Shown here: positions 1 to 64,000 of the stretch, one piece after another
How positions within the stretch are numbered: position 1 is the stretch's first letter
Layout of the letters: every line of letters starts with the position of its first letter
DNA from: Escherichia phage Ecwhy_1
Strand: one strand, 5' to 3'
Length of the DNA stretch: 64,000 nt
Sequence record: MH791411.1
Translations under genes and position numbers: made by a program
Notes under the pieces: model-generated
Told to the model about the DNA's origin: nothing
The model's input: the letters and a program-made list of their open reading frames with translations, nothing else
Database searches by the model: none

Positions 1-63
1 TTAACGCTGAAGTTTAAAAATGCCTTGACTTTTTTATGATTCAGTACTAAATCCTTTTACGCA

Positions 64-273
64 TTAATCCTTCGTTACGCTTACGATTATCTGTGTATCC
101 CCATAGTCCTGCCATACTTCCACGCCAGCCGTCGCCTTGGTTAGTCGTGCTGTCATCTGCTTAATGGTCTTAGGCTTTAGTGGAACCTGTTGCAGTACTG
201 TACGCATAGCACTATCGACGTTATCATGTACGCCTGCAATAGTGCCTAGAACGCTATATACTGTATAGATCAT
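64..273 (-). CDS. hypothetical small protein (69 aa)
   Basis: ORF; SD CAGGAG upstream of ATG. Confidence 0.55.
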   Translation of the reverse strand: MIYTVYSVLGTIAGVHDNVDSAMRTVLQQVPLKPKTIKQMTARLTKATAGVEVWQDYGDTQIIVSVTKD

Positions 274-341
274 GTGTATGTACTCCTGATATAGTTAAGG
301 CCGCTAGAGAGCGGCCTATGATGTTTGATGATGTGTAACGC

Positions 342-743
342 TTACAGTCCTAAGATAGTGCGTGCTTCGTTACGTTCCGTACACAGCTGCATGATGTGAG
401 CAAGTAAGTCCTTGCTAATGTATCCGGTGTTCATAGCTTCACGAATAGATACATCATAAGCACCGAACCCAGTGCGAACGATACGCACATCATTCAGGTT
501 AGTATTATAGATACCGCCGAGATCAACGGCTTCGAATACTACATCAACAGAATATTCATTGTTGCCATCGTGGAAGTTTTCCAGTGCAATAGTATTGGAA
601 ACCGCCCAACGTTTGCAGTTTCCAATGATGCGGCACTGTTCCGGTTGGATAGTGCCATTACTTACAGCGTACTCCAGTGCATCTTTACCAAAAGTCCGAG
701 CCAGTACTAAAACGTCAGCGAAGGAAGTGATTGAGAAGGTCAT
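342..743 (-). CDS. hypothetical protein (133 aa)
   Basis: Track ORF 342-806 trimmed to internal ATG preceded by SD AAGGAG; sigma70-like promoter + 5'UTR hairpin upstream. Confidence 0.6.
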   Translation of the reverse strand: MTFSITSFADVLVLARTFGKDALEYAVSNGTIQPEQCRIIGNCKRWAVSNTIALENFHDGNNEYSVDVVFEAVDLGGIYNTNLNDVRIVRTGFGAYDVSIREAMNTGYISKDLLAHIMQLCTERNEARTILGL

Positions 744-828
744 GATAAAACTCCTTAATTTAGGAGGGAGAACCATTTCCCCCTCTCTATGTAAAACATT
801 ATACATGAATCTAAGTACTATGCAAGTA

Positions 829-1164
829 CTATTTCATTTTAATACCTGGATTCAGGTAGCGGTGAGATCCATATTCTGGATCGGTTTCGGTCCAGTACTG
901 TAAATCTATAGTACCTTTAGCGTTAATCTTATCTACCAGCTTATTCATCTTAGCGTATACTACATCAGCATCGATGCGTTTAAAGCCAGTGGCTTTAGTG
1001 AAGTAGTAGTGATTTGCTTCACTATCATTCAGGATGTACCGAGAACCGTCAGCCGTTTGTGCGACAATGAATGAGAATGATACTTTACGATCAAGGCCGT
1101 CGCAGTATACAGATGAATCATTGGTACGGATGAAAGCTTTAACGATAGCGATTGAAGTAGTCAT
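829..1164 (-). CDS. hypothetical protein (111 aa)
   Basis: ORF; SD AGGAG. Confidence 0.6.
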   Translation of the reverse strand: MTTSIAIVKAFIRTNDSSVYCDGLDRKVSFSFIVAQTADGSRYILNDSEANHYYFTKATGFKRIDADVVYAKMNKLVDKINAKGTIDLQYWTETDPEYGSHRYLNPGIKMK

Positions 1165-1314
1165 TTTGAATCTCCTAACTTTGTGGGCCGTCGCACCATT
1201 GCCGCCCTACGAGATACATTATTGCAGTACTGATATACTTTGTCAATACTTTTTTATTAATAGTTTTAGTTCCACCAGCAGATAGTTACTCACCGTTATT
1301 AACTATATATTTTG

Positions 1315-1400
1315 GATACACTTATGCACCCTGTGGGCTAGTTTTTGTCTATGCGTATATAATAGCAAAGGGACTGACCTGAGTCAATCCCTTTTTTTAT
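1315..1400 (-). repeat. repeated terminator-promoter-leader module (copies also at about 4065-4160, 7340-7430, 11345-11440)
   Basis: GATACACTTATGCACCCTGTGGGC..TATATAATAGCAAAGGGACTGACCGGAGTCAATCCCTTTTT. Confidence 0.55.
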
Positions 1401-1409
1401 TCTTTTTTG

Positions 1410-1610
1410 TTAGATGATTCTCCAATCATCAACGATCATGGTAAGATACCGAACCAGTGATTCGAGTGATTCGTGTTCTCGATAGTCTGACGCACCGCCA
1501 GCGGTACAAGTACAGCCGATTAAGCCGTTTTGCAATTCCTTAATCTGTACATCGATAAGGTTGGCTTTAGCTTCTTTCAGTACTTCAACCAGGGCGATAG
1601 CGATAGACAT
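1410..1610 (-). CDS. hypothetical small protein (66 aa)
   Basis: ORF; SD GGAG; promoter TTG..TATAAT + hairpin GGGGGAATAGTTCTCCC upstream. Confidence 0.55.
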   Translation of the reverse strand: MSIAIALVEVLKEAKANLIDVQIKELQNGLIGCTCTAGGASDYREHESLESLVRYLTMIVDDWRII

Positions 1611-1700
1611 AATGTTTTACTCCAAACTATTGGCGGGAGAACTATTCCCCCGCTCTATGTAAAACATTATACATTACTGGTTAGTACTGTCAAATAGTTT

Positions 1701-1958
1701 TTATGAAATATCTTCGATGTAGTCGGCCCATTTCATTTTTTCAGTACTGTCAATGGCTACCGGATTATTTGGATCAAACCATTCACCATTACCGCAATAC
1801 ATACCAACGGCTACGGTTTTATAGCCATCCTGGGCCGTACACCACGACATTGCACGATAGATATGGCCTTTAACTGGTTGTAGTACTGGTAACGTTTTAT
1901 GGTCTTCTACGTAGGCCATCGCTTGATGATTTACCCGATATTGTGTGAACTGTTCCAT
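1701..1958 (-). CDS. hypothetical protein (85 aa)
   Basis: ORF; SD AAGGGGAAAC; TTGACA-N17-TGTAAT upstream. Confidence 0.6.
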   Translation of the reverse strand: MEQFTQYRVNHQAMAYVEDHKTLPVLQPVKGHIYRAMSWCTAQDGYKTVAVGMYCGNGEWFDPNNPVAIDSTEKMKWADYIEDIS

Positions 1959-2034
1959 TATGTTTCCCCTTGTAGTTAGTAAAGTTATTACATCAGTACT
2001 ATCAAGCTATGTCAATAGTACTGAAATAAAACTT

Positions 2035-2259
2035 TTAGATTAGATTATTGAGGCCGTCAATGGTAGACTCACTTTCTTCTTTCTCCCATTGTCGGTAGTA
2101 CTTCCATGCTTCATGATAGGTGGCGATTAGTTCATCTTTTTGATCCTGGTTACATGCCAGTACTGAATCACGGTGAGCGGTGTTATAGATAGAATCGAAT
2201 GATTTCTTCTCTTCTGCCAGGTTAGCTACTTCCCGCATCAGTTCATCAAAGTTAGCCAT
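2035..2259 (-). CDS. hypothetical protein (74 aa)
   Basis: ORF; SD AAAGGAG; TTGCAT-N17-TATAAT then perfect hairpin GGGGGAGATATCCTCCCCC. Confidence 0.6.
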   Translation of the reverse strand: MANFDELMREVANLAEEKKSFDSIYNTAHRDSVLACNQDQKDELIATYHEAWKYYRQWEKEESESTIDGLNNLI

Positions 2260-2326
2260 TTTATTACTCCTTTTAGTGGGGGAGGATATCTCCCCCTATG
2301 CAAAACATTATACTTTGTTTTAGTTA

Positions 2327-2590
2327 TTATGCAAGTACTTTTTTCATATAAACATTAAATTCTACACCGCCGTAACCTTCCACGATGATATGTTTTGCGT
2401 TATCACGTTTGCACATAGTGAAACCATCGTTTACGTGTTTTGCATTTTCCAGGGCGACATCACCGATAGCGGCACATACGGCACTAATAACAGTATTCCG
2501 CAAAGTACTGGTATCATTGGCGGTCATAGTAGTTTGCAGTACTACGTTGTCGTATACGTGTGCATTGATAGTGATTTCGATAGTGTTCAT
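2327..2590 (-). CDS. hypothetical protein (87 aa)
   Basis: Track ORF trimmed to MNTIEI start with SD CAGGAG; promoter+hairpin upstream. Confidence 0.6.
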   Translation of the reverse strand: MNTIEITINAHVYDNVVLQTTMTANDTSTLRNTVISAVCAAIGDVALENAKHVNDGFTMCKRDNAKHIIVEGYGGVEFNVYMKKVLA

Positions 2591-2677
2591 GGTGTATCTC
2601 CTGGACTTGAGGGGAAACCATTTCCCCCTCTCGATATAAAACATTATACGTTAATCTAACTACAATGCAAGTACTTT

Positions 2678-2869
2678 TTAAATTTTATTTCCGATATAGT
2701 CCGGCATGTTCTTTTCAGTCATACGCTTTGCTAATGTCTGCATATGGCTTATAGCGTTCAAGGTGTCTTCCTCCAGGGATGAATCGAGATAATCAGGATC
2801 ATTCTTCACCTTGCAATGATTATGATAGCGTAGTACTGCCAGTACTTTTTTAACTTCTTCTACTGTCAT
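2678..2869 (-). CDS. hypothetical small protein (63 aa)
   Basis: ORF; 4-nt overlap with upstream gene suggests coupling. Confidence 0.5.
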   Translation of the reverse strand: MTVEEVKKVLAVLRYHNHCKVKNDPDYLDSSLEEDTLNAISHMQTLAKRMTEKNMPDYIGNKI

Positions 2870-3138
2870 AATAAGTACCCCACTTCGTTAGCTTTCAGGT
2901 TAGTATCAATCATCAGTGGATTTTTGTAGTTCACAAAACGAGTAGTTTTCTCGATAGCGAATCCCATATAATCCAGCTTACTAACAGTACATTCATTCTT
3001 AAAAACTTCTTTCGCTGCATCGATGGCTGATTGCATGGATAACCGACCATCTAAATTAATGTTTCCAAATGATCCACCAGCAGAAGTAGGATTACCGTTC
3101 ATATCTTTAATGATCATAGTAGCGGAGTAGCTGGACAT
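2866..3138 (-). CDS. hypothetical protein (90 aa)
   Basis: ORF; SD AAAGGAAAC; TTGACA-N17-TATAAT + hairpin GGGGAGAACTATTCTCCCC upstream. Confidence 0.6.
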   Translation of the reverse strand: MSSYSATMIIKDMNGNPTSAGGSFGNINLDGRLSMQSAIDAAKEVFKNECTVSKLDYMGFAIEKTTRFVNYKNPLMIDTNLKANEVGYLL

Positions 3139-3163
3139 AATTTTGTTTCCTTTTATTGGTGTG

Positions 3164-3182
3164 GGGAGAACTATTCTCCCCT
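3164..3182 (-). promoter_or_regulatory. 5'UTR hairpin GGGGAGAA-CTA-TTCTCCCC (example of recurring G-rich leader hairpins)
   Basis: Perfect 8-bp inverted repeat between -10 and SD; no T-run after it on the transcribed strand. Confidence 0.55.
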
Positions 3183-3193
3183 TGATGTAAACT

Positions 3194-3222
3194 ATTATAC
3201 AGTACTAAAATACTTTGTCAAA
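3194..3222 (-). promoter_or_regulatory. sigma70-like promoter TTGACA-N17-TATAAT (example of about 40 similar units)
   Basis: Reverse strand reads TTGACAAAGTATTTTAGTACTGTATAAT; AGTACT in spacer. Confidence 0.6.
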
Positions 3223-3227
3223 TACTT

Positions 3228-3635
3228 TTATTCGCCCATATAGATTAGATTATCATCGCCTACATAGGGATCGCAAACGTTGATTTCTTCACAGTACTTC
3301 GTGAATACATCGCCATAGTGACCTAAACCACGATCCCAAAAACCAGTTCCGTGACCTTCGCGGGTAAGGAACAGATCATGACCAGCTTGCTCATAACCGT
3401 AATCAATAAACATACCGCGAACTACTTCCAGATCATTACCGTGTTTCTCAATGAAGCGAGAACATGCAATCACCGCCGCTTGACGTGCTTCATCAGATAA
3501 CTCATAATCTTCCAGGTAATCGCCGTTATCATTATGTACAGTACTGAATTGCATAGCTTCAATGTAAGCTACAACCATTGCAGCATGATTTTTATCGTTA
3601 GTGATGTTCCGAGCGAGATTAGTAGTAGTAGACAT
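3228..3635 (-). CDS. hypothetical protein (135 aa)
   Basis: ORF; SD AAGGAATAAAATC; promoter+hairpin upstream. Confidence 0.6.
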   Translation of the reverse strand: MSTTTNLARNITNDKNHAAMVVAYIEAMQFSTVHNDNGDYLEDYELSDEARQAAVIACSRFIEKHGNDLEVVRGMFIDYGYEQAGHDLFLTREGHGTGFWDRGLGHYGDVFTKYCEEINVCDPYVGDDNLIYMGE

Positions 3636-3718
3636 GATTTTATTCCTTATTGTATTGGGGAGAACTATTCTCCCCTTGATGTAAACTATTATACAGTACT
3701 GATATACTTTGTCAATAC

Positions 3719-3940
3719 TTAATTACGTTTAAAATGATATGTGCCTTTATCATCCTGTACGCCCCATACTGATTTACCATCAACACCAGTGAAGCCGGAT
3801 TGTAATTCAATATGGAAACCATTATTATCAACTACAAAAACTTTTTTATTTTCATCCCGATAACATTGATATTCTGAATCAACATTAAAGGCCGCATCAT
3901 TCAGACGATTGGAAGCGTAAATGCAAGTCATTGTAGTCAT
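3719..3940 (-). CDS. hypothetical protein (73 aa)
   Basis: Track ORF trimmed to MTTMTC start; promoter+hairpin upstream. Confidence 0.55.
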   Translation of the reverse strand: MTTMTCIYASNRLNDAAFNVDSEYQCYRDENKKVFVVDNNGFHIELQSGFTGVDGKSVWGVQDDKGTYHFKRN

Positions 3941-4164
3941 GATTTTATTCCTTAATATACCAGGGAGAACCATTCCCCCTCTCGATATAAAACATTATAC
4001 TTGATTCTAAGTACAATGCAAGTACTTTTTTAAAAATAGTTTTCAGTACTGAATACTTATATAATAGATACACTTCCGCACCCTATGGGTCAGTGAGTTA
4101 TCTCTCAATGGATATATAATAGCAAAGGGACTGACCGGAGTCAATCCCTTTTTTTAATCTTTTT

Positions 4165-4749
4165 TTATCGTGTTACCTTACTTGCTGCCACATCACGCTT
4201 TTTATAGTACTGATTCCAGATATTGCTGGTTAAACCGTAATCAAGTACTTTAATAAGTCCATTACGATCCTGGCCGATATTCTGTTTTCTGATATCTCTT
4301 ATCGTTAGTGTTGATAATGTATCATCAACGTGTTGTAGTGCATCAGCAAAGCGGTGCTGGCGTTCGATTGCATTACGTTTAATATTGTACTTTAATTCAT
4401 TGCACGCGTTTACGTGCTTCACACTGCCTTTGCTTGCAGTACTCAACCGATCCATAACGATAAACATATTATCAGGATCGCATAAATGCATATGCACCTT
4501 TGCAAAGTACTGTTTCAATTGAGGGCGGTCATAGTCTAAAAAATTCCATACCTTACATTCAGTTTCATTTTGTTCTACACCCGCATCACAATTCGCGACC
4601 TTAATCACTAACCGATCATTTAAAGCGAAAACTATACGGGAAGAACCAGCACCGATGATCTCCAGGCCAGCTAACCGACAAGCTGAAAGGATCTCTTTGT
4701 TGGTTTCCATTTCTGACAGTGTACGGATGAATTTAGTATAATTACGCAT
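4165..4749 (-). CDS. protein kinase-like protein (194 aa)
   Basis: Trimmed to MRNYTKF start with SD AAGGAG; motifs IGAGSSRIV (Gly loop), VIKV (Lys), DIRKQN (catalytic-loop-like), DYG (DFG-like). Confidence 0.5.
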   Translation of the reverse strand: MRNYTKFIRTLSEMETNKEILSACRLAGLEIIGAGSSRIVFALNDRLVIKVANCDAGVEQNETECKVWNFLDYDRPQLKQYFAKVHMHLCDPDNMFIVMDRLSTASKGSVKHVNACNELKYNIKRNAIERQHRFADALQHVDDTLSTLTIRDIRKQNIGQDRNGLIKVLDYGLTSNIWNQYYKKRDVAASKVTR

Positions 4750-4780
4750 TGCATGTTCTCCTTGAGTTAATGAAACTATA

Positions 4781-5023
4781 TTACAGTACTTTACTATCAA
4801 TGGCAACTACTTTTTTAACATTAACGGCGTGGATCACTTCCTTCGTGTTTTTAGTACTGAATACTTTCGCCGCTCCTTGTTCGACCGTGATACGATAGCG
4901 ACCATTAACATCAACCATATTAATAAAGTCCGGCGTGCTGAATGGTGTTGTTTTACATTTGAGTACTGTTAACAGTTCCACCAGCGATGTAGTTTCTTTG
5001 ATACGTTTTTCTAAAGTAATCAT
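4781..5023 (-). CDS. hypothetical protein (80 aa)
   Basis: Trimmed to MITLEK start; TTGACA-N17-TACTAT and SD GGGGGAAAC upstream. Confidence 0.55.
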   Translation of the reverse strand: MITLEKRIKETTSLVELLTVLKCKTTPFSTPDFINMVDVNGRYRITVEQGAAKVFSTKNTKEVIHAVNVKKVVAIDSKVL

Positions 5024-5080
5024 TTTGTTTCCCCCGTGTTGGTATGTACATATAGTACTAAAACATTTGAGTACTGTCAA

Positions 5081-5299
5081 TTAGATAATATTATATTTCT
5101 TAAAATAAAATGCGTCCTGTGTTGGTTGATACTCGATACCGTTACCGTTATTGACTTCAACTAATAAACCTTTGTCAATTAGTTTTTTAATAGTACGATA
5201 CCCTTGTTGAAAATTGGTAAAATGTGAATCATTACGAAAGGTATAACCGTGCTTAACTGCTTCATCAATAGTTTTCTTTTCGATTTTAGATAATTTCAT
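5081..5299 (-). CDS. hypothetical protein (72 aa)
   Basis: Trimmed to MKLSKI start; promoter/leader near-identical to that of 4781-5023. Confidence 0.55.
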   Translation of the reverse strand: MKLSKIEKKTIDEAVKHGYTFRNDSHFTNFQQGYRTIKKLIDKGLLVEVNNGNGIEYQPTQDAFYFKKYNII

Positions 5300-5352
5300 T
5301 TTGTTTCTCCCGTGTTGGTATGTGTACATAGTACTAAAACAATTGAGTACTG

Positions 5353-5607
5353 TCAACGTGATATTAGTTTTATTTTCTTATTGTATTGTTGATGCTCATA
5401 AAGGTTTATCTTTCCTGTGTTCTCGATTACTATCCTGTTGTTAGTGTCCACGTCGATTACACGCAGTTTCCCGTTGCTTAACTTCCTAGGTAATAGGTTA
5501 CCATTAATAAACTCATTAGCAAGCTGTACGGCCTTTGTGATGATTCTCTGAGGTGCTTTATAGTGTACCCGTAAGATGTTATCTTTATATAGTTGAACCT
5601 TAATCAT
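5353..5607 (-). CDS. hypothetical protein (84 aa)
   Basis: ORF; SD AGGA; follows an intrinsic terminator. Confidence 0.55.
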   Translation of the reverse strand: MIKVQLYKDNILRVHYKAPQRIITKAVQLANEFINGNLLPRKLSNGKLRVIDVDTNNRIVIENTGKINLYEHQQYNKKIKLISR

Positions 5608-5620
5608 TTTGTTTGTCCTA

Positions 5621-5647
5621 TAAAAAAGGCGGGAACTGATCCCGCCG
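5621..5647 (-). terminator. intrinsic terminator
   Basis: Hairpin GGCGGGATCAGTTCCCGCC + TTTTTTAT on - strand. Confidence 0.6.
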
Positions 5648-5668
5648 TGTTGTTAGTACTGCAAGTTA

Positions 5669-6064
5669 TTAGATAACCTGGCGGCGTTTACTGTATACTG
5701 TTACACGATTACCCTTACGATCATGTCGGATCTCTTTCTGGTTGCGAATCAGTTCACTTGGACGCTTAAGGTTTGCCAGGTGATCCGCGTGAGTCCATGC
5801 GGTGTGGTTTACCTGTACTTTGATATCAGAATCAGCGATAAACTCATCTTGTGCGTCAAGTATTGCCGCCAGCATATCCGCTCGTTTTAGTTCTGCTGCT
5901 GTCAGTACTGGCTCAGGTGAATTCACAATATCAGAGATTTCTTTGAACTGTACGGCCCAGCGTTGACCTTTCGTTGCATCTTTGCCCATGTCTTTAAATG
6001 CTGCTCCTTCCTCGCGTGCAACAATACGGGCAGCTTCACGGGTAGCGTAGAATTTAGTAATCAT
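5669..6064 (-). CDS. hypothetical protein (131 aa), paralog of 19079-19345
   Basis: ORF; shared motifs KFYATREAARIVAR..FKDMG and DRKGNRVTVY; TTGACA-N17-TATAAT upstream. Confidence 0.6.
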   Translation of the reverse strand: MITKFYATREAARIVAREEGAAFKDMGKDATKGQRWAVQFKEISDIVNSPEPVLTAAELKRADMLAAILDAQDEFIADSDIKVQVNHTAWTHADHLANLKRPSELIRNQKEIRHDRKGNRVTVYSKRRQVI

Positions 6065-6159
6065 GGTATACATCCTATTAGTTGAGTTAGTACTACAAGT
6101 TAGAGTCTATTATAAAGTACTATCTGGGCAATGTCAAATAGTACTTTAAATGGATTCTA

Positions 6160-6483
6160 TTACATGTCTTTCTTACGTTTTACATCGTGGTAGCGAACTG
6201 TTATTTCTTTGTTGATCTCTTCCTCGATGCGATGAATAACTTTTTCTTTCGGGTTGAAACCTATAACGGTTTCTTTAATGATCTCCAAGCCCGTGTATTC
6301 GCCTTGTGTACCGTAACCGTATGTAAAGGTTTCGTGTCCCAGGTCTTCCCAGCGGTCGCCAATTAACGCAGACACGTAGCAAGAGTGGTAAGTATTGCCG
6401 TGTGAATCAGTCCACCGATTAACGTTAATGTCAAAGGAGGTTACAATTTTCAATTCTACTTTCTGGGCAAGGATCATAGCCAT
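6160..6483 (-). CDS. hypothetical protein (107 aa), paralog of 13003-13326
   Basis: ORF; shared motif RWTDSHGNTYHSC..FTYGY; promoter+hairpin upstream. Confidence 0.6.
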   Translation of the reverse strand: MAMILAQKVELKIVTSFDINVNRWTDSHGNTYHSCYVSALIGDRWEDLGHETFTYGYGTQGEYTGLEIIKETVIGFNPKEKVIHRIEEEINKEITVRYHDVKRKKDM

Positions 6484-6570
6484 TTTTATTTCTCTCTCTT
6501 TGTTAGGAGGGGAACCATTCCCCTCGCTTGATGTAAACTATTATACAGTACTAAGATACTTTGTCAATAC

Positions 6571-6753
6571 TTATTTTTTGGAAAGTTTACGCATTAATTC
6601 TACGCTTTCTTGTGAACGTTTTGCTACCTGGCAAGCTGTATGGGCAGTAAACATTTTTGTATAGTCTGACGCTTTGCCACCGAACCGAGCGGCACGTTCA
6701 CGGGCACTTGGAACTAATACTATTTCTTTATTACAGATAGTGCACTTAGCCAT
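6571..6753 (-). CDS. hypothetical small protein (60 aa)
   Basis: Trimmed to MAKCTICNKE start; promoter/leader duplicated from the 6160-6483 gene. Confidence 0.5.
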   Translation of the reverse strand: MAKCTICNKEIVLVPSARERAARFGGKASDYTKMFTAHTACQVAKRSQESVELMRKLSKK

Positions 6754-6841
6754 TTTTATTTCTCTCTCTTTGTTAGGAGGGGAACCGTTTCCCCTCACTT
6801 GATGTAAACTATTATACAGTACTAAGATACTTTGTCAATAC

Positions 6842-7117
6842 TTAAGTATTGTAAATGTCGTGAATAGTGATAAAGTTTTTACGACCGTAAACATGTAAAT
6901 CAGTATCAATGTAGTGCTTATCAAGTACATCCTCGACGCTTAAAGACGTGTCGTGAATATCTTCATAAAATTGTGGATCAACAATCGTGCTTAAGTCATC
7001 TGGCGTTAACTTATCGTTAAGGCATTGAACCGCCTGGATATCTGCTTCACGTTTCCATTGTTCCAGATTAGTAGTCAGTACTTGCTCGATTTCGTTAGCT
7101 GTAAGTAAAGTCCGCAT
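6842..7117 (-). CDS. hypothetical protein (91 aa)
   Basis: ORF; SD AAGGAAAC; tandem promoters with long conserved leader upstream. Confidence 0.6.
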   Translation of the reverse strand: MRTLLTANEIEQVLTTNLEQWKREADIQAVQCLNDKLTPDDLSTIVDPQFYEDIHDTSLSVEDVLDKHYIDTDLHVYGRKNFITIHDIYNT

Positions 7118-7185
7118 TTTAATGTTTCCTTATCAGTGGTTGATGTAAGTATTATACTCGTTTACTTTCTATTGTCAAACTATTT

Positions 7186-7262
7186 TATCAGGGGAGTTTT
7201 TCGTATGTCTTACTCCTGGACTACTTAACGGGGTTACTTATTTCGTTCCCCGTCCTGATGTA
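7186..7262 (-). promoter_or_regulatory. conserved ~75-nt structured leader, copy 1
   Basis: Near-identical to 18400-18478, related to 14990-15060. Confidence 0.5.
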
Positions 7263-7432
7263 AAACATTATACTTGATTCTAAGTACAATGCAAGTACTT
7301 TTTTAAAAATAGTTTTCAGTACTAGCCACCAGCAAACAATAGATACATTTATGCACCCTGTGGGCTAATTTGTTTCTATGCGTATATAATAGCAAAGGGA
7401 CTGACCGGAGTCAATCCCTTTTTCAAATATTT

Positions 7433-7582
7433 TTAAACTTCTTTCGGGTTGCGATATGTGATAGCGTTCGGGTACATTTGTTTAATGTTATTCCATGCCT
7501 GGTTAACATTATAACCACTTGATCGAATCAGTTGGTTATTACCGACACCTTGAAACACTACTTCAAATAAGAATTCTTTCAT
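7433..7582 (-). CDS. hypothetical small protein (49 aa, not in ORF track)
   Basis: ATG overlaps stop of upstream gene (ATGA); SD GAGG. Confidence 0.35.
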   Translation of the reverse strand: MKEFLFEVVFQGVGNNQLIRSSGYNVNQAWNNIKQMYPNAITYRNPKEV

Positions 7583-7752
7583 GCTTTCACCTCTCGATCT
7601 GCTTTGCCTTTACGCCAGGCCGTTGCTAATTGTTCGCGTTGCCATAAGTCGAGTGATACGTAAAGTTTTGCATTATCACCCTTCGGATATTCGCCAGTAG
7701 TACCAATCCGATAAAACAGATCTTTCAGTACTGTTAATTCTACCTGGACCAT
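7579..7752 (-). CDS. hypothetical small protein (57 aa)
   Basis: Trimmed to MVQVEL start; promoter+hairpin upstream. Confidence 0.5.
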   Translation of the reverse strand: MVQVELTVLKDLFYRIGTTGEYPKGDNAKLYVSLDLWQREQLATAWRKGKADREVKA

Positions 7753-7839
7753 TATACTTTCCTCTTTGTTAGGAGGGGAACTATTCCCCTTCCGATATAA
7801 AACATTATACACTTTATTCAGTACTGTGCAAGTACTTTT

Positions 7840-8052
7840 TTAATCTTTCAGCCAATGATCCTGAATGAATTTTTCACCGGAACCTTGCTGCATTGATTGT
7901 AACAGACGTTCGCGATGAGCGGCGGCGAATTGCTCAGTACTATGCGTTACACCTGGTTGATATCTGGATTCACCATTTGGGGCGATGTATTGTACATCCC
8001 ACGGTTTTTCGTTAGTATCAGACCATTTACGAACGATTAGTTGACCTTGCAT
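7840..8052 (-). CDS. hypothetical protein (70 aa)
   Basis: ORF; SD AAGAGGAAAG; promoter + hairpin GGGGAGAATCATTTCTCCCC. Confidence 0.6.
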   Translation of the reverse strand: MQGQLIVRKWSDTNEKPWDVQYIAPNGESRYQPGVTHSTEQFAAAHRERLLQSMQQGSGEKFIQDHWLKD

Positions 8053-8135
8053 TTTTCTTTCCTCTTAGTGGGGAGAATCATTTCTCCCCTTCATGTAAAC
8101 TATTATACAGTACTGGATTGCATTGTCAATAGTTT

Positions 8136-8459
8136 TTATTCACCTTGTTTGAATATAGTTTTCTCCATTGATTCCATGATTGCAACCAATACAGCATGGA
8201 TCTCACTTAACGCGGCATCACTAAAAGCATTAATGAATAGGCAATCATTCTCGCGAATATTTTTAATGTACTTATCAGCAGTGGTTGCGAATTCATTCAA
8301 CGGCAGATCAAATGCTTTATCCCATAATGGATGGCGTAACTGTAACAGTACTGGATTATCACGATCACCAGGGGAAAACGTACCAGTGATGAAACATACG
8401 CCCGGAATACTTTCGAACTGGCAACGGACTTCCTTTGTGATAGTAGTATGAATGTACAT
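8136..8459 (-). CDS. hypothetical protein (107 aa)
   Basis: ORF; SD AGAGGATAAC. Confidence 0.55.
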   Translation of the reverse strand: MYIHTTITKEVRCQFESIPGVCFITGTFSPGDRDNPVLLQLRHPLWDKAFDLPLNEFATTADKYIKNIRENDCLFINAFSDAALSEIHAVLVAIMESMEKTIFKQGE

Positions 8460-8486
8460 TTATTGTTATCCTCTATTAAATTAATA

Positions 8487-8675
8487 TTACAGTTTATGAA
8501 TTAATTCTTTATCTAAGCGATAGCGTACATTATTAATGGTAACAGCATTATTTTTAATGCTACGCTGTACGGGTCCACCAGCAATAACAAACGTTGCTTT
8601 ATTGCCCCGAACAATGATAGCACTTCCAGGATTACCGAAATCATCTTGTACTAAAATACTTGATAAGTTTTCCAT
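8487..8675 (-). CDS. hypothetical small protein (62 aa)
   Basis: ORF; SD AAGAGGAAAT; promoter+hairpin upstream. Confidence 0.55.
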   Translation of the reverse strand: MENLSSILVQDDFGNPGSAIIVRGNKATFVIAGGPVQRSIKNNAVTINNVRYRLDKELIHKL

Positions 8676-8753
8676 TTTTATTTCCTCTTAGTAGGGGAAG
8701 ATGTTTCCCCTTGATGCAAGTACTATAACAGTACTGAAAACTAAATGCAAGTA

Positions 8754-9110
8754 CTATGATAAAATCATGATAGGATATTCACTATCTATCAATACCTCGA
8801 ATCCGAAACCTTCGTACCATTCTTTAAGATTAAAGGCGTTATCTTCTCCCGTATCGCATTCTAAGATGATACAATCTGAATCATCGGCGGCATCAATAAA
8901 GGCATTCATTAATTCGTTACCTTCACCATTGCCCCGACTATCAGGATCAACATAAAGAGAATCAATAAACGCTACACGGTCATAATCAAGATCCGGTGCA
9001 ATGATTCCACGTTTAACAAACCAGTACTGCAATTGTGCTACTTTGCCCTGTACTTGATAGCCAGTGATCTCGCCATTGTCAGTAGTACGCGTGATATGTT
9101 GTATTCCCAT
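8754..9110 (-). CDS. GNAT-like acetyltransferase (118 aa), tentative
   Basis: Motifs RGNGEGN (R-x-x-G-x-G) and NAFNLKEWYEGFGF resemble GNAT motifs A/B; SD GAGGATAG. Confidence 0.45.
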   Translation of the reverse strand: MGIQHITRTTDNGEITGYQVQGKVAQLQYWFVKRGIIAPDLDYDRVAFIDSLYVDPDSRGNGEGNELMNAFIDAADDSDCIILECDTGEDNAFNLKEWYEGFGFEVLIDSEYPIMILS

Positions 9111-9173
9111 GATTACTATCCTCAGTTAAGATATAAAACATTATACACTATCTTTCAGTACTGTCAATACTTT

Positions 9174-9431
9174 TTATCTCATAGATCTATGCCAACAATT
9201 ACGCGGATCTCTTTTAAAAGTACTATCATGATCCTCCTGGCAAGTAATACAATACATGCACCCTATAACGGCCTGGCGTCGATTCTCAGGGATTTTATCG
9301 CCGCAGTCGAGGCAATGTACAAGTGATTCTCTTTGTGCGTTAATTTGCTTTCTAGCGTGGTTAACGGCGGCCTGAATCACTGCATGAATCTCGTCTTGTT
9401 CGGCCCCGTCTTTCGCGTATCCTACTGCCAT
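9174..9431 (-). CDS. TraR/DksA-like C4 zinc-finger protein (85 aa)
   Basis: C-x2-C...C-x2-C with CGDKIPENRR; SD GAGG. Confidence 0.55.
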   Translation of the reverse strand: MAVGYAKDGAEQDEIHAVIQAAVNHARKQINAQRESLVHCLDCGDKIPENRRQAVIGCMYCITCQEDHDSTFKRDPRNCWHRSMR

Positions 9432-9589
9432 TATTTTAACCTCATTATAAAAATACTATAGTACTGTAATGCTACAATAATACTACTAGTGTTTATCTTA
9501 TTCAAACCATATGATACTACATATCCACCAGCATTACCACGAATAGTAACGCCTTTGTACTGTCTATATAAATTCAACTGCGTATATTG

Positions 9590-9668
9590 CCTTTGATCAA
9601 GAATTGATCAGAATTATACGCCTTATGCTAAATTGATCCAGTACTTTTTTGATCATTTATTGATCGAT
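9590..9668. repeat. cluster of five TTGATC motifs (GATC sites)
   Basis: TTGATCAAGAATTGATCAGAA..AATTGATCC..TTTTTTGATCATTTATTGATCG. Confidence 0.5.
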
Positions 9669-9760
9669 ATTATATAGTTACATTTGTGCACCCTATGGGT
9701 TAGTGACGTTCTCGTCTTGATGTAAGTATTATGCCAGTACTGGAGGATATTGTCAATAGA

Positions 9761-9964
9761 TTATTTTAATTTTTTTCTGTCATTGATTAATGCTTTCAGT
9801 ACTATACTAATAACTTGCAATGATTCATCAATGACAATGAAATTATTCTCTTTCATTAGATGATAGTTACCATTGATTGTATATTCTAACGAGTACTGTT
9901 TACGTTTAATTTTTGATAATGTTTCTATTTGTTTTTGTACTGATTTCATGCTAATCATTGTCAA
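9761..9964 (-). CDS. hypothetical small protein (67 aa)
   Basis: ORF; weak SD AGGA. Confidence 0.45.
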   Translation of the reverse strand: MTMISMKSVQKQIETLSKIKRKQYSLEYTINGNYHLMKENNFIVIDESLQVISIVLKALINDRKKLK

Positions 9965-10064
9965 ACGTCCTGTAACGCATTCTAACGAGATAAACGGTTT
10001 AGTACTGGCATTGTATAGGGTAAATGATTAAAGCCCACCAGCGTTAACCAGTGGGCTATAATAT

Positions 10065-10208
10065 TACATCTTGCGGATAATCTTAACAGTATCTTTCACC
10101 GATTTACCGTTTTGCTGACATTGCTCGATCATCGCGTATTGTTCTGCGGTCAGATCCTCGCCAGTTTTTGCCAGTACTGCGTCGATGAATGAATCCAGTG
10201 CGATCATT
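10065..10208 (-). CDS. hypothetical small protein (~47 aa, not in track)
   Basis: TTGACA-N17-TATAAT, SD AAGAGAGAAAT, ATG; coordinates approximate. Confidence 0.35.
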
Positions 10209-10297
10209 TTATTTCTCTCTTAGGTTAAGTTAACTACTGTTTATAAAACTTATTATACAGTACTATCAATCTATGTCAATAGTACTGGTAATATATT

Positions 10298-10477
10298 TTA
10301 GCGGTAGTCGTCGTATGCTTTATTCACCTGGCGAATATAACTTTCAAAGGCTTCGTCTACCGTTTCATACTCCCGAACATAATCACCATATGAAACTACA
10401 TACATACCTTTTTGATCTTCAAACGTCATGATGATAGAATCCAGACCAACGATTTCAGTTTTTGCGATGATAGCCAT
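10298..10477 (-). CDS. hypothetical small protein (59 aa, not in track)
   Basis: TTGACA-N17-CATAAT, SD AAGGAA, ATG. Confidence 0.4.
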   Translation of the reverse strand: MAIIAKTEIVGLDSIIMTFEDQKGMYVVSYGDYVREYETVDEAFESYIRQVNKAYDDYR

Positions 10478-10560
10478 TTTTTAATTCCTTAGTAGTGTAG
10501 TTGATAAAAGTTATTATGTCAGTACTATCAAACTATGTCAATAGTACTGTGATAATATTT

Positions 10561-10773
10561 TTAGTTAATGATAGTCAGTGTAAAATTGTAATCACCGCAG
10601 CGATATAGCACGTTATTCCCAAATGTCCCAACTAATCGCACATCACACAAAACGCCGGTTTTTTCTTTTACTTCCTTGATACTTGTAACTCCTGTAATAT
10701 CTTTATTAAAGTATTCATGATCTGAAAATAAAACTTGTTTTGCATTTTTTAATTTCGACCGGATATTAGCCAT
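10561..10773 (-). CDS. hypothetical protein (70 aa)
   Basis: ORF; SD AGAGAGAAAAC; promoter + hairpin GGGGAGAAAAACTTCTCCCC. Confidence 0.55.
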   Translation of the reverse strand: MANIRSKLKNAKQVLFSDHEYFNKDITGVTSIKEVKEKTGVLCDVRLVGTFGNNVLYRCGDYNFTLTIIN

Positions 10774-10869
10774 TTTGTTTTCTCTCTCTGTTAGTGGGGA
10801 GAAGTTTTTCTCCCCTTGATGTAAACTATTATACAGTACTATAATCTATTGTCAAACTATTTTTTTATA

Positions 10870-11211
10870 TTATTCGAAATCTTCTGGACCGGACTGATAA
10901 TCATCTTCACCGTATGCACTTTCTAACCGCTCGCCAGTGTGATCATCAGTTAGTGAGTCATCCTCATAGTTCACGTCTACGCCAGTGATGTAAAACTGGC
11001 TATCGTCTGGATCATTGAAATTAATTTTCTGTATGTTTACAATAACTGTATTGATGCCCAGGACACCGCCATCAGCCGTTACAAAGTACTGATAGTTTTC
11101 GCAACCGCCTGAATTGAAACCGTAATTAATTTCGGCCCGACCATCATTTAAACGCAGTGCCTGGGCGATGATTTCGTTTTCAAAGTTAGATTGAGCAATT
11201 GAGATAGTCAT
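10870..11211 (-). CDS. hypothetical protein (113 aa)
   Basis: Trimmed to MTISIA start; promoter+hairpin upstream. Confidence 0.6.
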   Translation of the reverse strand: MTISIAQSNFENEIIAQALRLNDGRAEINYGFNSGGCENYQYFVTADGGVLGINTVIVNIQKINFNDPDDSQFYITGVDVNYEDDSLTDDHTGERLESAYGEDDYQSGPEDFE

Positions 11212-11663
11212 GATTTGTTTCCTTATTACCAGGGGAAACCGTTTCCCCCTCTCGATGTAAAACATTATACGCTTATTGAGATAGTTTGCAAGTACTTTCT
11301 ACAAATACTTTTAAAATAGTTTTCAGTACTCAATACTCATATAATAGATACACTTATGCACCCTGTGGGCTAGTGAGCTATCTCTCAATGAATATATAAT
11401 AGCAAAATGGCTGACCGGAGTCAACCACTTTTTTCATTTATTTTTAGCTTTTAGAATCGCCGCCTTTCGCGTCATGCCTTGCTTGATGTATTCTTGTACT
11501 TTCGCTTTACGTGCATTCGCTTTATTTGCTTTCGTAAATGCCGAACAACTTTTATAGTTTAAACCTGTTGGATTCATTTAAATCACCATAAAGAATAGAT
11601 AGGTTACTAACAACGCCGCGATCAATGCACCGACCAGGGCCGAACTATAGTAAGCTAATGTTT

Positions 11664-11816
11664 TCATTTTTTAGCCTGAAAGTAATGTTTAATTTGAGCG
11701 GCGGTCAGTGCACAATTACGCAGGAAGTTTTCTGTATAACTGCGGCGAGTACTGAAAGAGAATTGACCTTTGCCGTTACCGATAGTAACATCAAACCGAG
11801 CGTTGTATTGTTTCAT
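11664..11816 (-). CDS. hypothetical small protein (50 aa)
   Basis: Trimmed to MKQYNARF start; SD AGGAGAATC; promoter+hairpin. Confidence 0.45.
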   Translation of the reverse strand: MKQYNARFDVTIGNGKGQFSFSTRRSYTENFLRNCALTAAQIKHYFQAKK

Positions 11817-11897
11817 TTTGATTCTCCTGTTATTGGGGAGAATCATTTCTCCCCTTCATGTAAAACATTATACAGTACTAAAAACTAATTGCAAGTA

Positions 11898-12044
11898 CTA
11901 TTTTTTAGATTTACGCAAACTTTCTACCATCTCAGGAGTAAGGCCCGGCGGGTAGGAAACTACTTCATCAACGAAACGTAAAGGGAATACCCCAGCGAAA
12001 GGTGAACGTGCTTTCTTAGTATTACTCTTTTTTGATGCTTTCAT
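11898..12044 (-). CDS. hypothetical small basic protein (48 aa, not in track)
   Basis: SD AAGGAATATG; promoter+hairpin upstream. Confidence 0.4.
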   Translation of the reverse strand: MKASKKSNTKKARSPFAGVFPLRFVDEVVSYPPGLTPEMVESLRKSKK

Positions 12045-12113
12045 TTCATATTCCTTAATTAGTGGGGAGAATCATTTCTCCCCTTCATGTAAAACATTAT
12101 ACGCGTTTAAAAA

Positions 12114-12323
12114 CTAATTGCAAGTACTATTTGAAAGTAAATGCTCATACGCTGCATTAACTACGTTTTCAATAACCGACTGTACAGAAAGATCCCCCAC
12201 GTCCTGGCTATAGTAGAAATCGCTTACAGTGGTGTCATCGTATGCAAATACTTTACCAGGTACTGCATCAATCACATACATATTAACCTTTAAGATGTCG
12301 ATCTTATCCTGTACAGTAAGCAT
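12114..12323 (-). CDS. hypothetical protein (69 aa)
   Basis: ORF; SD AAAGG. Confidence 0.5.
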   Translation of the reverse strand: MLTVQDKIDILKVNMYVIDAVPGKVFAYDDTTVSDFYYSQDVGDLSVQSVIENVVNAAYEHLLSNSTCN

Positions 12324-12328
12324 ATTAA

Positions 12329-12601
12329 TTAACCTTTTAAGTACTGGCTTAAGTAGTCTTGTTGATCTTCGGTGATTGCAGCCATCTTCCCTAGTACTGG
12401 ATTAATGATATAATCCCCTGTAACGTCCTGTAACGCATTCTCAGGCGGTTTAACGGCTGGGGTAGCCATAGCCATCGCCTGGACTTGTTCGACGCTATAA
12501 CGCTCATATAGGCGGCATTCTTCCGGTGTTAACATAGCATCAATGCGTTTCATTGGTTTAATGATGCTTTCAACTTCATTCAGTACTTGATTAACGTTCA
12601 T
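12329..12601 (-). CDS. hypothetical protein (90 aa)
   Basis: ORF; weak SD. Confidence 0.55.
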   Translation of the reverse strand: MNVNQVLNEVESIIKPMKRIDAMLTPEECRLYERYSVEQVQAMAMATPAVKPPENALQDVTGDYIINPVLGKMAAITEDQQDYLSQYLKG

Positions 12602-12652
12602 GGTATAATCCCCAATATAAGCGGCCTGAATCGACCGCTAACGATGTTTTGA

Positions 12653-12922
12653 TTAATAGGTGTATGGTTGACGTTCAAACAATGATTGCACGTTGTACGC
12701 CCCACTAATGGGCTTTGCTGGTAAATCAATTTTATATTGCTCACGCTTAAAGATAATAAAACGGCAATTGTTTTTAACATCAAAATTGATTGAACGTTCC
12801 AGTAGTTTACCATCGTGCACAAATACAAGATAACCGCTCGCTACTTGTTTTGTAGTACTGGTTGCAACCATAGACCGCCGAACATGTGTACCTGCGTCGA
12901 TTAAAGTACTGATATTTTTCAT
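12653..12922 (-). CDS. hypothetical protein (89 aa)
   Basis: ORF; SD AAGAGGAACG; preferred over overlapping 12598-12828. Confidence 0.55.
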   Translation of the reverse strand: MKNISTLIDAGTHVRRSMVATSTTKQVASGYLVFVHDGKLLERSINFDVKNNCRFIIFKREQYKIDLPAKPISGAYNVQSLFERQPYTY

Positions 12923-13002
12923 TATACGTTCCTCTTAAGTTAATTTAATTTCTTTCCCCTATGCAGACACTATATCAAAGTATCTGCATAAAGTAAAGCT
13001 AA

Positions 13003-13326
13003 TTAAAGATCTTTTTTGCGTTTAACATTCTGTACAGTACAATGCAACGGGATATTAAGATCATTGCACAAACGAGTAAGGGAGGTTTCATCAGTATTAA
13101 GCCCGTCTACTGATTCCTTTAATAGATCTAACGCCGTTTGTTGATATGCATCTTCATAGCCATAAGTAAATGATTCAACCGCCAGATCATTCAAACCGTT
13201 ATCCAGTTCGACGCTTACATGACAAGAATGATAAGTATTGCCATATGAATCAGTCCAACGTTTACCGTCAACATTGATTGCACGGATTGCAGCCAGGGAA
13301 ACGGTGTTAATGATAGTTTTAGCCAT
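13003..13326 (-). CDS. hypothetical protein (107 aa), paralog of 6160-6483
   Basis: ORF; SD AAGGAATAC; TTGACA-N17-CATAAT upstream. Confidence 0.6.
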   Translation of the reverse strand: MAKTIINTVSLAAIRAINVDGKRWTDSYGNTYHSCHVSVELDNGLNDLAVESFTYGYEDAYQQTALDLLKESVDGLNTDETSLTRLCNDLNIPLHCTVQNVKRKKDL

Positions 13327-13415
13327 TTTTGTATTCCTTAAATTAATATGTTGTCTTGATAAAATCTATTATGCCAGTACTATCAAACTATGTCAATAGT
13401 ACTGTGATAATATTT

Positions 13416-13628
13416 TTACTTACTTTCTTTCGCTGCTTTGTGCGTTGCCACTGCCATAACCACATCAGCACGAACAAAGTTTTTAACCGTGTCGCTGTAA
13501 TAATTGATCGCTTCATCAATATCTGCGAACATCCGATACATACCGCACCACGATACTTTATAACCTGCTTTCACTTCTTCCAGCTTAACCAGTGATTTGT
13601 TAACTTTGATTTTAGTAATGATAGCCAT
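13416..13628 (-). CDS. hypothetical protein (70 aa)
   Basis: ORF; SD GAGGAAAAT; promoter duplicated from 13003 gene. Confidence 0.55.
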   Translation of the reverse strand: MAIITKIKVNKSLVKLEEVKAGYKVSWCGMYRMFADIDEAINYYSDTVKNFVRADVVMAVATHKAAKESK

Positions 13629-13707
13629 TTTATTTTCCTCAGTTGTCTTGATAAAATCTATTATGCCAGTACTATCAAACTATGTCAATAGCACTGTGAT
13701 AATATTT

Positions 13708-13851
13708 TTACTTACTTTTTGCTTTCTTGATTGCTTCCACCTGGTCGGCCCATTCTTTACCCCATACTTGTAAATTATAATGGTACTGGCAAAGAGCAAC
13801 GCCCCGCTTTAAACCCGTAATAGATTTCTGACCACATTGACAAGTTTTCAT
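13708..13851 (-). CDS. hypothetical small Cys-containing protein (47 aa, not in track)
   Basis: SD AAGGAAAC; promoter + hairpin upstream. Confidence 0.4.
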   Translation of the reverse strand: MKTCQCGQKSITGLKRGVALCQYHYNLQVWGKEWADQVEAIKKAKSK

Positions 13852-13937
13852 TTTAGTTTCCTTGTAGTGGGGAGAACCATTTTCTCCCCTTGATGTAATG
13901 TATTATACTTTATTCGATTTACTTTGCAAGTACTTTT

Positions 13938-14165
13938 TTAATTTAATTCATCAAGGCAAAGGATACGCTCAACGCCCAAATCAGTTAAACTAATCGACGG
14001 CACTTGATAGGTTTCAATGTATGCTACACTTGCCCACTGACCGAACTCATTAACGGCCCAGGTATTCATTGCATTTTGCAATTCCGCACCTTCCTTGTTG
14101 GTAATGACTGCAACTACTTGTTCGTTGCCAGTAGTACCAGATACGCGAGTAATGATAATAGCCAT
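13938..14165 (-). CDS. hypothetical protein (75 aa)
   Basis: Trimmed to MAIIIT start; promoter+hairpin. Confidence 0.55.
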   Translation of the reverse strand: MAIIITRVSGTTGNEQVVAVITNKEGAELQNAMNTWAVNEFGQWASVAYIETYQVPSISLTDLGVERILCLDELN

Positions 14166-14401
14166 TGTTTTGATTCCTTTGATTTGGAAGGAGAACCGTT
14201 TCCCCCTCTCGATGTAAAACATTATACGCTAATCTCTTAATCGTGCAAGTACTTTTTATTACTTTTTGCAAAATACTTTAAACGCTCTCAATCGCGTTCT
14301 TACAGCCTTAACGCCACCAGCTAGGGCAATGCATCAGATAATCAGTTTAATGCGTTAGAATCGTTTCTAGGCGGTGCTGGTGGCATGGTAAACGATAAAC
14401 A

Positions 14402-14430
14402 CAAAAAAGCCCACCGTTTAAGGTGGGCTA
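14402..14430 (-). terminator. intrinsic terminator
   Basis: Hairpin AGCCCACC-TTAAAC-GGTGGGCT + TTTTTTGT on - strand. Confidence 0.65.
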
Positions 14431-14450
14431 GTGATTCAGTACTTTAATTG

Positions 14451-14933
14451 TTATGCTTCAACTTTGCGATGAGATTCGATCCATTCCTCGCGAGTCATAC
14501 CGCTGGCGTTAATCGCGTCCAGTACTACCGCAATGCAGTTACCACGCACCGGAATCAGATATTCTTCCCCGTTGTCCAGTACTACCGCTACGCGTTCCTG
14601 AATCCATTTTTTGGCTTTTACTTCTGGCTTGTCTTCCCCATACTTAACCGCCAGGGCTTTTTGTGCCATCTCTGTAACTACTTCCAGATCCAATCCAACT
14701 ACTGCCGCCTGAATACTTTCGATTGTTGCTTGTAGTTCTGCTTCACGGGCCGCCTTTGCCGCTTCAATTTCTGCCGCTTTATTTGCTTGTAGTTCTTTCG
14801 CAGTACTGTACGCGATGTTAAAATTATTGCGTACCGCTTTCATGGTATCGTTATCCAGTTCAGCCAGGATCTCAGCCGCGACGTTAGTTTCATTTGCTAC
14901 CAGTGCTTTGATGAATGATTTTACATTAGCCAT
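14451..14933 (-). CDS. hypothetical Ala/Glu-rich protein (160 aa)
   Basis: Trimmed to MANVKS start; SD GAGGA; long structured leader; terminator downstream. Confidence 0.6.
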   Translation of the reverse strand: MANVKSFIKALVANETNVAAEILAELDNDTMKAVRNNFNIAYSTAKELQANKAAEIEAAKAAREAELQATIESIQAAVVGLDLEVVTEMAQKALAVKYGEDKPEVKAKKWIQERVAVVLDNGEEYLIPVRGNCIAVVLDAINASGMTREEWIESHRKVEA

Positions 14934-14989
14934 TTTATAAATCCTCAATTAAAGTTTAGTTTACGTTTATTAGTGTATCAAAGTTTTCT

Positions 14990-15060
14990 CGACGTGTCCA
15001 GTTTTTCGTTCGACTTACTGGCGGTCTACTTAGTGCTCCCCGTCTTGATGTAATACATTC
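14990..15060 (-). promoter_or_regulatory. conserved structured leader, copy 2 (diverged)
   Basis: Shares ACATCAAGACGGGGA..AAGTA..CGAAAAACT with copies 1 and 3. Confidence 0.4.
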
Positions 15061-15130
15061 TACGCTTTTCTGCGGTAATGTCAACTACTTTCTTAAAACT
15101 ATTTTCAAAGTATCTCAGTACTACGATACT

Positions 15131-15160
15131 ACAAAAACAAAAAAGCCCACCAGGTGGGCT
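15131..15160 (-). terminator. intrinsic terminator
   Basis: Hairpin AGCCCACCTGGTGGGCT + T-run on - strand. Confidence 0.6.
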
Positions 15161-15166
15161 ATGTAC

Positions 15167-15397
15167 TTAATCAGTGAGTAAAATATTAAACACTTTACCA
15201 TTTAACGTTATTGGTGCACTGCTACCAGGCACAAGATCCGTTAGTATACCTGCAATCGCTTTATCATTGGCTACCTTTCCAGTGTCCAACAGTACTACAG
15301 TACTGATAAGATTAACGCTCGTTTCAATATCATAATGCACGGCGTTAAGTAGTTGTGTAGTACTGCTTTCGTTAAGTAAAACAATTCGCTTAGTCAT
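15167..15397 (-). CDS. hypothetical protein (76 aa)
   Basis: ORF; terminator downstream. Confidence 0.5.
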   Translation of the reverse strand: MTKRIVLLNESSTTQLLNAVHYDIETSVNLISTVVLLDTGKVANDKAIAGILTDLVPGSSAPITLNGKVFNILLTD

Positions 15398-15418
15398 GAT
15401 GTTACCCCGTAGTATCTA

Positions 15419-15718
15419 TCAACGGCAATTAATAACGCCGGTATGAGTTACTTTCTCGGTATCCATTACAGTGACCGAACCGCGTTTAGCACTGGCATCA
15501 TAATAAATTGTCGTGCTACCGTTTTCGTCTTCTTCATGGAACGGGCCGTTTTTAAATGCTTCCGGCTGGATCTCTAAATCCTTTAATACAATCTCGCCAG
15601 TTCTTTCATCGGTCATTGCAACAGTGCACTGAATGAATTTTTCACTACTTACATCTAATGACGCATTAACAGCGAAAGAGGAAACAGATAAAGCCAGGGC
15701 GATGATTGCAATTTTCAT
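15419..15718 (-). CDS. secreted protein (99 aa), predicted signal peptide
   Basis: N-terminus MKIAIIALALSVSSFAVNA; SD AAGGATAATC; promoter+hairpin. Confidence 0.6.
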   Translation of the reverse strand: MKIAIIALALSVSSFAVNASLDVSSEKFIQCTVAMTDERTGEIVLKDLEIQPEAFKNGPFHEEDENGSTTIYYDASAKRGSVTVMDTEKVTHTGVINCR

Positions 15719-15802
15719 TTGATTATCCTTAGTTACCAGGGGAAACCGTTTCCCCTTGCGATGTAAAATATTATACAGTACTAAAAACTAATTGCAAGTA
15801 CT

Positions 15803-16039
15803 TTATGATTTTTTATAAAACATTTCAGCAGTGATATTTTTACCCGTTGGCTGTACTTTATCCAGAATTTTTTGATGCCCTGGTCGTCCAAAGGAATATG
15901 ATCCGTAAACAGTAAACCAGTAGTTACCCTCAGTGTTTACATGTACAGCACAATAAGGAACACCACGCGATTCATCACTAGTAAAGTGTGATACCGTTCC
16001 CGTTACATTCGCAGACGTTGATTTGATTTGTTCGACCAT
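15803..16039 (-). CDS. hypothetical protein (78 aa)
   Basis: ORF; SD AAGGAATAAG; promoter+hairpin. Confidence 0.55.
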   Translation of the reverse strand: MVEQIKSTSANVTGTVSHFTSDESRGVPYCAVHVNTEGNYWFTVYGSYSFGRPGHQKILDKVQPTGKNITAEMFYKKS

Positions 16040-16148
16040 TTTCTTATTCCTTAGTTACCAGGGGAACCGCTCCCCCTATGCAAAACATTATACGCGTTTA
16101 AAAACTAATTGCAAGTATTTTAATAAAAAGTATTTGAAAAATAGTTGT

Positions 16149-16290
16149 TGACAAGTGCATCCAGTACTGGCATAATTACTACATCAAGACGAAACAGTCA
16201 CTAACCCACCGGGTGCCGAGATCCGTCTATTAAATGATTCAGTACTGAAAAAGTAACGGGGAGTTATTATCTCCCCGTGTTGTTATTTTG
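16149..16290 (+). ncRNA. candidate small RNA: + strand promoter plus about 100 nt ending at a bidirectional hairpin
   Basis: TTGACA (16149)-N17-CATAAT; leader ACATCAAGACGAAACAGTCACTAACCCACCGGGTGC; hairpin GGGGAG..CTCCCC at 16256-16278 + T-rich; no ORF. Confidence 0.35.
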
Positions 16291-16504
16291 TAAGGTATAA
16301 ACAGAAGTCGCCTTTATTTGCTACGCCGCCAGTGTAACGCGAGGAATAGTTAGAAACGTCCTGGACTTCTGCTATTACCAGGGTATCATCATTCAATTCG
16401 TCGCAGAAGCAAACGGCTGGATCTTGTACGCCGATTTTGTCGGCATGTTCCCGCATAGATTTAACCAGTGCTTCCAGTTGGGAAAGAGTAGTGATATTAG
16501 CCAT
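16283..16504 (-). CDS. hypothetical protein (73 aa)
   Basis: Trimmed to MANITT start; promoter+hairpin. Confidence 0.55.
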   Translation of the reverse strand: MANITTLSQLEALVKSMREHADKIGVQDPAVCFCDELNDDTLVIAEVQDVSNYSSRYTGGVANKGDFCLYLTK

Positions 16505-16588
16505 TTTATTTTCCTCATTACCAGGGAGAACCATTTCTCCCTTTGATGTAAACCATTATACAGTACTGAAAACTAATTGCAAGTACTT

Positions 16589-16777
16589 TTAATTAAATTC
16601 CATAAAATCATTTTCAACGTGCACAACAATCTGATTATTTTTAAAGGACGCAGAAAACTCTATACAATCATAAACCGCTTTTTCTGTTACCAGACTATGA
16701 GCACCAATCGGATTAATTGGGGATTGAATTGTTTCAATCTCGTTACCTTGTTCATTAACGATTAAAATATTAAACAT
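16589..16777 (-). CDS. hypothetical small protein (62 aa)
   Basis: ORF; SD CAGGAGTAAC. Confidence 0.5.
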   Translation of the reverse strand: MFNILIVNEQGNEIETIQSPINPIGAHSLVTEKAVYDCIEFSASFKNNQIVVHVENDFMEFN

Positions 16778-16816
16778 TGCCGTTACTCCTGGATAGTGTT
16801 AACTCGATATAAAGTA

Positions 16817-16999
16817 TTATACGCCTTTATTGCTTAGTGTCCAGTGATCACGCATCATACGCCCCGCACGATCCCAGCTAGTAGGCATGGGTATGCCTTG
16901 CAATTCGTTAGGGGAGATCTCGACCTCGATCCCTACATCAATAACAGTCATTCCAGCTTTCGCAGCTTGCTCGCGGATAACCTCAGATAATGTTGTCAT
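16817..16999 (-). CDS. hypothetical small protein (60 aa)
   Basis: ORF; SD CAGGAGC; leader duplicated with 16589 gene. Confidence 0.5.
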   Translation of the reverse strand: MTTLSEVIREQAAKAGMTVIDVGIEVEISPNELQGIPMPTSWDRAGRMMRDHWTLSNKGV

Positions 17000-17073
17000 G
17001 ATTAAAGCTCCTGGATAGTGTTAACTCGATATAAAGTATTATACAGTACTGAAAACTAATTGCAAGTACTTTT

Positions 17074-17334
17074 TTAATATTGTTTGTCGTCGTCTTCCTC
17101 GATGAATTGACCGACGAAATGATCTACTTTCGCTTTGAGGCTTTTATAATCTTCTTCTACTTCCGTTAAACGTTCCTGGTAGTATTCCAATGCTTCAAGA
17201 TACGCCGCCTCAGCAGTTTTTGCACGCATAGCTAAATTCATTCCACGCGTTTCATCAAATAGCCAATAACCATCGGTGCACTGGCTAATAGATAATGACT
17301 TGCTTAGTACTGTATAGCTAATTACTTTACTCAT
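17074..17334 (-). CDS. hypothetical protein (86 aa)
   Basis: ORF; SD GAGGGTTATC. Confidence 0.55.
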   Translation of the reverse strand: MSKVISYTVLSKSLSISQCTDGYWLFDETRGMNLAMRAKTAEAAYLEALEYYQERLTEVEEDYKSLKAKVDHFVGQFIEEDDDKQY

Positions 17335-17391
17335 TAGATAACCCTCAGTAAAGGCGGGAACTATTACCCGCCATTATCTCAGTACTGAATA

Positions 17392-17631
17392 TTACATTCC
17401 AACCATTGCAGCACGGATCGCAGTAGTGCTATACTTAAAGCCGTCCGGCGTTGTAGTAGTACCGTTGGCTTTTAATCTGCGGTACATACATTCCGCAGCA
17501 ATATCTTTAGTTCTACTTTGTGCGATGCAACTTTGAGCAAGCCGATACAATGACTCACCGTTATTAATCCAAAGGCTTACATTCCAATGAGTTTTGTTTT
17601 TGTGTCCGTTGTAAGTTTTAGTACTAGCCAT
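17392..17631 (-). CDS. hypothetical protein (79 aa), paralog of 19432-19671
   Basis: Trimmed to MASTKT start; shared motif GHKNKTHWNVSLWINN..PDGFKYSTTAIRAAMVGM. Confidence 0.6.
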   Translation of the reverse strand: MASTKTYNGHKNKTHWNVSLWINNGESLYRLAQSCIAQSRTKDIAAECMYRRLKANGTTTTPDGFKYSTTAIRAAMVGM

Positions 17632-17721
17632 TTTTAAATCCTCGTTTGAGCGGGGAACCACTCCCCGCCTCGATATAAAGTATTATACGCTTTTAAACTT
17701 AGTTTGCAAGTACTTTTTAAA

Positions 17722-18333
17722 TTAATATTCGATTGATTCCACTACGCCATCAATAACATTGAATTGATACTCGTTACCCTCAATCAGTGCCGTAATGTTT
17801 TCAGTAGTGAATTGATCCTCATATGCATTCTCTAAATCACGGTACAACTTGCGGGACAATTCACGAATAGTTTCAGTGAGTAGTTCCTCAAGCTCATTAA
17901 CTAACGTTTCTTGTTTTGCGGTTAAATCAGTGTAAGCCGATTCAATGTACCCGCTTACAGTATTCTCATGCGAGTAGTGGGAGTGCGAACGTTTTACACT
18001 CATCGCCAAATCATCTTCATTCAGCAAGTGACGGATTGAGCGATACTTAGTTAATGCTCTTACCTTGCGTAAAAACTTCACTGCGTCAACGTGGTCAGTA
18101 CTGATTGATGCACCGTCACCCTGGGACCAAAAACCACTGAATTGTATTTCAGCGTCATTAATGCCATATTCCGGTAGTACTGTTTCTTTATAGTATTCAA
18201 TTTCACTTTCAGAAAAATAATTGTCGTTTGAGTTTTTTTCACGTTCCCGAACCAGTTCGATAGCTGACGTTTGTTGTTCTGCGTTCAATTCAGAAAAAGC
18301 CATAACATAAGTAGTAGTAGTGATAGTTTTCAT
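17722..18333 (-). CDS. hypothetical acidic protein (203 aa)
   Basis: ORF; SD GAGGGTTAC; tandem promoters with long leader. Confidence 0.65.
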   Translation of the reverse strand: MKTITTTTYVMAFSELNAEQQTSAIELVREREKNSNDNYFSESEIEYYKETVLPEYGINDAEIQFSGFWSQGDGASISTDHVDAVKFLRKVRALTKYRSIRHLLNEDDLAMSVKRSHSHYSHENTVSGYIESAYTDLTAKQETLVNELEELLTETIRELSRKLYRDLENAYEDQFTTENITALIEGNEYQFNVIDGVVESIEY

Positions 18334-18399
18334 TTTGTAACCCTCATTCAGTAGTTGATGTAAGTATTATACGCTTTTAAAAACATTTGTCAAACTATT

Positions 18400-18478
18400 T
18401 TATCAGGGGAGTTTTTCGTGTGCCTTACTCCTGGGCTACTTAACGGGAAGTTACTTATTTCGTTCCCCGTCCTGATGT
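18400..18478 (-). promoter_or_regulatory. conserved structured leader, copy 3
   Basis: Near-identical to 7186-7262. Confidence 0.5.
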
Positions 18479-18557
18479 AAAACATTATACGCCTTTAAAC
18501 ATAGTTTGCAAGTACTTTTTAAAAATAGTTTTCAGTACTGAATAGTAAAAAAAAGTA

Positions 18558-18650
18558 TTGACAGCATTATCAAGTACTGGTATAATATACCCCATGACAA
18601 CAGCTAACCCACCGGGTGCACAATTGTAACTATACTAAACTAATTTTTCT
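18558..18650 (+). ncRNA. candidate small/antisense RNA from a + strand promoter
   Basis: TTGACA-N17-TATAAT then AACCCACCGGGTGCAC; convergent with a - strand promoter at about 18700-18735. Confidence 0.3.
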
Positions 18651-18760
18651 ATAGATACACTCCCGCACCCTATGGGCTACGGCTTATCTGCCAATGAATA
18701 CATTATGCCAGTACTGACAAAATAAGTCAATACCGGCAATTGTAAAGATTTGTAAACTGC

Positions 18761-18997
18761 TTATACTGCAATCGCGTCCAGGCTATAATAATAATAAGTG
18801 CCGTATTGGTGTACTTTATTACCTTTTATTTCAGTACTGAATGAATCCGAACGGTTTGCATATGATGTTAATTTAAAGTACTTTGATTTGCTGATACGTT
18901 GCCATACACCACAGATCCGCTGTAAGTAAGTAGTTTTATTCGTGGTAGTATCTTTTACGGTTTTAACTTCAGTCATATACATATTAGTCATTTTCAT
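18761..18997 (-). CDS. hypothetical protein (78 aa)
   Basis: ORF; SD GGAG (start may be the third codon ATG); promoter + hairpin. Confidence 0.5.
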   Translation of the reverse strand: MKMTNMYMTEVKTVKDTTTNKTTYLQRICGVWQRISKSKYFKLTSYANRSDSFSTEIKGNKVHQYGTYYYYSLDAIAV

Positions 18998-19078
18998 TAC
19001 TCCAGGTTATAGGCGGGAAGAGTTCCCGCTCTCGATGTAAAACATTATACGCCATTAAACATAGTTTGCAAGTACTTT

Positions 19079-19345
19079 TTATTCAAGTACTGCAATCTTT
19101 TTAGTACGGTACACGGTCACGCGGTTGCCCTTTCGGTCGAGCTTTATTTCTACCACTCGACGCGATACACTATCGGGACTTTTTAAGGCCGCTAACCAGT
19201 ACTGTAATGATCTGGCGGTACTACGCTTTACAATGGCCCAACGTTTACCACGTTCCGATTGTACGCCCATATCTTTAAACGTTGCCCCGTCCTGGCGTGC
19301 GGCGATCCGAGCTTGTTCACGCGTCGCAAAATACTTAATTTTCAT
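19079..19345 (-). CDS. hypothetical protein (88 aa), paralog of 5669-6064
   Basis: Trimmed to MKIKYF start; SD AAGGGCAAC. Confidence 0.6.
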   Translation of the reverse strand: MKIKYFATREQARIAARQDGATFKDMGVQSERGKRWAIVKRSTARSLQYWLAALKSPDSVSRRVVEIKLDRKGNRVTVYRTKKIAVLE

Positions 19346-19431
19346 GCTGTTGCCCTTATCGTTGGTGTATGAATAAAACACTATTATAAAGTACTATCGC
19401 AAAAAAATGATAGTACTTTAAATAAATTCTA

Positions 19432-19671
19432 TTACATTCCAACCATCGCCGCACGGATCGCAGTAGTGCTATATTTGAATCCGTCCGGTGTTTTATCTTG
19501 TCCAGTCTGTTCTAAAAATAACATCATATGACGGGCCGCATCATTGCGATTAGTGCTATCGTTAATAAAGTCCTGGGCCAACCGATACAATCCCTCATCG
19601 TTATTAATCCAAAGGCTTACATTCCAATGAGTTTTGTTTTTGTGACCTAAGAACATTTTTGATTTAGCCAT
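19432..19671 (-). CDS. hypothetical protein (79 aa), paralog of 17392-17631
   Basis: Trimmed to MAKSKMF start; promoter+hairpin. Confidence 0.6.
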   Translation of the reverse strand: MAKSKMFLGHKNKTHWNVSLWINNDEGLYRLAQDFINDSTNRNDAARHMMLFLEQTGQDKTPDGFKYSTTAIRAAMVGM

Positions 19672-19764
19672 TTTTTTAATCCTCTTATATAGTGGGGAAC
19701 TATTCCCCACCTGATGTAAAACATTATACGCCATTAAACATAGTTTGCAAGTACTTTATTAAAC

Positions 19765-20127
19765 TTATTTGTAAATTTTGCCACTGTCAGCCCATACCAG
19801 GAAACGAGGCATATTATCCCATGCATCTTGTTTTAAGTTTAAGCCGTGCAATTCCTCAGTTGTTGCCATCCCTGGTACTGGCTTACTACACACCGCGAAA
19901 TTTTCGCCCATATACTGATAAACCATCGTCAAATCATTTGAGATCATTATATGGATCATTGAATCCAGCATCAAAGTAGCGGCGTATTGTTCACGCTTAA
20001 GCGGCAACATTGCAATAAGTTCCCGATAAGCTGCAATGTGAATTTTTACAGTTTCAGCCGGAAGACCTTTCATCTCATCGCGGAAGTTTACCAGGTTAAG
20101 CATGATTTTATTGATTTGAGTCGCCAT
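19765..20127 (-). CDS. hypothetical protein (120 aa)
   Basis: Trimmed to MATQINK start; promoter+hairpin. Confidence 0.6.
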   Translation of the reverse strand: MATQINKIMLNLVNFRDEMKGLPAETVKIHIAAYRELIAMLPLKREQYAATLMLDSMIHIMISNDLTMVYQYMGENFAVCSKPVPGMATTEELHGLNLKQDAWDNMPRFLVWADSGKIYK

Positions 20128-20242
20128 CGTTTTAATCTCTCTTAATGTGTAGCGGGAAGTGTTCCCGCTCTCGATGTAAAACATTATACGCTTTTATCAG
20201 TACGGTGCAAGTACTTTCTACAAATACTTTTAAAATAGTTTT

Positions 20243-20329
20243 CTTTCTATATAGGAGTACTATTATTCAGTACTGCAATCATCCAGGGGAACTATCTTTC
20301 TATATAGGAGTACTATTATTCAGTACTGA
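20243..20329. repeat. 34-bp direct repeat, two copies
   Basis: TCTTTCTATATAGGAGTACTATTATTCAGTACTG at about 20243 and 20296. Confidence 0.6.
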
Positions 20330-20490
20330 ATCAATCCACTAAATCATCCCTATACCCCGTAAAACGTCCTCAGACGCATTCTAACGCATTAATACACATA
20401 AGCTATACATTTGCACCATTCCAATCATTCCAGGGCTTTACAGGCCGTTTAAACGCGTTAAATTATTTTCAATTATTTTGTTTTTAGGTA

Positions 20491-20600
20491 TTGACTTGAT
20501 CCTGAAAAAGCGTATAATTACTACATAGACGCGAGAAAGCGGATACCCCAGGGGGTGGGAAGATCCGTCCAAAATTCAAGATATAAAAAAAGGATACACT
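20491..20600 (+). ncRNA. candidate + strand transcript in the non-coding region
   Basis: TTGACT-N16-TATAAT; leader with CCCCAGGGGGTGGG and GATCCGTCC. Confidence 0.3.
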
Positions 20601-20706
20601 CCCGCACCCTAGCAGGTAAACGCACTTTCTCAGTACTGAAATATAGTACCATAGTCCGGCCCAGGATAGCAAGCAAATTAATTAAAACTTTTTTGCTTCC
20701 AGGGTA

Positions 20707-20800
20707 TTGCTTTATTTTTCCAGTACTGTATAATAGTTCCATCAAGTCGAGAAAGACTCAAGCCCACCGGGTGCATAGTTACGCCCAAAATTCAGTACTG
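20707..20800 (+). ncRNA. candidate + strand transcript in the non-coding region
   Basis: TTGCTT..TGTATAAT (extended -10); leader CCATCAAGTCGAGAAAGACTCAAGCCCACCGGGTGC. Confidence 0.3.
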
Positions 20801-20954
20801 AAAAAATTTTTAAAAATATCCGGCCAGGCCGTTGACATTGCCCCCAGTTTATAAGATAATGATTCCAGATTCAGAAAAATCTAACACCAGATACTGCGGG
20901 GAAACTATCCCCACGCGGTAGGGGAACTATTGGAAAAAACAAAATAAAATTTTG

Positions 20955-21145
20955 ATTTAGCCGTCTATACTTCCAGACGTGTAACCATCTAGCCGTTTAG
21001 CCGTCCAAACGTCTAGCCATCCAGCCATCCAGAAATCTAGCCGTTTAGCCGTCTAGATGGATAGCCATCTTTACTTCCAGACTTCTGGAGGGCTAGACAT
21101 ATCTACGCCCAAAATCCATCCAGGGTAACTACGCCCAAAATCCGT
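20955..21145. repeat. iteron-like cluster of short direct and inverted repeats
   Basis: About 10 copies of TAGCCGT/TAGCCAT in about 120 bp; CTACGCCCAAAATCC twice; palindromes CCAGA..TCTGG, GATGG..CCATC. Confidence 0.5.
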
Positions 21146-22166
21146 CAGTACTATACCATAGATCTATCTTTTGAAAGGGAGTATTCAGTACTGCCATCAT
21201 AGCCCTCACTATGTTACCCTAGGAGGATGAAGACCATCATGTAGTACTGAATACTGTTAGAGGGAATCCACCAGCTTGTGCTGGTGGCATAATGCTTTAG
21301 ATTAAAATCAGTACTGACACCATTCTGTTAATATCAGTACTGTTATTACGATTTTCATATGAGGTTCAAAAAGATGTACCACCACAGGAGGAACTATCTT
21401 TTCTGTACTGTCTCACGACAGGAGGTAGAGTAAATGAATTGTTCGCAGCAACTCATCACCCTATGTAGAACATTATACAGTACTGAATCATAAAGTCAAT
21501 AACTTTCTTTCATCTTTCAGTACTGATATTCTTGAGAACTACCCGACTACAAACATCATTATATCCCACAAATCATAAACGTCCCAACGTAAATTTCAAC
21601 TTTCGAAGATCCAACTTTTATTTCATAGGTACTCCAAAATTTTTAGGATCGAGATTTAGGATGGAGTACTAACCAACTTTTTGCTGGAGCCTCAAGGGGT
21701 AATGGAATTTTACCCCGAAGGGTAAAGGGGTAATTGAAATTAAGGTGAAAGTAATAATTCAGTACTAATCATTGCGTGATTACTTTTGATTACATTTGAT
21801 GTAATTTGCAAAATGGAAAAGGAGCTTGGAAACTACAAAGTACGGCAGACTTCCTCTGCCTACTTAGTGGGATATCGCCACCTTCAGTACTGAATACTTT
21901 TAGGGCAGTACTGAATCCTTCCCTAGCATTCTTGAGTAATCTTGTCTATAATAATCAGTACTGAATCATATATAATCATTCTGTGATTCTACGGTGCTCA
22001 TATAAATGTTTATATATGATTACTTATGACTACATATGATTACGGGGTTTAGCCTGGGGAGAATCCTAGTGATCGCATTTGTCCAGGCTGAATTTTAACA
22101 ATTCTTCTAATTGTTAAAGCCTGTCCAATGCTTTCCCTGCGGAGCTTCCCCTGTCTATATGTTGAA

Positions 22167-22373
22167 TTACTTCCTATATATAAGCATTAACATATAGTAG
22201 TACTGATTATGCTGTACATTCTCTTTAATATTATAAGGGTCTATAGCAATCTCGGTACATCTGTTAAATGCATATCTATTAAATGCCAGTACTATTATAG
22301 ATCTAATCCATGCTTGGTCAGTCGGTGGTAGTTTACTTATATAGTACTCTTTATAGTTTTTTATGTTCTGCAT
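22167..22373 (-). CDS. small paralog family member (68 aa)
   Basis: Tandem family; N-terminal (K/E)EYY motif, hydrophobic C-terminus. Confidence 0.55.
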   Translation of the reverse strand: MQNIKNYKEYYISKLPPTDQAWIRSIIVLAFNRYAFNRCTEIAIDPYNIKENVQHNQYYYMLMLIYRK

Positions 22374-22384
22374 AGTATACCTTA

Positions 22385-22576
22385 TTATTTCAAAGTACCA
22401 TATAGTACTCTTAATAGGAAGTAGTACGTATTAGAGATATCATTAGTAGTTAAAACAATCTTTGTACACATATTAAATTCGTATTGAGTCATTGCCAGGG
22501 GGATTAAATTGTTAACCCATGCTTGTTCGTTTTCTTTTAGTTTACTTATATAGAAATCTTTATGTTCTTTATTCAT
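22385..22576 (-). CDS. small paralog family member (63 aa)
   Basis: Tandem family; MNKEHKDFY start. Confidence 0.55.
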   Translation of the reverse strand: MNKEHKDFYISKLKENEQAWVNNLIPLAMTQYEFNMCTKIVLTTNDISNTYYFLLRVLYGTLK

Positions 22577-22778
22577 ATAGGAATAGTATACCTATGATGC
22601 CGGAGTACATATTAGTACTGTTATTATTGTCGTTTGCGTTTAAAGTCATTTGAATACAATTATTGTAGCATACTCTGCCGAAATAAGTATCAGTACTTAA
22701 AGGTGCTGTAGTCCTTAGAAACATTTGTTCTGTGGGGCTGAGGTGTTTGGAGTAGAATTCTTTATGTTCTTTATTCAT
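22569..22778 (-). CDS. small paralog family member (69 aa)
   Basis: Tandem family; near-duplicate of 23152-23358. Confidence 0.55.
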   Translation of the reverse strand: MNKEHKEFYSKHLSPTEQMFLRTTAPLSTDTYFGRVCYNNCIQMTLNANDNNNSTNMYSGIIGILFLYE

Positions 22779-22783
22779 ATTAG

Positions 22784-22969
22784 TTAGTGTCTGTATATAA
22801 GTAATAGTAAGAATACGTACTGCACCTGTTCATCTTTAGTATTGAGTACTGTACGTATTGCGTCATGGAACAAGAATATAGTACTTGGGTCATTAGAATT
22901 TAAGGGGTTTACGGGGACGGCGTGTTTGTAGTTCCCTTTAACAAATTGTGTGTAGTATTCTCTATGCAT
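22784..22969 (-). CDS. small paralog family member (61 aa)
   Basis: Tandem family; MHREYYTQF start. Confidence 0.55.
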   Translation of the reverse strand: MHREYYTQFVKGNYKHAVPVNPLNSNDPSTIFLFHDAIRTVLNTKDEQVQYVFLLLLIYRH

Positions 22970-22970
22970 A

Positions 22971-23159
22971 TCAGTACCTATATATTAGGGCGAGAATGTA
23001 GTACAGTTTATATGTATTATAATCTGGGTTGATAGCACATAGTGTGTGGTAGTGGAATTGTTTGGTATTTTTCTTATCCTTGATATCTATTGGGTTTAGT
23101 GGTATAAGCATTTGGGAGTTTAGTTCCAGATGGTTTAAGTAGAATTCTTTGTTATTCAT
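22971..23159 (-). CDS. small paralog family member (62 aa)
   Basis: Tandem family; C-terminus LALIYRY. Confidence 0.55.
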   Translation of the reverse strand: MNNKEFYLNHLELNSQMLIPLNPIDIKDKKNTKQFHYHTLCAINPDYNTYKLYYILALIYRY

Positions 23160-23358
23160 AGAAGAATATTAGTCCCATTACGCCTGAGTACTGAATATTT
23201 TTGTTATTGTTTTCTAAAGCTTCTAGAGTAATACGTATACAATTATTAAAGCAATCTCTGGCGTGTGGTGTATCTAAACTTAAAGGTGATACACTCCTTA
23301 GAAACATTTGTTCTGATGCACTGAGGTGTTTGGTGTAAAATTCTTTCTGTTCGTTCAT
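23152..23358 (-). CDS. small paralog family member (68 aa)
   Basis: Tandem family. Confidence 0.55.
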   Translation of the reverse strand: MNEQKEFYTKHLSASEQMFLRSVSPLSLDTPHARDCFNNCIRITLEALENNNKNIQYSGVMGLIFFYE

Positions 23359-23368
23359 ATTGGCCTCT

Positions 23369-23557
23369 TTAGTACACGAAAGCTAGGTACAGGGTATGAT
23401 ACAGTACTCGATGATAGCTATCAAAATCTAGTATACATGCTTTAGTGCACATAGTAAAGTACACTTTATCGTTTTGAGCATTGATACCGCGAGGTTTATC
23501 TAATAGATTAGTACTGAGGTACATTGGGAAATATTTTGTGTAGTATTCTTTATGCAT
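23369..23557 (-). CDS. small paralog family member (62 aa)
   Basis: Trimmed to MHKEYY start. Confidence 0.5.
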   Translation of the reverse strand: MHKEYYTKYFPMYLSTNLLDKPRGINAQNDKVYFTMCTKACILDFDSYHRVLYHTLYLAFVY

Positions 23558-23558
23558 A

Positions 23559-23747
23559 TTAGTACCTGAATATAAGTAGGATAGTGTTATATAATTGGTC
23601 ATAGCTACTACTATTTTCTATACTGCGTTCTATGCAATTATTGAATCCCAGTACTGCCAAATCGTTATCCAGGGGGACTTTATATCTGGCGTAGTGTTCA
23701 AAAATACTGGGGAGAAATTGTGTGTAGTATTCTTTGTGGTTGTTCAT
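23559..23747 (-). CDS. small paralog family member (62 aa)
   Basis: Tandem family; MNNHKEYY start. Confidence 0.55.
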   Translation of the reverse strand: MNNHKEYYTQFLPSIFEHYARYKVPLDNDLAVLGFNNCIERSIENSSSYDQLYNTILLIFRY

Positions 23748-23748
23748 A

Positions 23749-23940
23749 TTAGTACTTATATATTAGTAAAAGGATGTGATACAGTACTCTATTATAGTCC
23801 TCAATATCTATCGAGGATTTAGTGCACTTAATGAAATAGTCTTTTTCGTAGTCTTTTTCTATACTCAATTGTTTTGTTGGTACAAGGTGTTGGAGATACA
23901 TTGGGAGTTTCTCTATGTAGTATTCTTTGTGGTTATTCAT
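23749..23940 (-). CDS. small paralog family member (63 aa)
   Basis: Tandem family; MNNHKEYY start. Confidence 0.55.
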   Translation of the reverse strand: MNNHKEYYIEKLPMYLQHLVPTKQLSIEKDYEKDYFIKCTKSSIDIEDYNRVLYHILLLIYKY

Positions 23941-23948
23941 ATTATGTG

Positions 23949-24122
23949 TTATTTCGTGAAAACAAGGGTTAGTACTGCATAGTACAAGTCATACGTATCT
24001 TTAGGGTTAATAGCACCTTTAATACATTCTTTCATTACTTCATTATAGATAATTTTAGTACTGAATGTATTGGATGTTACTATATCGGAATTAAGGTACG
24101 AGAGGTAGAATTCTTTATACAT
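23949..24122 (-). CDS. small paralog family member (57 aa)
   Basis: Trimmed to MYKEFY start. Confidence 0.5.
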   Translation of the reverse strand: MYKEFYLSYLNSDIVTSNTFSTKIIYNEVMKECIKGAINPKDTYDLYYAVLTLVFTK

Positions 24123-24774
24123 AGTTTGTAATATACGTAATGAGGTGATGAAATTTCTTATCAGTACTGATAAGTTCCTGTACATGTTTTGTTAGTTTGT
24201 ACGCGTTTTTATAGAGTCCTGGATTATCGATTACAGTACTGTACATGAATTCTTCTTCCTCGGATAATTCTTTGTGTTCTAGTTCTTTGAGGAATTGCAG
24301 TACTGTATCAGTTTCGTTAGTACGTTGCTTTTGGAAGAAGTGCATGTTATCGTGTATTTTTTCTGAACCCATGCAGTACATATCGCCGATTTGGAATTGT
24401 GCAGTACTGATATCATGGGTGCTATTACAATTCCCGAAGAAGTATACATTCCCGAAAGATAGAATTATAGTGCACGGGATATTATCCATGTGTATATAGA
24501 TAGATGCATTCTTTAGTGCTTTTGTGCTGGTATTAGTACTCAATACTTTTAAATCAGTATTATAGATATTAATAAAAGCAAGAGCTATATTATTTTTCTT
24601 CAAGTACGATTTGAGGTTCTTAGATACGAGAACATTTCTGGATTTTTTCTTTTTATTTCGTTTCTTTAGTACATTTGGGTCGTAAGTATATACTGGTGTA
24701 AAAGATTCTGCTTGAATACTGTTGAGGTATTTAAAGTGCTTAAGGTATTGTTTACTGTGTGCATTAAGTTTCAT
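24115..24774 (-). CDS. hypothetical protein (219 aa) embedded in the small-paralog array
   Basis: ORF; Lys-rich central region; no family motif. Confidence 0.55.
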   Translation of the reverse strand: MKLNAHSKQYLKHFKYLNSIQAESFTPVYTYDPNVLKKRNKKKKSRNVLVSKNLKSYLKKNNIALAFINIYNTDLKVLSTNTSTKALKNASIYIHMDNIPCTIILSFGNVYFFGNCNSTHDISTAQFQIGDMYCMGSEKIHDNMHFFQKQRTNETDTVLQFLKELEHKELSEEEEFMYSTVIDNPGLYKNAYKLTKHVQELISTDKKFHHLITYITNYV

Positions 24775-24785
24775 TTGGTTTTCCT

Positions 24786-24965
24786 TTATACAGATGCGAG
24801 AGCGAGGATTTCCCTGAAGGGATTATCTTTTGTTAGTGCGTGATGAATGCAGCTATTGAGATTAATATTTTTAGTACTGTTAGTTGCCAGGTTGTAGTAC
24901 TTCACGAAGGTGTCGTACATGAAACGGTCTTTAATGCTTATGTGTTCTATATAGTATTCTTGCAT
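24786..24965 (-). CDS. small paralog family member (59 aa, not in track)
   Basis: MQEYYIEH start; SD AAGGAATAAT. Confidence 0.45.
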   Translation of the reverse strand: MQEYYIEHISIKDRFMYDTFVKYYNLATNSTKNINLNSCIHHALTKDNPFREILALASV

Positions 24966-24973
24966 ATTATTCC

Positions 24974-25162
24974 TTACATAGAGATGAGTTTCAGTACATC
25001 AATATACATATAACGTTCAGATGACATTACACGGGTAGTGATAATCTCAATCGATATATTTTTAATTCCATGTGCAGATGATTGATGGTGCTGAATAAAT
25101 GAGTTGTGCATACTTTGTTCTATGTGGTTTAGTTTATTGAAGTAGTACTCAAAAGTGTTCAT
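24974..25162 (-). CDS. small paralog family member (62 aa)
   Basis: MNTFEYY start; C-terminus VLKLISM. Confidence 0.55.
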   Translation of the reverse strand: MNTFEYYFNKLNHIEQSMHNSFIQHHQSSAHGIKNISIEIITTRVMSSERYMYIDVLKLISM

Positions 25163-25169
25163 GTCTACC

Positions 25170-25349
25170 TTAGATTGAGATTAGTTTAAGTACTTCTCTG
25201 TACGTGTACTTTTCGTTTTGTGCTTCTACTGTACATGATAGTAGGTATCGTTTTTTATCTCTTTTGTTCCCGACTGTGTAGTACCTTTGGAATTTATTAT
25301 AGTTGTATCTATCTTTGTGCTGGAGGTTATAGATATAGAATTCTTGCAT
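25170..25349 (-). CDS. small paralog family member (59 aa, not in track)
   Basis: MQEFYIYN start; C-terminus REVLKLISI. Confidence 0.45.
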   Translation of the reverse strand: MQEFYIYNLQHKDRYNYNKFQRYYTVGNKRDKKRYLLSCTVEAQNEKYTYREVLKLISI

Positions 25350-25357
25350 AGAGTACC

Positions 25358-25543
25358 TTATATTGCTATCAGTTTGAGTACTTCAATATATGTGCGGTAC
25401 TCTGCTTTAATTAAATTTGTACACACTGTAAGGGAATTTCTTTGTATAAGTTTATTGCCGCTTTTATACGCATTTCTCCACACATAGAGATGAGATCTTT
25501 CAGGCATAGATAGTTTATTTGTATAGTACTCAAATGTATTCAT
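25358..25543 (-). CDS. small paralog family member (61 aa)
   Basis: MNTFEYY start. Confidence 0.55.
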   Translation of the reverse strand: MNTFEYYTNKLSMPERSHLYVWRNAYKSGNKLIQRNSLTVCTNLIKAEYRTYIEVLKLIAI

Positions 25544-25551
25544 ATATTACC

Positions 25552-25755
25552 TCAAATAGAGATTAGTTTAAGTACTTCTCTGTATGTGTACTTTTCGTTT
25601 TGTGCATCTCTTGTGCTTGTATATAGGTATCCTCGACGATATTTGTTGCTCCCGTTCTTGTAGTTGAATTCGAACTTATTGTAGATGAATCTATCGCCAG
25701 GCTGTAATTTACTTAAGTACAATTCAATGCTCATAGTATTCTCTTTACATATCAA
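25552..25755 (-). CDS. small paralog family member (67 aa; start may be internal MSIELY)
   Basis: C-terminus REVLKLISI. Confidence 0.5.
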   Translation of the reverse strand: MICKENTMSIELYLSKLQPGDRFIYNKFEFNYKNGSNKYRRGYLYTSTRDAQNEKYTYREVLKLISI

Positions 25756-25930
25756 TAAGTTTCAGTACTGCTCTGTACGTGTACTTAGTTGTTAGTGCTT
25801 CTTTTATAGCAATACAGAAGTAATGTTGTTTGTCTCTTATACTACCGCGTTTGTAGTACCATACATTGGAGTTGTGGGTGTACTTGTCCCTGTCGGATAG
25901 ATTTAGGTAATAGTATAATATATGATTCAT
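25745..25930 (-). CDS. small paralog family member (61 aa)
   Basis: C-terminus RAVLKLIDM. Confidence 0.55.
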   Translation of the reverse strand: MNHILYYYLNLSDRDKYTHNSNVWYYKRGSIRDKQHYFCIAIKEALTTKYTYRAVLKLIDM

Positions 25931-26139
25931 GGTAATGTAATTAGCCTTATTATGTTAAAGTACTCGGTCCCTGGTACACCTTGTAGAATATTATCAACTA
26001 CATTTTCTTGGTGCAGGATTAATACATTCGGTGCGGTTCTTTTAAGGTTTTTTAAAGTACTGTATTCTTGTTTAAGGATGAACTGTACATCTTTAGGGAG
26101 AATATCTAAGTAGTACTGGTGTATGTTCATAGTTTTCAT
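25927..26139 (-). CDS. small paralog family member (70 aa)
   Basis: MKTMNIHQYY start. Confidence 0.55.
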   Translation of the reverse strand: MKTMNIHQYYLDILPKDVQFILKQEYSTLKNLKRTAPNVLILHQENVVDNILQGVPGTEYFNIIRLITLP

Positions 26140-26150
26140 ATAGTACTCTT

Positions 26151-26336
26151 TTAGAACTTAAAGATGAGGTTCATGATAGATAAGTACTTAGTTTCAGGAA
26201 ATTGATGTTCTATTGCATAACGTGTCTCCAGTCTGAAGTCAAATTTATAAAAGGGACTATTCATATCCATAGGTTCATTGGGAAATGAATCTCTGTATTG
26301 TTTGTGCAGCTTACTACAGTAGAATTCTTTATACAT
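26151..26336 (-). CDS. small paralog family member (61 aa)
   Basis: MYKEFY start. Confidence 0.55.
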   Translation of the reverse strand: MYKEFYCSKLHKQYRDSFPNEPMDMNSPFYKFDFRLETRYAIEHQFPETKYLSIMNLIFKF

Positions 26337-26337
26337 A

Positions 26338-36652: not shown

Positions 36653-37840
36653 ATGTTACCTTTTGCAAGAATGGTTAAGTACGGGAATAAAGTCATTCCA
36701 TATGTTCCCAATTTTACTAAATTAGTCACCCCAGCAGTTGGTTATTCATTTACATGCACAATGCTGCTTGATGTAAATGGATCAGTGTGGGCTATGGGTC
36801 TTCAGAATGCAGGAATTTTTGGGTTAGGTAATACTACACAGGTTACTGAATGGACAAAAATATATAACAATGTTAAAGATTTTTGGTGCAGCACGGGGAA
36901 TGGTTTTTGTCTAATACGAACAAATGATGATAGATTCTTTTATAGTGGTTTAGATAAATGGCTAGGTAACAATACAACAAATACTGTAACAACATTCACT
37001 GAATGTACGAGTTATTTTACACAATTTGGTATTTCAAAAATCAAAGAAATATATGTAGGTCTTGATTATGCTTTGATTTTAGGTACTGATAATAGTTTAT
37101 ATTTGTTAGGTGATAATAAAAATTCAAAGTTTGGTTTAAACACTGCATCATATTTTAATAAATTTACATTTTTAGTCGATAATGTTAAAAAATTCTGTTC
37201 ATCCATCACACCATCTAACTGGATTATTAAACTAGATAATACAATATGGCGTACTGGGACAACATCTCATGGAACGTTGGGAAATGGAGTTCAAAACACA
37301 TATATATTTCCTTGGGTTCAATATAAGGGCACACCTGTTACCGAAGCTATAGACGTTTTTTGTAGTGCGAGTTATATTGGTATTATAACTAAAGGTACAC
37401 CAGAATCATGTCCTATGTATACACTAGGCTATCAAGCTGATGGTCAGTTGGGTAATAATACTACAGCAGGGGGTTATAAATTAACGCCAACATTATCGAA
37501 AACCGTTCCAGATGATAGTGAATTCATTCGAATTGAAAACATCTCATCCCGTGGTCTGGTATATTATAGCTCTGGTAAAATTTATAGTACTGGTTATAAT
37601 AACAATGGTCAGTTGGCAAATAATACTAAAATCAATTCTGGTTCATTTGTTGAAGCAATTTTACCTAATGGTGTTAACTTTAAGAAAAGTGAATCACTTG
37701 TAGCTGGGAACGATGCAACGTTGTATATGTACATTAATAATAAATTATACTACGCGGGGAAATCTCCTGATAATATTTCAGCAAGTAGTTCGTCTGTCAT
37801 GAAAGAATTCCCACTTCCAACAATTAATGCCAGTACTTGA
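36653..37840 (+). CDS. RCC1-like repeat protein, paralog 9 (395 aa)
   Basis: MLPFARMVKYGN; SD AAAGGAGG. Confidence 0.75.
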   Translation: MLPFARMVKYGNKVIPYVPNFTKLVTPAVGYSFTCTMLLDVNGSVWAMGLQNAGIFGLGNTTQVTEWTKIYNNVKDFWCSTGNGFCLIRTNDDRFFYSGLDKWLGNNTTNTVTTFTECTSYFTQFGISKIKEIYVGLDYALILGTDNSLYLLGDNKNSKFGLNTASYFNKFTFLVDNVKKFCSSITPSNWIIKLDNTIWRTGTTSHGTLGNGVQNTYIFPWVQYKGTPVTEAIDVFCSASYIGIITKGTPESCPMYTLGYQADGQLGNNTTAGGYKLTPTLSKTVPDDSEFIRIENISSRGLVYYSSGKIYSTGYNNNGQLANNTKINSGSFVEAILPNGVNFKKSESLVAGNDATLYMYINNKLYYAGKSPDNISASSSSVMKEFPLPTINAST

Positions 37841-37892
37841 TACTGGCTTTTCTTTTTGTATTAAATATAGTATAATGAATAAAGGAGGGAAT

Positions 37893-39044
37893 ATGTTACC
37901 TTTTGCAAGAATGGTTAAGTACGGGAATATTGCACCAGTTCCTGTAGTTCCTACAATAAAAGATTTTAAGATTGGATTTTCACATGAAGTGTTATTGGAC
38001 AGTGCAGGTGATGTATGGGGTATTGGATACAATACAGATGGACAGTTGGGATTTCTGGATGCTAACACAAATTCAATAGGAATGTGGTCTAAGATACATG
38101 AGAATGTTAGATTAATTGGCGTTACTGCCAATTATACTGTAGTTGTTACAAATGATAATAGAATACTTTACGCCGGAAATAACTTAATTTCTAGTACTAC
38201 AACGCTTGGGTGGAACGATATAACGTCCAGTATGGGAGAGGTTGCAGTGGATAGTATAGATACATTATATTGCACAGATGGAATGATGCATATTAAAACT
38301 GCTGATGGCTCTTTATATGCATATGGACGTAATATGAACGCGAACGCTGGAGTTACAGGCGTTTCTGGCGTTATTAGTGTTGCAACTAAAGTTAGTGGTT
38401 TACCATCGGCAGTGAAGGATATACGATATACGTTTAGTTATGGTTCAGTACTATGCCAATTTGATACCACTTCGGTATATGGATGGGGAAGAAATGTCAA
38501 TGGTGAATTAGGTCAGGGGAATGCAGCCGCAGTTCCTGCCCCATACCTATTGGCGGGAGCTTCTATTGTTATAGGTACTTCTTATAATGCTACTGCCATT
38601 GTTTCTGGTACTGGAACGTTAGTTACATGTGGTGGACAAAATAATGGTCAGTTAGGTAATGGTATTACTACTGCTGGTAATGTATACATATATGGTGCTA
38701 GGTCATACCCTGGCGATCTTAATAATATAAGAAGTCCAGTAGATTGTAGTACAACTTATACTTCCGCATTTATGAGTACAGATGGTATATATTACACGGG
38801 TTCGAACCGAAGTGTTTTTGGTGGTGCGAGTGGTTCTGCTACTGTTGCATTATATACTAAATGTAGTGATTTGCCAATATTATATTCCAATATAACTCAG
38901 TGGGGTAGTGGTACTATTGGTGGGGCGATATGTAGCAGAACTGAATTATATCAGTGTGGTACAGGTAGATACATTGCCGGAGATGGACAGAACGCAACTA
39001 GGTATGGGTTTAGAAAGACACCATTACCTTGGGATGTTTATTGA
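37893..39044 (+). CDS. RCC1-like repeat protein, paralog 10 (383 aa)
   Basis: MLPFARMVKYGN; SD AAAGGAGGG. Confidence 0.75.
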   Translation: MLPFARMVKYGNIAPVPVVPTIKDFKIGFSHEVLLDSAGDVWGIGYNTDGQLGFLDANTNSIGMWSKIHENVRLIGVTANYTVVVTNDNRILYAGNNLISSTTTLGWNDITSSMGEVAVDSIDTLYCTDGMMHIKTADGSLYAYGRNMNANAGVTGVSGVISVATKVSGLPSAVKDIRYTFSYGSVLCQFDTTSVYGWGRNVNGELGQGNAAAVPAPYLLAGASIVIGTSYNATAIVSGTGTLVTCGGQNNGQLGNGITTAGNVYIYGARSYPGDLNNIRSPVDCSTTYTSAFMSTDGIYYTGSNRSVFGGASGSATVALYTKCSDLPILYSNITQWGSGTIGGAICSRTELYQCGTGRYIAGDGQNATRYGFRKTPLPWDVY

Positions 39045-39114
39045 AATAATGCCAGTACTCTGTACTGGCTTTTCTTTTTGATTAAATATAGTATAAAGAA
39101 TAAAGGAGGGAATT

Positions 39115-40251
39115 ATGTTACCTTTTGCAAGAATGGTTAAGTACGGGAATATAAAAGTAAAGAGTACTATACAAAAAGTTATACTTGGTGGTGGTGGTCA
39201 ATGTGTGGTAACATTACTCAGTGATGGTAGAGTGTATGGACGTGGTTACAACACTACACATGGGTTAGGTACTGGTACAACAACATTCGTAAGTGATTGG
39301 GTATTAATGGGAGATAATATTGTTGATATCCATTCAAATGGTGTTACTGGAACATTCCTTATTACCAAAGAAAATAGAATATTGTATTCTGGTTTTGCGA
39401 CACCAATCAATGGCACAACATCACATTATACACGTTTCACTGATTTAACATCAACTGTATTTGCTGCGGTGGATGTTAGTAATATTAAAACAATTACGGG
39501 AAATGGTAATGTTACAATGGTTCTTTTGAATGATGGTTCACTTTATGGGAGTGGTGCAAATATAGGGGTTATAGGTAATGGTAGTAACGTTGCATTATCA
39601 ACACAAACATATGTGACTAATGATGTGCGTGATGTGAAAACATATCCATCAATGAACACTATAACAAAAAATAATAATCAAATATTGGCTAGTGGTATTT
39701 TATACCAAGGCGTGAACGGTACAAATTCATCAATAAACACGTCTTCATATACATTACTGTACACATTACCGAGTTCTGATTGTTTTCAATTTGCATTTGA
39801 TACATATACATTTGGATATGTTGACCCTAGTACTAACACTTCTTATATAAGAGGTATACCAATAAATGGTTCATTAGGTAATGGCGTTACTAATAATACA
39901 GCAGTTACAACATGGGTTACTAAAGTTTGGAATACACCAATTGATAGTTCTATACCTAATAAATCATATACAACTAACCATGTCTCCTTGTTCAATGATG
40001 GAAACTTATGGACAACTGGTGCATCTAGTGTAGGTTATTCCAATGGTACAAATAGCACAACAGCTAATACATGGACCAGTTCATCTAATTTACCATTCAA
40101 CACTAATAACATAACAGACTATGCTTTTGGTGGTAGTATTACTGTAGTGGTAATCGACTACAGGACTATGTACATACTAGCTAACAACGCCATTGCTGGT
40201 ACTGCTACGACAACTTATAAATTTGAGCCATATAATTCTCCACCAGTTTAA
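39115..40251 (+). CDS. RCC1-like repeat protein, paralog 11 (378 aa)
   Basis: MLPFARMVKYGN; SD AAAGGAGGG; -10 variant TATAAAG. Confidence 0.75.
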   Translation: MLPFARMVKYGNIKVKSTIQKVILGGGGQCVVTLLSDGRVYGRGYNTTHGLGTGTTTFVSDWVLMGDNIVDIHSNGVTGTFLITKENRILYSGFATPINGTTSHYTRFTDLTSTVFAAVDVSNIKTITGNGNVTMVLLNDGSLYGSGANIGVIGNGSNVALSTQTYVTNDVRDVKTYPSMNTITKNNNQILASGILYQGVNGTNSSINTSSYTLLYTLPSSDCFQFAFDTYTFGYVDPSTNTSYIRGIPINGSLGNGVTNNTAVTTWVTKVWNTPIDSSIPNKSYTTNHVSLFNDGNLWTTGASSVGYSNGTNSTTANTWTSSSNLPFNTNNITDYAFGGSITVVVIDYRTMYILANNAIAGTATTTYKFEPYNSPPV

Positions 40252-40283
40252 TATAATGCCAGTACTATGTACTGGCTTTTCTT

Positions 40284-40934
40284 TTACATATTATATAATG
40301 TGAATGCAGTCACTTTACCAGTTGTTGTTAGTTCATTATAAAGATACTCCAAGATTCTCGCACACTCTAAGTATATCTCGATATCATCATGAATAAGTGA
40401 GTACTGAAATAGCTGTTCTTCAGGTAATTTGTATTGACTTCCTTTTAATGAATTGAGAATATCTTTCACATCATCAAGTACTGGGTAAAGTACGAAATCT
40501 TCATCATATTTTGAAGCAATAAATTCAAATCCACCACCATCAGTACTAGATATACCAATCAGTACTTTATCAATCAAGTTAATGTTTATATAACGGTTGT
40601 GATTTGGGTGAATTGAAATCTCAAACATAAGAGTACTGTTACAATCAACATCAATATACAAATATACATCATTGAATTTATAAGTTAAGCAACCGTACTC
40701 AAGAAAATCAGAGCAAATAATTGATGAGTTTTTTCTCGTCTCTGCGTAATGCATCTTGATATTCTTTTCACGCATAAGTAATTCGAACTTTGCACTAAAC
40801 TTGCCACCAGCAAGATAGTTAGTATTAGGACGTTTGTAACTTGCAACTGGTCGGTGGGATGATGTAAAGTATTTTTTTGTGAATCGTTTATGTTTAGTGA
40901 AATATTCTTGATAGAACTTACTTCTTTTATTCAT
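40284..40934 (-). CDS. hypothetical protein (216 aa), opposite strand inside the RCC1-like array
   Basis: ORF; convergent with paralog 11 and sharing its terminator hairpin. Confidence 0.6.
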   Translation of the reverse strand: MNKRSKFYQEYFTKHKRFTKKYFTSSHRPVASYKRPNTNYLAGGKFSAKFELLMREKNIKMHYAETRKNSSIICSDFLEYGCLTYKFNDVYLYIDVDCNSTLMFEISIHPNHNRYININLIDKVLIGISSTDGGGFEFIASKYDEDFVLYPVLDDVKDILNSLKGSQYKLPEEQLFQYSLIHDDIEIYLECARILEYLYNELTTTGKVTAFTLYNM

Positions 40935-41011
40935 GAGTACCTCAATTAAATCGCTGTAAAATTGTACATTATAAAATGATTAAATAAAGTATAACACAAG
41001 GAGATTTTATC

Positions 41012-42136
41012 ATGTTACCTTTCGTATTGTTATTTGATTATGGGAACGAAAAACAAGAAAGTTCTTATGATGTTAGTGTATATGGAAACAATAACTACAT
41101 TTTAAATAAACAAACTGGAAACCTTTTTGCATCCGGTGCTGCGGCATTCATGGGTGATAACACAGTTAAGTATTATATTACCCAAATAGAATCAAATGTT
41201 CATAGCTGTGAGATAGGTTTCCTATCATCATGGATAATTAAGAAGGACAAAACTGTTTTCATTTTAGGAAACAAAAGCAGTATAGGATTAACTGGTTCGA
41301 CAACATCATGGTTCGAAATTACAAATTTATTTTCTGCTGTTCCTGAAATATGGGACAACCTATTTGAATGTAAAGTTCAATTGGGATATAACTGTATACG
41401 TGTTATGACACCACTAGGATCAATCTATGCGATTGGTACAAACACTTATGGTGCATTGGGTACTGGTACTACATCCTCATCAACTTCGTTCGTTAAAAGT
41501 GGTGCTGTGGATGCTGTACGCATGGAATCAACAGAACGTTCAGTGTTCTATCAAAACAGTTCTGGACAATGGTTTGGATGTGGTGATAACACATATGGTA
41601 TACTAGGTCTAGGAACTACCGCGAGTCGTGTAAACTCATACACCGCACCAGTATGGACTAATGCAGAAGCTGTTAGCTTCTCTAACCGTGGGATCATATA
41701 CAGCCTCAATGGTACTCTATACTCATGTGGTGACAAAGTTAATGGTCAGCTAGGGGATGGATATACACAAAGCATAGACGCTGCCAGGAGCACACCATAC
41801 ACCATAGGAACCGCATTCCAAATTGGTAAGGCAATAACATCAGCTACACAAGCATCAGCCAACGTATTCATTGGTAAAGATAATAAGTTCTATGGTACTG
41901 GTAGTATTGCTGCTGGTATAAATGGTAGTGCTAGTGCTGCATTAAGTAAAGTTACTGCGTTATCAGCATCACTACCACCTGACATTACATACAATGATAT
42001 TATAACATTTAATACAGGGACCGTAACTTTTATTCAAGCAAAAGGACAACTATATTATGTTGGTAGAAGAACTTACATAGATAATAGTTCAGACGTTACC
42101 ACACAGTTCAGTGTAATTGGTGGCTTAGATAATTAA
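41012..42136 (+). CDS. RCC1-like repeat protein, divergent paralog 12 (374 aa)
   Basis: MLPFVLLFDYGN; blocks GTNTYGALGTG, GDNTYGILGLG, VNGQLGDGY; SD AAGGAG. Confidence 0.7.
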   Translation: MLPFVLLFDYGNEKQESSYDVSVYGNNNYILNKQTGNLFASGAAAFMGDNTVKYYITQIESNVHSCEIGFLSSWIIKKDKTVFILGNKSSIGLTGSTTSWFEITNLFSAVPEIWDNLFECKVQLGYNCIRVMTPLGSIYAIGTNTYGALGTGTTSSSTSFVKSGAVDAVRMESTERSVFYQNSSGQWFGCGDNTYGILGLGTTASRVNSYTAPVWTNAEAVSFSNRGIIYSLNGTLYSCGDKVNGQLGDGYTQSIDAARSTPYTIGTAFQIGKAITSATQASANVFIGKDNKFYGTGSIAAGINGSASAALSKVTALSASLPPDITYNDIITFNTGTVTFIQAKGQLYYVGRRTYIDNSSDVTTQFSVIGGLDN

Positions 42137-42139
42137 AAT

Positions 42140-42172
42140 TAATCCAGTACTATTATAGTACTGGATTTTTTA
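42140..42172. terminator. bidirectional terminator between the RCC1-like array and the membrane-protein operon
   Basis: Palindrome TCCAGTACTATTATAGTACTGGA + TTTTTT. Confidence 0.6.
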
Positions 42173-42544
42173 TTATAACATACGTTTTTTACGAATAGTA
42201 TTGTGGATATTTTTTAAGTAGTTCACACCTTTACACAACCCATAAAATACACCAGCACATACACCAAATGCAGGTATCATACATGCAAACATCGTTATCA
42301 ATTCCCACATCTCCATGCCATCTTGATTCGGTCCAAGGTCAAAGATAACAACCGAAACCAAACCTGTGATACTTAGCATATAATATGCCATGAAGATAAT
42401 AAAAGAAACAATACCAACGTCAGATTTTACTGAATTTAGCATATTATATACTGGGGTTACACAGAAGTAATACAATAACCAAATCAAAGAACCTAAACTA
42501 AACACAATAATAGTAATGATTGAAAATATTTCACGATAACTCAT
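42173..42544 (-). CDS. small polytopic membrane protein, tandem family (123 aa)
   Basis: Hydrophobic helices; basic C-terminus NTIRKKRML; SD GAGGG. Confidence 0.6.
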   Translation of the reverse strand: MSYREIFSIITIIVFSLGSLIWLLYYFCVTPVYNMLNSVKSDVGIVSFIIFMAYYMLSITGLVSVVIFDLGPNQDGMEMWELITMFACMIPAFGVCAGVFYGLCKGVNYLKNIHNTIRKKRML

Positions 42545-42545
42545 T

Positions 42546-42908
42546 TTAGTCCCTCGTGCCTAAACGCTCATGGATTTCGGAAATCTTATGATACATCCAC
42601 GCCAGCAACTCAACGGATGCACAGAGAATAACCACACACAGTGTTAGTGAACATACCATAATACCAAATGTTATAAAATTCGAACTCGATGTTAATAATG
42701 CAACCAGCATTAGAATAAAACCAAAATTGAATGCTGTACTCAACACAGTATATGCTGGACTATATCTCCTTTGTATTACATCATATATATTTGATAATGG
42801 TCGCTTATGGAAGTACTTCCCAATGCACACGAATGCATTCAGTGAGAAGATAAATGTATACGCCATTACCATTAATTGACCAATAAAAGATAATTCAATA
42901 TTATTCAT
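42546..42908 (-). CDS. small polytopic membrane protein, tandem family (120 aa)
   Basis: Hydrophobic helices; basic C-terminus; SD GAGGATAAC. Confidence 0.6.
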   Translation of the reverse strand: MNNIELSFIGQLMVMAYTFIFSLNAFVCIGKYFHKRPLSNIYDVIQRRYSPAYTVLSTAFNFGFILMLVALLTSSSNFITFGIMVCSLTLCVVILCASVELLAWMYHKISEIHERLGTRD

Positions 42909-42909
42909 G

Positions 42910-43281
42910 TTATCCTCGTTTGCGGTATTTGATGCTTTGGTGCATTCTCTGAAAATGTGGAACTAATACATATTGTACGGTTTGCCAAATTACCATCAGA
43001 TTATGGACAGCACCACCGAGTAGACCAAACACTACACAGATAATTGCCAGTACTGGATCACCATCTACCATACCCCATTTGAATATATGTAAAATCCATA
43101 CAGTGATAAGTAGTAATAAACTAATCCAATACGTAGTAAAAAATCCTGCATGTAATTCATAGTCATCAGCAATTTCATCGTATACGGTTTCCAAGAAGGA
43201 TACACAGAAGAACTTGCCAATAATAACAATTGTACTAATAAACAACATAGCAGTTAATATAATAAGTGCAATTTCCATCAC
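42910..43281 (-). CDS. small polytopic membrane protein, tandem family (123 aa)
   Basis: Hydrophobic helices; C-terminus KYRKRG; SD GAGGGATG. Confidence 0.6.
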   Translation of the reverse strand: MMEIALIILTAMLFISTIVIIGKFFCVSFLETVYDEIADDYELHAGFFTTYWISLLLLITVWILHIFKWGMVDGDPVLAIICVVFGLLGGAVHNLMVIWQTVQYVLVPHFQRMHQSIKYRKRG

Positions 43282-43592
43282 ATCCCTCGTTTACGCTTTT
43301 GATTGCGTCTAAATTCGGTTAGCCCACGAGTAATCGGTGGCATCAGACTACATAAAAAAATAACAGTTGTTGGTAATAACATGAAGTCAATCATTGCTGT
43401 ATTAACAGGTGGTTCACATATCAAATAATACAAGCAAGTAATACTAATTATGGTTGACCCAATAAAAGGAATACAAAATTCTTTTATCTGTTTTTCAACA
43501 TAATCAAACATCTTCAGTACAAATAAAAATCCAACCCAACACATAATAAAATAGAATGAATAAAGCGTGTAAATCAATGTTACGATATCCAT
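43278..43592 (-). CDS. small polytopic membrane protein, tandem family (104 aa)
   Basis: Hydrophobic helices; C-terminus RRNQKRKRGM; SD GAGG. Confidence 0.6.
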   Translation of the reverse strand: MDIVTLIYTLYSFYFIMCWVGFLFVLKMFDYVEKQIKEFCIPFIGSTIISITCLYYLICEPPVNTAMIDFMLLPTTVIFLCSLMPPITRGLTEFRRNQKRKRGM

Positions 43593-43930
43593 TAGTACCT
43601 CGCATCAGGAACTTTAGCACGTAATTTATGAACGACTGGGAACAACAACAAACTTACATATGCAATAGTTGAACCCCAATAGAATACTAATATAATTGGT
43701 TCACCATTGGAACGGAACCCTCTACTAATCATTGAGTAGTGAATAATTGGCATAATCATCGCCATACCAAACCATGCGTGTAATTTTAATTGCAACAGGT
43801 GTTCAGAGATGAATACTGAAATTGGTCGTTTGAAGAACCACATAAGAAAGTAGAATCCAGCACTAAGAATATAGTACATAATACTAACTTTCATATACCA
43901 CGGCAGTAAGTGTAAAAAATATTCCATCAT
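43592..43930 (-). CDS. small polytopic membrane protein, tandem family (112 aa)
   Basis: Hydrophobic helices; SD GGAGGAATG. Confidence 0.6.
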   Translation of the reverse strand: MMEYFLHLLPWYMKVSIMYYILSAGFYFLMWFFKRPISVFISEHLLQLKLHAWFGMAMIMPIIHYSMISRGFRSNGEPIILVFYWGSTIAYVSLLLFPVVHKLRAKVPDARY

Positions 43931-44274
43931 TCCTCCGGTATCTTGTTTCGAAGTTCAATCATAACACAACAAATTTTAATGGTCAAGTAAAAAACTACAC
44001 ATATCATACCCAATGTACCGTAAACTGCGGAGAATGCTGGCAGTACCTTTCCTGTGAGTGTTGCTACAATACATGCTATCAATGTTGATGCAAACAACGA
44101 TTGATTAATGAAAGAATTCATAAAATCTTCACCATTACGCTTATAGAATTGTCGTTTAAAATACCATCCTAGAAACATAACTACCCAAAATGTTACATAA
44201 CCTGTTAGAATAATCCCTGCAATTGAATGTGCAACAGAACTACTCTTTAAAAACTCAAGATAAGATTCAAACAT
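43927..44274 (-). CDS. small polytopic membrane protein, tandem family (115 aa)
   Basis: Hydrophobic helices; C-terminus ELRNKIPEE. Confidence 0.6.
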   Translation of the reverse strand: MFESYLEFLKSSSVAHSIAGIILTGYVTFWVVMFLGWYFKRQFYKRNGEDFMNSFINQSLFASTLIACIVATLTGKVLPAFSAVYGTLGMICVVFYLTIKICCVMIELRNKIPEE

Positions 44275-44612
44275 TAGAAGTCCCCACGAATTTTTGCTCT
44301 ACCATTAATGATGAGATTAAACAAGTATATCAGCACCCAAATTAGTAATCCAAGGAATACAATATATTGTGATATTGAGTTCAACTGTGGATTAGCACAA
44401 TAAATTAAGTGTGCGATAAGACCAACAATTGCAAACATACCTTGGATAATAGTGAAAAGAAGTAGTGAAATGTTTCCATCAGGATACAGTTTGAAAACGA
44501 TTTTCTTTTTAAAATACCATAGTACTACAACTAGTGCATGATAAAAGAAAAAACCAAACAGATAAATCAAAGTAATACTAAGCATTGTATCTGAATTAAA
44601 AAACTCAAGCAT
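44274..44612 (-). CDS. small polytopic membrane protein, tandem family (112 aa), first gene of operon
   Basis: SD CAGGAG; TTGACA promoter upstream. Confidence 0.6.
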   Translation of the reverse strand: MLEFFNSDTMLSITLIYLFGFFFYHALVVVLWYFKKKIVFKLYPDGNISLLLFTIIQGMFAIVGLIAHLIYCANPQLNSISQYIVFLGLLIWVLIYLFNLIINGRAKIRGDF

Positions 44613-44679
44613 ATCGTATCTCCTGTGGTGAATATTAAGTTATAGTACTACACTATGGTAGTACTGTCAATACATGTAA

Positions 44680-45450
44680 TTAAATTTTCTCAAGGAACAA
44701 GTTTTCGCACTGCTCTTCCCAATCATACGGATTGTTGTTGTATACTGCTGAAATCAACAGAGGCATACGCAGTGAAGGAGCACGAAGTGCATCTTCATGT
44801 TTCAGCATCCAATTCAGGATTGCTTTGCTACCATTACTATTAACACCTTTAGTTGACAGGATGTTGGTCTTGTTCATTACGTTTTCAATGTGAATCATGA
44901 TATCGCTTTTAGTCTGGATCTGTAAGTCAACATACACAGAGCGAGACATAAGAGCAGCATAGTGAGCAGACATTTTGGTTTTAGCTTTAGCATTCAGTGC
45001 TAAATCTTTGTTAGTAATGAATACGATACGACCGTTAAAATCAAAGCTGTTAGGGATACCGTTGGTAGTTAAGTACTTAGAGCTAGTCATGTAAGACACA
45101 GTACGTTTACCGCTGTCCAGTACAGCTTTGAGCAGGTTCATACCGTCTTCTGAATCAAAGATGCTGTCCATATCATCCAGTACTAATACGTTGGTGCTGT
45201 GACGATTCTTGTACAGAACTTCATACAGAGCAAGAGTAGTCATCTTACCACTGATAGTAGCTACGTTCCATTCTGCTGCGTCATGAGCTTTCTGGAGGCG
45301 TTGTGACAGGGTGTAAGTCTTACCAACACCAGGTGCACCGCTGACAACCATACTTTTTACAGTACTGTTATCGTCGAGCAAACACTCAAGAGCAACCATC
45401 ATGGAGTTGAAGTTTTTCTGAATTTGAATGCTACGTGCTTCTCTGGTCAT
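44680..45450 (-). CDS. P-loop NTPase (AAA+/DnaC-IstB-like ATPase), 256 aa
   Basis: Walker A GAPGVGKT, Walker B-like VLVLDDMD; SD GAGGATAAC. Confidence 0.6.
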   Translation of the reverse strand: MTREARSIQIQKNFNSMMVALECLLDDNSTVKSMVVSGAPGVGKTYTLSQRLQKAHDAAEWNVATISGKMTTLALYEVLYKNRHSTNVLVLDDMDSIFDSEDGMNLLKAVLDSGKRTVSYMTSSKYLTTNGIPNSFDFNGRIVFITNKDLALNAKAKTKMSAHYAALMSRSVYVDLQIQTKSDIMIHIENVMNKTNILSTKGVNSNGSKAILNWMLKHEDALRAPSLRMPLLISAVYNNNPYDWEEQCENLFLEKI

Positions 45451-45517
45451 TTCGTTATCCTCATCAATTGATGAAATAATTATAGCAAAAAGGGCTGACC
45501 TAAGTCAACCCTTTTGT

Positions 45518-46861
45518 TTAGTTTTGTTTCACCCCACCCCATTTTTCATAGATGGCAATAATTTTATCTATGTTGTTTGGTGTAGTTGTTTCTGTATACC
45601 CATCCCCCACCTCTCTTTTAGTGAAGATTGGACAAAACTGCCTTTTACATTCATTTTCTGCGTTAGTACAATTTCCAACACTTGGAAAGCGATACGAATA
45701 CATTGGTTTTATATCAAAAATACTATTCAAATTTTGTTTTGAAACTCGATTGCCCTTTACTGTTTCTTTTCCATATTTCACACCAACACATACCCCGCTG
45801 TCCATTATTACATGAATATATGTATATGTTGCACACTTTCCGGCATCATATGGGTTACCTTGATGTTTATCTAAAAAGTTCGTTATAGATGTTTTATATG
45901 GTAAATTATTACTACTCCCCATCAACATTATGTTAGTTTTCTGATTTGGTTTTTCTGGATTGTGTTCAAACCCTATAAATTTATCATTTGAATTACGAAA
46001 TTCTAATTCCTTTTTTATACGATATACATACTGTGATTTAGTCCAGTGGAAATTAGTTGAACACCTACACGGTATAATATGTGCAGATGATAAATCATTT
46101 AGTGTTGCGTAGAATACACCATCACATACACCAGCTTGTACATATTCATCATAACTACACTTCGCACACACAAATTTGTATAAACGATAATTTCCCCTCA
46201 TCTTTTCTGATGGTTGAATTGTAAATTCATTAGTTAAATGACCATTATTATTAATTTTATCTATATGATATTGTAGTGGTTTAGAGTTAGTTTTAGTTAT
46301 TGACTCTTTTTTACATTTCATACAACCAAATGTTTTATTTTTTGATGTTAACGTATTAATATTAGAAATCGAACAAAACACATTATGTTTGTTACAATAA
46401 ATTAGTATCTCAGTGTTGGTAGCATTAATTTTATCATAAGAACCAAGACCCAATAATGTATATATCCCACCACTGAATTTTTTGAATTGTTCAATAATAG
46501 TCATAATATGTTGTGTATTTGTTTTCTTTGTCCACTTTGTTGCAGATTTCTTTTTAGTAATATGTATGGAGTTTATTCCCAATCCATATATTAAACCATT
46601 CGGGACATCATATTTTTTAAGATAGTGTTTACTATTATTGTAAATGAAATATCCCAAAATCGAGTTATCATTATTGGAAAAATCATCTTGGGGTAATTTA
46701 TTAAAATCCATATGGTTGAAATCTTTTGTTGGATGGCGTTCTGATAAAATAATACGAGTTATTTTATCAGAATCGACCATTTTTGAACAAATTGTAATTC
46801 TAACATCTTGTATGAAATTCAATTTGGTACATTTAAAAGGTACTTTAATATCAACACGCAT
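45518..46861 (-). CDS. hypothetical Cys-rich protein (447 aa)
   Basis: ORF; SD AAGGAG; several C-x2-C pairs (CMKCKK, CAKCS). Confidence 0.6.
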   Translation of the reverse strand: MRVDIKVPFKCTKLNFIQDVRITICSKMVDSDKITRIILSERHPTKDFNHMDFNKLPQDDFSNNDNSILGYFIYNNSKHYLKKYDVPNGLIYGLGINSIHITKKKSATKWTKKTNTQHIMTIIEQFKKFSGGIYTLLGLGSYDKINATNTEILIYCNKHNVFCSISNINTLTSKNKTFGCMKCKKESITKTNSKPLQYHIDKINNNGHLTNEFTIQPSEKMRGNYRLYKFVCAKCSYDEYVQAGVCDGVFYATLNDLSSAHIIPCRCSTNFHWTKSQYVYRIKKELEFRNSNDKFIGFEHNPEKPNQKTNIMLMGSSNNLPYKTSITNFLDKHQGNPYDAGKCATYTYIHVIMDSGVCVGVKYGKETVKGNRVSKQNLNSIFDIKPMYSYRFPSVGNCTNAENECKRQFCPIFTKREVGDGYTETTTPNNIDKIIAIYEKWGGVKQN

Positions 46862-47090
46862 TACTTAAAACTCCTTTCCAGTACTGAACCCGTCCAGCAC
46901 CATTAATCTTAGCTTGAATCTTATCTTTTTCGACAAGACCTTCTTTGTAATCGATGGAAGTATTATCGCACTGAATTACATCTAAGTCAAGTACTTCTTG
47001 TGTACTTAATGAAGTATTGTCTGCAATTTGTTGTAATGTAATGATATCAGTACCGAAGAATTCTGCTAAACGTATAAAAGATAGTTTCAT
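46851..47090 (-). CDS. hypothetical protein (79 aa)
   Basis: ORF; SD AGAGGCAATAC. Confidence 0.55.
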   Translation of the reverse strand: MKLSFIRLAEFFGTDIITLQQIADNTSLSTQEVLDLDVIQCDNTSIDYKEGLVEKDKIQAKINGAGRVQYWKGVLSNAC

Positions 47091-47210
47091 GTATTGCCTC
47101 TTGAGATGATGAAATAATTATAGCAAAAAGGGCTGACCTAAGTCAACCCTGTTTTAAAGTTTTTTTAATATGTTGATAACGACGGTATGTATTCACCATC
47201 TGTCATCATT

Positions 47211-47948
47211 TCACACGATATCCCCATATGGTTTAATTGTTTTTAGACACCAAGGAATAGGAATCCCATATTCAGAACCCCATAAATCTGAATAAGAATT
47301 ATAGAGTTCACCAAGTTCTTTCATCTGTTCATAGTTGTTCAACAACTGATATTGAAAGTCTAAGCCTTCATCCCCAACTGGTACAAACTTATTACCAAGT
47401 AGGTTATTTTTTACTTTACCTATATGTATGCCATGTGTCGCATCAGATATCGTCCCATCACTTTCTAACCAAAACGATCCATCATATGATCCACTACCTC
47501 TACGAATATAAATTCTTTCTCCATATGGAACAATAGCTGGAGTTGTCATATCATGCAATGCATTATTGTACTTATTATCTTTATCAAAAGTATTAATACT
47601 ACCTTCAGAAAAAGATTTATTATTAGAAAGAATAAAGTATGCCATATCATTTATTAATTGTGATGGAACCCATCCATGCGAATCACCATCAGAACCTACG
47701 TTGTAATAAGTAATTTCGTTTCCTAATTTATCAACTGTAATATCAATATCATATACAGGAAATGACCCACTATAACGTTCATAACCATGAGCATCGAATG
47801 TTAAATATCCATTATTATCTAATATCATACTATAAGTACTATTATTAATAACAATAGTAAGTTCTTTTTGTTTTCCACATTTTAAGGTAGTTCGCGAATA
47901 AGTTAATTCATAATATGTTTTGTATAAGTAATGTTCTTCTATCAACAT
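47211..47948 (-). CDS. hypothetical protein (245 aa)
   Basis: ORF; SD AAGGATATTTAA. Confidence 0.6.
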   Translation of the reverse strand: MLIEEHYLYKTYYELTYSRTTLKCGKQKELTIVINNSTYSMILDNNGYLTFDAHGYERYSGSFPVYDIDITVDKLGNEITYYNVGSDGDSHGWVPSQLINDMAYFILSNNKSFSEGSINTFDKDNKYNNALHDMTTPAIVPYGERIYIRRGSGSYDGSFWLESDGTISDATHGIHIGKVKNNLLGNKFVPVGDEGLDFQYQLLNNYEQMKELGELYNSYSDLWGSEYGIPIPWCLKTIKPYGDIV

Positions 47949-48146
47949 TTAAATATCCTTGTTGGATAATCATAACGTTAGTTCGTTAATGATTATTATA
48001 TAAAGGATGATAACTAACTATTTTTCAAGTTAATATATTCACCCCATAAATTATATATATTGTTTTCAACACAATCATCATCGCTTAATTCTATCATTGA
48101 CGATATAAGTACTGAATAGTTCATTACACATCTGTCACTACATCAA

Positions 48147-48341
48147 CTAATCCTCACTGAAAACAACAATAAGGAATGACACGAACAATGCCGCATAACA
48201 AGGAGCTATCTTCATGTACCACGGGACTTCATAATACCATGTACCCAATTCATCCCACGAAAAGAGTATACTCACACCGAAGCCGATTAGCGATAGTACA
48301 ATAAAAGAAATCCAGAAACGCTTTGAATATACTAATAACAT
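48147..48341 (-). CDS. small membrane protein (64 aa)
   Basis: Two hydrophobic segments; SD AAAGGAAC. Confidence 0.5.
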   Translation of the reverse strand: MLLVYSKRFWISFIVLSLIGFGVSILFSWDELGTWYYEVPWYMKIAPCYAALFVSFLIVVFSED

Positions 48342-48379
48342 GTTATGTTCCTTTGTGTGACCGAAGTTAACCCTTACCT

Positions 48380-48895
48380 TTAATAATTATTCATTTCATC
48401 TTTGATTTGTTCTTCAATTTCGTCGAACATATCAGTACTAGATTCTATATTACTACTTACGTCCTGCATATCTTTAACGTACTGTGGGCGTTCAACGTCA
48501 GTAAATTTATACCACATAGGCTTCATATGGAGCTTCTCAATCAAACGCTCACGAGACATTTTAATCTCTGACTCCGATGGTACGTAGTCATTACAAAACT
48601 CAGCAGGGAAGCCGCTAATGTCGTTTACTTCAGTGTTTTGAATCTTCATCCCACGACGCAAACATTCGTTAACAATATCAATATGACGCTTCTGTAAGTA
48701 CAATAACTTGTTGTAGAAGAATGTTACATGACCTGAACCTAACAGGTAAGTACTGTTAATTTTGAAATCACGGACTCGCTTACGTGCTTGAACATGTTTT
48801 TGTACAGCACCAAACACACGTGGGAGTTCACGATATTCAGCCATCAGATGTTGGTCAGCAAGTTCTTTAACGTGTACTAAGTTAATGCGTGTCAT
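48380..48895 (-). CDS. denV: pyrimidine dimer DNA glycosylase (T4 endonuclease V homolog), 171 aa
   Basis: N-terminal ~130 aa aligns from memory to T4 DenV ([42 protein letters not shown]); acidic C-terminal extension; SD GAGAGGATG. Confidence 0.85.
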
Positions 48896-48936
48896 GTATT
48901 CATCCTCTCGTTTCGATGAAATGATTATAGCAAAAA

Positions 48937-48956
48937 GGGCTGACCGAAGTCAACCC
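48937..48956 (-). terminator. terminator hairpin carrying the -35 of the next promoter (example; 8 copies between 45491 and 60069)
   Basis: - strand GGGTTGACTTCGGTCAGCCC + TTTTTGCTATAAT: stem contains TTGACT, T-run runs into TATAAT. Confidence 0.55.
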
Positions 48957-49237
48957 GTTTTGAAAGGATTTTTTAATGGTTTTCGTACTGTATGTATTTT
49001 GCTTTGTAGTTCTTCTTCCCACAAAACATTTATATTATAAACTAAATCATTGTAGTCACTGTTCACAAAGATAAAATCATACTTCTCATTAAAAGTATGA
49101 GAAATCAATTGCATTTTCATAAGTATTATTGAACTTTTAAATTTATATGTTTCTTTTTCTTCTCCAGTTTTTGAACTTTGTATATTTTTTATAAATTCCA
49201 TGAATTCATCATTGGTCATTGTTTCAGCATCCAACAA
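48950..49237 (-). CDS. hypothetical protein (95 aa)
   Basis: ORF; weak SD. Confidence 0.45.
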   Translation of the reverse strand: MLDAETMTNDEFMEFIKNIQSSKTGEEKETYKFKSSIILMKMQLISHTFNEKYDFIFVNSDYNDLVYNINVLWEEELQSKIHTVRKPLKNPFKTG

Positions 49238-49496
49238 TACCCAACTTCACAATCTCATACCCATCCAAATATCCATATGAACACTCAGGCGTTTCATAAG
49301 ATGAACCATCATGGATGCCCTGGCATTGACTTTTGGAATTCTCAAGCAATCGTTGCAGTACTGATACGTCATCAAGAACGTAATACAAGTTAGCATATAG
49401 GTCCGTTACAATACAGTACTCCAACATGTCAAATGTATCAATCGAAATTTCAACCTTAGCAAATTGTTTCTTTTCTTTATTATACAGTGCGTACAT
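49224..49496 (-). CDS. hypothetical protein (90 aa)
   Basis: Trimmed to MYALYNK start with SD GGAG. Confidence 0.5.
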   Translation of the reverse strand: MYALYNKEKKQFAKVEISIDTFDMLEYCIVTDLYANLYYVLDDVSVLQRLLENSKSQCQGIHDGSSYETPECSYGYLDGYEIVKLGIVGC

Positions 49497-49497
49497 A

Positions 49498-49869
49498 TTA
49501 ATCTCCATAATCAAGTTTAACTAACTTACCACCCAGATACCCAAAGTTTTCTGGCTTCGCATCTGAATAGAAGAAGTCAGTACTCAACTCTGAATCCAAT
49601 GCTAAAGCACACAACTCCACCCAAAATAAACCCCTATGTTGTACTGGCTTACAACGTTTCTGTACAGTTACTAGTCCAGTACATGATGACCACAACGTAG
49701 GGCAGATACCACTATCACTACGCTTGGAGTACTGCATCCAAGAACGTTCATTGAGGTTAGCTATCATCCCTGTTAAGAATAGCTTCCAACTTTTAAAGGT
49801 TGGAATCTTGATAGCATATTCCCCAATGAGTATGACAGTTCGTGTTGCACCTTTCAAATCTATATTCAT
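49498..49869 (-). CDS. short kinase-like protein (123 aa)
   Basis: Motifs EYAIKIP (Lys), DAKPENFG (catalytic-loop-like), KLDYGD (DFG-like), ending right after DYG; no clear SD. Confidence 0.45.
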   Translation of the reverse strand: MNIDLKGATRTVILIGEYAIKIPTFKSWKLFLTGMIANLNERSWMQYSKRSDSGICPTLWSSCTGLVTVQKRCKPVQHRGLFWVELCALALDSELSTDFFYSDAKPENFGYLGGKLVKLDYGD

Positions 49870-49878
49870 ATTTTTTAA

Positions 49879-50130
49879 TTAGAAGAACACAAACCAAGTC
49901 CAGAATAAATTCCACACTACAAATAAAGACATAGTGGTTTTATGTACAATATCAGCAGTACTGGTCCATCCTCCACCGTGTCCTATTCCATTTATGAATA
50001 GAACTAAGAACAAGATACCATTTACTACAATAGTACATAGTAAGTACACAAACACATTCCATGCAAGTTCAGGGGATACTAACGTAAATGGTAAAACAAT
50101 TAGTAGTATTAGAACTAATAAAATTTTCAT
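49879..50130 (-). CDS. small membrane protein (83 aa)
   Basis: Hydrophobic N-terminus; SD GTGAGG. Confidence 0.55.
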   Translation of the reverse strand: MKILLVLILLIVLPFTLVSPELAWNVFVYLLCTIVVNGILFLVLFINGIGHGGGWTSTADIVHKTTMSLFVVWNLFWTWFVFF

Positions 50131-50158
50131 TTATCGCCTCACTTAATTAACGTGACAA

Positions 50159-50335
50159 TTAGTACGAATCAGATTCCCAGTACTCGATTGCTTCTTTCAG
50201 CAATTCTTTAGCACGTTGTTTTGCAATGCGAGCGGGTAACAGATATGTGTACATTAACTGACGCTTCACTTCATTCAGTGAAAGCTGTTCATGGTACAGT
50301 GCATCCATCAGTCGATTACGAGTACGTAGTTTCAT
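50159..50335 (-). CDS. hypothetical small protein (58 aa, not in track)
   Basis: SD AAGGATAAC; replaces overlapping + strand track ORF 50221-50424. Confidence 0.4.
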   Translation of the reverse strand: MKLRTRNRLMDALYHEQLSLNEVKRQLMYTYLLPARIAKQRAKELLKEAIEYWESDSY

Positions 50336-50346
50336 ATAAGTTATCC

Positions 50347-50901
50347 TTATTTCAAAGAATCATAGTAAGCAGTGTCAAAGATTGGAGTCATAATAACATA
50401 GTCAATACGGTCAATGTAAGTTGAACTCCACATTTCTGGTTTGTCATAAAATTGACGCTCGCGTTCATTCATACGAGTCAGTACTTCTTCCAATTTACTA
50501 CGTGAAGCCATCAATGTATTACGCGATCCATAAGTGAAGTACTCAGTCCATTGATATTCATATTCAGTACTGATAGATTGAATAGTACCATCTTTGAAAT
50601 GAGCTAAGGCATATCCTTTCTCTACAAAGTTATCAGGTGGAAGAACACTATCTGGATTAGTTTTCAATGCTTTGGTTAACTTTTCTTTAATTTCAGTTAA
50701 CGTGCATACTGAACGAATGTTCTTCAGGTTTGATACTTGAAAATCACTGTACTTTCCAAAGAAAAATACACGCCAATCTTTAGGTTCATTATCAGATACG
50801 GTAATATTCGGATGATGGGCGAGTAAACGAAGAAGGCCAGCTTTGTGACCGTTAATGTAGATCTCATGGATGTGGTTAGCAGTTTTCTTAAAAGTAATCA
50901 T
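50347..50901 (-). CDS. hypothetical protein (184 aa)
   Basis: ORF; SD GAGGAATTG; TTGACA-N17-TATAAT + hairpin GGGGATGAACTTCTCATCCCC. Confidence 0.65.
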   Translation of the reverse strand: MITFKKTANHIHEIYINGHKAGLLRLLAHHPNITVSDNEPKDWRVFFFGKYSDFQVSNLKNIRSVCTLTEIKEKLTKALKTNPDSVLPPDNFVEKGYALAHFKDGTIQSISTEYEYQWTEYFTYGSRNTLMASRSKLEEVLTRMNERERQFYDKPEMWSSTYIDRIDYVIMTPIFDTAYYDSLK

Positions 50902-50977
50902 GACAATTCCTCGATTGTGGGGATGAGAAGTTCATCCCCTTGATAAACATTATACAGTACTGAATGAGTTTGTCAAC

Positions 50978-51358
50978 TCAAAATAAATTCATTTCATGTG
51001 CGTATTGTGGTTCAAGATGCGATAAGTTTTTGAAGCTTTCTTTCAACTCAGCATCATCTACATACACCGTGCCTGGTACATTCCCCATAGTGAAACCTAC
51101 CCACACAGTCATGTCACCAGTCCCTAAGCGTGGCATTGATAGCGAACCATCAGGTGAAACATCAAACGCTACACTGAAGTCATCAGTAACAACGTCAGAA
51201 CCATTTTCGAGAATAATACATCCACTATCTTTAAGCTTCTGAATGTGGATAGCAGCCTCTACAGCACGTTTGAAGTTATAGTAAGACTCTTTATCCTCAA
51301 ACATTGATTGTTTAATCAGACGCTTGTTTAGCTCGGTTACTTTGTGCATTTGACGCAT
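50978..51358 (-). CDS. hypothetical protein (126 aa)
   Basis: ORF. Confidence 0.5.
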   Translation of the reverse strand: MRQMHKVTELNKRLIKQSMFEDKESYYNFKRAVEAAIHIQKLKDSGCIILENGSDVVTDDFSVAFDVSPDGSLSMPRLGTGDMTVWVGFTMGNVPGTVYVDDAELKESFKNLSHLEPQYAHEMNLF

Positions 51359-51615
51359 TACTTATCCATCTCCCACAGTTGTAGAATTTCATAAGAGCCT
51401 GGTGGTGCAGGATTCCTGATCTCAGGGAATTGAGTACTTTTAGGATTTCCACCAGCATTAAATTCGTCAAGTAATGATTCCAGTTCGCGACGATCCTGAA
51501 CAACATAAACACAATCACCTGAACCTTCTTCGAGAATCATTTCACTTCCTGCACAATCCCATACTATTGAGATACATAGAATCTCTTTTGTATTTTTATT
51601 ACGCAATGCAAACAT
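51358..51615 (-). CDS. hypothetical protein (85 aa)
   Basis: ORF; SD GGGGATTG; preferred over 51312-51518. Confidence 0.5.
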   Translation of the reverse strand: MFALRNKNTKEILCISIVWDCAGSEMILEEGSGDCVYVVQDRRELESLLDEFNAGGNPKSTQFPEIRNPAPPGSYEILQLWEMDK

Positions 51616-51624
51616 AGCAATCCC

Positions 51625-51993
51625 CTATCGATTTGGCATTTTATCTCGTAATTTCACAAGATAATCAATCACGGTACATCCTGAAATAAAGGTAATATAA
51701 GTACTGAAAAATCCTACCAGAATAAAGGCAACAAGCGTACTCCCATTTGGTTCTTCAGCTTTAATACCAATGATACCATCAGATGCAGTGAAAAATGTAG
51801 ACATAAACGTTAGACAGATGTACATCACTAATAAGAATTCATGTTCTAATGACGGATAAAAACGGTCAAAGAGTTTATAAAATTTAAAGTACAGTAGGAG
51901 TATACCAACAAAGGCATAGAAAGTAAACAGTGTTGTTATGATATATGATATTAAATTTAAATTATACATCTCAACGCTCCGGTAGATTATCAC
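51625..51993 (-). CDS. small polytopic membrane protein, second tandem cluster (122 aa)
   Basis: Hydrophobic helices; C-terminus KLRDKMPNR. Confidence 0.6.
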   Translation of the reverse strand: MIIYRSVEMYNLNLISYIITTLFTFYAFVGILLLYFKFYKLFDRFYPSLEHEFLLVMYICLTFMSTFFTASDGIIGIKAEEPNGSTLVAFILVGFFSTYITFISGCTVIDYLVKLRDKMPNR

Positions 51994-52318
51994 GTAATGT
52001 TTTGATTCGATTATACAATTTCATTGCTACATTTCCAAATAAACCAAAACCCATTACTAAAATGTATGCGATGAACATAGTAATAATCACAATAGTACCT
52101 AGACTGTAATGTACTGCACTAATACCCATTATTGTTTCTACAATGATGTGAGCAACAGAAATAATCAAAAGTACTACTACAATTGGATGATTTGGATACA
52201 TTCGGTTAAACAATGTTTTGTACTTAAAGAAGTACAGTACTCCACCAAATAAGAAGTACACAATGTAGATTGATGCAATAGCATAAGCAAAAGCATTAGT
52301 GTAGAAAATCATTATCAA
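51971..52318 (-). CDS. small polytopic membrane protein, second tandem cluster (115 aa)
   Basis: Hydrophobic helices; C-terminus TLRDNLPER. Confidence 0.6.
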   Translation of the reverse strand: MIMIFYTNAFAYAIASIYIVYFLFGGVLYFFKYKTLFNRMYPNHPIVVVLLIISVAHIIVETIMGISAVHYSLGTIVIITMFIAYILVMGFGLFGNVAMKLYNRIKTLRDNLPER

Positions 52319-52321
52319 TCC

Positions 52322-52660
52322 TTACTTTTCAGGGATTTTATCACGCCACTCATCAATACGATGAAGCAGTTTAAAGAGCAAAAATATCGGAACAGTAGCT
52401 ATCATAATGGCAATTGTTAGTAATGTCAACCCCGATACGAGATTTAATTCGTCAGTACTATATCCACATACCAGTGCTTCAATTATCCCCCACGTACATG
52501 CACAGAACATCATAAATGAAATGGGTGCATCGTAGTATATGCGTTGATACAAGGTTGTGTATCGGAAGAATGCAATAATGTAACAAAACATGTAATACAC
52601 CCAAATTAACGATACTACATAAAATGATACCTTATTAATTAATTCAAAATGTTGTTCCAT
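52322..52660 (-). CDS. small polytopic membrane protein, second tandem cluster (112 aa)
   Basis: Hydrophobic helices; C-terminus EWRDKIPEK. Confidence 0.6.
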   Translation of the reverse strand: MEQHFELINKVSFYVVSLIWVYYMFCYIIAFFRYTTLYQRIYYDAPISFMMFCACTWGIIEALVCGYSTDELNLVSGLTLLTIAIMIATVPIFLLFKLLHRIDEWRDKIPEK

Positions 52661-52670
52661 TTTTTTACCC

Positions 52671-52973
52671 CTACATATATTCTAAGAATAATGTATTAGC
52701 TTCGTCTATGTTCTTAAGATAATACATGTAATACAGATTTGGTTGTCCGTCTTTTGAACTCAAATCAAAGTACTTTAAACTATGCACCTTCATGACAAAA
52801 ACAAATAATGACTTAAAACCAATCTCACCGTACTTAATAAACAGTTCATCTAAATGAATGTAACTCTTAGTTTCAGATAATTCCTTCACATCAGCTTCAA
52901 TTTCTTGTAAGCGAAGTTTACCGATTAAGTTTTCAAATGAACGCATGATGTTGTTCCTTATGCTGGTACACAA
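52671..52973 (-). CDS. hypothetical protein (100 aa)
   Basis: ORF. Confidence 0.5.
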   Translation of the reverse strand: MCTSIRNNIMRSFENLIGKLRLQEIEADVKELSETKSYIHLDELFIKYGEIGFKSLFVFVMKVHSLKYFDLSSKDGQPNLYYMYYLKNIDEANTLFLEYM

Positions 52974-53371
52974 TTTTTTATAATGAATACACGTTTCATG
53001 AATGAACTTTCATATACGTACTTCAGTTTACCATTTTCACGCATACGATGAAACACATCTTTACCACTAGTACTCCATGTTGAACCAGTCTCTGCATCAA
53101 CATTGTTCATTACACCAGATGTTACGTTCACCCCGTACTTGAAGCTAAAGGTACTGCCTTCTTCTACTAGAGGGATTGGTGTACTACGTTCATGTTCCAG
53201 TACAAGTTTACTGCCGATGATGTTGTACGAAGTTAGCTTGCATTTTAAAACACCCATCTCTTGTGCAGTTGGGTAATTCTTCTCAAATAAATCAGATACT
53301 TCATTTGCATAACAAACTGAACTAATCATAAGAAGTAATGAACTGATAGAACGGAAAATAACTTTTAACAT
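52958..53371 (-). CDS. secreted protein (137 aa), predicted signal peptide
   Basis: N-terminus MLKVIFRSISSLLLMISSVCYA; SD GGAGGCAAAC. Confidence 0.6.
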   Translation of the reverse strand: MLKVIFRSISSLLLMISSVCYANEVSDLFEKNYPTAQEMGVLKCKLTSYNIIGSKLVLEHERSTPIPLVEEGSTFSFKYGVNVTSGVMNNVDAETGSTWSTSGKDVFHRMRENGKLKYVYESSFMKRVFIIKNCVPA

Positions 53372-53437
53372 GTTTGCCTCCAGTAGTTGATGAAATGATT
53401 ATAGCAAAAAGGGCCGACCGAAGTCAACCCTTTTCTT

Positions 53438-53788
53438 TTATATTTTACATGTCATGTCTGGTTTTGGCTTTTCATTCTTTGGCTTTTCAAATGGATTTGG
53501 CTTAGGGGACTTTTTATCTTTGTCATCTTTAGCTTTCTTTTTGTTTTCTTTTTTATCCGATTTGTCAGCTTTGTCTTTCTTATCTTTTGAATCTTTGTCA
53601 GCTTTAGATTGTGGTTCCTCACATACAGCAGTTTTTGGCTCCGGCATATCACATGAGTTATCCACAGGTTTAATGAACTCTTTACAGTTGTAGAAGTATA
53701 AACTTTCATTGGTAGTAAGATTGTGGAATCTAAAAGTATTTTCACCATTAGTATATACTTTCTTAGTACTCTCAATATCATTACACAT
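53438..53788 (-). CDS. hypothetical protein with Lys/Asp-rich low-complexity tail
   Basis: Track ORF begins at a GTG; first ATG used here; alternative frame 53452-53802 is also open. Confidence 0.35.
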   Translation of the reverse strand: MCNDIESTKKVYTNGENTFRFHNLTTNESLYFYNCKEFIKPVDNSCDMPEPKTAVCEEPQSKADKDSKDKKDKADKSDKKENKKKAKDDKDKKSPKPNPFEKPKNEKPKPDMTCKI

Positions 53789-53798
53789 TGCAACCGTG

Positions 53799-54050
53799 TC
53801 ACCGGAATTCACGCTCGATACCTAGTATATCCGACTTACGTTCAGATAGTATTCCAGACGTATATCGATCTTTGTTATCAAATGCATTGAACCCTATAGT
53901 TTTATAATTGTCATGTACCAATCCTCTAGTGTAAGACTTGGTATAGAACTCACCGTTTCTAAACTCCTGTCTAGCAATGGAGCACTGGTATTCAGTACTA
54001 TAAACTATATCAGTAAACAATACAAGTGAAAATAAAACATATTTAAACAT
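53799..54050 (-). CDS. secreted protein (83 aa), predicted signal peptide
   Basis: N-terminus MFKYVLFSLVLFTDIVYS; SD AGAGGTAATG. Confidence 0.55.
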   Translation of the reverse strand: MFKYVLFSLVLFTDIVYSTEYQCSIARQEFRNGEFYTKSYTRGLVHDNYKTIGFNAFDNKDRYTSGILSERKSDILGIEREFR

Positions 54051-54121
54051 TGCATTACCTCTTATAAAACCCTCTACAATATTTACAAAAAAAGGTTGAC
54101 CGAAGTCAACCTTTTAAATGT

Positions 54122-55633
54122 TTATTTTTTATCCTTTCCAACACCACGGTCGTACTCTTTGAATGAGTTATCAAGTGTAGTTAGTGCATACTCATATGCT
54201 TCTGGTGATTCAATGTCAACATCATCTGCACCATTTACTAAATCAGCCCAAGCCTTTTGAAGTTTACGAGCATTGTTACCAACATTATCTTTAATCCAAC
54301 TAATGTTTTTGTTGATACTTTTACTATCAGCACCTGCTTTTTTACCAATCTCGGATATCCACATCATTAGCTTTTGAAGTTCATGAATTGATTTATCGGT
54401 CATTTCAAGATGTTCTTCTTCCATACCTTCGGAATCAGATGAACCAACGTCAATTCCATGTTTAGCTAATAGTTTACCAAGTTCAAAGAATGCAGCTTCA
54501 GCAGGGAAGTCATAACCTTTGTCTTTATAGTTATTCCATGCACTATCAAACTCGTCAACAAAACGGTTAGCATAATCTGGATTTTTAACTAATGCTTTAT
54601 ATACTGCCATTGCATGTTCAAAACCTTCTTTATCTGACCCAAACTCTTCCATCTCAGGACGATGAATGTATCCATCCATATCAACGGTATCAGGTAGATC
54701 TTCTTGCTCAGGCTCAACATCTTTCTGTTCAACTGCACCTTCTTCATCTTTACGTAGTAGATATCCATCAGGTGTCACTTTCTCACCATGTTCTGCTTCA
54801 TACTTTTTCATAGTGTTGAATGCAGCATCCATAGCTGTTACGAAGCGACTTTTCTCACCTTGTACATAAGATTTAAGTGCACTGTTAACTGCATCTGATA
54901 CGAGCTTAACCTTATCATCTTTACCTTCTAAACGGTTTTCAAGTTTAGCCAGTACATTCTTGACTTGCTGGGCATTAGCACGTTCTGCTTTACCAATACT
55001 ATCAAAAATTTTAAGAATACCATCAAGACTTGCTTCACCCTGTTCAGGTTCTTTGGAATCTTCTTTGTGTGTACCTTCAAGTGCACGCATGATAGTACTG
55101 AATACTTCAGTAGGTTCAGTGCTCTTATTACCTTTCATTGCATCAAGTACAGCTTGTGCTTTACCTTTGAGTTCTTCTTTAGGAACTGCCTGTAGTGCTT
55201 TGACAATACCCTGAATCAACTGTGGTTTGTTAGCAAAGATCTTACCTAAGTTATCAGATAACTCTTTAACAGGGTTAGCAGCTTTAGGAGCTTCTGGTTT
55301 TGGTTCTTCTTTAGGAACTGCTTGTTCTTTCTCAGCACGTTCCATATCAGCAAGGCGTTGTTTCTGTGTTGCGTTAAGAAGACCTAATGAGTTAACATAA
55401 CGTAGCTTTTCTAGCTCAGTCATGTTCTCAGTACTCTTAACTTCACCTGCTTCTGCGTTTGCCTTACCAGCTAAACCTGTCCCTTGATTACGTGAACCAC
55501 GTGACCCCTGTCCTGCTTGGTAGCTATTTTGACGACGATTGCGTTCACTCCATTTATCAGAGTGACCTGCCATGTTCCCGCCATTTTTATCAGTAAATTG
55601 ACCTGGCATTTGATTTCTCTCCATAGATTTCAT
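54122..55633 (-). CDS. hypothetical protein (about 500 aa), G/N/Q/R-rich N-terminus
   Basis: ORF (start may be ATG at 55609 with SD GGAGAG); shares motif with 56481-56864. Confidence 0.65.
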   Translation of the reverse strand: MKSMERNQMPGQFTDKNGGNMAGHSDKWSERNRRQNSYQAGQGSRGSRNQGTGLAGKANAEAGEVKSTENMTELEKLRYVNSLGLLNATQKQRLADMERAEKEQAVPKEEPKPEAPKAANPVKELSDNLGKIFANKPQLIQGIVKALQAVPKEELKGKAQAVLDAMKGNKSTEPTEVFSTIMRALEGTHKEDSKEPEQGEASLDGILKIFDSIGKAERANAQQVKNVLAKLENRLEGKDDKVKLVSDAVNSALKSYVQGEKSRFVTAMDAAFNTMKKYEAEHGEKVTPDGYLLRKDEEGAVEQKDVEPEQEDLPDTVDMDGYIHRPEMEEFGSDKEGFEHAMAVYKALVKNPDYANRFVDEFDSAWNNYKDKGYDFPAEAAFFELGKLLAKHGIDVGSSDSEGMEEEHLEMTDKSIHELQKLMMWISEIGKKAGADSKSINKNISWIKDNVGNNARKLQKAWADLVNGADDVDIESPEAYEYALTTLDNSFKEYDRGVGKDKK

Positions 55634-55714
55634 ATTGTTTATTCTCTATGACTATATTTATAGTATAAAGAAAAGGTTGACCGAAGTCAACCCTATTTTC
55701 ACTGTACTATACCA

Positions 55715-56011
55715 TTAGTAGTTACAGTCAGCTTTCGCTGTGAATGTTTTACTTTCACCTCGTTGTGTGGTGATTCGTCCGAGTAAAGTAGTTTTGTCAA
55801 TAGTCATTGTAGTTAGTACTGGAACATTACCTTCAAAGTCAATAGCTTTGAAATTGTAGGTGGTTTCATTCTCCACTACACTTGGACCAAAGAGTTCATA
55901 TGTGTTGATTTCAAGTGTGTCACCATCTGAACGCAACAGTGTGCAGTCCAGATTAGGAGTAGCCAGTACTGGGAAAGCCAAAAACATCATCATTACAATA
56001 ATTAATTTCAT
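55715..56011 (-). CDS. secreted protein (98 aa), predicted signal peptide
   Basis: N-terminus MKLIIVMMMFLAFPVLA; SD CAGGAG. Confidence 0.6.
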   Translation of the reverse strand: MKLIIVMMMFLAFPVLATPNLDCTLLRSDGDTLEINTYELFGPSVVENETTYNFKAIDFEGNVPVLTTMTIDKTTLLGRITTQRGESKTFTAKADCNY

Positions 56012-56271
56012 TTCACTTCTCCTGTTTTTTTCTTAGGATCAACCAATGACCAAATGAAGAATCCGAGAATTACAAGTACCCACAGAATCATGATAAAGAA
56101 AGCGAACAGTACAATAGTGTTTGTCAAAAAGAAATACAATAGAATGTTCGACCCAATACTACATACAATCAATGCAGCTTCATGTTTAACAACACGAATG
56201 GCTGTAATGAGTGCAGGAAGAAATCCGACAAATAACAGTACTAACGCATATAGTGATAATGTTTCAGCCAT
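56008..56271 (-). CDS. small membrane protein (87 aa)
   Basis: Hydrophobic helices; SD AAGGGATATC. Confidence 0.55.
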   Translation of the reverse strand: MAETLSLYALVLLFVGFLPALITAIRVVKHEAALIVCSIGSNILLYFFLTNTIVLFAFFIMILWVLVILGFFIWSLVDPKKKTGEVK

Positions 56272-56480
56272 GATATCCCTTATTTGGTTTGTTCAAAACT
56301 AGGTGTATTGATATAGGTGTCAATTGAATAACATACTGTACCCACTACAACAGCAGCGATTAGGGCAGCGATGATGAATTTAGTACCTTGCATAATTTAA
56401 TACCTCACGTTGTTTGTATTTTGTATCACTTGATGAAAATATTATACGACAAAGGGCTGACTGAAGTCAACCCCTTTTAA

Positions 56481-56864
56481 TTATTTTTTAAACTTATGTT
56501 TTTCGCCTTCAATAGAGTTCACGATGTCATCATGAATCTTGCGAAGGTTATGAGTTTTCTTTAGTGCTTCATGTAGTGCACGGAATGCTGCGTGTACTGT
56601 TGCCTTGAAGTGCTCTTTAGGAGTCACTTTAAGTTTCTCAATGATATCACGTACATAAATTGGATGATCTTCAAATACACGATTCAATTCATGGCCTAGT
56701 GATTCTAAACTGAAAGCTTTTTCGCGTGAAGGACGATCATGTGCAAGACTTTGGTCAGGCTTTAGTAGACCTAGTGAATCAAGATACTTATGCTTATGTG
56801 CATTATCAATTCCAGAAATATCCACATCATGCGATGGATCTTTCTTATTCCATTTATCAACCAT
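56481..56864 (-). CDS. hypothetical protein (127 aa), related to N-terminal part of 54122-55633
   Basis: Shared Y-x-(N/D)-SLGLL motif; SD AAGGAGTATG. Confidence 0.6.
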   Translation of the reverse strand: MVDKWNKKDPSHDVDISGIDNAHKHKYLDSLGLLKPDQSLAHDRPSREKAFSLESLGHELNRVFEDHPIYVRDIIEKLKVTPKEHFKATVHAAFRALHEALKKTHNLRKIHDDIVNSIEGEKHKFKK

Positions 56865-56975
56865 TTCATACTCCTTAAAGAGATAAATTACTTTAATATT
56901 TATACTTCATGTGCTGTTTATTTCAACAGACACTTAAGATTATATCACATATGAAATGGTTGTTCCAAAGTCAAA

Positions 56976-57419
56976 TCAGTACTGTTTAAGTTCTGAACTG
57001 AAGATAAAGGAATCCATATCTTCTAGTGTTAACTTCAAGTTCGGTGTGTACTTTAATATCACACATTCAGGTTTCTTAATGGCAGCTTGATAGGCAGCAA
57101 TTGCCAACTGTTGAAGCTGCTCTGGTGTGTAGTTCATGCGTTCTGCATTGAATACGATGTTCTTAATATCACCACCTGGCAGCTTCTCAAACTCACGCAT
57201 AACAGCAGCCATCACATCATCAGATGTATTCTTATAAGCCCAATGAGGTAGTTGCATAACGTCATAAATCTCGCCATTGTCGTTCATAAGAGAGATCCAT
57301 TTTTTACCGTCCGATGAACTAAACAGACGACCTTTAATAGCAATGTTCTCTACCAAATTAACAAAGGCAAATATGTCTTGCTCATTTAGTTCAATGCTAT
57401 TAACGTTAATCCAACCCAT
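56976..57419 (-). CDS. hypothetical protein (147 aa)
   Basis: Trimmed to MGWINV start with SD GGAG. Confidence 0.55.
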   Translation of the reverse strand: MGWINVNSIELNEQDIFAFVNLVENIAIKGRLFSSSDGKKWISLMNDNGEIYDVMQLPHWAYKNTSDDVMAAVMREFEKLPGGDIKNIVFNAERMNYTPEQLQQLAIAAYQAAIKKPECVILKYTPNLKLTLEDMDSFIFSSELKQY

Positions 57420-57432
57420 ACTACATCTCCAG

Positions 57433-58005
57433 TTATAAATCACGAACGACATTCATTAAACACAATTTGGGCTTTATCGCATTCAAAACCCATATGCATT
57501 CTTTGTAAGTTGCTATTATAGCATCTAAATGCTCAGTTACAATGCTTTCTTGAAAATATTCTTCTTCATTGAGCTTTGCTAAATTAGTCACATCACATGT
57601 AGGTACTATAGGTCTGGATTGTACACCCATTCCATTATTGATATTGGTAAAATGTAAAAAATTGTACTTCACCACACCGTTATCTACACTTATGATACAT
57701 GTCAAATGTTCCAACTCAGTTAGTTCGGTATTACAAGTGACATGAATGAATCCAGCATTATAGGCTCTATAATCATCTACTAATATCTCAAAATCATTAC
57801 GTTTAAATATAAGTGAAATGAGTTTGTCTTGTGGTTTAACCTTCTGAAATTTTACCGAATTTACGTATGATACTTTAATCTTAGATGAAATTATCTTTTT
57901 ACTAAGTGCAGTTAATTCTTCTTTAGCCTTAAAAGTTAAAGTTATAGGTCTAAATCTAGAACTTTTGTTCTTCTTTGATACTTTGAACTTACCTTTTCTA
58001 TTCAT
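57433..58005 (-). CDS. hypothetical basic protein (190 aa)
   Basis: ORF; terminator hairpin and SD upstream. Confidence 0.6.
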   Translation of the reverse strand: MNRKGKFKVSKKNKSSRFRPITLTFKAKEELTALSKKIISSKIKVSYVNSVKFQKVKPQDKLISLIFKRNDFEILVDDYRAYNAGFIHVTCNTELTELEHLTCIISVDNGVVKYNFLHFTNINNGMGVQSRPIVPTCDVTNLAKLNEEEYFQESIVTEHLDAIIATYKECIWVLNAIKPKLCLMNVVRDL

Positions 58006-58019
58006 TAATTAAACCCCAC

Positions 58020-58052
58020 ATAAAGTAAAAGGGTTGGAATAATACCAACCCT
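58020..58052 (-). terminator. intrinsic terminator
   Basis: Hairpin GGGTTGG-TATTATTCC-AACCC + TTTTACTTT on - strand. Confidence 0.5.
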
Positions 58053-58059
58053 ATATCTT

Positions 58060-58296
58060 TTATTTTTTAATAGATTCATAAAGCAGAAACAACCAAATAA
58101 ACATTGATGAACAAACTACTACTGGGATTAATGTAAATTCAGTAAAGAATAAAAGTATTCCATAAGTTAGTATGCAACATAAGTTTACGTACATAATTGC
58201 TTCTGCATTTTTATTTTTCATTTTATATGCAATGAATGTTGGTGACCACATTACCAAAAATGCAAACAACGCACATATGATGATTATAGTTTCCAT
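58060..58296 (-). CDS. small membrane protein (78 aa)
   Basis: Hydrophobic helices; SD GGAGGTG. Confidence 0.55.
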   Translation of the reverse strand: METIIIICALFAFLVMWSPTFIAYKMKNKNAEAIMYVNLCCILTYGILLFFTEFTLIPVVVCSSMFIWLFLLYESIKK

Positions 58297-58366
58297 ATTA
58301 CACCTCCGTAAAATAATGTTCTGTACTGCTATTATTTACAGAGAATATCTGAAAAATTGATCTAGA

Positions 58367-58591
58367 TCAATTTTTAGTCACTTTACAATTTGAATCTTTT
58401 TTGTACTGAACAATCACATTGTTCTTAAGGAAGATGATGGTCCCATAGGAACCTTGGGCTGCAACTTCAACAATATGGTTCTTATATGTTTCAGTATATC
58501 CTTCCATCTCGTTGATACACACTACATGATACTTTGGTTTAGCACATACAACAGTACTCAAGAATAGCAGTACTAGTACTAGATATTTCAT
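58367..58591 (-). CDS. secreted protein (74 aa), predicted signal peptide
   Basis: N-terminus MKYLVLVLLFLSTVVCA; SD AAGGTAATAA. Confidence 0.55.
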   Translation of the reverse strand: MKYLVLVLLFLSTVVCAKPKYHVVCINEMEGYTETYKNHIVEVAAQGSYGTIIFLKNNVIVQYKKDSNCKVTKN

Positions 58592-58641
58592 TTTATTACC
58601 TTATAAACAAGAACAGGAATCCTTTTACGGATTCCTATAAT

Positions 58642-58935
58642 TTAGTCCTTTAATGTACCATTGTGTAAACGATTATACACATCATTGCGACGCAACTCAA
58701 CAATATCTTCAGCGTACTTCATTGTAAACGCCCATGCTTTTGGATGCACATTAAGCTTCATACGAATGCGATTCTTCATCAATTCACCGCTTAGGCGAAC
58801 AAACTCATGAACACCACGACTTCCGTACTCTGAAATCAAATCATTGATGTACATGTTGCGAAGGGTTTCGTCTGTACATTCTTTAACCATTTCTACGTCT
58901 GCCACGATGCTTGCATTTACTGAAGTACTGATCAT
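58642..58935 (-). CDS. hypothetical protein (97 aa)
   Basis: ORF; SD AAGGTAAC. Confidence 0.55.
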   Translation of the reverse strand: MISTSVNASIVADVEMVKECTDETLRNMYINDLISEYGSRGVHEFVRLSGELMKNRIRMKLNVHPKAWAFTMKYAEDIVELRRNDVYNRLHNGTLKD

Positions 58936-58946
58936 TTTAAGTTACC

Positions 58947-59213
58947 TTATTTGAATTGGACTGTAATTTTATCACCTTCAACTACGAACTTACAGTCGTA
59001 GCGACGGGCCATATCCATATACATATGCTCAGAATACCACGGAACATCAATAACTGGATGCTCTGCGTATTGTAGCACTTCACGGTCACCAACAGTAGTG
59101 ATGACGAAAGGAATGTTCATCTCTCGCAAAAACAACTCGGCACCTGGTGAACGATTGACAAACTCAGTGTCGTTACGCAAAGTAAAACCATTGTATTGTA
59201 ATTTAAGCTTCAT
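58947..59213 (-). CDS. hypothetical protein (88 aa)
   Basis: ORF; SD AGAGGATAATC. Confidence 0.55.
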   Translation of the reverse strand: MKLKLQYNGFTLRNDTEFVNRSPGAELFLREMNIPFVITTVGDREVLQYAEHPVIDVPWYSEHMYMDMARRYDCKFVVEGDKITVQFK

Positions 59214-59227
59214 GATTATCCTCTAAG

Positions 59228-59572
59228 TTAATACCATTCTTTTAAACCATCAAGTTCGGCTATGTGAGTAATTATAACACAGATAACACTCAGGTCAAGC
59301 ATTATTTGCTCATAATTTAATTTTATTCTATCATCACTGTATGCTCTAAAAACAACATCAAAGTCAAAGTAGTTATCGTTTTCATCATTCATTGGAATGA
59401 TTCTATATCTACGTCTACCATCATCATTGAATACAGTCAAACATTGTTTGAATTTCTTCATTAACTGTGTAGTCAATGCATTGTAATATGCAACATCATA
59501 TTGTGTACAACGTGGGTCATTGGGTAGATAAAACGATACAAATTTTTTTAATTCTATTTGAGTCTTATCCAT
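59228..59572 (-). CDS. hypothetical protein (about 114 aa)
   Basis: Trimmed to MDKTQI start with SD GAGG. Confidence 0.5.
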   Translation of the reverse strand: MDKTQIELKKFVSFYLPNDPRCTQYDVAYYNALTTQLMKKFKQCLTVFNDDGRRRYRIIPMNDENDNYFDFDVVFRAYSDDRIKLNYEQIMLDLSVICVIITHIAELDGLKEWY

Positions 59573-60005
59573 ATACAGCCTCATGTATTACTCTTTTACT
59601 TTGGCGGTACTCATCCTTTGCTTCTCTCACTGACATGATACGAACCAGATTGGCACTACCACAATAGTACTGAACCTGACTACGACCAATGTCAACATGA
59701 TTATCAGGAACTTCATATACTGATACAGCAAACCCTGCACGATGTAATTTACCCAAGTCCATAGTAAAGAACTTAAACAAATCATTCAAACTCTGACAGC
59801 CAAATGCCCAGCCACGTTTGATTGAATAGATTCCATCTTCAGTTGGTTCTGGTTGGAATTGCGAAGGCGTGGTCATGCACAAACGGTCAAATCCATTTTT
59901 AGTACTGTATCGTGAAGAGTACCGTGCGAACGGCCCTACTGTTTTTGCTGGATCTAAGTTAGGTTCAATATAACTGAATTTAAGTTCAAAACGATATACG
60001 TACAT
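59565..60005 (-). CDS. hypothetical protein (146 aa)
   Basis: ORF; SD GGGGATTTTAAT; terminator-promoter hairpin upstream. Confidence 0.6.
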   Translation of the reverse strand: MYVYRFELKFSYIEPNLDPAKTVGPFARYSSRYSTKNGFDRLCMTTPSQFQPEPTEDGIYSIKRGWAFGCQSLNDLFKFFTMDLGKLHRAGFAVSVYEVPDNHVDIGRSQVQYYCGSANLVRIMSVREAKDEYRQSKRVIHEAVYG

Positions 60006-60060
60006 AATTAAAATCCCCAGTAGTTGATGAAATAATTATAACAAAAAAGGTTGACCGAAG

Positions 60061-60252
60061 TCAACCTTTATTTTGAAGTTCTTGAACTAATTGTCGTACT
60101 TCTTTGATGTTATGACACTGCTTTACAGTGAAGTAATCATACTTACGACCATAGGTTCTTGGATCATCACCTTCCATATACTGCTGCACATCAAAGATTT
60201 GTAAGTAGGGATGCTGCATAACACGAATGTTACCACATTGATAAATCAACAT
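60061..60252 (-). CDS. hypothetical small protein (about 63 aa)
   Basis: Track ORF begins at a GTG; trimmed to ATG with SD GAGGA. Confidence 0.45.
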   Translation of the reverse strand: MLIYQCGNIRVMQHPYLQIFDVQQYMEGDDPRTYGRKYDYFTVKQCHNIKEVRQLVQELQNKG

Positions 60253-60256
60253 ATGT

Positions 60257-60607
60257 TTAGTCCTCATATTTACACAAGCCACCGAATGTTGCCTGTTTTG
60301 CTGCCTTACGCATCATCACAAGTTTAACATACTGTTCGCCATTACTTTCTTCATATACATCAACTTGAAGAAATGCAAGCATATTGGGATCAGTATCGTT
60401 CGAGTACTGCGTAAAACTAATGTCACCTACAGTATGTTCTTTAACAAAATTATACACTTCACCATCGATATAAACGATAGTATGGTCATCGCTATCACCT
60501 TGGTAAATGTGTTTAATATCACCTTCAGTACAGACTAGTCCAGGTAATGGTTCTGCATAAGACATACCACATATAATCATACAAACAAAAAACAAAATTA
60601 CTTTCAT
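60257..60607 (-). CDS. secreted protein (116 aa), predicted signal peptide
   Basis: N-terminus MKVILFFVCMIICGMSYA; SD AAAGGAAAC. Confidence 0.6.
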   Translation of the reverse strand: MKVILFFVCMIICGMSYAEPLPGLVCTEGDIKHIYQGDSDDHTIVYIDGEVYNFVKEHTVGDISFTQYSNDTDPNMLAFLQVDVYEESNGEQYVKLVMMRKAAKQATFGGLCKYED

Positions 60608-60987
60608 GATTTGTTTCCTTTGGATAAAATGGATTTCTTCACTTTGTACTGCTTGTAGTTATTATACCAAACATCGATTACATAAATCAAGTACCAAAGT
60701 GATGGATATAATGATAGACCAATAAAAACTGAAAAAATACTTGTATTAATAAAACCAATACAGTGCAGTGTAAATGCAACGATTAGAATACCAATCGTAA
60801 TCATACTAGCTGAATATGGTACGCTATCAGATGCGAACCATGAATCAACCTTACTAATTAAAGTATACTTCCCAGTACTAACAGCATAAACAATTGCTAC
60901 TATACCAAATAATGCCATTGAAATAGTTATTACTGAGTTAATAAGAATCGGAGTAATTAATACATAAAGCATTACATCGTTTATCAT
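60604..60987 (-). CDS. small polytopic membrane protein (127 aa)
   Basis: Hydrophobic helices; SD AAGGTATAAC. Confidence 0.6.
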   Translation of the reverse strand: MINDVMLYVLITPILINSVITISMALFGIVAIVYAVSTGKYTLISKVDSWFASDSVPYSASMITIGILIVAFTLHCIGFINTSIFSVFIGLSLYPSLWYLIYVIDVWYNNYKQYKVKKSILSKGNKS

Positions 60988-60997
60988 TTGTTATACC

Positions 60998-61363
60998 TTA
61001 AAGTTCACAATGAATATTCAATTTATCAATATCCTGATCGCGTTTGTTCGACGAATCTTGATAAATGACTATGTAAATATCCCCATCCTTTGTCTTGGGG
61101 TCCACTATCAATATTACATTTGCTATTATACCAGCATCTGATTTATATGTCGATACCTTTTTATTCCCAATCAAACTCTCGGCCCTGAAACGGTAAACCT
61201 CATTATCTACGACAATATTGTTTCCATTTTGTGGGTCATTAGAAAGTACATGCCATGTTCCATCGTTTCCCATACAATCAAGGTAAGCAGGTACGGCTGT
61301 ACTGAACCTTGAATAAAGCATGAATACTACAAACACCATTATCATTCTTATATATTTTTTCAT
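60998..61363 (-). CDS. secreted protein (about 121 aa), predicted signal peptide
   Basis: Trimmed to MKKYIRMIMVFVVF start with SD AGAGG. Confidence 0.55.
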   Translation of the reverse strand: MKKYIRMIMVFVVFMLYSRFSTAVPAYLDCMGNDGTWHVLSNDPQNGNNIVVDNEVYRFRAESLIGNKKVSTYKSDAGIIANVILIVDPKTKDGDIYIVIYQDSSNKRDQDIDKLNIHCEL

Positions 61364-61441
61364 TATAACCTCTAACGAGCAATACTTCTGCACATATTAT
61401 TTGTACAGAAGTATTTAATACTATTAGAGACTTTTTGAACG

Positions 61442-61768
61442 TTACTTCTTACTAGTTAGTTTATCTTTCAAGATATCAAACCAAATGGAAACTTTACCAG
61501 CAAACAATGCATTAGTAAACCACACAATACCAACAATGTTCTCAACTAAATTCATAATTGAAACAAATGGTCCAATTGGTAATACAAAACTTACTAACCA
61601 TGACAGTACTGAAATAAGTACTACAACGAAGAAGATTCGTACAATGGGTGAGTCTAACATAAACAACTCACGAAACTCATCACGCTCGGTTTCGTCTTTA
61701 ATGAAGAATTCGAAAACCATAACCCATAACAGAATTAGAGCAGGAATTGAAATTAGAACTGATAACAT
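61442..61768 (-). CDS. small polytopic membrane protein (108 aa)
   Basis: Hydrophobic helices; SD GAGGATATAA. Confidence 0.6.
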   Translation of the reverse strand: MLSVLISIPALILLWVMVFEFFIKDETERDEFRELFMLDSPIVRIFFVVVLISVLSWLVSFVLPIGPFVSIMNLVENIVGIVWFTNALFAGKVSIWFDILKDKLTSKK

Positions 61769-61826
61769 GTTTTATATCCTCAAGTTTAAGTGTTAAGTTT
61801 CAGACTACAAGAACCATTATACAGTA

Positions 61827-62069
61827 CTACAAACGTTTGTCAACAGGTTTTTCTTCAATAAGCATAAGATAACTGAAGACGAATAGTAATACAGATGCCA
61901 TATCAATAACCGTAAAGCTCACGGGAATGATAATAGACACTAGAATGAGTGCCACGTTTAGCAAGAATACAGTAGTGATATCCACCAGCTTTCGTTTAGT
62001 GGCTACTGCTACTAGTGTAGGGTAGAACATAAACAATAATGCAACTACAAAACTCAATACTAGATACAT
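61827..62069 (-). CDS. small membrane protein (80 aa)
   Basis: Hydrophobic helices; SD AAGGTGAAAA. Confidence 0.55.
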   Translation of the reverse strand: MYLVLSFVVALLFMFYPTLVAVATKRKLVDITTVFLLNVALILVSIIIPVSFTVIDMASVLLFVFSYLMLIEEKPVDKRL

Positions 62070-62722
62070 TTCTTTTTCACCTTAAGAAAATTATAACATA
62101 AAACAACCTCAACATCTGGCTCATCATACAAGTACTCAAAGCGTTCTTTACTACGCTTAGTACCGATGTACTCACCATTCTTATGCCAACGCCACCCACC
62201 ACTCTCTGGTTGGTCAGACTTCAGTACTGGATGATAGCACATGACAATTTCTTCTGGACCTTCAATAAGGTTCTTGTACTTCGTCAAAATCTGTTCAAGC
62301 GTATCTGCTACACCATAAGACGAGTGCATAAGATAAGACTCAGGACGTGGACGACCACTTGGTAGAATGTCATCAGTACTATTAAAGATAGCACGGAAGT
62401 CTTCTGACGTGTATAAACTTCCATCTTCATGGATCATTGGATACTCATCTACTACATCATAATCAGTGAAGTGTTCAATCGCATGTCCTGGTCTGTAACC
62501 TGCGAGGATACCTGTATGTTTCGTCTGTACAATAGTCATAACAGATGTACTATTGTTTACATTAGGATCATGAATTTCAGCCCAAAAAGGATGATGAGGA
62601 TCAAATTTAGCATTAACTAAAGTACAATCACCAATGTAGTCGAAATTAGTTTCTTTAAAGTTCAAAGAAACACCACGCAATGCCCAATCAGGAGAAGTGA
62701 TGAAATTAAGATTAACTAACAT
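62060..62722 (-). CDS. hypothetical protein (220 aa)
   Basis: ORF; SD GAGGATAC; TTGACA..GATATAAT upstream. Confidence 0.65.
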   Translation of the reverse strand: MLVNLNFITSPDWALRGVSLNFKETNFDYIGDCTLVNAKFDPHHPFWAEIHDPNVNNSTSVMTIVQTKHTGILAGYRPGHAIEHFTDYDVVDEYPMIHEDGSLYTSEDFRAIFNSTDDILPSGRPRPESYLMHSSYGVADTLEQILTKYKNLIEGPEEIVMCYHPVLKSDQPESGGWRWHKNGEYIGTKRSKERFEYLYDEPDVEVVLCYNFLKVKKKCI

Positions 62723-62756
62723 AGTATCCTCAGTTGCGGTTGTTTTGATACAGTTA

Positions 62757-62969
62757 TTATATCAAAGACGTGTCAATTTGTACAACATTTATTGTAACTA
62801 TTTCGTACATAAAATCAATTGCATTGAACTCTGCATACCACTCTACAATCTCACAAGCAGCATCAACTTGGTTTTTCGCATTAACACGTCTGGCATAGGT
62901 GCTGCTCATTTTGAATCTACCATATTCATAGACATTGTAGACACCATGACACCACCACATCTTAGTCAT
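62757..62969 (-). CDS. hypothetical small protein (about 70 aa)
   Basis: Trimmed to MTKMWW start overlapping stop of upstream gene. Confidence 0.4.
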   Translation of the reverse strand: MTKMWWCHGVYNVYEYGRFKMSSTYARRVNAKNQVDAACEIVEWYAEFNAIDFMYEIVTINVVQIDTSLI

Positions 62970-63180
62970 TAATGCTAGGCCATACAGTGAATTGTAAGTC
63001 TTGGTATTCAAATTTACCAATATCATTCTTCTTACGGAATGATTCTTCAACCTGAATTTCTGCGTCGTACTGACCATCGGCCTTTACTACGTACTTAAAA
63101 TATTCTACATGTGAAAAACGATACCCTTCTCCGTCTTGCTTGGATACTTGTACTGACCCTTCAACTAGATATAAATTCAT
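62962..63180 (-). CDS. hypothetical protein (72 aa)
   Basis: ORF; SD GGAGAATGAC. Confidence 0.55.
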   Translation of the reverse strand: MNLYLVEGSVQVSKQDGEGYRFSHVEYFKYVVKADGQYDAEIQVEESFRKKNDIGKFEYQDLQFTVWPSIND

Positions 63181-63183
63181 TTG

Positions 63184-63405
63184 TCATTCTCCATCATATT
63201 CAGTGAGTATTACACTATGTACTGTTTCAATATAGCGTTGTGTTTTTGGTGTGTTGTACTTAGTTACTTCATCAAACAATTTAAATAGTGCATGTGTTGG
63301 ACTTAATGCACGAACAAATACATCAATCTTCTGTACTTCTTTCTTATAACCACGTACATTATTAAACTCAGATACATGCTCATACACAATGTAGTAACGA
63401 TTCAT
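63184..63405 (-). CDS. hypothetical protein (73 aa)
   Basis: ORF; ATGA overlap with upstream gene. Confidence 0.55.
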   Translation of the reverse strand: MNRYYIVYEHVSEFNNVRGYKKEVQKIDVFVRALSPTHALFKLFDEVTKYNTPKTQRYIETVHSVILTEYDGE

Positions 63406-63917
63406 ATATTAAGTAGTTCCATAAATTCATCGATCAAGGAAGTTCTAATGCACATAACAAATTCAAAATCAACATCGATAGTATCGAGTAGTTTGAACAA
63501 CTTTGGTACATTTGGATCATTCAACTGGAAGTTATGAATCAAGCTCTGTTGAAACACACTTTCTTCAGTACTGTAATCAATAACAAAATATTCAGCTACA
63601 CCTGGAGGTGAATAAACATCATATAATATCTGACGTTTATTGTGTGTTTCTGAACCAGGACAATATATAAGTTCTATTTCATACGAACCTGCCGAGGATC
63701 TATCATAAAACACAATCTCAGTACTAGTTATTTCACTACCATCACTTCTTTCATAAAAACATACATCGGCATATCGTTTACCATTGGGCTTCAAGATCTC
63801 ATGAGTTGTTTTACCATAACATTTATCAGTTTCAATGTGTACTTTGCCTTGATATTCAGAACGTCTTACATCATTTCCACGATTAAACAATATGTTCAAC
63901 AACTCATTAATATCCAT
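63402..63917 (-). CDS. hypothetical protein (171 aa)
   Basis: ORF; SD GAGGCGAAATA. Confidence 0.6.
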   Translation of the reverse strand: MDINELLNILFNRGNDVRRSEYQGKVHIETDKCYGKTTHEILKPNGKRYADVCFYERSDGSEITSTEIVFYDRSSAGSYEIELIYCPGSETHNKRQILYDVYSPPGVAEYFVIDYSTEESVFQQSLIHNFQLNDPNVPKLFKLLDTIDVDFEFVMCIRTSLIDEFMELLNI

Positions 63918-63918
63918 T

Positions 63919-64000
63919 ATTTCGCCTCGATAACCTTAAGGTTAACAAAATCACCTTTTACTTTCATACATTTGAATTCAGTGCGTGTTTCATCACCACT
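63919..64000 (-). CDS. 3' end of a gene running off the window (partial)
   Basis: Open frame to window edge, stop overlapping downstream ATG (TAATG). Confidence 0.3.

Follow-up and report, generated by a model that had tools for sequence, protein, structure and literature searches.

Promoter-leader modules in the terminal repeat of an Asteriusvirus jumbo coliphage probably double as recombination joints between small-gene cassettes

The DNA analysed here (hereafter the window) is a 64,000-nt stretch of Escherichia phage Ecwhy_1 (MH791411.1), which is ~99.9% identical to phage fEgEco12 and comes from a jumbo coliphage of the PBECO4/121Q/G17 group of Asteriusvirus that bears a direct terminal repeat (DTR). 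Position 1 of the window aligns to position 90 in the records of G17, WPEC3 and WPEC5, the left end of the genome lying ~89 nt outside the window start, and the fEgEco12 record has its first position at what is window position 21864. The same region is annotated as 'Direct Terminal Repeats' in the record of vB_Ec-M-J, and a DTR of 20,993 bp was confirmed in fEgEco12 by PhageTerm and restriction digests (PMC13070987). All ~58 genes of the array that occupies the DTR read leftwards (Table 1). They are for the most part orphans and presumably belong to an early or host-takeover class.

Promoter modules, called as hexamers with at least 5/6 matches each located 15-75 nt upstream of an ATG, precede 37 of the 58 DTR genes, and 27 of these 37 also have a leader hairpin. 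Twelve perfect (12/12) TTGACA-16/17-TATAAT sites lie on the minus strand within 20 kb, and 25 of the 29 minus-strand matches to the promoter regular expression in the 64 kb fall inside the DTR. The modules are 60-100 nt long, much alike, cover ~27% of the DTR, and consist of an A-rich stretch with A-runs upstream of the -35, a promoter close to the host sigma70 consensus (TTGACA or TTGCAA-16 nt-TATAAT), a conserved GTTTTACATC-like start region, usually a hairpin, then the Shine-Dalgarno sequence (SD) and the ATG. The promoters are probably active, with early timing. We did not find these modules described in the literature on Asteriusvirus, Rak2-like and rV5-like phages, a search that cannot prove that no description exists; a list of 18 RpoD-like promoters has been published for phage CBB.

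The leader hairpin is an 8-bp GC-rich stem in the 5' UTR. In most leaders the stem starts 12-13 nt after the -10, which places it within the transcribed leader, and minimum-energy folds leave the SD unpaired. Leaders were aligned by anchoring on the loop, with padding to equal length, the loop being picked from Watson-Crick pairs only. The alignment comprised 64 distinct leaders drawn from six genomes, and 97.3% of its stem cells were paired, a figure to be read with the bias toward pairing that comes from anchoring on each leader's best hairpin. Compensatory changes were found at 6 of the 8 stem pairs, with 68 doubly changed cells in these 64 leaders, counts that are not independent because the leaders are interrelated. 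None of 500 shuffles reached this level of pairing and covariation. The stem cells that departed from Watson-Crick pairing comprised 28 G-U in the mRNA sense against 9 A-C, a tally that is neutral as to strand because only Watson-Crick pairs were used to pick the loop; the excess of G-U over A-C thus points to selection on RNA rather than on DNA structure. At the sequence level no U-tract follows the leader stems, which continue with ACTAAGAGG, AATAACAGG, TGGTAATAAGG and similar sequences, and no leader hairpin was among the terminator-like sites listed for the coding strand. The leader hairpin is thus predicted not to be a terminator. Our best guess is that it acts as a 5'-UTR element stabilising the mRNA or insulating the ribosome-binding site. 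An Rfam search of positions 1-23000, with E up to 1, returned two sub-threshold chance matches only. Some GenBank annotations start two of the genes at an ATG that lies in a hairpin loop (342-776 and 16283-16534); we rejected these start codons and corrected the genes to 342-743 and 16283-16504, thereby flagging annotation errors in which a hairpin-loop ATG was mistaken for a gene start.

Table 1. Position of the terminal repeat, the gene array and the module-flanked genes in the window
Feature	Position	Strand	Remark
Direct terminal repeat (DTR), Asteriusvirus	1..~21864	.	Genome's left end ~89 nt outside the window
Array of 58 small genes	743..20210	-	37 with own sigma70-type promoter; 27 of the 37 with leader hairpin
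Pair 1 downstream gene, 80 aa, no family	4781..5023	-	
Pair 1 module copy a: TTGACA-17-TACTAT, leader, SD; hairpin absent	5024..5080	-	
Pair 1 upstream gene, 72 aa, between both module copies	5081..5299	-	
Pair 1 module copy b	5300..5356	-	~90% identical to 5024-5080
Pair 2 downstream gene, 107 aa, phrog_6246	6160..6483	-	Paralogue of 13003-13326
Pair 2 module copy a: TTGACA-16-TATAAT, hairpin ~6505-6528, SD	6484..6573	-	
Pair 2 variable cassette gene, 60 aa, phrog_8738	6571..6753	-	
Pair 2 module copy b, hairpin ~6775-6799	6754..6844	-	97% identical to copy a
Representative leader hairpin GGGGAGAA-ATGA-TTCTCCCC	11835..11854	-	12 nt after -10, promoter of gene 11664-11816
Pair 3 downstream gene, 107 aa, phrog_6246	13003..13326	-	
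Pair 3 shared block a: upstream gene end, TTGACA-17-CATAAT, leader start; without hairpin or SD	13350..13426	-	
Pair 3 variable cassette gene, 70 aa, phrog_35559	13416..13628	-	
Pair 3 shared block b	13642..13718	-	76/77 nt identical to block a
Replacement hot spot between two conserved modules	16535..17721	-	Four genes in the window
Pair 4 downstream gene, 62 aa, no family	16589..16777	-	
Pair 4 shared block a, -10 to SD	16786..16822	-	-35-like TGGACA within upstream coding sequence
Pair 4 upstream gene, 60 aa, no family	16817..16999	-	
Pair 4 shared block b	17008..17044	-	37/37 nt identical to block a; full promoter reaches 17065

An initial annotation of the window had singled out four pairs of adjacent genes that were said to share a near-identical promoter, leader and SD while coding for unrelated proteins. 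All four pairs were present where it had placed them, with shared blocks of 37-90 nt at 90-100% identity, and the module phenomenon extends beyond them over the whole terminal repeat. The composition that had been described, promoter plus leader plus SD, holds for pairs 1 and 2. The block of pair 1 covers 57 nt at ~90% identity, from TTGACA through the last base before the ATG, and that of pair 2 covers 90 nt at 97% identity and takes in the upstream gene's stop codon, both promoter hexamers (-35 and -10), the hairpin of the leader, and the SD. In pair 3, contrary to the initial annotation, the SD is not shared: the block (77 nt with one mismatch) reaches from the final codons of the gene upstream, across the promoter, to ~17 nt into the leader. 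The -35 lies outside the 37-nt block of pair 4, which is 100% identical. Past the ATG, the coding sequences within a pair are at random identity (25-34% ungapped over the first 87 nt). BLASTP detected no similarity between the two proteins of each pair, and the classifiable ones fall into different PHROGs (6246 versus 8738 in pair 2, 6246 versus 35559 in pair 3), so that the description of the partners as unrelated stands. None of the eight pair proteins had a match in Pfam. Neighbouring modules account for 5 of the 16 module pairs with at least 80% identity (permutation p = 0.0002), as measured with a semi-global 100-nt identity matrix. The background of this matrix is high, and pairs 1 and 4 escape it because their intergenic spaces are short; it served for this neighbour test only. 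The mean identity across all module pairs is far below that of the near-identical ones.

Near-identical modules preceding unrelated coding sequences had been taken to mean that gene cassettes are swapped behind them. The comparison with related genomes that the initial annotation had proposed was run and bears this out, revealing gain, loss and replacement of genes at the modules. The gene flanked by both module copies is polymorphic within Asteriusvirus in three of the four pairs (2, 3 and 4). Gene 6571-6753 is missing in 121Q, UE-S1, TH47 and phAPEC6; gene 13416-13628 is present in ~20 and absent from ~16 of ~38 Asteriusvirus records; and genes 16589-16999 are missing in fEgEco12 and JNE01. 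No polymorphism was found at pair 1 among the relatives examined, gene 5081-5299 being conserved throughout. Genomes without the flanked gene have one module copy at the junction. In 12 of 20 indel or replacement events identified against five relatives, the alignment blocks overlap by 31-103 nt of module homology, meaning that a single module copy was left at the junction. The remaining 8 events have little or no junction homology, and some of them are replacements that end at gene boundaries, outside the modules, indicating that further mechanisms are at work, for instance illegitimate recombination or exchange with divergent alleles. Five genes that relatives carry at the variable sites lack any homologue within the 64-kb window.

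Replacement is seen at the hot spot listed in Table 1, which is occupied by a single unrelated 54-aa gene in fEgEco12, by two genes in JNE01 and by others again in G17 and 121Q. The promoter located upstream of gene 17392-17631 precedes the unrelated 54-aa gene and a different hairpin in fEgEco12, whose sequence at this promoter matches the window right up to the leader hairpin and not beyond. Exchanged units tend to extend from a leader or hairpin as far as the following one. Three resolved cases show transfer of a hairpin together with its SD and coding sequence, behind a promoter that stayed in place. Mobility of the module alone, in the manner of a MITE, was rejected because every indel of at least 150 nt contains coding sequence.

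Cassettes of the DTR are also found outside Asteriusvirus. Four short loci of phages W70 and A7_1 (Vequintavirinae) and of muut and PHB05 (Justusliebigvirus) contain nucleotide homologues of 12 of the 58 DTR genes, at 68-91% identity but not in the DTR order, and whole cassettes recur, reordered, at 84-95% nucleotide identity in phages of the Vequintavirinae and Stephanstirmvirinae. The whole cassette 6571-6753 is 86-88% identical to its counterparts in Justusliebigvirus phages. In PHB05 its coding core is ~95% identical, as read off the alignment, and the high-identity block (93% over 253 nt) spans the hairpin and SD, the coding sequence and the next promoter and stops at the next hairpin. 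Gene 13416-13628 has 84-86% identity to sequences of the Vequintavirinae phages W70, A7_1 and A5-4. In the inter-family blocks, the promoter of the downstream gene travelled with the coding sequence. By our classification, ~9 of the 16 ends of strict inter-family matches lie inside modules, and ~4 more lie at most 30 nt from a gene end. The DTR as a whole has matches in 223 records, many of them from ~140 kb phages, and a control piece from outside the DTR (30-38 kb) matches only jumbo Rak2-like phages (42 records). Since the same kind of unit occurs in coliphages of the Vequintavirinae and Stephanstirmvirinae, the cassettes appear to cross these lineages as well.

We consider it likely that the DTR modules are self-contained expression units that double as recombination joints, through which cassettes are gained, lost and replaced, also between phage families. 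Because the units are closely alike, they could also provide homology at many scattered sites. If two of them underwent general homologous recombination, the intervening gene or genes would be deleted, inserted or replaced, with expression of the neighbours undisturbed; the two units could lie in one genome (a small circle looping out or re-integrating), in different copies of a concatemer, or in phages that co-infect a cell. A cassette inserted inside a unit would become flanked by two near-identical units, which would produce adjacent genes with the same promoter and leader and unrelated proteins. From the junctions we infer that such recombination would proceed by general homology rather than by a dedicated enzyme. 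A bolder reading, which we put forward tentatively and think somewhat less probable than its opposite, is that the promoter-hairpin units form a 'linker language' common to at least three unrelated coliphage lineages, which would share one inter-family pool of early-gene cassettes, ready for expression and exchanged from hairpin to hairpin in co-infection, the hairpin being both an mRNA element and a preferred crossover point.

Two simpler origins of the repeated modules have to be weighed. If strong early promoters had merely converged on the sigma70 consensus, nothing would be duplicated or portable, and all modules do indeed have near-consensus hexamers and purine-rich SDs. The initial annotation had itself named similarity limited to generic consensus as the result that would count against it, but the aligned identity includes non-consensus positions in the spacer, the upstream region, the start region and the rest of the leader, the arms and loops of the hairpin and the last codons of the upstream gene; moreover, near-identical modules cluster as neighbours, with a far lower mean identity overall. 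Identity outside the consensus positions refutes convergence, to which we give practically no credence. The long identical blocks recur in dozens of independently sequenced genomes, which also makes an assembly artefact unlikely. Tandem duplication of gene-plus-promoter units, followed by fast divergence of the coding parts only, could draw on the existence of paralogues in the DTR (6160-6483 and 13003-13326, 39%; 17392-17631 and 19432-19671, 66%; 5669-6064 and 19079-19345, 35%). These true paralogues are non-adjacent and lie behind different module types, whereas the members of the pairs have no detectable similarity and belong to different PHROGs, and the >90% identity of their DNA is down to the random level within a few bases of the ATG. 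Close homologues of the variable genes sit in other phage families, arguing for import rather than local divergence, and we regard this scenario as extremely improbable.

The manner of exchange leaves two further alternatives. Concerted evolution alone, in which gene conversion homogenises neighbouring promoters and the presence or absence of cassettes results from separate ordinary deletions, predicts at short range what is seen, namely that near-identical modules are mostly neighbours; adjacent copies could indeed be kept alike by conversion, and pair 1 is duplicated yet not polymorphic. Nevertheless, cassette-less genomes hold exactly one module copy through which both flanks align (overlaps of 45-103 nt), which is not what random deletion would leave, and the same cassettes with their module edges are found reordered in other phage families. 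We therefore judge conversion plus deletion very unlikely as the sole explanation. A site-specific, structure-directed process is unlikely too, although it deserves somewhat more weight. A dedicated enzyme (an integron-like recombinase, a structure-specific nuclease or a homing endonuclease) would here act on the leader hairpin in the form of folded DNA or a cruciform, which would make the repeat a cassette array of the integron type. In three resolved cases the junction does lie at the hairpin or between the -10/start region and the hairpin (both ends in PHB05, one end in muut, the fEgEco12 replacement). A helper recombinase was also left open by the authors who described the promoter-stem-loop cassettes discussed below (PMC2839356). 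Against such a process, the junction point is variable, with some junctions between the -35 and -10 of hairpin-less modules, as when the pair 3 cassette is aligned with W70 and A7_1, and others at gene ends. Hairpin-less modules (pairs 1, 3 and 4) are also duplicated, and those of pairs 3 and 4 are polymorphic. The bias of G-U over A-C favours selection at the RNA level, and junction homologies of 31-103 nt suit ordinary homologous recombination.

Exchange at module joints would offer a concrete mechanism for the turnover of the small orphan early genes of giant phages, which are likely anti-defence or host-takeover factors, and unrelated coliphage families drawing on one cassette pool would bear on the rate at which counter-defence genes spread. 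For engineering, the joints could be used as natural landing pads for the insertion of genes into jumbo phages, and the modules make up a compact set of natural promoter-leader parts that are predicted to be very strong.

Several known systems resemble the DTR array in part. The pre-early (first-step-transfer) region of phage T5 is a long terminal repeat and likewise packs small host-takeover genes with very strong promoters for host RNA polymerase, those of the DTR being predicted; its sequence is unrelated to the Asteriusvirus DTR, and we know of no repeated promoter-hairpin linker or cassette polymorphism described for it. Integrons also arrange single-gene cassettes in tandem with hairpin-forming repeats between them, subject to gain, loss and reordering. 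Integron cassettes are promoterless and are moved by an integrase via folded attC sites, whereas those of the DTR carry their own promoters (37/58 genes) and have junctions at variable positions across the module; no integrase is known for the DTR cassette array. Morons, reported from lambdoid and other phages, are said to be autonomous genes with their own promoter and terminator inserted between conserved genes. They are likewise single accessory genes with their own expression signals, variable among otherwise collinear genomes, but are isolated, bounded by promoter and terminator and devoid of a repeated linker, whereas the DTR holds a continuous array of dozens of cassettes in which the linker supplies the homology. 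At the level of the mRNA, the leader hairpins recall the ompA-type 5'-terminal hairpins of E. coli, reportedly stabilisers, as both are stable hairpins near the 5' end of the transcript and upstream of an unpaired SD. In the DTR leaders, a start ~7 nt after the -10 would leave 4-6 unpaired nt ahead of the hairpin, more than is optimal for protection and borderline for a classical 5'-end stabiliser of the ompA kind.

The closest known system is the promoter-early stem-loop (PeSL) cassette of T4-type phages (Arbiol et al. 2010, PMC2839356; Comeau et al. 2014, PMC4122927), for which the principle of modules acting as joints has already been published. Both place short composite units in the intergenic space before small orphan genes; each unit combines an AT-rich upstream stretch, a strong sigma70-like promoter and a G-rich stem-loop and ends, on its 3' side, with the SD and start codon of the gene that follows. 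Both cluster in the most plastic, orphan-rich part of the genome and contain the junctions of indels and replacements between relatives, the crossovers reported for PeSLs lying between the -10 and the ATG, as in the Asteriusvirus DTR. PeSL mini-circles excised by recombination between flanking elements have also been described (PMC2839356). The PeSL stem-loop immediately precedes the promoter and terminates transcription effectively, whereas the DTR hairpin lies 12-13 nt downstream of the -10, in the 5' UTR, and lacks a U-tract in the sequence-level test. Moreover, the carrier here is a Rak2-like rather than a T4-like phage, the array fills a 21-kb direct terminal repeat, and its cassettes are common to two other phage subfamilies at the nucleotide level. 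The DTR modules would thus extend the PeSL idea beyond T4-like phages, with a differing architecture in which a leader hairpin takes the place of the terminator.

Window positions 4000-8000 matched Escherichia phage fEgEco12 at 99.9% identity; matches also covered about 50 jumbo coliphages (350-385 kb) of the genus Asteriusvirus, in the PBECO4/121Q/G17 group. Window position 1 falls on nucleotide 90 of the G17, WPEC3 and WPEC5 records and window position 21864 on nucleotide 1 of the fEgEco12 record, the direct terminal repeat (DTR) of fEgEco12 measures 20,993 bp as confirmed by PhageTerm and restriction digests (PMC13070987), and the vB_Ec-M-J record labels the same stretch 'Direct Terminal Repeats'; window positions 1 to ~21,860 are therefore the DTR. 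Of the 58 small genes it contains (30-200 aa), almost all lie on the minus strand and only a few carry a name in relatives: Ser/Thr kinase, GNAT acetyltransferase, DksA-like zinc-finger protein and 'spackle'. Repeats with an 8-nt period (CGTCTAGC, CATCCAGC, CGTTTAGC and similar; repeat family D11) form an array at 20962-21113, within a ~1.4-kb stretch without called gene (20743-22166). The array sits within the DTR at ~750-900 nt from its inner boundary and is a candidate signal for packaging, for replication or for the boundary itself. Just inside that boundary (~22167-26500), the organization switches abruptly to tightly packed, overlapping genes of 60-70 aa that lack intergenic promoters. 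A DNA repeat among them, with 204-nt copies at 22569 and 23152 that share 74% identity (family D17), suggests a tandem paralogue family.

The initial annotation had proposed that four pairs of adjacent genes share near-identical promoter, leader and SD but code for unrelated proteins, as if gene cassettes were swapped behind a portable expression module. Nucleotide alignment confirmed the observation, as each pair yielded near-identical blocks (see table) and the likeness was not confined to the generic promoter consensus. The promoter, leader and SD are all shared in pairs 1 and 2, whereas the block of pair 3 reaches from the final codons of the upstream gene across the promoter to nucleotide 17 of the leader, leaving the SD outside, and that of pair 4 extends from the -10 through the SD, leaving the -35 outside. 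Coding identity within pairs dropped to 25-34% over the first 87 nt, BLASTP did not find similarity between the proteins of each pair, and those that could be classified fall into different PHROGs. No Pfam domain was found in the pair proteins.

Coordinates of module blocks, variable genes and associated features (window positions)
Feature	Coordinates	Strand	Length and identity, or other members
Pair 1 blocks (genes 4781-5023/5081-5299)	5024-5080, 5300-5356	minus	57 nt, ~90% identity
Pair 2 blocks (genes 6160-6483/6571-6753)	6484-6573, 6754-6844	minus	90 nt, 97% identity
Pair 3 blocks (genes 13003-13326/13416-13628)	13350-13426, 13642-13718	minus	76/77 nt identical
Pair 4 blocks (genes 16589-16777/16817-16999)	16786-16822, 17008-17044	minus	37/37 nt identical
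Long gaps with composite element	1165-1409, 3941-4164, 7118-7432, 9578-9760, 11212-11433, 18334-18760, 20128-20700	minus	
Gene starts placed within a hairpin	342-776, 16283-16534		also fEgEco12 g55, G17_00002
Further single-gene events of the same type	2327-2590, 3228-3635, 11898-12044, 15803-16039, 17392-17631		
Sites of extra genes in relatives	1193-1260, 7136-7190, 11847-11904, 17644-17723		

The four pairs are the most similar members of one large module family. A repeat search returned families with up to 28 copies and, by a uniform rule (at least 5 of 6 matches per hexamer, 15-75 nt ahead of the ATG), a promoter is present at 37 of the 58 DTR genes, usually as TTGACA or TTGCAA, a 16-nt spacer and TATAAT. 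A stable leader hairpin accompanies 27 of these 37 promoters. The coding strand carries 12 perfect (12/12) consensus sites, and 25 of the 29 minus-strand regex promoter matches in the 64 kb lie within the DTR. Module types include TTGCAA with GTTTTACATCGAGA-GGGGGAA..., TTGACA with AGTTTACATCAA-GGGGAGAA..., and the hairpin-less TTGACA-17-CATAAT of pair 3; those of pairs 1 and 4 are also hairpin-less. Module pairs with an identity of 80% or more number 16, and 5 of them are physical neighbours (permutation p = 0.0002).

Three sets of paralogues reside in the repeat: 17392-17631 and 19432-19671 (66% amino-acid identity), 5669-6064 and 19079-19345 (35%), and 6160-6483 and 13003-13326 (39%), the latter being one gene family behind different module types, the reverse of the reported pattern. 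Alignment of seven long intergenic gaps revealed a common composite element. It combines an A-run with a 12-bp hairpin, AAAGGGATTGACTCCGGTCAGTCCCTTT, which the G17 record labels a terminator and which contains a TTGACT-17-TATTAT promoter; ~25 nt beyond follow a near-invariant box, AGCCCACAGGGTGCATAAGTGTATC, that could be a small RNA or an operator, and then an ordinary promoter-hairpin module with an extended upstream part. The palindrome AGTACT occurs 131 times in 1-20900 (6.7 expected) and 155 times in 20901-64000 (14.7 expected), at 8-35 copies per 4-kb bin over the whole window, with CAGTACTG (68 copies) as its favoured context. Within the first 20.9 kb, roughly half of all AGTACT copies fall in coding sequence and the rest at fixed places of the modules, namely on the -35 (AGTAC-TTGCAA), directly ahead of the -10 (AGTACT-G-TATAAT) or farther upstream; AGTACT could be a binding or modification site.

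The leader hairpin consists of an 8-bp stem and a 3-5-nt loop, and its stem starts 12-13 nt past the -10, which places it within the transcript. Among 64 distinct leaders, collected from six genomes (the window and five relatives), with the loop position picked from Watson-Crick pairs only, 97.3% of the cells were paired and 6 of the 8 stem pairs displayed compensatory double changes (68 cells), a covariation that was matched by 0 of 500 shuffles and lost upon shifting the partner columns, in an alignment fitted to the best hairpin of each of these mutually related leaders. Non-Watson-Crick cells included 28 G-U in the mRNA sense versus 9 A-C; stem position 4 alone held 32 GC, 22 AT, 15 GT and 0 AC. 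This pairing and G-U signature indicates that the leader element is a conserved RNA hairpin on the coding strand. The SD is unpaired in the folded leaders, no U-tract was found 3′ of the stems, none of the hairpins was among the terminator-like sites of the coding strand, and no Rfam family matched. Many loops read ...GAAATGA/G..., whose ATG is sometimes in frame with the downstream gene, and ORF finders and some GenBank annotations place gene starts within the hairpin. For the gene at 342-776, the choice of start gives 435 nt versus 402 nt in WPEC5; the true starts of the two window genes concerned are likely 743 and 16504, each with an SD ahead.

Alignment of the DTR to those of fEgEco12, G17, WPEC5, 121Q and JNE01 uncovered 20 indel or replacement events. 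At 12 of them, the genome without the segment shows an overlap of 31-103 nt between the two alignment blocks; a single module copy is left there, through which both flanks align. Such one-copy junctions bear the apparent footprint of recombination between two directly repeated modules. The other eight exhibit little or no junction homology, hence module recombination is not the sole process. The pair 2 gene 6571-6753 is absent from 121Q (overlap of 103 nt), UE-S1, TH47 and phAPEC6, and the pair 4 genes 16589-16999 from fEgEco12 and JNE01 (46-51 nt). The pair 3 gene 13416-13628 is absent from fEgEco12, G17, WPEC5 and JNE01 (80-95 nt); in the whole collection, ~20 records have it and ~16 have a single module instead. 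Pair 1 is conserved across all genomes examined. Since five genes that relatives carry at the event sites lack homologues within the 64-kb window, these are gains or losses rather than relocations. The variable gene of each polymorphic pair lies between the two near-identical modules, the arrangement that insertion by crossover within a module would produce. The promoter upstream of 17392-17631 is common to the window and fEgEco12 through '...GTATAATACTTTATATCGAG', past which hairpin, SD and gene all differ, the same promoter preceding a 79-aa protein in the window and an unrelated 54-aa protein in fEgEco12. This retained promoter with its exchanged gene, together with the 12 module-homology junctions, supports cassette swapping as initially proposed. 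The surrounding stretch 16535-17721 is a hot spot in which strains hold four, two, one or different genes.

Matches to the DTR extend to 223 phage records, far above the ~50 Asteriusvirus genomes, while non-DTR positions 30000-37999, used as a control, matched only jumbo Rak2-like phages (42 records) and no ~140-kb phages. We compared loci of W70 and A7_1 (Vequintavirinae) and of muut and PHB05 (Stephanstirmvirinae, Justusliebigvirus), two subfamilies that share with Asteriusvirus no common rank below class. These four short loci are laid out like the DTR, with small same-strand genes separated by gaps of ~85-95 nt that hold promoter, hairpin and SD, and 12 of the 58 window genes have nucleotide homologues there (68-91% identity) in a different order. 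The variable genes of pairs 2 and 3 are among the 12, the pair 2 cassette matching PHB05, SD2, inny, ECGD1 and ALITA at 86-88% and the pair 3 cassette W70, A7_1 and A5-4 at 84-86%. In PHB05, a high-identity block (93% over 253 nt; ~95% in the coding sequence, as read off the alignment) begins at the hairpin 3′ arm and SD of the 6571-6753 homologue, continues through the coding sequence, stop codon and next promoter to 'TATAAT..TTTACATC', and fades at the next hairpin; the downstream boundary is the same in muut. By strict scoring and our own classification, ~9 of 16 interfamily match ends lie inside modules and a further ~4 no farther than 30 nt from a gene end, with no single fixed position.

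Thirteen records labelled 'Campylobacter phage' (~146 kb; e.g. MG065645, MG065689) match DTR cassettes in 17559-19763 at ~86% and in this resemble the Stephanstirmvirinae phages of E. coli; the host given for them seems doubtful, or they may be contaminants of a Campylobacter phage collection. Outside the DTR, the annotation of relatives places several repeated 'regulator of chromosome condensation' (RCC1-like) genes in 30000-38000, a region that is highly mosaic in Asteriusvirus, being at least 80% covered by only 3 of 42 records.

We infer that the units are early promoters read by host RNA polymerase and that turnover would be driven by general homologous recombination between them, either by intramolecular loop-out and re-integration, by unequal exchange of concatemer copies or by exchange in co-infection. 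The hairpin may then act as a leader element, stabilizing the mRNA or insulating the ribosome-binding site. A minority alternative is that the hairpin itself directs an enzyme-mediated exchange, as three junctions located at the hairpin would suggest; yet junction positions vary, hairpin-less modules behave alike, and the G-U bias is in the RNA sense, all of which weighs against it.

No description of the modules was found in the searchable Asteriusvirus papers: the word 'promoter' is absent from those on fEgEco12, Sharanji and UE-S1, Korf 2019 says nothing of regulatory cassettes in its section on G17, and the paper on the Rak2-like phage CBB gives only 18 RpoD-like promoters with UP elements. 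The closest known system is the promoter-early stem-loop (PeSL) cassette of T4-type phages, composed of an AT-rich region, a sigma70-like early promoter, a G-rich stem-loop, an SD and the ATG. Such cassettes are concentrated in hyperplastic regions, bring about indels and replacements among close relatives and give rise to mini-circles; their crossovers were mapped to the stretch from the -10 to the ATG (PMC2839356, PMC4122927). The DTR system will not surprise phage genomicists in principle; it is clean and testable, and it bears on the spread of early anti-host genes. More distant analogies are offered by morons, the T5 pre-early repeat and integron arrays. The present units work the same way as PeSLs but miss two of their defining traits. 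In a PeSL, the stem-loop precedes the promoter and acts as a terminator, whereas the hairpin described here lies downstream of the promoter, in the leader, and its sequence lacks a terminator tail. Further differences are the phage lineage and the location in a terminal repeat. The system is a PeSL-like recombination linker with a leader hairpin, located in a jumbo-phage terminal repeat and common to several phage families.

Follow-up and report, generated by a model that had tools for sequence, protein, structure and literature searches.

A probable folded leader RNA motif, apparently undescribed, between tandem early promoters of an Asteriusvirus-type jumbo coliphage and other phages

Three early leaders of the window and their promoters

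The window, the whole stretch of 64,000 nucleotides of Escherichia phage Ecwhy_1 (MH791411.1) analysed here, is 99.9% identical across 3 kb to Escherichia phage fEgEco12 and 93-98% identical to 121Q, PBECO4, G17 and their relatives; its source is an Asteriusvirus-type jumbo coliphage, a group in which relatives measure ~350-385 kb. The minus strand carries the genes of the first ~21 kb, and ~30 sigma70-type promoters stand ahead of small genes in this early region (800-21500, minus strand), following a pattern that comprises TTGACA or TTGCAA, 16-17 nt, TATAAT, 7 nt and then ATC. Nearly all of these promoters place a short hairpin, GGGGAGAA-N3-4-TTCTCCCC, at ~+6, followed by a Shine-Dalgarno sequence and ATG, as exemplified by the ordinary early promoters at 3221, 6567, 8129, 10855, 11894, 16582 and 19750 (minus strand). 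At several early promoters the initial transcribed sequence, ATCGAGAGGG, is that of T7 A1.

Three loci of this region share a composite anatomy comprising (i) a sigma70-type promoter, P1; (ii) a conserved block of 62-75 nt running from the inferred transcription start, which is placed by promoter geometry and by register with T7 A1; and (iii) a second promoter, P2. A previous sequence-only reading had described three copies of a leader behind an extra upstream promoter, and all three are found on the minus strand, upstream of genes with ATG at 7117, 18333 and 14933, with P1 present at each; the conserved unit exceeds the leader so described, spanning from about the P1 -10 to the P2 -35. The downstream genes, called unrelated in that reading, fall into three different PHROG families, each of unknown function.

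At copy A, P1 (7267-7294, minus strand, TTGCAT-16-TATAAT) places the putative +1 at the A at 7259, the first base of a long-form leader element of 73 nt (7187-7259, minus strand) with an MFE of -21 kcal/mol and a z score of -3.0. Its predicted fold, on the minus strand, comprises (i) a closing helix between AUCAGG (7254-7259) and CCUGAU (7187-7192); (ii) a first hairpin between ACGGGG (7248-7253) and CCCCGU (7228-7233); (iii) a single-stranded UAAGUAG (7221-7227); and (iv) a core hairpin in which GGAGU (7212-7216) pairs with ACUCC (7193-7197) around the loop AAGACAUACGAAAA (7198-7211). P2 (7151-7178, minus strand, TTGACA-16-TATAAT) agrees with the consensus at 12/12 positions and has its own leader without a 5' hairpin, and the gene behind it occupies 6842-7117 (minus strand, phrog_14947). 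Copy B, likewise on the minus strand throughout, displays the same arrangement, with P1 at 18484-18511 (TTGCAA-16-TATAAT), a putative +1 at the A at 18476, a long-form element of 75 nt (18402-18476; MFE -19.4, z -2.1), a predicted closing helix (18471-18476 with 18402-18407), a first hairpin that includes one G-U pair (18464-18470 with 18443-18449), UAAGUAG at 18436-18442, the core hairpin (18427-18431 with 18408-18412), P2 at 18366-18393 (TTGACA-16-TATAAT, 12/12 consensus) and the gene at 17722-18333 (phrog_5162). The two long copies had been called almost identical, and the 5' and 3' halves of the long leader each occur exactly twice on the minus strand (7233-7260 and 18450-18477; 7187-7204 and 18402-18419), against 0.00-0.03 matches expected by chance.

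Copy C is the diverged one and carries a short form. Its P1 (15057-15084, minus strand, TTGACA-16-TAGAAT), directly downstream of an intrinsic terminator at 15144-15160, places the putative +1 at the A at 15049, and its leader element (14987-15049, minus strand, 63 nt) is without the first hairpin and without 17 nt relative to the long form. Alignment of the three intergenic regions confirms that it retains ACATCAAGACGGGGA, TAAGTAG, AGTAAG and ACGAAAAACT, as the earlier description of a divergent but recognisable third copy had implied. Here, on the minus strand, the closing helix would pair UC..GACG (within 15041-15049) with CGUC..GA (14987-14994), UAAGUAG lies at 15026-15032, and the core hairpin pairs CCAGU (15017-15021) with ACUGG (14998-15002) around the loop AAGUCGAACGAAAA; taken alone this fold is no stabler than that of shuffled sequences (z -0.46), and its support is comparative. 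A weak P2 (14953-14981, minus strand, TTGATA-17-TAAACT, 9/12 consensus) and the gene at 14451-14933 (minus strand, phrog_27871) follow. A covariance model of the core, run over the 64 kb window, returns only these three sites, at 60.4, 58.2 and 55.1 bits, with the next match at 10.8 bits; the three belong to the training set of the model, and the informative outcome is the absence of any further copy in the window.

Several other features of the window are recorded here in their own right. The palindrome CAGTACTG occurs 68 times in the whole window against 0.9 expected (e.g. at 3694, 8108, 16561, 18533 and 20721), often within promoter spacers or a short way upstream of -35 boxes, and may be a regulator-binding or modification motif. 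A terminator-like hairpin, AAAGGGcTGACCgGAGTCAaCCCTTT, present at 7394-7421, 4124-4151 and 11404-11431 and in 13 copies within 45487-60083, contains a TTGACT -35 box followed by TATAAT or TATTAT, and would form a combined terminator and promoter unit. On the plus strand, 26848-41056 holds twelve tandem paralogous genes with a period of ~1.2 kb, each starting MLPF(V/A)R..DYGN and each with its own promoter and a GCCAGTACT...AGTACTGGC terminator. Also on the plus strand, 18558-18740 and 20491-20900 display consensus promoters that run counter to the genes, with G+C-rich hairpins and a common ACACTCCCGCACCCTA behind them; both are candidate small RNAs, in segments where ORFs and tRNAs are absent.

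Fold, covariation and distribution of the motif

The core of the element comprises UAAGUAG and a short hairpin with the loop UAAGNCNNACGAAAA, and was compared in 21 distinct sequences that form an almost gap-free alignment, in which AGTAG, TAA and the loop C..A.GAA are invariant and the loop measures 14-17 nt. The stem sequences include (i) GGAGU/ACUCC in the long form; (ii) CCAGU/ACUGG in copy C and Munch; (iii) CCUG/CAGG in the T7 group; (iv) GCCUG/CAGGC in T3 and Hallingskeid; (v) ACCUG/CAGGU in Muenster; (vi) ACUUGU/ACAAGU in LTH01; and (vii) GCCU/AGGC in SALSA. Across the 21 sequences, 89.6% of the cells of the core hairpin are paired, compared with 35-48% when the partner is slid by 1-3 columns, and four pairs stay paired in every sequence. 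The sequence-only reading had named folding with covariation as one way to examine its leader, and the core hairpin does covary: three of its four pairs show double compensatory changes (CG/GC 15:6; CG/GC/UA 14:6:1; UA/AU 11:10), the covariation score is reached by none of 500 shuffles, and RNAalifold independently predicts the same four pairs.

When the segment between the inferred start and P2 is folded by minimum free energy, 12 of 13 homologues from jumbo phages, Vequintavirinae and Justusliebigvirus share one predicted topology, with helix sequences that differ. In this topology a closing helix joins the first nucleotides to the stretch immediately 3' of the core hairpin, and the rest consists of a first hairpin, which is optional, the single-stranded UAAGUAG junction and the core hairpin. 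The closing helix reads AUCAGG/CCUGAU, GACG/CGUC, GACGG/CCGUC, CGGC/GCCG, GCGGC/GUCGC or GCGACG/CGUUGC depending on the lineage, and its predicted beginning falls at +1 to +6 of the inferred transcript in every lineage of jumbo phages and Vequintavirinae. An alignment-free comparison of the first 14 nt with the 14 nt after the core hairpin finds it in 8/8 lineages, with a combined shuffle p of ~1e-4 for lineages that are not fully independent; a full-length MAFFT alignment was left out of the pair counts (its 3' helix arms are out of register). Among long-form copies the closing helix shows no change and the first hairpin differs only in G-C versus G-U pairs, so that neither helix covaries there and the evidence for both comes from the wider family. 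Two homologues resemble copy C in being no stabler than shuffled sequence. Concerning the strand, folding energies of the long form are about equal for antisense and sense and do not separate the two, but G-U pairs, found at the outer core pair in seven sequences and at other positions as well, would be A-C mismatches on the opposite strand, which favours a sense transcript. The copy in phage muut (1507-1596) has one extra G in its 5' G-run and one extra C in its 3' C-run relative to all other long-form copies, which could hint at a long-range GGGGG/CCCCC pairing in competition with the two hairpins, or could be a coincidence.

The long form is present in 44 phage records at 88-100% identity, always intergenic between two promoters, including Asteriusvirus, Justusliebigvirus (EmilieFrey, muut, outra) and Vequintavirinae (A73, W70, A7_1, A5-4). 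Searches with the short form add LTH01 and UPEC06 (Vequintavirinae), the Erwinia jumbo phage Hallingskeid, the RaK2-like jumbo phages Munch, 7t3 and fENko-Kae01 and, unexpectedly, T7-like Yersinia phages (positions 553-587). With the Munch copy as query, 188 records are matched, typically ~500-600 bp from the left end in podoviruses; these include T3, T7M, phiYeO3-12, KP34-like Klebsiella phages and podoviruses of Serratia, Citrobacter and Aeromonas, in addition to the Klebsiella jumbo phages Muenster and OU509535. The core thus recurs in Justusliebigvirus, Vequintavirinae, RaK2-like jumbo phages, an Erwinia jumbo phage and T7/T3/KP34-like podoviruses, and the order promoter, element, promoter holds in every homologue inspected (T3, phiA1122, Munch, Hallingskeid, LTH01, Muenster, OU509535, EmilieFrey, muut and A73). 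This extension to T7, and the simpler 5' hairpin leaders with similar opening bases at nearly all early genes, are the two things that the sequence-only reading had missed. Pattern scans of IMG/VR add little diversity, returning only 121Q, phiA1122 and two contigs, of 40 kb and 366 kb, and a metagenome scan returns four loci, all Asteriusvirus-like. E. coli genomes and species-wide bacterial genome contigs contain no copy of the element.

The T3 match (534-569) is flanked by the annotated promoters A1 (-10 at 467-472) and A2 (-35 at 572-577) and ends 3 nt before the A2 -35; in T7, the block between A1 and A2 reads GGATAAGTAGACAGCCTGATAAGTCGCACGAAAAACAGGTATTGACA in the published sequence. Across T7, T3, IME15, phiA1122 and the KP34-like KPV811, this block hardly varies, whereas the sequence on both sides of it has diverged. 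The T7/T3 A1-A2 spacer shares with the window loci the core sequence and hairpin, a strong promoter before it, whose transcript opens AUCGAGAGGG in both, and a second promoter after it. It differs in that a separate 5' hairpin comes first and the element starts ~45 nt from the beginning of the transcript, that the closing helix is not predicted, and that the core hairpin abuts the -35. T7-like phages have AAAAACAGG at about -46 to -38 of A2, with an A-tract at about -46 to -42 that may double as a proximal UP subsite of A2, and part of the conservation there could be exerted at the DNA level; upstream of T7 A3, a degenerate copy, ATAAGGTGAAACAAAACGG, occurs without the hairpin. In the T7-like loci, the hairpin preceding UAAGUAG has a loop, GUCAA, whose complement UUGAC is part of the A2 -35, and the corresponding pair in the 40 kb IMG/VR contig is GUCGGU/ACCGAC; a pseudoknot between hairpin loop and A2 -35 is a possible reading of these letters, resting on that single covarying case.

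In genomes whose termini are defined, the element is always located close to the left end and directed inward, at ~0.55 kb in T3 and phiA1122, 3.6 kb in fENko-Kae01 (in the terminal repeat), 5.3 kb in Muenster (in a 20 kb terminal repeat) and 6.7 and 14.2 kb in the Asteriusvirus vB_Ec-M-J (in a 21.5 kb direct terminal repeat). This position and orientation assign it to the region that enters first and is transcribed by the host polymerase. In the window, an array of 8-nt units of the CGTCTAGC and CATCCAGC types (20962-21113) adjoins ~20909, where position 1 of the fEgEco12 record maps, and may relate to the genome terminus. The block of P1, element and P2 precedes at least five different genes among the window, 121Q, muut, EmilieFrey and A73: one copy in 121Q stands ahead of a gene starting MKHFTF, that of muut ahead of a homologue of the window gene 6842-7117, that of EmilieFrey ahead of a homologue of the gene which in the window follows the ordinary promoter 19750, and that of A73 ahead of yet another gene. 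The segment from the P1 -10 to the P2 -35 would accordingly be a unit that is inherited and shuffled between genes and between phage families.

Comparison with known systems

The three leaders are true copies of one motif, probably folded as RNA and apparently undescribed, located between two tandem host-type early promoters. No Rfam 15 family reaches its gathering threshold anywhere in the window (0 matches), so that the Rfam search suggested in the sequence-only reading identifies no known family; at permissive thresholds 7100-7330 gives chance-level matches only (E 1.7-8.5), Rfam places nothing on the element in the T7-like, Munch, LTH01 and Muenster loci, and a tRNA/tmRNA scan finds none. 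Full-text literature searches yield no description of the element, and the T7 sequence appears in the papers so found only within promoter fragments, older subscription literature on T7 and T3 lying outside the search.

Of the cis-regulatory RNA element proposed in the sequence-only reading, a conserved structured leader RNA independent of the downstream gene is supported by the covariation, the recurrent topology and the occurrence before at least five genes; the attenuator and processing-site roles suggested with it are not supported. An attenuator is unlikely in its classical form, given that a terminator scan finds none in 7187-7259, 18402-18476 and 14987-15049 and no helix has a U-tract, the element helices being followed by A-rich sequence (AUAAAAUAG, GAGAAAAC). 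An RNase III site of the R0.3 type in T7 requires an irregular duplex of ~20 bp or more, a length that the helices of the element, at 4-7 bp, do not approach. A coding role is argued against by length differences of 1-2 nt between copies (+2 nt between two window copies, +1 G and +1 C in muut) and by the lack of a conserved start codon, and a small protein-coding gene was rejected on these grounds.

Among early leader RNAs, the nut site of lambda resembles the element in its short hairpin and in GAAAA, which occurs in the loop of the element, but the loop of 14-17 nt differs from the GNRA-like boxB pentaloop, and boxA-like sequences (CGCUCUUUAACAA, up to 2 mismatches) give three matches, all far from the elements, where 3.3 are expected by chance; a lambda-type nut site was rejected. 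The closest functional analogue, compared by description, is the putL RNA of phage HK022, a ~70 nt leader with two stem-loops located just downstream of PL, which requires no protein factor and acts directly on the polymerase. Like putL, the element follows an early promoter, from the inferred +1, over 62-75 nt with two or three helices; it differs in its short helices of 4-7 bp, its large conserved loop and the second promoter behind it, put RNA having been described as two long stem-loops that adopt a V shape with a triplex. The PeSL cassettes of T4-type phages, which comprise sigma70-like early promoters, G-rich/C-rich stem-loops and small orphan genes subject to modular shuffling, are comparable as repeated composite cassettes that mark sites of gene exchange, the block of the element preceding at least five different genes, and the early region of the window is built likewise. 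On the other hand, the PeSL stem-loop is a terminator located upstream of the promoter, whereas the structures of the element lie downstream of P1, within the transcript and without a U-tract, and sequence similarity between the two is absent.

Pairing of the first few transcript nucleotides, predicted here from an inferred start, is a likeness to ompA-type 5' stabilisers and to the simple 5' hairpins of the window, with which the long form also shares its opening bases; 5'-proximal structure is a general feature of early transcripts, since the ~30 other promoters also put a hairpin a few nucleotides from the start. The element differs from both in being a multi-helix domain with unpaired segments that are invariant across phage families, which a generic protective hairpin would not need. 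Further candidates were considered. For a UP element of the downstream promoter, with an A/T-rich tract expected about -40 to -60 from the start, the position suits T7-like phages, but a pure UP element is at odds, outside the T7 group, with a distance to the -35 that varies about tenfold, from ~5 to ~50 nt. Pairing of UAAGUA with a downstream UACUUA was rejected as a mechanism: it reduces to a match 47 nt downstream, ACTTAC between the P2 -10 and the start, which also occurs in T7 A1, and complementary matches to UAAGUA in coding starts are not conserved. A RegB/S1 site (GGAGRAYARAA) fits the long-form GGAGUAAGACA poorly, and the short and T7 forms are without GGAG; resemblances to hammerhead, preQ1 and tetraloop-receptor motifs, noticed by eye, were set aside, as the family does not conserve them.

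Proposed role and alternative explanations

The reading that we favour, tentatively and a little short of an even chance, makes the element a structured domain at the 5' end of P1 transcripts that acts in cis, travels in a shuffled promoter cassette, and would protect the 5' end or dock a host factor. The P1 RNA would start at the A of AUCAGG or AUCAAG, and its first bases would pair 3' of the core hairpin, closing a two- or three-helix domain that would display two invariant single strands, UAAGUAG in the junction and UAAGNCNNACGAAAA in the loop of 14-17 nt. Acting in cis, the domain would sequester the 5' end and so could shield P1 transcripts from 5'-end-dependent decay by RppH and RNase E, enzymes that depend on unpaired 5' ends. 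Protection of the 5' end alone leaves the invariant unpaired bases unexplained; these may form a docking site for a factor that should be host-encoded, as the motif is common to phage families with very different genomes. P2, located 2-60 nt downstream, would make transcripts of the same gene that are free of the element, from which we infer that each gene could have two classes of mRNA with different fates.

The main rival to this cis-acting 5' domain, drawn by analogy and in our view unlikely, is a put-like processive antiterminator, in which the nascent leader would bind its own RNA polymerase, rendering polymerases from P1 resistant to pauses and terminators and leaving those from P2 sensitive. 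The length, the fold of two to three helices and the position right after an early promoter all agree with what is described for HK022 putL, invariant unpaired bases would suit a specific RNA-protein interface, RNA polymerase is one host partner that all of these phages have in common, and intrinsic terminators do lie downstream of the units (14408-14429, 5628-5646 and 16256-16278); nevertheless, read-through is not obviously needed where almost every gene has its own promoter, and we know of no report of put-like activity from T7 A1, although its transcription in vitro has been studied intensively. The remaining readings are less likely. The conserved block invariably reaches the P2 -35, either ending at it or including it, which would suit a DNA-level upstream region of P2, comprising a UP-element-like A-tract and a factor-binding site that boost P2, with an incidental inverted repeat; AAAAACAGG upstream of A2 in T7-like phages indeed resembles a proximal UP subsite, the degenerate copy upstream of T7 A3 dispenses with the hairpin, and antisense folding energies are similar to sense. 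Such a role appears distinctly unlikely when the spacing is considered, the ACGAAAA tract lying ~5 nt from the -35 in T7-like phages, ~20 nt in the long form and ~50 nt in Munch and Hallingskeid, a variation unfit for a DNA element dependent on helical phase; moreover, stem bases that change yet stay complementary are unlike protein-binding sites, and the G-U pairs suit the sense strand only.

Two further alternatives concern the fate of the leader itself. A P1 leader processed into a trans-acting small RNA or protein sponge, titrating or targeting a host component early in infection, would account for a motif conserved in unrelated phages, with invariant single strands that could serve as seeds, behind very strong promoters within a few kb of the first-entering genome end; we regard it as improbable, given that the 3' side holds neither a terminator nor a recognisable processing site, that BLAST at E<=1 finds nothing complementary or similar in E. 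coli genomes (short seeds would escape), and that the element always stands in cis with a gene. Most improbable of all would be a functionless passenger, the remnant of a standard leader and ribosome-binding site in a mobile promoter cassette spread by recombination between repeated promoters: its first 16 nt do resemble the standard leader (ACATCAGGACGGGGAA compared with ACATCGAGAGGGGGAA), the long-form CCAGGAGUAAG is similar to CCUGGAGUAAUGAAAAUG, the ribosome-binding site that serves the gene at 19071, and the cassette stands before different genes in 121Q, muut, EmilieFrey and A73, as shuffling of the PeSL type would give, but a decaying remnant would not hold loops invariant and stems compensatory across Autographiviridae, Vequintavirinae, Stephanstirmvirinae and jumbo phages.

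Beyond the cis-acting 5' domain proposed for the window, a broader and doubtful reading is that the element is a host-factor-binding leader RNA, the factor possibly being RNA polymerase as in put, in the first transcripts of T7-group podoviruses, rV5-like and phAPEC8-like myoviruses and RaK2/Asteriusvirus jumbo phages. If this were true, unrelated virulent enterobacterial phages would share a common RNA device to control the earliest transcripts made by the host polymerase near the entering end of the genome. The T7 A1-A2-A3 region is among the most used promoter regions, and a conserved, covarying RNA structure within it is apparently uncatalogued; if functional, the element would offer a compact, portable part for synthetic biology and phage engineering, and would show how very different virulent phages handle the first host-made transcripts, in terms of stability, elongation or host-factor capture. 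A promoter cassette exchanged between phage families bears, in addition, on the shuffling of early 'orphan' genes, which often serve in anti-defence.

Follow-up and report, generated by a model that had tools for sequence, protein, structure and literature searches.

The question raised by this locus is whether a set of short open reading frames (ORFs) in a phage genome are genes, and what their products might do. The window, by which we mean the whole 64,000-nucleotide stretch of Escherichia phage Ecwhy_1 analysed here (MH791411.1), had been credited in a preliminary description with nine such candidates. All nine are present, and all lie on the minus strand. The coordinates given earlier are exact for c1, c3, c4, c5 and c6; for the others the ORF and its length stood and the position had to be amended, by 1 nt for c2 (from 10065-10208), by 3 nt for c9 (from 'about 56283-56396') and to the values below for c7 (from 'about 11470-11580') and c8 (from 'about 11580-11670').

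7433-7582, minus strand: c1, 49-aa coding sequence (CDS) (ORF list, conservation)
10064-10207, minus strand: c2, 47-aa acidic CDS (ORF list, conservation)
10298-10477, minus strand: c3, 59-aa acidic CDS (ORF list, conservation)
11434-11577, minus strand: c7, 47-aa very basic CDS, pI 10.5
11578-11667, minus strand: c8, 29-aa hydrophobic CDS, one predicted membrane-spanning helix
11898-12044, minus strand: c4, 48-aa basic CDS, pI 10.3 (ORF list, conservation)
13708-13851, minus strand: c5, 47-aa CDS with a CxC...CxxH motif (putative zinc knuckle)
50159-50335, minus strand: c6, 58-aa basic CDS
56280-56393, minus strand: c9, 37-aa CDS, one predicted membrane-spanning helix

An ORF by itself is uninformative here, since the six frames of the 8-kb region hold 98 that reach 25 aa or more. 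Read from the sequence, an AAGGA Shine-Dalgarno (SD) motif lies 7-9 nt 5' of c3, c4, c5 and c6, GAGGT precedes c1 and c9, and GGTGA precedes c7; c2 has a weaker AGAGAG and c8 a poor SD, its ATG overlapping the stop codon of the preceding gene (ATGA). The candidates were also said often to possess a promoter of their own, and sigma-70 promoters were indeed found for c2, c3, c4, c5 and c9; c1, c6, c7 and c8 lack one and are operon-internal, distal genes in small operons. Hairpins, claimed in the same breath, take different forms: they occupy the 5'-UTR of c4 and c5, are terminator-like after c1, c2 and c7, and embed a -35 box ahead of c9.

Conservation of the frames in related genomes had been set as the test on which the candidates could fall, and the frames are kept under purifying selection, which is strong support for regarding the nine as genuine genes for small proteins. 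Each is intact in six to nine relatives, and intact wherever a relative carries it. Variable sites number 30, 18 and 92 at codon positions 1, 2 and 3, a third-position concentration seen in the claimed frames only, and pN/pS is 0-0.41 in these frames versus about 0.8-6 in shifted frames (where computable). Five of the nine extend to other phage genera or subfamilies, where their homologues share 50-87% amino-acid identity, and for four of these ORFs (c1, c2, c3 and c5) synonymous sites are near saturation (pS 0.58-0.88). The sequence signals and codon-level conservation of the nine ORFs are far above chance.

Among the widely distributed ORFs, c1 is intact in nine relatives (pN/pS 0.04) and has homologues 51-56% identical in Klebsiella RaK2-like phages (pN/pS 0.39 against Klebsiella phage Muenster). 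c2 (pN/pS 0.05 within relatives) is 67% identical to homologues in Salmonella 7t3/PHA46 and Klebsiella fENko-Kae01 (pN/pS 0.25 against the latter), and c3 (pN/pS 0.09 within relatives) is present in 238 phage records by tblastn, occurring in Vequintavirus and Justusliebigvirus at 73-78% identity, with pN/pS 0.16 and pS 0.7-0.8 against Murica and alia. c5 (pN/pS 0.10 within relatives) has homologues 81-87% identical in rV5-like and other ~140-155-kb coliphages (pN/pS 0.19 against phage A73), and in its wider family of at least 105 clusters the second Cys (C6), C21 and H24 are invariant. c6, intact in seven relatives, has homologues 50-60% identical in EJP2, Salmonella SE_PL and Erwinia Hallingskeid; within Asteriusvirus its substitutions are too few for a separate codon test. 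c4 is confined to Asteriusvirus (24 records; pN/pS 0.22), and c8 is intact in nine relatives (pN/pS 0.20). Eight of nine relatives carry a 69-73% identical allele of c7 with a 2-codon indel, the divergent alleles giving pN/pS 0.24-0.40, and six carry a 59% identical allele of c9 (pN/pS about 0.4, pS 0.7). The maximum Kyte-Doolittle window reaches 2.69 for c8 (19 residues) and 2.52 for c9. AlphaFold models c1 as a beta-beta-alpha-beta fold (pLDDT 93.6) and c3 as four beta strands with a C-terminal helix (pLDDT 94.7); c2 and c6 appear helical by eye.

The nine ORFs are already known, in that the annotations of close relatives list them as hypothetical proteins. The remark that such genes are easily missed was borne out in part: most Asteriusvirus records annotate the ORFs and seven of nine match PHROG families, and individual records skip some, c4 being unannotated in phAPEC6, c7 in slurp01, c5 in Sharanji and the c1 homologue in RaK2, K64-1 and RCIP0023. 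The matches of c1, c2, c3, c6, c7 and c9 run end to end (PHROG 37188, 34103, 9374, 38182, 29913 and 35037, respectively; E-values 1e-14 to 1e-42), and all these families are labelled 'unknown function'; c8 matches phrog_32088 weakly (E = 0.006), and c4 and c5 match no PHROG family. Pfam, NCBIfam, PHROG annotation, a PDB sequence search and a fold search yielded no function, known fold or family, and neither a transcriptome nor an intracellular proteome of any Asteriusvirus turned up in a literature search.

The signals that surround the ORFs form a recurrent arrangement, of which the following elements were located.

7394-7421, minus strand: 12-bp hairpin directly after c1, a likely terminator; a G17 terminator is annotated at the matching place
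7579-7752, minus strand: 57-aa partner, first gene in the c1 operon (PHROG 10572)
7774-7841: promoter-plus-hairpin unit ahead of the 57-aa partner gene
10032-10057, minus strand: terminator-like hairpin AGCCCAC...GTGGGCT, beginning 7 nt past the c2 stop; G17 has an ARNold terminator annotation at the corresponding place
10252-10279, minus strand: c2 promoter TTGACA-16-TATAAT, 12/12 matches
10513-10541, minus strand: c3 promoter TTGACA-17-CATAAT with extended -10 TG
11404-11431, minus strand: hairpin directly after c7, a likely terminator, embedding a -35 TTGACT box; a G17 terminator is annotated at the corresponding place
11664-11816, minus strand: 50-aa gene (PHROG 7119), first in a three-gene operon with c8 and c7
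11835-11854 and 11867-11894: 5'-UTR hairpin and promoter, respectively, of this operon
12059-12132, minus strand: c4 unit, promoter TTGCAA-16-TATAAT (12096-12123) and 5'-UTR hairpin (12064-12083)
13865-13938, minus strand: c5 unit, promoter TTGCAA-16-TATAAT (13902-13929) and 5'-UTR hairpin (13869-13889)
56441-56477, minus strand: composite hairpin-plus-promoter ahead of c9, TTGACT-18-TATAAT, with the -35 box (56465-56470) in the stem-loop and the -10 box at 56441-56446

A cassette opens with an AT-rich tract and a near-consensus sigma-70 promoter, followed in many units by a stem-loop, then by an SD and one to three short ORFs, and some finish in a terminator hairpin that also bears the following -35 box, as does the hairpin after c1 with the TTGACT of the next promoter. 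The ATG of c1 overlaps the stop of the 57-aa gene (ATGA), and c7 starts immediately past the c8 stop codon. Seven perfect 12/12 sigma-70 sites all lie on the coding strand, and the promoter-plus-hairpin pattern gives 21 matches versus 0 expected. A GGGG...CCCC stem-loop recurs in 22 units; once these are aligned, its main stem spans 6-9 bp in each, folds at -11 to -16 kcal/mol and shows compensatory variants. c4 and c5 are the two ORFs preceded by it in the 5'-UTR, and the first gene of the c8-c7 operon also has a 5'-UTR hairpin. The stem-loop carries no U-tract and several roles therefore remain candidates: it may act as a terminator, an attenuator, an mRNA stabiliser or a recombination site.

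Cassettes are flanked by 74-77-nt direct repeats (92-99% identical) and, as a presence/absence matrix reveals, are gained, lost and swapped among close relatives. The c4 unit is 92% identical to the next downstream unit (11830-11903; family D2), so that c4 is flanked by 74-nt direct repeats; its cassette is precisely absent in 121Q and deleted in SD-15 and PBECO4, with the breakpoint inside the hairpin. The c3 promoter belongs to a 77-nt repeat family (D4) of four copies. Some cassettes are common to unrelated coliphage groups (Vequintavirinae, Stephanstirmvirinae) and to other jumbo-phage genera. In the rV5-like phage A73 the c5 homologue is preceded by the c5 promoter-hairpin-SD unit, with ~95% identity across 100 nt as compared with ~80% in the coding part, and five genes of the window have homologues within 3 kb of A73.

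The window derives from a PBECO4/121Q/G17-type jumbo coliphage and its closest relative is fEgEco12. When positions 1-24000 and 346000-356000 of the fEgEco12 record were compared with the window by blastn, positions 1-20904 mapped to window 21864-1, which defines one further feature:

1-21864, minus strand: stretch matching the ~21-kb direct terminal repeat (DTR) of fEgEco12 (blastn and published DTR)

The reported length of this DTR is 20,993 bp (PMC13070987). Its counterpart in the window is dense with small minus-strand genes, arrayed in one direction, and contains seven of the nine ORFs (c1-c5, c7 and c8); the c2 homologue of Klebsiella fENko-Kae01 likewise sits inside that phage's DTR. 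One relative has genes in this stretch labelled 'immunity to superinfection' or 'membrane protein', and its c9 orthologue is labelled 'membrane protein', all of them annotations only. Neither c6 nor c9 falls in the presumed early block; c6 lies within a tightly packed minus-strand operon and c9 between virion-protein genes, where it heads a three-gene membrane/secreted-protein operon (then 56008-56271 and 55715-56011); G17 has annotated terminators on either side of the c9 orthologue. The phAPEC6 orthologue of c9 is missing from that phage's virion mass-spectrometry table, in which its neighbours are listed, an absence that weighs little because small membrane peptides are poorly detected by this method.

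The arrangement is reminiscent of the promoter-early stem-loop (PeSL) cassettes of T4-type phages (Arbiol et al. 2010, PMC2839356; Comeau et al. 2014, PMC4122927). In both systems a small gene of unknown function, with its SD, is combined with an AT-rich tract, a consensus sigma-70 promoter and, beside the promoter, a G-tract/C-tract stem-loop; both repeat their units over about 70-100 nt within a hypervariable region, and in both the units bound single-ORF insertions and deletions between close relatives. In the published PeSL subclasses the stem-loop either follows the -10 box or overlaps the -35 box, and both placements occur here. PeSLs, for which terminator activity and mini-circle formation have been shown (PMC2839356, PMC4122927), come from T4-like phages of 160-250 kb, whereas the present array belongs to an Asteriusvirus, a RaK2-like jumbo phage, fills a long DTR and has its stem-loop fixed 11-14 nt past the -10 box in 22 units, a position that places it inside the transcript. 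In T5 and BF23 (PMC7472727, PMC10644984), too, many small pre-early genes of unknown function occupy a long DTR, are read by host sigma-70 RNA polymerase (as predicted here) and have two copies per packaged genome; the T5 repeat differs in measuring about 10 kb and entering first in a two-step injection. In the RaK2-like jumbo phage CBB, RpoD-like promoters with UP-like elements were predicted, concentrated 5' of short hypothetical ORFs that were proposed as early host-takeover genes, in a region that may extend into the 22-kb terminal repeat (PMC5259590). A predicted early region with promoters ahead of short hypothetical ORFs is common to both; CBB belongs to another genus and its description includes neither a stem-loop after the -10 box nor cassette-level exchange. 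Lambdoid morons, too, are single accessory genes with their own promoter and terminator; they have no conserved flanking repeats and are thought to be inserted by illegitimate recombination (PMC2839356), in contrast to the conserved repeats that flank the cassettes here.

Could the ORFs nevertheless be frames that happen to be open in regulatory or spacer DNA rich in A and T, over-calls copied between records and PHROGs? The sheer number of ORFs in the region would allow it and gene callers do err, producing spurious N-terminal extensions from the ATG within TATAATG; JP4 and SD-15 have plus-strand genes called within spacers, and a relative's record names the c2 orthologue 'tail fiber protein', which we count as a gene-caller error. 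We nonetheless regard this as highly improbable and to a large extent refuted by codon-level selection, distant homologues and compact models: substitutions are codon-structured in the claimed frames only, the amino-acid sequences hold even where synonymous sites are close to saturated, c7 indels come in multiples of three, homologues reach other genera and subfamilies, the c5 Cys/His ligands are conserved, and c1 and c3 are predicted with confidence to fold compactly. A more specific proposal, that c1 inhibits host RNA polymerase in the manner of T7 Gp2, stems from the second-best PDB match of its model, T7 Gp2 on E. coli RNA polymerase (4lk0_M; TM-score 0.66-0.68, Foldseek probability 0.97), and from the location of the gene in the predicted early region. 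It appears unlikely: the Foldseek E-value is 0.3 and the sequence identity 12%, and ribosomal proteins and a virion protein of the crAss-like phage phicrAss001 score equally well, which marks the c1 fold as a common mini-fold. c1 is moreover basic (pI 9.3), whereas Gp2 acts via a negatively charged surface.

A broader alternative accepts the genes as real and has them act mainly within the programme of the phage itself or in competition among phages, rather than in host shut-down, for instance as early-to-middle switch regulators, in superinfection exclusion or anti-defence, or as small assembly or membrane factors. The variable presence of cassettes between near-identical phages would suit conditionally useful accessory genes such as those for anti-defence or exclusion. 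The same small genes recur in coliphages of different families with E. coli as their common host; c8 and c9 are predicted membrane peptides, c9 stands between virion-protein genes at the head of an operon with two more membrane/secreted proteins, and the superinfection and membrane labels point the same way. Those labels are annotation only, however, the two proteins downstream of c9 match no PHROG family, and no observation separates such a role from host takeover. We consider this alternative a tenable one, if somewhat doubtful.

The explanation that we favour, and hold to be probable as a whole, is that these are real small genes of an Asteriusvirus-type jumbo coliphage, mostly DTR cassettes, for which we infer an early accessory function. 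By analogy with the T5 pre-early region, host RNA polymerase would transcribe the DTR genes right upon DNA entry, and the products would be accessory proteins, each dispensable on its own, with host targets in takeover, anti-defence or exclusion. Judged by their sequences, c5 would be a zinc-knuckle peptide, c8 and c9 single-pass membrane peptides, and the basic c4 and c7 might have nucleic acid or a host protein as their ligand; as modelled, c1 and c3 would be compact alpha/beta mini-domains, and c6 and c9 conserved small genes of other transcription units. It is position and promoters that suggest an early, host-directed function, and a role in host takeover would fit both the location of the genes in the terminal repeat and their consensus sigma-70 promoters.

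By nucleotide identity and by the taxonomy of the matching records, the genome is assigned to Asteriusvirus, a genus of jumbo myoviruses of ~350-385 kb. A megablast search with 7300-14000 matched 52 phage records, the best being the Escherichia phages fEgEco12 (98.4%), JNE01, JP4 and the PBECO4/121Q/G17 group, and at a second site, 49800-56900, other members of the genus show 99% identity. When fEgEco12 is compared with the window by blastn, its positions 1-20904 align to 21864-1; because the direct terminal repeat (DTR) of that phage measures 20,993 bp, as confirmed by restriction digests (PMC13070987), window positions 1-21864 are essentially an fEgEco12-type terminal repeat in reversed orientation. 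Very small genes, all reading in one direction, make up the repeat. At ~21000-22000 both the GC skew and the coding strand flip, which coincides with the outer repeat end mapped from fEgEco12 (21864). The window contains no tRNAs and no match to Rfam. The preliminary description of this DNA had singled out small ORFs below a 60-aa cutoff, and all nine are present on the minus strand:

7433-7582, minus strand: c1, 49 aa
10064-10207, minus strand: c2, 47 aa
10298-10477, minus strand: c3, 59 aa
11898-12044, minus strand: c4, 48 aa, basic
13708-13851, minus strand: c5, 47 aa
50159-50335, minus strand: c6, 58 aa
11434-11577, minus strand: c7, 47 aa, very basic
11578-11667, minus strand: c8, 29 aa
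56280-56393, minus strand: c9, 37 aa

Five of the coordinate pairs originally proposed are exact, 10065-10208 and 56283-56396 are corrected to 10064-10207 and 56280-56393, and two entries that had been placed approximately resolve to 11434-11577 and 11578-11667. The ORFs c1-c5, c7 and c8 lie inside the terminal repeat, and c6 and c9 in unique sequence. Homologues of c1 and c2 lie in the annotated repeats of phages Muenster and fENko-Kae01.

A bare ORF is no evidence for a gene here, since 98 ORFs of 25 aa or more occur in the 8-kb region. As a check, it had been proposed to look for conservation of the frames in related genomes, and loci from nine Asteriusvirus genomes were compared for the first site and from seven for the second. 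Every relative that has the gene keeps its frame unbroken from the same start to the same stop, the sole length change being a two-codon indel and a one-codon stop shift in c7. Across all nine ORFs the variable sites fall 30/18/92 at codon positions 1/2/3 and pN/pS is 0-0.41 in the claimed frame as opposed to about 0.8 to 6, where computable, in the two shifted frames. Outside the genus, tblastn against all phage records recovered homologues of c1 in Klebsiella RaK2-like phages (51-53% identity), of c2 in Salmonella phages 7t3 and PHA46 and Klebsiella phage fENko-Kae01 (67%), of c5 in rV5-like and other ~140-155-kb coliphages (81-87%) and of c6 in EJP2, Salmonella phage SE_PL and Erwinia phage Hallingskeid (50-60%); c3 matched 238 records, including the rV5-like Vequintavirus and Justusliebigvirus (73-78%), and the same search found c4, c7 and c9 nowhere beyond Asteriusvirus. 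Measured against their distant homologues, c1, c2, c3 and c5 have accumulated 0.58-0.88 synonymous changes per site and 0.11-0.39 non-synonymous ones, a ratio of 0.16-0.44, and for the divergent c7 and c9 alleles the ratios are 0.24-0.42. We conclude that all nine ORFs are real coding genes, the evidence being somewhat less for c8, with its 29 aa, and for c6, with few substitutions within the genus, than for the others. A separate 48-aa ORF at 9431-9577 (minus strand) is of uncertain coding status: it is annotated in fEgEco12 and 121Q, it has a TTG start and no clear Shine-Dalgarno (SD) sequence, its end overlaps the start of a DksA-like gene, and in five relatives the N-terminal 30 residues differ and the last 18 are identical.

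Read on the coding strand, good SD sequences precede c1, c3, c4, c5, c6, c7 and c9; that of c2 is weaker (AGAGAG) and that of c8 poor, the c8 ATG overlapping the preceding stop codon. Promoters of their own, matching 10-12 of 12 consensus positions, are found for c2, c3, c4, c5 and c9. The remaining genes are parts of operons: c1 is the second gene of two, c8 and c7 are the second and third of three, and c6 is internal to a long operon of tightly packed genes. Hairpins resembling terminators stand 3' of c1, c2 and c7, and ARNold terminators are annotated at the matching places in G17. This survey of SD sequences, promoters and terminator-like hairpins bears out the initial characterisation of the ORFs as having an SD and often their own promoter and hairpin.

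The nine small genes are already known and not new. Most or all of the orthologues carried by fEgEco12, G17 and 121Q are annotated as hypothetical proteins, as are most in other relatives, so that their existence will be no surprise to the phage specialist. Seven of the nine match PHROG families of unknown function, c8 weakly. Unannotated copies include the c1 homologue in RaK2, K64-1 and RCIP0023, c4 in phAPEC6, c7 in slurp01 and c5 in Sharanji. The label 'tail fiber protein' on the 47-aa c2 orthologue (fEgEco12 g027, locus L001 3765-3908) found no support in the tests made here and is almost certainly an automatic mis-annotation, since every other record says hypothetical and no family search supports it; 'immunity to superinfection', attached to a gene near c9 in vB_Ec-M-J, found no support in these tests either.

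For none of the nine peptides did searches of Pfam, NCBIfam and PHROG yield a functional annotation, and phmmer searches of the PDB sequences with c2, c5 and c6 gave nothing significant. AlphaFold2 models built on small alignments of database homologues are confident and compact for both c3 (pLDDT 94.7, four strands and one helix) and c1 (pLDDT 93.6, beta-beta-alpha-beta). A fold search of the PDB with the c3 model yielded no matches at E <= 0.001; its top matches, diadenylate cyclase domains, are partial overlaps that we take as chance, and among viral models it matched only uncharacterised small phage proteins. Both c3 and the 70-aa gene at 13416-13628 begin MAII.K and share a Y.V..G...EA pattern, and paralogy of the two was rejected as BLASTP produces no alignment. 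With Foldseek the c1 model resembles T7 Gp2 (4lk0_M), an inhibitor of host RNA polymerase, at a TM of 0.66-0.68, a weak match (E = 0.3, 12% identity). Other small alpha/beta proteins match it equally well and c1 is basic, and for these reasons, together with the E-value, the modelled likeness is given low weight, as a lead only.

The c5 family comprises at least 105 clusters at 50% identity, mostly proteins of 45-70 aa. Among 23 aligned members the second cysteine (C6), C21 and H24 are invariant and the first cysteine is present at varying spacing, ligands that fit a putative CCCH metal site of a zinc-knuckle peptide. No Pfam model exists for the family; Pfam is also uninformative on its longer relatives (a weakly matching protein of 812 aa has CapR-homology repeats), and the clusters looked up contain only metagenomic hypothetical proteins. 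Each of c8 and c9 has one strongly hydrophobic stretch (maximum Kyte-Doolittle 19-residue window 2.69 and 2.52, respectively), the core of which is kept in relatives; with a single such stretch of ~19 or more residues, both are predicted single-pass membrane peptides. As to context, c9 heads a membrane-protein operon and is flanked by a pair of genes encoding virion proteins in phAPEC6, and c6 sits in a conserved operon without assigned function.

The region contains seven sigma-70 sites matching 12 of 12 consensus positions and nine matching 10-11, all on the coding strand. Twenty-two units spanning 735-20220 on the minus strand (for example 12059-12132 before c4 and 13865-13938 before c5) align to the consensus AAAAAAGTACTTGCAA-N16-GTATAAT-nnTTTACAT-(stem-loop)-SD-ATG. 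[quoted passage not shown] All 22 units fold into a GGGG...CCCC hairpin whose main stem spans 6-9 bp, with energies from -11 to -16 kcal/mol and z-scores of -1.5 to -4.8. The stem begins 11-14 nt 3' of the -10 box, is followed by no U-tract, and exists in compensatory variants (for example GGGGAGAA/TTCTCCCC, GGCGGGG/CCCCGC and AGCGGGAA/TTCCCGC). The pattern of a -10 box with a downstream stem-loop occurs 21 times in 768-20188, always on the minus strand, versus none in 100 shuffles. Another promoter type, TTGACA-17-CATAAT, has no hairpin and is found in four copies of a 77-nt repeat, and at other sites a hairpin embeds the -35 element:

7394-7421: -35-embedding hairpin 3' of c1
11404-11431: -35-embedding hairpin 3' of c7
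about 56451-56477: -35-embedding hairpin 5' of c9

The -10 box followed by G (TATAATG) yields an in-frame ATG, as a result of which ORF lists and some gene callers extend through the hairpin and acquire the shared prefix 'MFYIERGKRF...'. The ORFs listed as 10870-11265 and 13938-14222 truly start at 11211 and 14165, and 57-aa database versions of c5 look like similar over-extensions. At ~7180-7300 (minus strand) a promoter unit of the 22-unit family is followed by two hairpins and no ORF before the next promoter (7151-7178); a deletion may have left it as an orphan cassette, comparable to the gene-less tandem promoter of SD-15/PBECO4 at the c4 site. A further motif, CCCAYAGGGTGCAYAARTGTA, occurs six times where 0 copies are expected:

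1317-1337, minus strand: CCCAYAGGGTGCAYAARTGTA motif
4069-4089, minus strand: CCCAYAGGGTGCAYAARTGTA motif
7344-7364, minus strand: CCCAYAGGGTGCAYAARTGTA motif
9679-9699, minus strand: CCCAYAGGGTGCAYAARTGTA motif
11349-11369, minus strand: CCCAYAGGGTGCAYAARTGTA motif
18608-18628, plus strand: CCCAYAGGGTGCAYAARTGTA motif

The three copies that were aligned (7344, 9679 and 11349) lie in ORF-free spacer ~25 nt downstream of their own promoter. The sites have no Rfam match; they may represent short non-coding transcripts or places where a protein binds.

Scoring 27 window genes as present or absent in nine relatives reveals the gain or loss of single genes, among them 6571-6753, 8136-8459, 8754-9110, c4, 13416-13628 and c5, and the replacement of others by 38-73% identical alleles amid neighbourhoods that are 95-100% identical. 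On either side of c4 is a 74-nt unit, the two copies agreeing at 92%; 121Q retains exactly one of them and precisely lacks c4, and SD-15 and PBECO4 have lost the DNA from a point inside the hairpin to the vicinity of the c4 3' end. Repeats of 77 nt and 99% identity enclose the 70-aa gene at 13416-13628, which is missing in five of the nine relatives. This cassette architecture accounts for the differing gene content between otherwise near-identical phages. In the rV5-like phage A73, which carries homologues of five window genes within 3 kb, the promoter-hairpin-SD unit of c5 also precedes the c5 homologue; ~5 of 100 upstream positions differ from the window, and the coding part is ~80% identical.

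In the terminal repeat of Muenster (L020) the homologues of c1 and its 57-aa operon partner (1201-1347 and 1767-1937) are in the opposite order and not adjacent, implying that the repeats of different genera have a shuffled gene order. The module at 55715-56393 (minus strand) has two additional genes behind c9 in the window and in fEgEco12, one for a multi-pass membrane protein of 87 aa, the other for a 98-aa product whose N-terminus is signal-like. Neither gene exists in G17, 121Q or PBECO4, where the c9 allele shares only 59% identity with the one here, and the module as a whole has been replaced.

The units closely resemble the promoter-early stem-loops (PeSLs) of T4-type phages, which combine an AT-rich tract, a consensus sigma-70 promoter, and the SD and start codon of a small, functionally uncharacterised ORF with a stem-loop 'generally involving GGGG...CCCC' that sits 5' of the promoter, inside it, overlapping it or directly 3' of it (PMC2839356, PMC4122927). 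PeSLs are repeated over ~100 bp in hypervariable regions, mediate the insertion, deletion and replacement of the ORFs they flank, and have been described only in T4-like phages (PMC2839356, PMC4122927). Termination or attenuation of transcription by the stem-loop and the formation of circular excision products (mini-circles) are further traits of PeSLs. Every sequence-level feature is found in the units described here: the near-consensus sigma-70 promoter, the AT tract with its upstream stop, the stable stem-loop and the unit-bounded indels. However, their host genome is an Asteriusvirus and not of T4 type and, since PeSLs have been described in T4-like phages alone, we term the units PeSL-like rather than members of that class. 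The placement of c1-c5, c7 and c8 (not c6 and c9) in a long DTR recalls the pre-early gene block of phage T5, which enters the cell in the first step of DNA transfer and is expressed within minutes of infection. A second parallel to the small-gene array is the predicted early region of the RaK2-like phage CBB, where RpoD-like promoters lie 5' of short hypothetical ORFs, a region that possibly extends into the 22-kb repeat (PMC5259590). Neither the fEgEco12 nor the phAPEC6 paper mentions promoters or hairpins. We consider it an evenly balanced proposition that PeSL-like cassettes reach beyond T4-type phages, organise the whole ~21-kb Asteriusvirus repeat and act as a shared exchange system in which the 5' mRNA hairpin is both regulatory and recombinational, moving ready-to-express small early genes (such as c5 with its complete promoter-hairpin-SD unit, and c3) between the unrelated E. 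coli myovirus lineages Asteriusvirus, Vequintavirinae and Stephanstirmvirinae.

The literature yielded no Asteriusvirus transcriptome, promoter mapping, early-protein study or injection data, and we infer both the expression timing and the targets of the small-gene products. Where the genes lie, the promoters they have, the turnover of their cassettes and their occurrence in several phages of one host suggest that the products would be dispensable accessory proteins aimed at host or competitor targets. All nine ORFs warrant gene calls; with a threshold of 60 aa, a considerable part of what the repeat encodes goes unseen. They form a compact, conserved protein set where lytic phages usually keep host-directed early functions and, as several are common to different coliphage families, it is reasonable to enter them into screens for toxicity or anti-defence activity. 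Of the by-products, the most interesting is the PeSL-like layout of the entire terminal repeat, together with whole cassettes that are common to unrelated coliphages.

Follow-up and report, generated by a model that had tools for sequence, protein, structure and literature searches.

GATC is the recognition site of the Dam methylase and of SeqA in enterobacteria. E. coli methylates GATC, and both Dam and SeqA are present in E. coli and Salmonella. Promoters with clustered GATC sites that are controlled by Dam and SeqA include dnaAp2, lambda promoters, IS10 pIN, Mu mom, pap and agn43. GATC-rich repeats also form origin cores, as in the oriC 13-mers and the five GATC heptamers of P1 oriR, and are found in the pac site of P1. 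Cleavage at P1 pac is Dam-dependent and involves PacA/PacB, and its hexamers are arranged as four and three flanking a cleavage region of about 90 bp. PeSL cassettes were reportedly described by Arbiol in 2010 and Comeau in 2014. SeqA binds pairs of hemimethylated GATC sites, and in vivo it prefers a spacing of about 10 or 20 bp, with the sites less than 50 bp from each other (PMC2912659). Repression of dnaAp2 by SeqA is about 10-fold, and lambda promoters are also acted on by SeqA (PMC2912659; PMC5145175). The P1 pac site contains seven TGATCA/G hexamers (PMC10028697). PeSLs, or promoter-early stem-loops, are mobile regulatory cassettes of T4-like phages (PMC4122927).

The stretch of DNA analysed here, referred to as the window, is 64,000 nucleotides long and belongs to an Asteriusvirus jumbo coliphage of the 121Q/PBECO4/fEgEco12 group. 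Positions 9000 to 10500 match Escherichia phage fEgEco12 with 100% identity, and 121Q, PBECO4 and other Asteriusvirus with 91-99%. Outside this region small insertions and deletions are found relative to fEgEco12, which is a near relative and not identical throughout. Window positions 1 to about 20,900 correspond to a direct terminal repeat of about 21 kb, which is densely packed with small genes, all on the minus strand, and has a higher GC content than the rest of the genome. The vB_Ec-M-J record annotates a repeat of 21,525 bp. PhageTerm analysis and restriction digests placed the physical ends at the boundaries of a 20,993-bp terminal repeat (PMC13070987). The hosts of the relatives are all E. 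coli or Salmonella. Genome-wide counts were made on fEgEco12 loci together with the window, about 354 kb in total, with the pieces analysed separately. A scan of the whole window against Rfam at gathering thresholds gave no matches.

A first-pass annotation of the window had pointed out five TTGATC motifs, clustered within about 75 bp, in a 330-bp gene-free interval. All five are present, in the same orientation on the plus strand (Table 1). Site #1 is a palindrome, TTGATCAA, and therefore scores on the minus strand as well. The start-to-start distances between the GATC cores are 11, 29, 16 and 11 bp. The 330-bp interval is gene-free only in part. No large open reading frame is found between 9432 and 9761, but the minus strand contains a conserved 48-residue reading frame, and the non-coding stretch proper measures 183 bp (9578-9760).

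Table 1. Features of the TTGATC array, the cassette that carries it and the flanking genes (window positions).
Feature	Position	Strand	Sequence or description
Array	9593-9665	TTGATC on plus, GATCAA on minus (gene strand)	Five WTTGATCV sites, from sequence
Site #1	9593-9598	plus	TTTGATCAA
Site #2	9604-9609	plus	ATTGATCAG
Site #3	9633-9638	plus	ATTGATCCA
Site #4	9649-9654	plus	TTTGATCAT
Site #5	9660-9665	plus	ATTGATCGA
Unit a	9592-9618	minus	27 nt; TATAAT-tct-GATCAAT-tct-TGATCAAA; P2b -10 and sites #2, #1
Unit b	9648-9674	minus	27 nt; TATAAT-atc-GATCAAT-aaa-TGATCAAA; sites #5, #4; P2b UP-element region
P1	9728-9756	minus	Predicted sigma-70 promoter; TTGACA-17-CATAAT with TG; 11/12 matches
P2b	9613-9650	minus	Predicted sigma-70 early promoter; AAAAAAGTAC-TGGATC-16-TATAAT
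P2b UP proximal subsite and AGTACT	9650-9641	minus	AAAAAAGTAC
P2b -35	9640-9635	minus	TGGATC; coincides with site #3
P2b -10	9618-9613	minus	TATAAT; 16-bp spacer to -35
Cassette	9430-9759	minus	330-bp insertion/deletion; P1, E, TTGATC array/P2b, g029
g028	9761-9964	minus	Upstream gene, 65-67 aa, from gene maps
g029	9431-9577	minus	48-aa gene; PHROG 38664 match; stop overlaps g030 ATG (TAATG)
g030	9174-9431	minus	DksA/TraR-type C4 zinc-finger protein; PF01258, E 3.7e-9; PHROG 54
E	9674-9706	minus	33-nt repeat copy, TCACTAACCCATAGGGTGCACAAATGTAACTAT
E copies	1317-1344, 4064-4096, 7339-7371, 9674-9706, 11344-11376, 18647-18683	minus	
E copies	~16195-16230, 18600-18634, 20750-20785	plus	

The high local density of GATC noted in the first pass is highly significant, both against shuffled sequence and in a genome-wide count. 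In 1000 dinucleotide-preserving shuffles of window positions 1-21000, the number of TTGATC/GATCAA words per 75 bp never reached five, with a maximum of three in three shuffles. At least five bare GATC sites per 75 bp were found in 1 of the 1000 shuffles. The GATCAA-N5-GATCAA pair occurs in the array only, and five matches with at most one mismatch were found against 0.37 expected. The GATC density is 1.1-1.8 per kb in the unique genome of about 333 kb (observed/expected, O/E, 0.35-0.56) and 4.2 per kb in the terminal repeat (O/E 1.2). The array, with five sites in 71 bp, exceeds the terminal repeat about 17-fold and the rest of the genome about 45-fold. It is the sole place in about 354 kb with at least four GATC in 75 bp, and the sole place with at least three TTGATC in 100 bp. 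The TTGATC word is otherwise not enriched (29 in the window, 39 expected). A scan of viral contigs with GATCAATNNNTGATCAAA, a pattern ill-suited to this purpose, gave mostly unrelated chance matches, and a 31-mer of the cassette matched 121Q alone. Neither of the two conditions named in the first pass as refuting holds, since GATC is enriched relative to the genome and the host, E. coli, is Dam+.

Palindromes are avoided in this genome to an extreme and region-dependent extent, as counted in the window and loci L001, L009 and L134-L138. GCGC is absent from about 354 kb (about 350 expected), and so are CGATCG and GGATCC (34 expected each). GATC, CCGG, GGCC and CGCG have an O/E of 0.3-0.5 in the unique genome and of 1.06-1.34 in the terminal repeat, where GCGC is still absent. 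The sole other close TTGATC pair in the window lies at 58352-58375, in a perfect 24-bp palindrome (AAAAATTGATCTAGATCAATTTTT) between two minus-strand genes. It overlaps the stop codon of a 74-aa reading frame (58367-58591) and holds an FNR-box-like TTGAT-N4-ATCAA. From its sequence, this palindrome could be an AU-rich bidirectional terminator or an operator.

Analysis of the surrounding sequence revealed two predicted sigma-70 promoters on the gene strand. P1 is a strong predicted promoter located directly after the g028 stop codon. It is nearly invariant across 14 relatives and would read through the array. The second, P2b, is located within the array and resembles the early promoters of the terminal repeat. 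A -35-like hexamer precedes TATAAT at 26 minus-strand sites of the terminal repeat. Twenty-four of them share the arrangement aaaaAGTAC-TTGCAA/TTGACA-16 bp-TATAAT-gttttacat-GC-rich hairpin, and are referred to as canonical. A position weight matrix (PWM) was built from these 24 and scored on both strands. P2b scores 10.2 bits and ranks 40 of about 42,000 positions (top 0.1%), below 23 of the 24 canonical promoters. None of the plus-strand positions in the array region is in the top 100. P2b has the family pattern of aaaaAGTAC, a -35, 16 bp and TATAAT, with a -35 that is weak (3/6) in haplotype A, the allele found in the window. It lacks the downstream gttttacat and GC-rich stem-loop of the family. 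In haplotype A tctGATCAAttcTTGATCAaagg stands in this place, and in haplotype B an unrelated sequence.

The five sites are distributed over the whole of P2b. Relative to the predicted start at about 9606, the centers of the GATC cores are located at about -57 (#5), -46 (#4), -31 (#3), -2 (#2) and +10 (#1). The core of site #3 falls inside the predicted -35 hexamer, the predicted start is within site #2, and the predicted UP region is overlapped by GATC sites as well. Since the array coats the predicted early promoter from about -60 to +12, we interpret it as an operator. Our main reading of this locus, to which we assign a probability of about 0.65, is a regulatory array of some kind that is associated with a promoter. 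The TTGATC cluster would be a cis-regulatory operator array over P2b, and P2b would drive a small accessory operon of g029 and g030, a DksA/TraR-like modulator of RNA polymerase. A protein that occupied all five GATC cores would cover the whole promoter.

The canonical promoters have two additional features. The AGTACT palindrome occurs 131 times in window positions 1-21000 against 6.8 expected, a 19-fold excess, and 286 times in the whole window; examples are at 9645-9640, 9741-9736, 10259 and 10281. In the terminal repeat it occupies two fixed places in promoters, AGTAC-TTGCAA at the -35 and AGTACTG-TATAAT. No mention of it was found in the searched papers on these phages. Almost all early promoters have a GC-rich hairpin (GGGGAGAnnnnTCTCCCC) 12-13 nt downstream of the -10, which places it at the mRNA 5' end. 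Examples are at window positions 8107, 10833, 11872 and 12101, and the G17 record annotates the same hairpins as terminators. The arrangement of hairpin and promoter matches the PeSL composite promoter-terminator motifs of T4-like phages (PMC4122927). As in PeSLs, a near-consensus sigma-70 early promoter is followed by a stem-loop and precedes most small genes of the hyperplastic region, and the modules are tied to insertions and deletions of single reading frames between close relatives. Unlike PeSLs, the modules of this phage carry the AGTACT signature. The cassette described here also differs, being bounded by a 10-bp microhomology in coding sequence and not by two PeSLs, and P2b has GATCAA repeats in place of the canonical GC-rich hairpin.

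The array contains two 27-nt units of the common form TATAAT-nnn-GATCAAT-nnn-TGATCAAA. They differ at six positions, and all six are in the two 3-nt spacers. If mismatches were placed randomly, such confinement would be expected in 1 of 296,010 cases. The pattern speaks for constraint at the positions of the motif. The TATAAT of unit b (9674-9669) was considered as a second promoter and rejected; it has no -35 and is outside the top minus-strand PWM scores of the region.

The comparison covered 14 cassette sequences, which form three haplotypes. Haplotype A (the window, 121Q, Turkey3, vB_Ec-M-J, CMSTMSU and TH47) contains five TTGATC. Haplotype B (PBECO4, slurp01, JP4, E9.1, BF17, SP27 and UB) contains three TTGATC and one GATC. 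Sites #1 and #2 are absent from it, site #4 has lost the TT and kept the GATC, and a new TTGATCA is located 11 bp from site #3, regenerated through four changes within 5 nt. Haplotype C, represented by two metagenome contigs, contains three TTGATC (#3-#5) and is recombinant, its left part being of type B and its right part of type A. About seven positions are variable within haplotype A, none of them in a TTGATC, and no GATC is lost within any haplotype among the 14 sequences. The conserved word is WTTGATCV, in a single orientation in eight of the nine site instances. GATC spacings are 11, 29, 16 and 11 bp in A, 11, 5 and 11 bp in B, and 16 and 11 bp in C, and the 11-bp pair of sites #4 and #5 is present in every haplotype. 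The distance between sites #3 and #4 ranges from 14 to 16 bp among relatives, with a T-run of T4 to T6 between them, and strict geometry is therefore not kept there. Turnover has kept the number and core of the sites and not their exact placement, which agrees with a reader of loose geometry. All haplotypes share the same P2b -10. Haplotype B has an improved -35, TTGATC, and has lost the upstream A-run, as would be expected of compensation at a working promoter.

These alleles also bear on whether the array has a dedicated function at all. In a hyperplastic early region, local duplication, slippage and gene conversion may act on AT-rich promoter fragments, and the array might be a by-product of this, with TTGATC persisting as -35-like or UP-like sequence. 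The haplotypes, one of them recombinant, are a mosaic of recombining alleles, as this explanation would predict. The units resemble 11-bp and 56-bp duplications, the cassette is bounded by microhomology and missing from some relatives, and the terminal repeat is full of repeated, PeSL-like promoter modules (PMC4122927). However, neutral copying does not readily account for unit differences that all avoid the motif positions, for the regeneration of TTGATCA in haplotype B, or for the retention of every GATC within haplotypes. In addition, GATC is almost never found in the canonical promoters of this phage. We therefore regard a neutral origin as distinctly unlikely.

The repeats may instead act as RNA, or drive transcription in the other direction. 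In the P1 transcript of haplotype A, the GAUCAA repeats include a 7-bp hairpin, UGAUCAA-UUC-UUGAUCA, just upstream of the g029 Shine-Dalgarno, and haplotype B has an equivalent elsewhere. However, the position of the hairpin is not conserved and haplotype C does not have it, leader fold energies in two haplotypes are indistinguishable from those of shuffled sequences (z of -1.6 and -2.2), and no Rfam family matches. On the plus strand, TTGATC-18-TATAGT matches the promoter consensus at 9 of 12 positions and is the sole plus-strand match, but no plus-strand site is among the top 100 of the phage matrix. Both an RNA element and an antisense promoter with TTGATC as its -35 appear very doubtful.

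The array, P1 and g029 are located on a cassette of 330 bp. The borders of the cassette are formed by a 10-bp direct repeat, TTAAAATAAT on the minus strand, at 9439-9430 and 9769-9760. Relative to the window, phAPEC6, UE-S1 and G17 lack exactly 330 bp, and in them the homologue of g028 directly abuts the DksA-like gene. The GATC density in the terminal repeat of G17 is normal, and no substitute cluster is found there. The cassette is thus dispensable, and any function it has must be accessory. The g029 gene is annotated in 121Q, PBECO4 and fEgEco12. It is probably a real gene, because the reading frame and similar residues are kept in the PBECO4 allele at about 60% DNA identity and the product matches PHROG 38664. 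A single-sequence AF2 model of low confidence indicated one long hydrophobic helix. We considered g029 as an autoregulator of the array and rejected it on the grounds of that model and the lack of any Pfam family or match beyond the PHROG. The g029 product and the 59-aa product of g026 (10298-10477, minus strand) share a G-YVVSYG motif, with a pairwise BLASTP E value of 7e-4, and may represent a family of tiny early proteins. Homologues of g030, which is downstream of both predicted promoters, are found in 293 phage records.

The cassette also carries one copy of the E repeat, which has the form TCACTA(R)CCCAYMGGGTGCAYAARTGTAWCTAT and is always located about 22-25 nt downstream of a -10-like hexamer. 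Its core, CCCAYMGGGTGC, has nine copies in the window, none of them outside the terminal repeat, and seven in positions 1-26000 of G17. It is absent from 291 kb of the remaining fEgEco12 genome. A consensus RNA structure search of the E repeats revealed no covariation. Two other E locations were noted. On the plus strand at 16148-16290, TTGACA-17-CATAAT is followed by an E repeat, AGTACTG, GGGGAG..CTCCCC and a T-rich run. This apparent small unit is antisense to genes and could encode an sRNA of about 100 nt; it has no Rfam matches. At 18546-18745, two promoter-plus-E units face each other, the plus-strand one from about 18560 and the minus-strand one from about 18745, with E repeats about 12 nt apart. 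This arrangement might give convergent transcription or form an inverted pair of putative protein sites.

In sequence, the nearest look-alike of the array is P1 pac, to which it bears a superficial resemblance. Four of the five sites read TGATCA (three) or TGATCG (one), they form small groups 7-16 bp apart, and they contain GATC methylation sites as in pac. GATC-rich origin cores, known from oriC and P1 oriR, are similar in another way, with five short GATC-containing repeats in about 70 bp of AT-rich DNA. Local GC is 26%, and the array is close to the midpoint of the terminal repeat; in fEgEco12 its distance from the left end is about 11.3 kb. A core of a replication origin of the oriC 13-mer or P1 oriR heptamer type, a pac-like packaging site, or a stop signal for DNA injection might therefore be considered, and an origin-like element was among the first-pass suggestions. 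The comparison with relatives does not bear this out. The whole cassette is absent from phAPEC6, UE-S1 and G17, without a replacement in G17, which makes an essential origin, pac site or injection signal at the array very unlikely. The AT content is ordinary for intergenic DNA here. The nearest DnaA box with one mismatch is about 400 bp from the array and the window-wide count of such boxes is that expected by chance; no other repeat family is found near the array except for the promoter-linked E element. Unlike origin cores, the array has no initiator boxes or iterons, is not conserved among relatives and is located inside a transcription unit. An 11-mer shared with the mioC flank of oriC (TGATCAAGAAT) was dismissed as chance, as matches of equal length were found in 21 of 320 control windows. 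In contrast to P1 pac, the five sites lie within 73 bp and are not arranged as four and three, no genome end is found at the array, which is 11 kb away, and the terminase genes are T4-like by annotation, not PacA/PacB. The physical ends are instead at the boundaries of the terminal repeat (PMC13070987). As a group, these roles are extremely unlikely.

The operator reading leaves two plausible kinds of reader to be weighed. The first is a sequence-specific protein of the phage or host that binds WTTGATCA half-sites on the same helical face, whether or not they are methylated. It would act on P2b as a repressor or an activator, and might for instance switch the cassette off once the early phase is over. 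Conservation extends beyond GATC to the 5' W-TT, a preference for A on the 3' side and a single orientation, and the direct repeats have an 11-bp period, which is typical of cooperative binders. A 20-mer, TTGATCAAG(A/T)ATTGATCAGA, is identical at 19 of 20 positions between haplotypes A and B; it covers the start in A and the -35 in B, and both positions would repress. However, this palindrome is missing from haplotype C, and no candidate regulator was found. The product of g029 has no family beyond its PHROG and a low-confidence hydrophobic helix, and DksA/TraR proteins bind RNA polymerase and not DNA. The motif pair has no second occurrence in the genome, which would leave the regulator with one 330-bp accessory cassette as its sole target. 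We consider a specific binder of this kind doubtful. The consensus sequences of IHF (WATCAANNNNTTR) and FNR (TTGAT-N4-ATCAA), compared by eye on both strands, do not fit the array, because its repeats are direct or everted.

The second reader, host Dam/SeqA, is slightly favored over a sequence-specific protein. The nearest functional analogues of the array would be Dam/SeqA-sensitive promoters with clustered GATC sites such as dnaAp2. Similar to these, the array has several GATC sites in and around a predicted core promoter, with pairs about one helical turn apart, in a host with both Dam and SeqA, and a link between replication state and transcription is plausible. The 11-bp pair found in all haplotypes agrees with the spacing preferred by SeqA (PMC2912659). 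The array differs in that its motif is an oriented heptamer and not bare GATC, in that no OxyR/Lrp-type site for a competing regulator is recognizable, and in that it belongs to a dispensable early cassette of a lytic jumbo phage. The conserved WTTGATCV, which exceeds GATC, is evidence against Dam/SeqA, as these proteins need neither the flanks nor a single orientation.

The phage itself may contribute to methylation. The product of g162 (L009:41064-41588 in fEgEco12) matches PF05869, the profile of phage N6-adenine methylases in the Dam family, with an E value of 6e-33, and is labeled in the record as a 'type I restriction-modification methyltransferase subunit'. The related phage Sharanji has an annotated N6-adenine methyltransferase (PMC11895373). 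Another gene, g455 (L134:46992-47336 in fEgEco12), encodes a C5-cytosine methylase. A third, g271, is annotated as 'SAM hydrolase' without Pfam support; such an enzyme, if real, could limit methylation during infection. The papers searched contained no methylome for any Asteriusvirus and no expression data.

A methylation-sensitive regulatory region, as the first-pass annotation had suggested, is the most plausible reading of the putative function of the array. The likeliest reader would be host Dam/SeqA, possibly together with the phage Dam-family methylase. In the mechanism that we propose, we infer the firing of P2b, the methylation of its sites, the binding of SeqA or another protein, and the direction of the effect. 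Incoming DNA would be fully methylated, leaving the promoter free. Newly replicated DNA would be hemimethylated, and SeqA, binding cooperatively to GATC pairs in helical phase, would keep RNA polymerase out, as it does at dnaAp2. The cassette would thereby be expressed according to the replication state. This specific Dam/SeqA mechanism is tentative, at somewhat less than even odds. A broader proposal is a replication-coupled epigenetic switch in a lytic jumbo phage, in which the Dam/SeqA-read array would confine expression of a TraR/DksA-like modulator and its small partner gene either to incoming genomes that are unreplicated and fully methylated or to replicated genomes, and would be carried on a mobile 330-bp promoter-plus-gene cassette moving among Asteriusvirus terminal repeats. 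We offer it as a speculative and rather unlikely extension.

As an accessory element with a putative function, the array is of limited practical consequence. The analysis also maps a regulatory grammar of the terminal repeat, with AGTACT-marked early promoters that carry 5' hairpins, the E repeat and cassettes bounded by microhomology. This grammar is not described in the Asteriusvirus genome papers that we found. Natural alleles with 5, 4, 3 and 0 sites make the methylation reading easily testable. If methylation is indeed what is read, the array would be a compact case in which a virulent giant phage uses the replication state of its DNA to time an early gene for host takeover.

Follow-up and report, generated by a model that had tools for sequence, protein, structure and literature searches.

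A strand-biased array of exact Chi octamers in the direct terminal repeat of Asteriusvirus-type Escherichia jumbo phages

In lambda chi+ mutants, and in linear or rolling-circle DNA protected by Chi, a single octamer acts in an orientation-dependent manner on RecBCD that enters at a double-strand end, with less degradation and with the loading of RecA as the result. The motif is not the same in all hosts; that of Pseudomonas is GCTGGCGC and not GCTGGTGG. In Escherichia coli, the experimentally defined Chi sequence is GCTGGTGG (PMC8022716), and the top-strand sites are the active ones when RecBCD enters from the right (PMC12315714). Clusters of Chi in or near the terminal redundancy were described in phage P1, and also in P7, D6, and NGUA22, by Subramaniam and Smith (bioRxiv 10.1101/2021.07.08.451572, as cited in PMC12315714). 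P1 is a temperate phage packaged by the headful mechanism from a pac site, and its redundancy is variable and permuted. As far as the citing paper relates, the exact octamers of P1 are concentrated at the packaged ends or terminal repeats with an orientation bias, the role proposed for them is the recombination of terminal repeats by RecBCD and RecA after injection, and the RecBCD dependence of P1 has been measured. The lambdoid phages of the LLS class have cos ends, genomes of 30–58 kb, and no recombination module of their own (PMC12315714). In the RecBCD-dependent phage LLS, the Chi density is one site per 1.86 kb, in comparison with one per 4.6 kb in E. coli, and the sites are biased 20 to 3 towards the orientation active from one end; Chi sites of this class are clustered toward the end from which they are active (PMC12315714).

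The DNA analyzed here (the window, a stretch with a whole length of 64 kb) shares 93–98% identity with jumbo myoviruses of Escherichia from the Asteriusvirus genus (121Q/PBECO4 group, records of 348–386 kb). Its relatives include phages isolated on E. coli, among them K-12 MG1655, and by homology the host of the phage in question is probably E. coli as well, the RecBCD of which reads the octamer. The whole genome of the fEgEco12 phage (PP777464.1) was assembled and the window was compared by BLAST; fEgEco12 was the closest genome, and the window maps to it in reverse complement. The ends of the assembled fEgEco12 genome are an exact direct repeat of 20,993 bp with 100% identity. The fEgEco12 termini were obtained using PhageTerm and confirmed by restriction digests, and the enzymes used all cut as predicted in silico, so the phage DNA is not heavily modified (PMC13070987). 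In addition, a direct terminal repeat (DTR) of 21,525 bp is annotated in vB_Ec-M-J, and a DTR of 20,668 bp was reported for Sharanji.

Window position 21864 aligns to position 1 of fEgEco12, that is, to its left physical terminus, and the first position of the window falls on position 20904 of the 20,993-bp repeat, which places the right physical terminus approximately 89 bp before the window start. Thus, positions 1–21864 of the window correspond by homology to the terminal repeat, starting ~89 bp inside the right end and in reverse complement to the record orientation of fEgEco12 and vB_Ec-M-J. The DTR contains approximately 55 short early-type genes on the - strand of the window, which fits the negative GC skew of the region. 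Most of these genes have a TTGCAA-N16-TATAAT promoter-like site in front of them and a hairpin terminator behind; the terminal 1.7 kb of the DTR is gene-free. As for the gene content of the phage, roughly 490 of ~670 genes are hypothetical. The fEgEco12 annotation includes RecA, an ssDNA-binding recombination protein, and SbcCD-like gp46/47, with entries for a recombination endonuclease subunit and an SbcC-like subunit; together they constitute a T4-like recombination set.

The exact octamer count revealed 15 copies of 5'-GCTGGTGG-3', the enterobacterial Chi, on both strands of the window. Twelve are located on the - strand (1272, 3074, 4978, 7326, 8575, 9525, 10035, 14314, 21268, 40804, 51449, and 61982) and three on the + strand (14376, 21280, and 28313). 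The first-pass annotation had noted that the octamer was more frequent than expected by chance, and the excess proved to be much stronger than it claimed: 100 dinucleotide shuffles gave 0.67 ± 0.89 sites with a maximum of 3, and Markov models of order 1–5 predicted 0.6–2.6 sites. The + strand octamers that it placed at about 14375 and 21280 were found at 14376–14383 and 21280–21287, and their CCACCAGC partners, placed at about 14314 and 21268, at 14314–14321 and 21268–21275. Four further CCACCAGC sites listed there also exist, although only 7326 was given exactly, those given as 1274, 9527, and 10045 being located at 1272, 9525, and 10035. The sites at 3074, 4978, 8575, 40804, 51449, and 61982 (- strand) and at 28313 (+ strand) had been missed.

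The 30-nt flanks of the 15 sites were mutually unrelated, which indicates that the octamer is enriched by itself and is not carried by a repeated element; the possibility that Chi is a passenger on a repeat family was therefore ruled out. Exact Chi sites numbered 11–14 in each of four defined DTRs and 6 in the segment of the Yersinia phage considered below, versus 5–8 per DTR or terminal segment for 24 one-mismatch variants pooled. Since the flanks are unrelated and the one-mismatch variants are not enriched, the enrichment is specific to the exact host Chi octamer.

Most of the sites fall into the repeat. The DTR part of the window (1–21864, 21.9 kb) contains 11 Chi and the remaining 42.1 kb contains four; in fEgEco12, each 20,993-bp copy of the DTR has 12 sites, and the unique DNA (332,747 bp) has 24; in vB_Ec-M-J, 11 sites are present in the DTR (21.5 kb) and none in the 28.5 kb between 21.5 and 50 kb. 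In fEgEco12, Chi is 8 times as dense in the DTR as in the unique region, with 12 sites versus 1.5 expected at the unique-region rate (Poisson P = 7.5e-8), and the Markov expectation inside this DTR is 0.2–0.5 sites. Chi was the sixth most over-represented octamer in the fEgEco12 DTR, and the five octamers ranked above it belonged to the CAGTACTG family or represented the -10 promoter word. The DTR density of about one site per 1.4–2.0 kb, at 38% G+C, matches that of LLS and exceeds that of E. coli more than twofold. Both a number above chance and a concentration at the packaged end or terminal repeat, by which terminal Chi arrays are recognized, were observed. Six of the Chi sites in the unique region of fEgEco12 belong to one array of paralogous RCC1-like genes.

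The first-pass annotation was made without knowledge of the repeat, and site orientation gains meaning once the region is recognized as terminal. The strand bias of terminal Chi arrays was present in the DTRs of the window, fEgEco12, and vB_Ec-M-J (9/2, 10/2, and 9/2 top/bottom sites in record orientation, respectively) and in two more distant phages (12/2 and 6/0, see below). With five G in the octamer and a G-rich sense strand, part of the bias is compositional; by our estimate, composition alone would give a ratio of roughly 2:1, versus roughly 5:1 observed. Nine of the 11 DTR sites of the window face RecBCD coming from the right DNA end, and two face the left end. With the termini taken from fEgEco12, RecBCD moving from a double-strand end reaches these sites from the 3' side. 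The right-end copy carries 9–10 Chi in the active orientation for an enzyme from the right terminus, the first of them ~1.36 kb in, and the left-end copy carries two for an enzyme from the left terminus, 0.58 kb and 6.6–7.5 kb in; in the window these two correspond to 21280 and 14376 on the + strand.

The site first met by RecBCD entering the right genome end (1272–1279, - strand) is intergenic and precedes a promoter-like UP/-35 region by ~25 nt. It is followed on the same strand by coding sites at 3074–3081 (in frame with Ala-Gly-Gly, homologue of fEgEco12 g048) and 4978–4985 (Leu-Val frame, homologue of g043). The intergenic site at 7326–7333 (- strand) has a terminator-like hairpin on one side and the next promoter on the other, and it is conserved in the divergent Asteriusvirus EJP2. 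Two more - strand sites, 8575–8582 and 9525–9532, are in the Ala-Gly-Gly frame of the g032 and g029 homologues, respectively. At the intergenic - strand site 10035–10042, Chi overlaps a terminator-like hairpin (tagcccac-tggttaacGCTG-GTGGgcta) in its loop and 3' arm; the hairpin recurs in the fENko-Kae01 phage with an identical loop and compensatory changes in the stem.

The next two sites form a back-to-back pair at 14313–14384, composed of a - strand Chi (CCACCAGC, 14314–14321) and a + strand Chi (GCTGGTGG, 14376–14383); the latter is the second of only two sites facing the left genome end, ~7.5 kb in. The pair occupies an untranscribed gap. On one side, an intrinsic-terminator-like hairpin at 14408–14429 (- strand; AGCCCACC-TTAAAC-GGTGGGCT followed by a T run) ends the early gene ORF 14451–14948 (-). 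On the other side, a promoter-like site at 14221–14248 (- strand; -35 TTGCAC at 14248–14243, a 16-nt spacer, -10 TATAAT at 14226–14221) precedes ORF 13938–14222 and has the layout typical of most DTR genes. The second pair is a double-Chi palindrome at 21268–21287, CCACCAGC-TTGT-GCTGGTGG, within the gene-free terminal 1.7 kb. Its + strand site (21280–21287), 577 bp from the left terminus, is the first met by RecBCD entering there, and its - strand site (21268–21275) is the last of the series facing the right end. Outside the DTR, the + strand site at 28313–28320 is coding (..AWAGGY..) in an RCC1-like paralogue (ORF 27968–29206) and has a homologous site in EJP2. The - strand sites at 40804–40811, 51449–51456, and 61982–61989 are in ORFs 40284–40934 (-), on its sense strand, 51358–51615 (-), and 61827–62069 (-), respectively.

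Similar arrays were found in other lineages. The Klebsiella phage fENko-Kae01 belongs to a different genus and shows ~29% ANI with fEgEco12 (PMC13070987). Its PhageTerm-defined DTR (1–19736) contains 14 Chi (12 top, 2 bottom), and the next 30 kb contain two. The palindrome CCACCAGC-TTAA-GCTGGTGG is located at 484–503 from the left end of fENko-Kae01, the second bottom-strand Chi is at 7013, and four Chi sites are inside promoter -35/-10 spacers. The pair corresponding to 14313–14384 was not found as a pair in fENko-Kae01 or EJP2. The trinucleotide CAT does follow both paired + strand sites in the window, as had been pointed out, and fENko-Kae01 has GCTGGTGGATG; CAT is therefore not conserved and was treated as a coincidence. 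EJP2 retains homologues of the window sites 7326 and 14314, and near its terminus has two opposite-strand Chi at new positions, ~90 nt apart and in swapped order.

The XbC2 phage, reported on Xanthomonas, belongs to Mimasvirus, the genus that also includes Cronobacter phage GAP32. XbC2 has 9 Chi in the first 17 kb (7 top, 2 bottom), one of the bottom-strand sites being 216 bp from the record start. XbC2 was considered as a host-mismatch control and rejected as invalid, being a Mimasvirus with the same Chi-rich terminal region. In the Yersinia phage fHe-Yen9-04, 6 Chi, all on the top strand, are located in 2.6–12.7 kb of the early region at 34% G+C; in the survey of Buton and Bobay, no Chi signal was detected in Yersinia genomes (PMC8022716). 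Some of the XbC2 and fHe-Yen9-04 sites are at homologous coding positions and are thus inherited rather than independent, so these two phages say nothing about host matching and leave room for a RecBCD-independent role. The overall picture is that Chi density and polarity in the repeat are maintained, and individual sites turn over.

The jumbo-phage array shares with P1, as far as P1 is presented in the paper cited above, the concentration of the exact octamer at packaged ends or terminal repeats, the orientation bias, and the proposed recombination of repeats after injection; the authors of the fEgEco12 study also invoke P1-like circularization through the repeat (PMC13070987). Unlike P1, the jumbo phage is a virulent ~350-kb myovirus with an exact, fixed DTR of ~21 kb, and its array is inside the repeat, in mostly early genes and intergenic spacers. 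The LLS class is similar in density, in strand bias (9–12 to 2 in jumbo-phage DTRs), and in the clustering of sites toward the end from which they are active. In contrast to LLS, the jumbo phage possesses long DTRs, annotated RecA/UvsX-like, UvsY-like, and gp46/47-like proteins, and a small opposing Chi set at the other end. The LLS class is restricted to phages with neither a recombination module nor an anti-RecBCD function, and the RecA and other annotations of fEgEco12 place it elsewhere. The array therefore appears to work like the terminal Chi clusters of P1 and LLS, outside the class defined by the lack of a recombination module.

The lambda chi+ sites are single and mutational or engineered, whereas the jumbo-phage array is natural, conserved, and multi-site. 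T5 resembles the jumbo phage in being a virulent, AT-rich coliphage whose long exact DTR carries early genes. The first 30 kb of T5 contain only 2 Chi, both in the 10.2-kb DTR and on the same strand, with no opposed pair; this corresponds to 0.2 Chi per kb, 2.5–3.5 times sparser than in the jumbo-phage DTR. T5 was considered as a Chi-free DTR control; it is not Chi-free and demonstrates only a lower density. A literature search found no paper linking Chi to Asteriusvirus-type jumbo phages or reporting on the RecBCD dependence of their growth or DNA circularization. A terminal Chi array is thus apparently unreported for this jumbo-phage group and is of a kind already known from smaller phages.

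Taken together with the observed presence, enrichment, exact-octamer specificity, location, polarity, and recurrence of the Chi sites, these comparisons make it reasonably probable that the repeat contains a functional Chi array, which switches end-loaded RecBCD from a nuclease to a RecA loader. The access of RecBCD to the ends, the reading of Chi on phage DNA, and the benefit to the phage would be expected from RecBCD–Chi biology and the P1 and LLS precedents. The virion DNA is linear with the repeat at both ends, and host RecBCD could load on a free end after injection or after a later cut. Coming from the right end, the enzyme would run into the repeat and meet 9–10 correctly oriented Chi (window - strand, 1272 to 21268), and coming from the left end, it would meet two (window + strand, 21280 and 14376). 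At Chi, RecBCD would cease to degrade the 3'-ended strand and would load RecA there. Since the RecA-loaded strand would lie inside the repeat, it would be able to invade the other repeat copy, at the opposite end of that genome or of a sister genome. Namely, the 3' end produced at a top-strand Chi in the right copy would invade the left copy and be extended rightward, and the converse would apply to the left end. Circles or head-to-tail concatemers with one repeat per unit, plus a primed replication fork, would be formed; the loss would be confined to the outermost 0.6–1.4 kb, which would limit the loss of early genes. The outcome that matters may be protection, recombination-dependent replication, or both.

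Several observations speak against this explanation. The phage has its own T4-like recombination set, and Chi-rich lambdoid phages are typically without such modules (PMC12315714), so the need for RecBCD is not obvious. In addition, the left end is guarded by only two Chi, GCTGGTGG is also enriched in XbC2 (Xanthomonas) and in the Yersinia phage, and the terminal palindrome shows no stronger conservation within the genus than the sequence on either side.

A bolder proposal, which we regard as unlikely, is that a virulent jumbo phage with a T4-like recombinase of its own needs host RecBCD, or profits strongly from it, to start replication, with the oriented Chi array as a recombination-dependent "origin". 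RecA would then be loaded by Chi-converted RecBCD, and the 3' end invading the other repeat would prime the first fork and lead to concatemers. The palindrome ~0.5 kb from the left end would be a boundary not to be crossed by either incoming enzyme, protecting the terminal packaging region, and the flip-flop of its loop, described below, would be a sign of palindrome extrusion in vivo.

If the array is functional, the recruitment of RecBCD by phages, as opposed to its blocking, would extend from temperate P1 and small lambdoid phages to virulent jumbo phages of ~350 kb. The efficiency of therapy candidates should then vary with the recB, recC, recD, and recA status of the host and with Chi-recognition variants. 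The array would give a concrete reason for the look of long exact terminal repeats, and where assemblies of enterobacterial jumbo phages are permuted, a Chi-dense strand-biased block may serve as an annotation cue for the position and polarity of the terminal repeat. In principle, such an array would hardly surprise a RecBCD specialist; it is conserved across genera.

The RecBCD degradation from a free end to the first Chi feeds Cas1–Cas2 with spacer precursors, and in the work of Levy et al. of 2015 and Modell et al. of 2017 Chi reportedly limits spacer acquisition from DNA ends. The same RecBCD–Chi interaction could accordingly benefit the phage by the evasion of CRISPR adaptation, with end-proximal Chi sites shrinking the zone that serves as the spacer source to ~0.6–1.4 kb. 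The first correctly oriented sites near the termini (577 bp and ~1.36 kb) and an array so dense that RecBCD is unlikely to pass through it are in line with this possibility. Its sequence predictions are, however, the same as those of the RecA-loading explanation, and it accounts neither for an array spanning the whole 21 kb nor for the genome-wide bias of Ala-Gly-Gly codons to Chi. CRISPR adaptation is, moreover, inactive in many E. coli strains, and we consider evasion quite unlikely to be the benefit.

The octamer could also be a signal for a reader distinct from RecBCD, such as a DNA-binding protein of phage or host origin that takes part in early transcription, in the initiation of replication, or in packaging; its match to Chi would then be incidental, and we consider this distinctly improbable. 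Such a reader would explain the persistence of the enrichment in the Xanthomonas-reported and Yersinia phages, the hosts of which may not use GCTGGTGG, and the position of several sites at or near promoters (in the -35/-10 spacers of fENko-Kae01 and, in the window, a short distance upstream of promoter-like regions). The placement of the sites nevertheless varies widely, including upstream positions, spacers, a hairpin loop, and two coding frames, and the octamer has no extended consensus around it. That the leading octamer unrelated to expression in a coliphage repeat should be the host Chi has a chance of about 1 in 65,000, and for XbC2, a member of the Mimasvirus genus of GAP32, an enterobacterial ancestry is the simpler explanation.

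As for the opposed pairs, the first-pass annotation described inverted repeats of 9 and 8 bp, and both are present: 14313–14321/14376–14384 with 54 nt between the arms, and 21268–21275/21280–21287 with the TTGT loop. It treated the hairpins as the main feature, which did not hold, as 9 of the 11 DTR sites point one way. Its idea that the octamers are host Chi sites with a role toward RecBCD, by protection or recombination, is partly supported and agrees with the E. coli host, exact sequence, local enrichment, end placement, orientation, and recurrence; the emphasis on hairpins was misplaced. Two opposite Chi form an inverted repeat by definition, so the hairpins are not devices in their own right and simply result from Chi sites standing back to back, each minority-orientation site being beside a majority-orientation one.

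The hairpins or cruciforms themselves could be where replication starts, mark a site for packaging or cleavage near the left terminus, or attract or stop a structure-specific nuclease, with Chi being secondary. Such a function is very unlikely, although some data are in its favor. The minority-strand sites are within 12 and 62 nt of majority-strand sites (random-placement P = 0.001), and the predicted DNA hairpins of the pairs are more stable than those of shuffled sequences (z = -2.6 to -3.7). A second genus has the 20-nt palindrome as well, at ~0.5 kb from the left end, and there the loop differs. Among close relatives within Asteriusvirus, three genomes have the TTGT loop in the palindrome and four have its reverse complement, ACAA; the loop being found both ways round suggests that the arms of the palindrome do pair or recombine.

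On the other hand, 9 of the 11 DTR sites of the window were counted as unpaired, the sites at 14313–14384 do not form a pair in fENko-Kae01 and EJP2, and EJP2 has its opposite Chi ~90 nt apart in swapped order. In the alignment of 10 Asteriusvirus genomes, the terminal palindrome was intact in 7, lost in A4, and half-lost in CMSTMSU. Purifying selection on it was rejected, as its identity in the 10 genomes was 0.76 versus 0.91 in the flanks, with turnover and loop inversion observed instead. The stems of both pairs are just the Chi octamers, and no T run follows either pair in the window sequence, hence the palindrome is not a terminator; neither a GC-rich stem with a T run nor a conserved covarying stem in a transcript, as in functional hairpins, was found. 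The scan of 2.9 million viral contigs with CCACCAGC-N4-GCTGGTGG, considered as a possible general device of phages, gave 46 matches, a number of the size that chance would produce with 16 fixed bases. They were mostly chance occurrences in GC-rich contigs or terminator stems, with a few Chi-rich loci of ~50% GC and one relevant match (121Q).

Chance, base composition, codon usage, or a repeated family could be suspected from the G-rich sense strand (GC skew), the common Ala-Gly-Gly spelling of four of the five coding Chi in the fEgEco12 DTR, and the six sites in one RCC1-like paralogue array; this explanation is refuted by the shuffles (never above 3 sites), the Markov models up to order 5 (at most 2.6), the unrelated flanks, the lack of enrichment of mismatch neighbors, the intergenic location of more than half of the DTR sites, and the excess of the DTR over its own genome (P = 7.5e-8).

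Seven of the 12 Chi in the fEgEco12 DTR are intergenic, and the non-coding share of the repeat is 32%; the difference is marginal (P = 0.05, and P = 0.18 when each Chi pair is counted once), and a preference for intergenic DNA is not claimed. The five coding sites use two different frames. The presence of Chi in both intergenic and coding DNA of the DTR indicates that the enrichment is not a codon effect. Chi seems to be mildly favored genome-wide and strongly concentrated in the repeat. When Ala-Gly-Gly is encoded, the Chi spelling (GCT-GGT-GGN) was used in 3 of 3 DTR cases and in 17 of 26 cases in the unique region, whereas codon usage would predict 12% (P = 0.002) and 25% (P = 1.5e-5), respectively.

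In the double-Chi palindrome (window 21268-21287), two E. coli Chi octamers stand back to back around a 4-nt loop, which was compared with that of homologous sequences. This loop is TTGT in three Asteriusvirus genomes and ACAA in four, the latter being the exact reverse complement of the former, and the flanks of the palindrome are still collinear. The loop difference amounts to a flip-flop inversion between the 8-bp arms of the palindrome.

Another Chi site is completed by the 3' arm of a terminator-like hairpin (window 10022-10049) with a conserved 12-nt loop, TGGTTAACGCTG, which the phage shares with Klebsiella phage fENko-Kae01 (19341-19368). The stems of the two hairpins show compensatory changes (tagcccac/gtgggcta in the window versus aaggccac/gtggcctt in fENko-Kae01), and the position of the hairpin within the terminal repeat differs between the two phages.

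Outside the repeat, window 26881-42136 carries about 13 paralogous genes in tandem, mostly on the + strand, which encode proteins of 360-415 aa. Annotations in relatives describe the products as RCC1-like, "chromosome condensation regulator" or GTPase-regulator proteins. The RCC1-like array of phage fEgEco12, the closest genome, contains 6 of the 24 Chi sites of the unique region, all of them on the sense strand. Counting on the assembled whole genome of fEgEco12 showed that Ala-Gly-Gly is spelled GCT-GGT-GGN, that is, as Chi, far in excess of the expectation from codon usage genome-wide; in unique DNA this holds for 17 of 26 cases, versus 25% expected. This spelling bias hints at either weak selection for Chi beyond the repeat as well, or a codon-pair effect.

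As for other phages, the first 30 kb of T5 contain only two Chi sites (8127-8134 and 8689-8696), located on the same strand and both inside the 10.2-kb terminal repeat. E. coli-type Chi is also abundant in the terminal region of phage XbC2 (OP292654.1), the first 20.8 kb of which have a G+C content of approximately 41%. The reported host of XbC2 is Xanthomonas vesicatoria, and its classification places it in Mimasvirus together with Cronobacter phage GAP32; its host assignment or history deserves a second look.

The signal of Chi is far exceeded by that of the palindrome CAGTACTG and its core, AGTACT. The whole 64-kb window contains 68 sites of CAGTACTG (for example, 21247-21254, 21310-21317 and 21335-21342), with the highest density at window 1-28000, and 286 AGTACT sites, or approximately one per 224 bp. 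The excess ranges from about 8-fold (octamer, order-3 Markov model) to about 13-fold (hexamer, estimated from base composition). In Yersinia phage fHe-Yen9-04 and XbC2, too, NAGTACTN words head the list of octamers over-represented in the terminal region. In the direct terminal repeat of fEgEco12, approximately half of the motif copies are intergenic, and no constant distance between motif and promoter was found. The paper describing the CBB genome does not mention the CAGTACTG motif.

Finally, short direct repeats (tagccgtttagccgtctag... / ccagacg...) form an array at window 20914-21070, approximately 0.8-0.95 kb from the left terminus, which may serve in packaging or end recognition. BLAST detected weak matches to this array within a few hundred bases of the ends of many unrelated phages, namely jumbo phages of Erwinia, Serratia and Yersinia, Aeromonas phages AhSzq-1, AhSzw-1 and AhP_Mru1 (~112-117 kb), Vibrio phage Pontus, and the 42.7-kb Escherichia phage PGT2.
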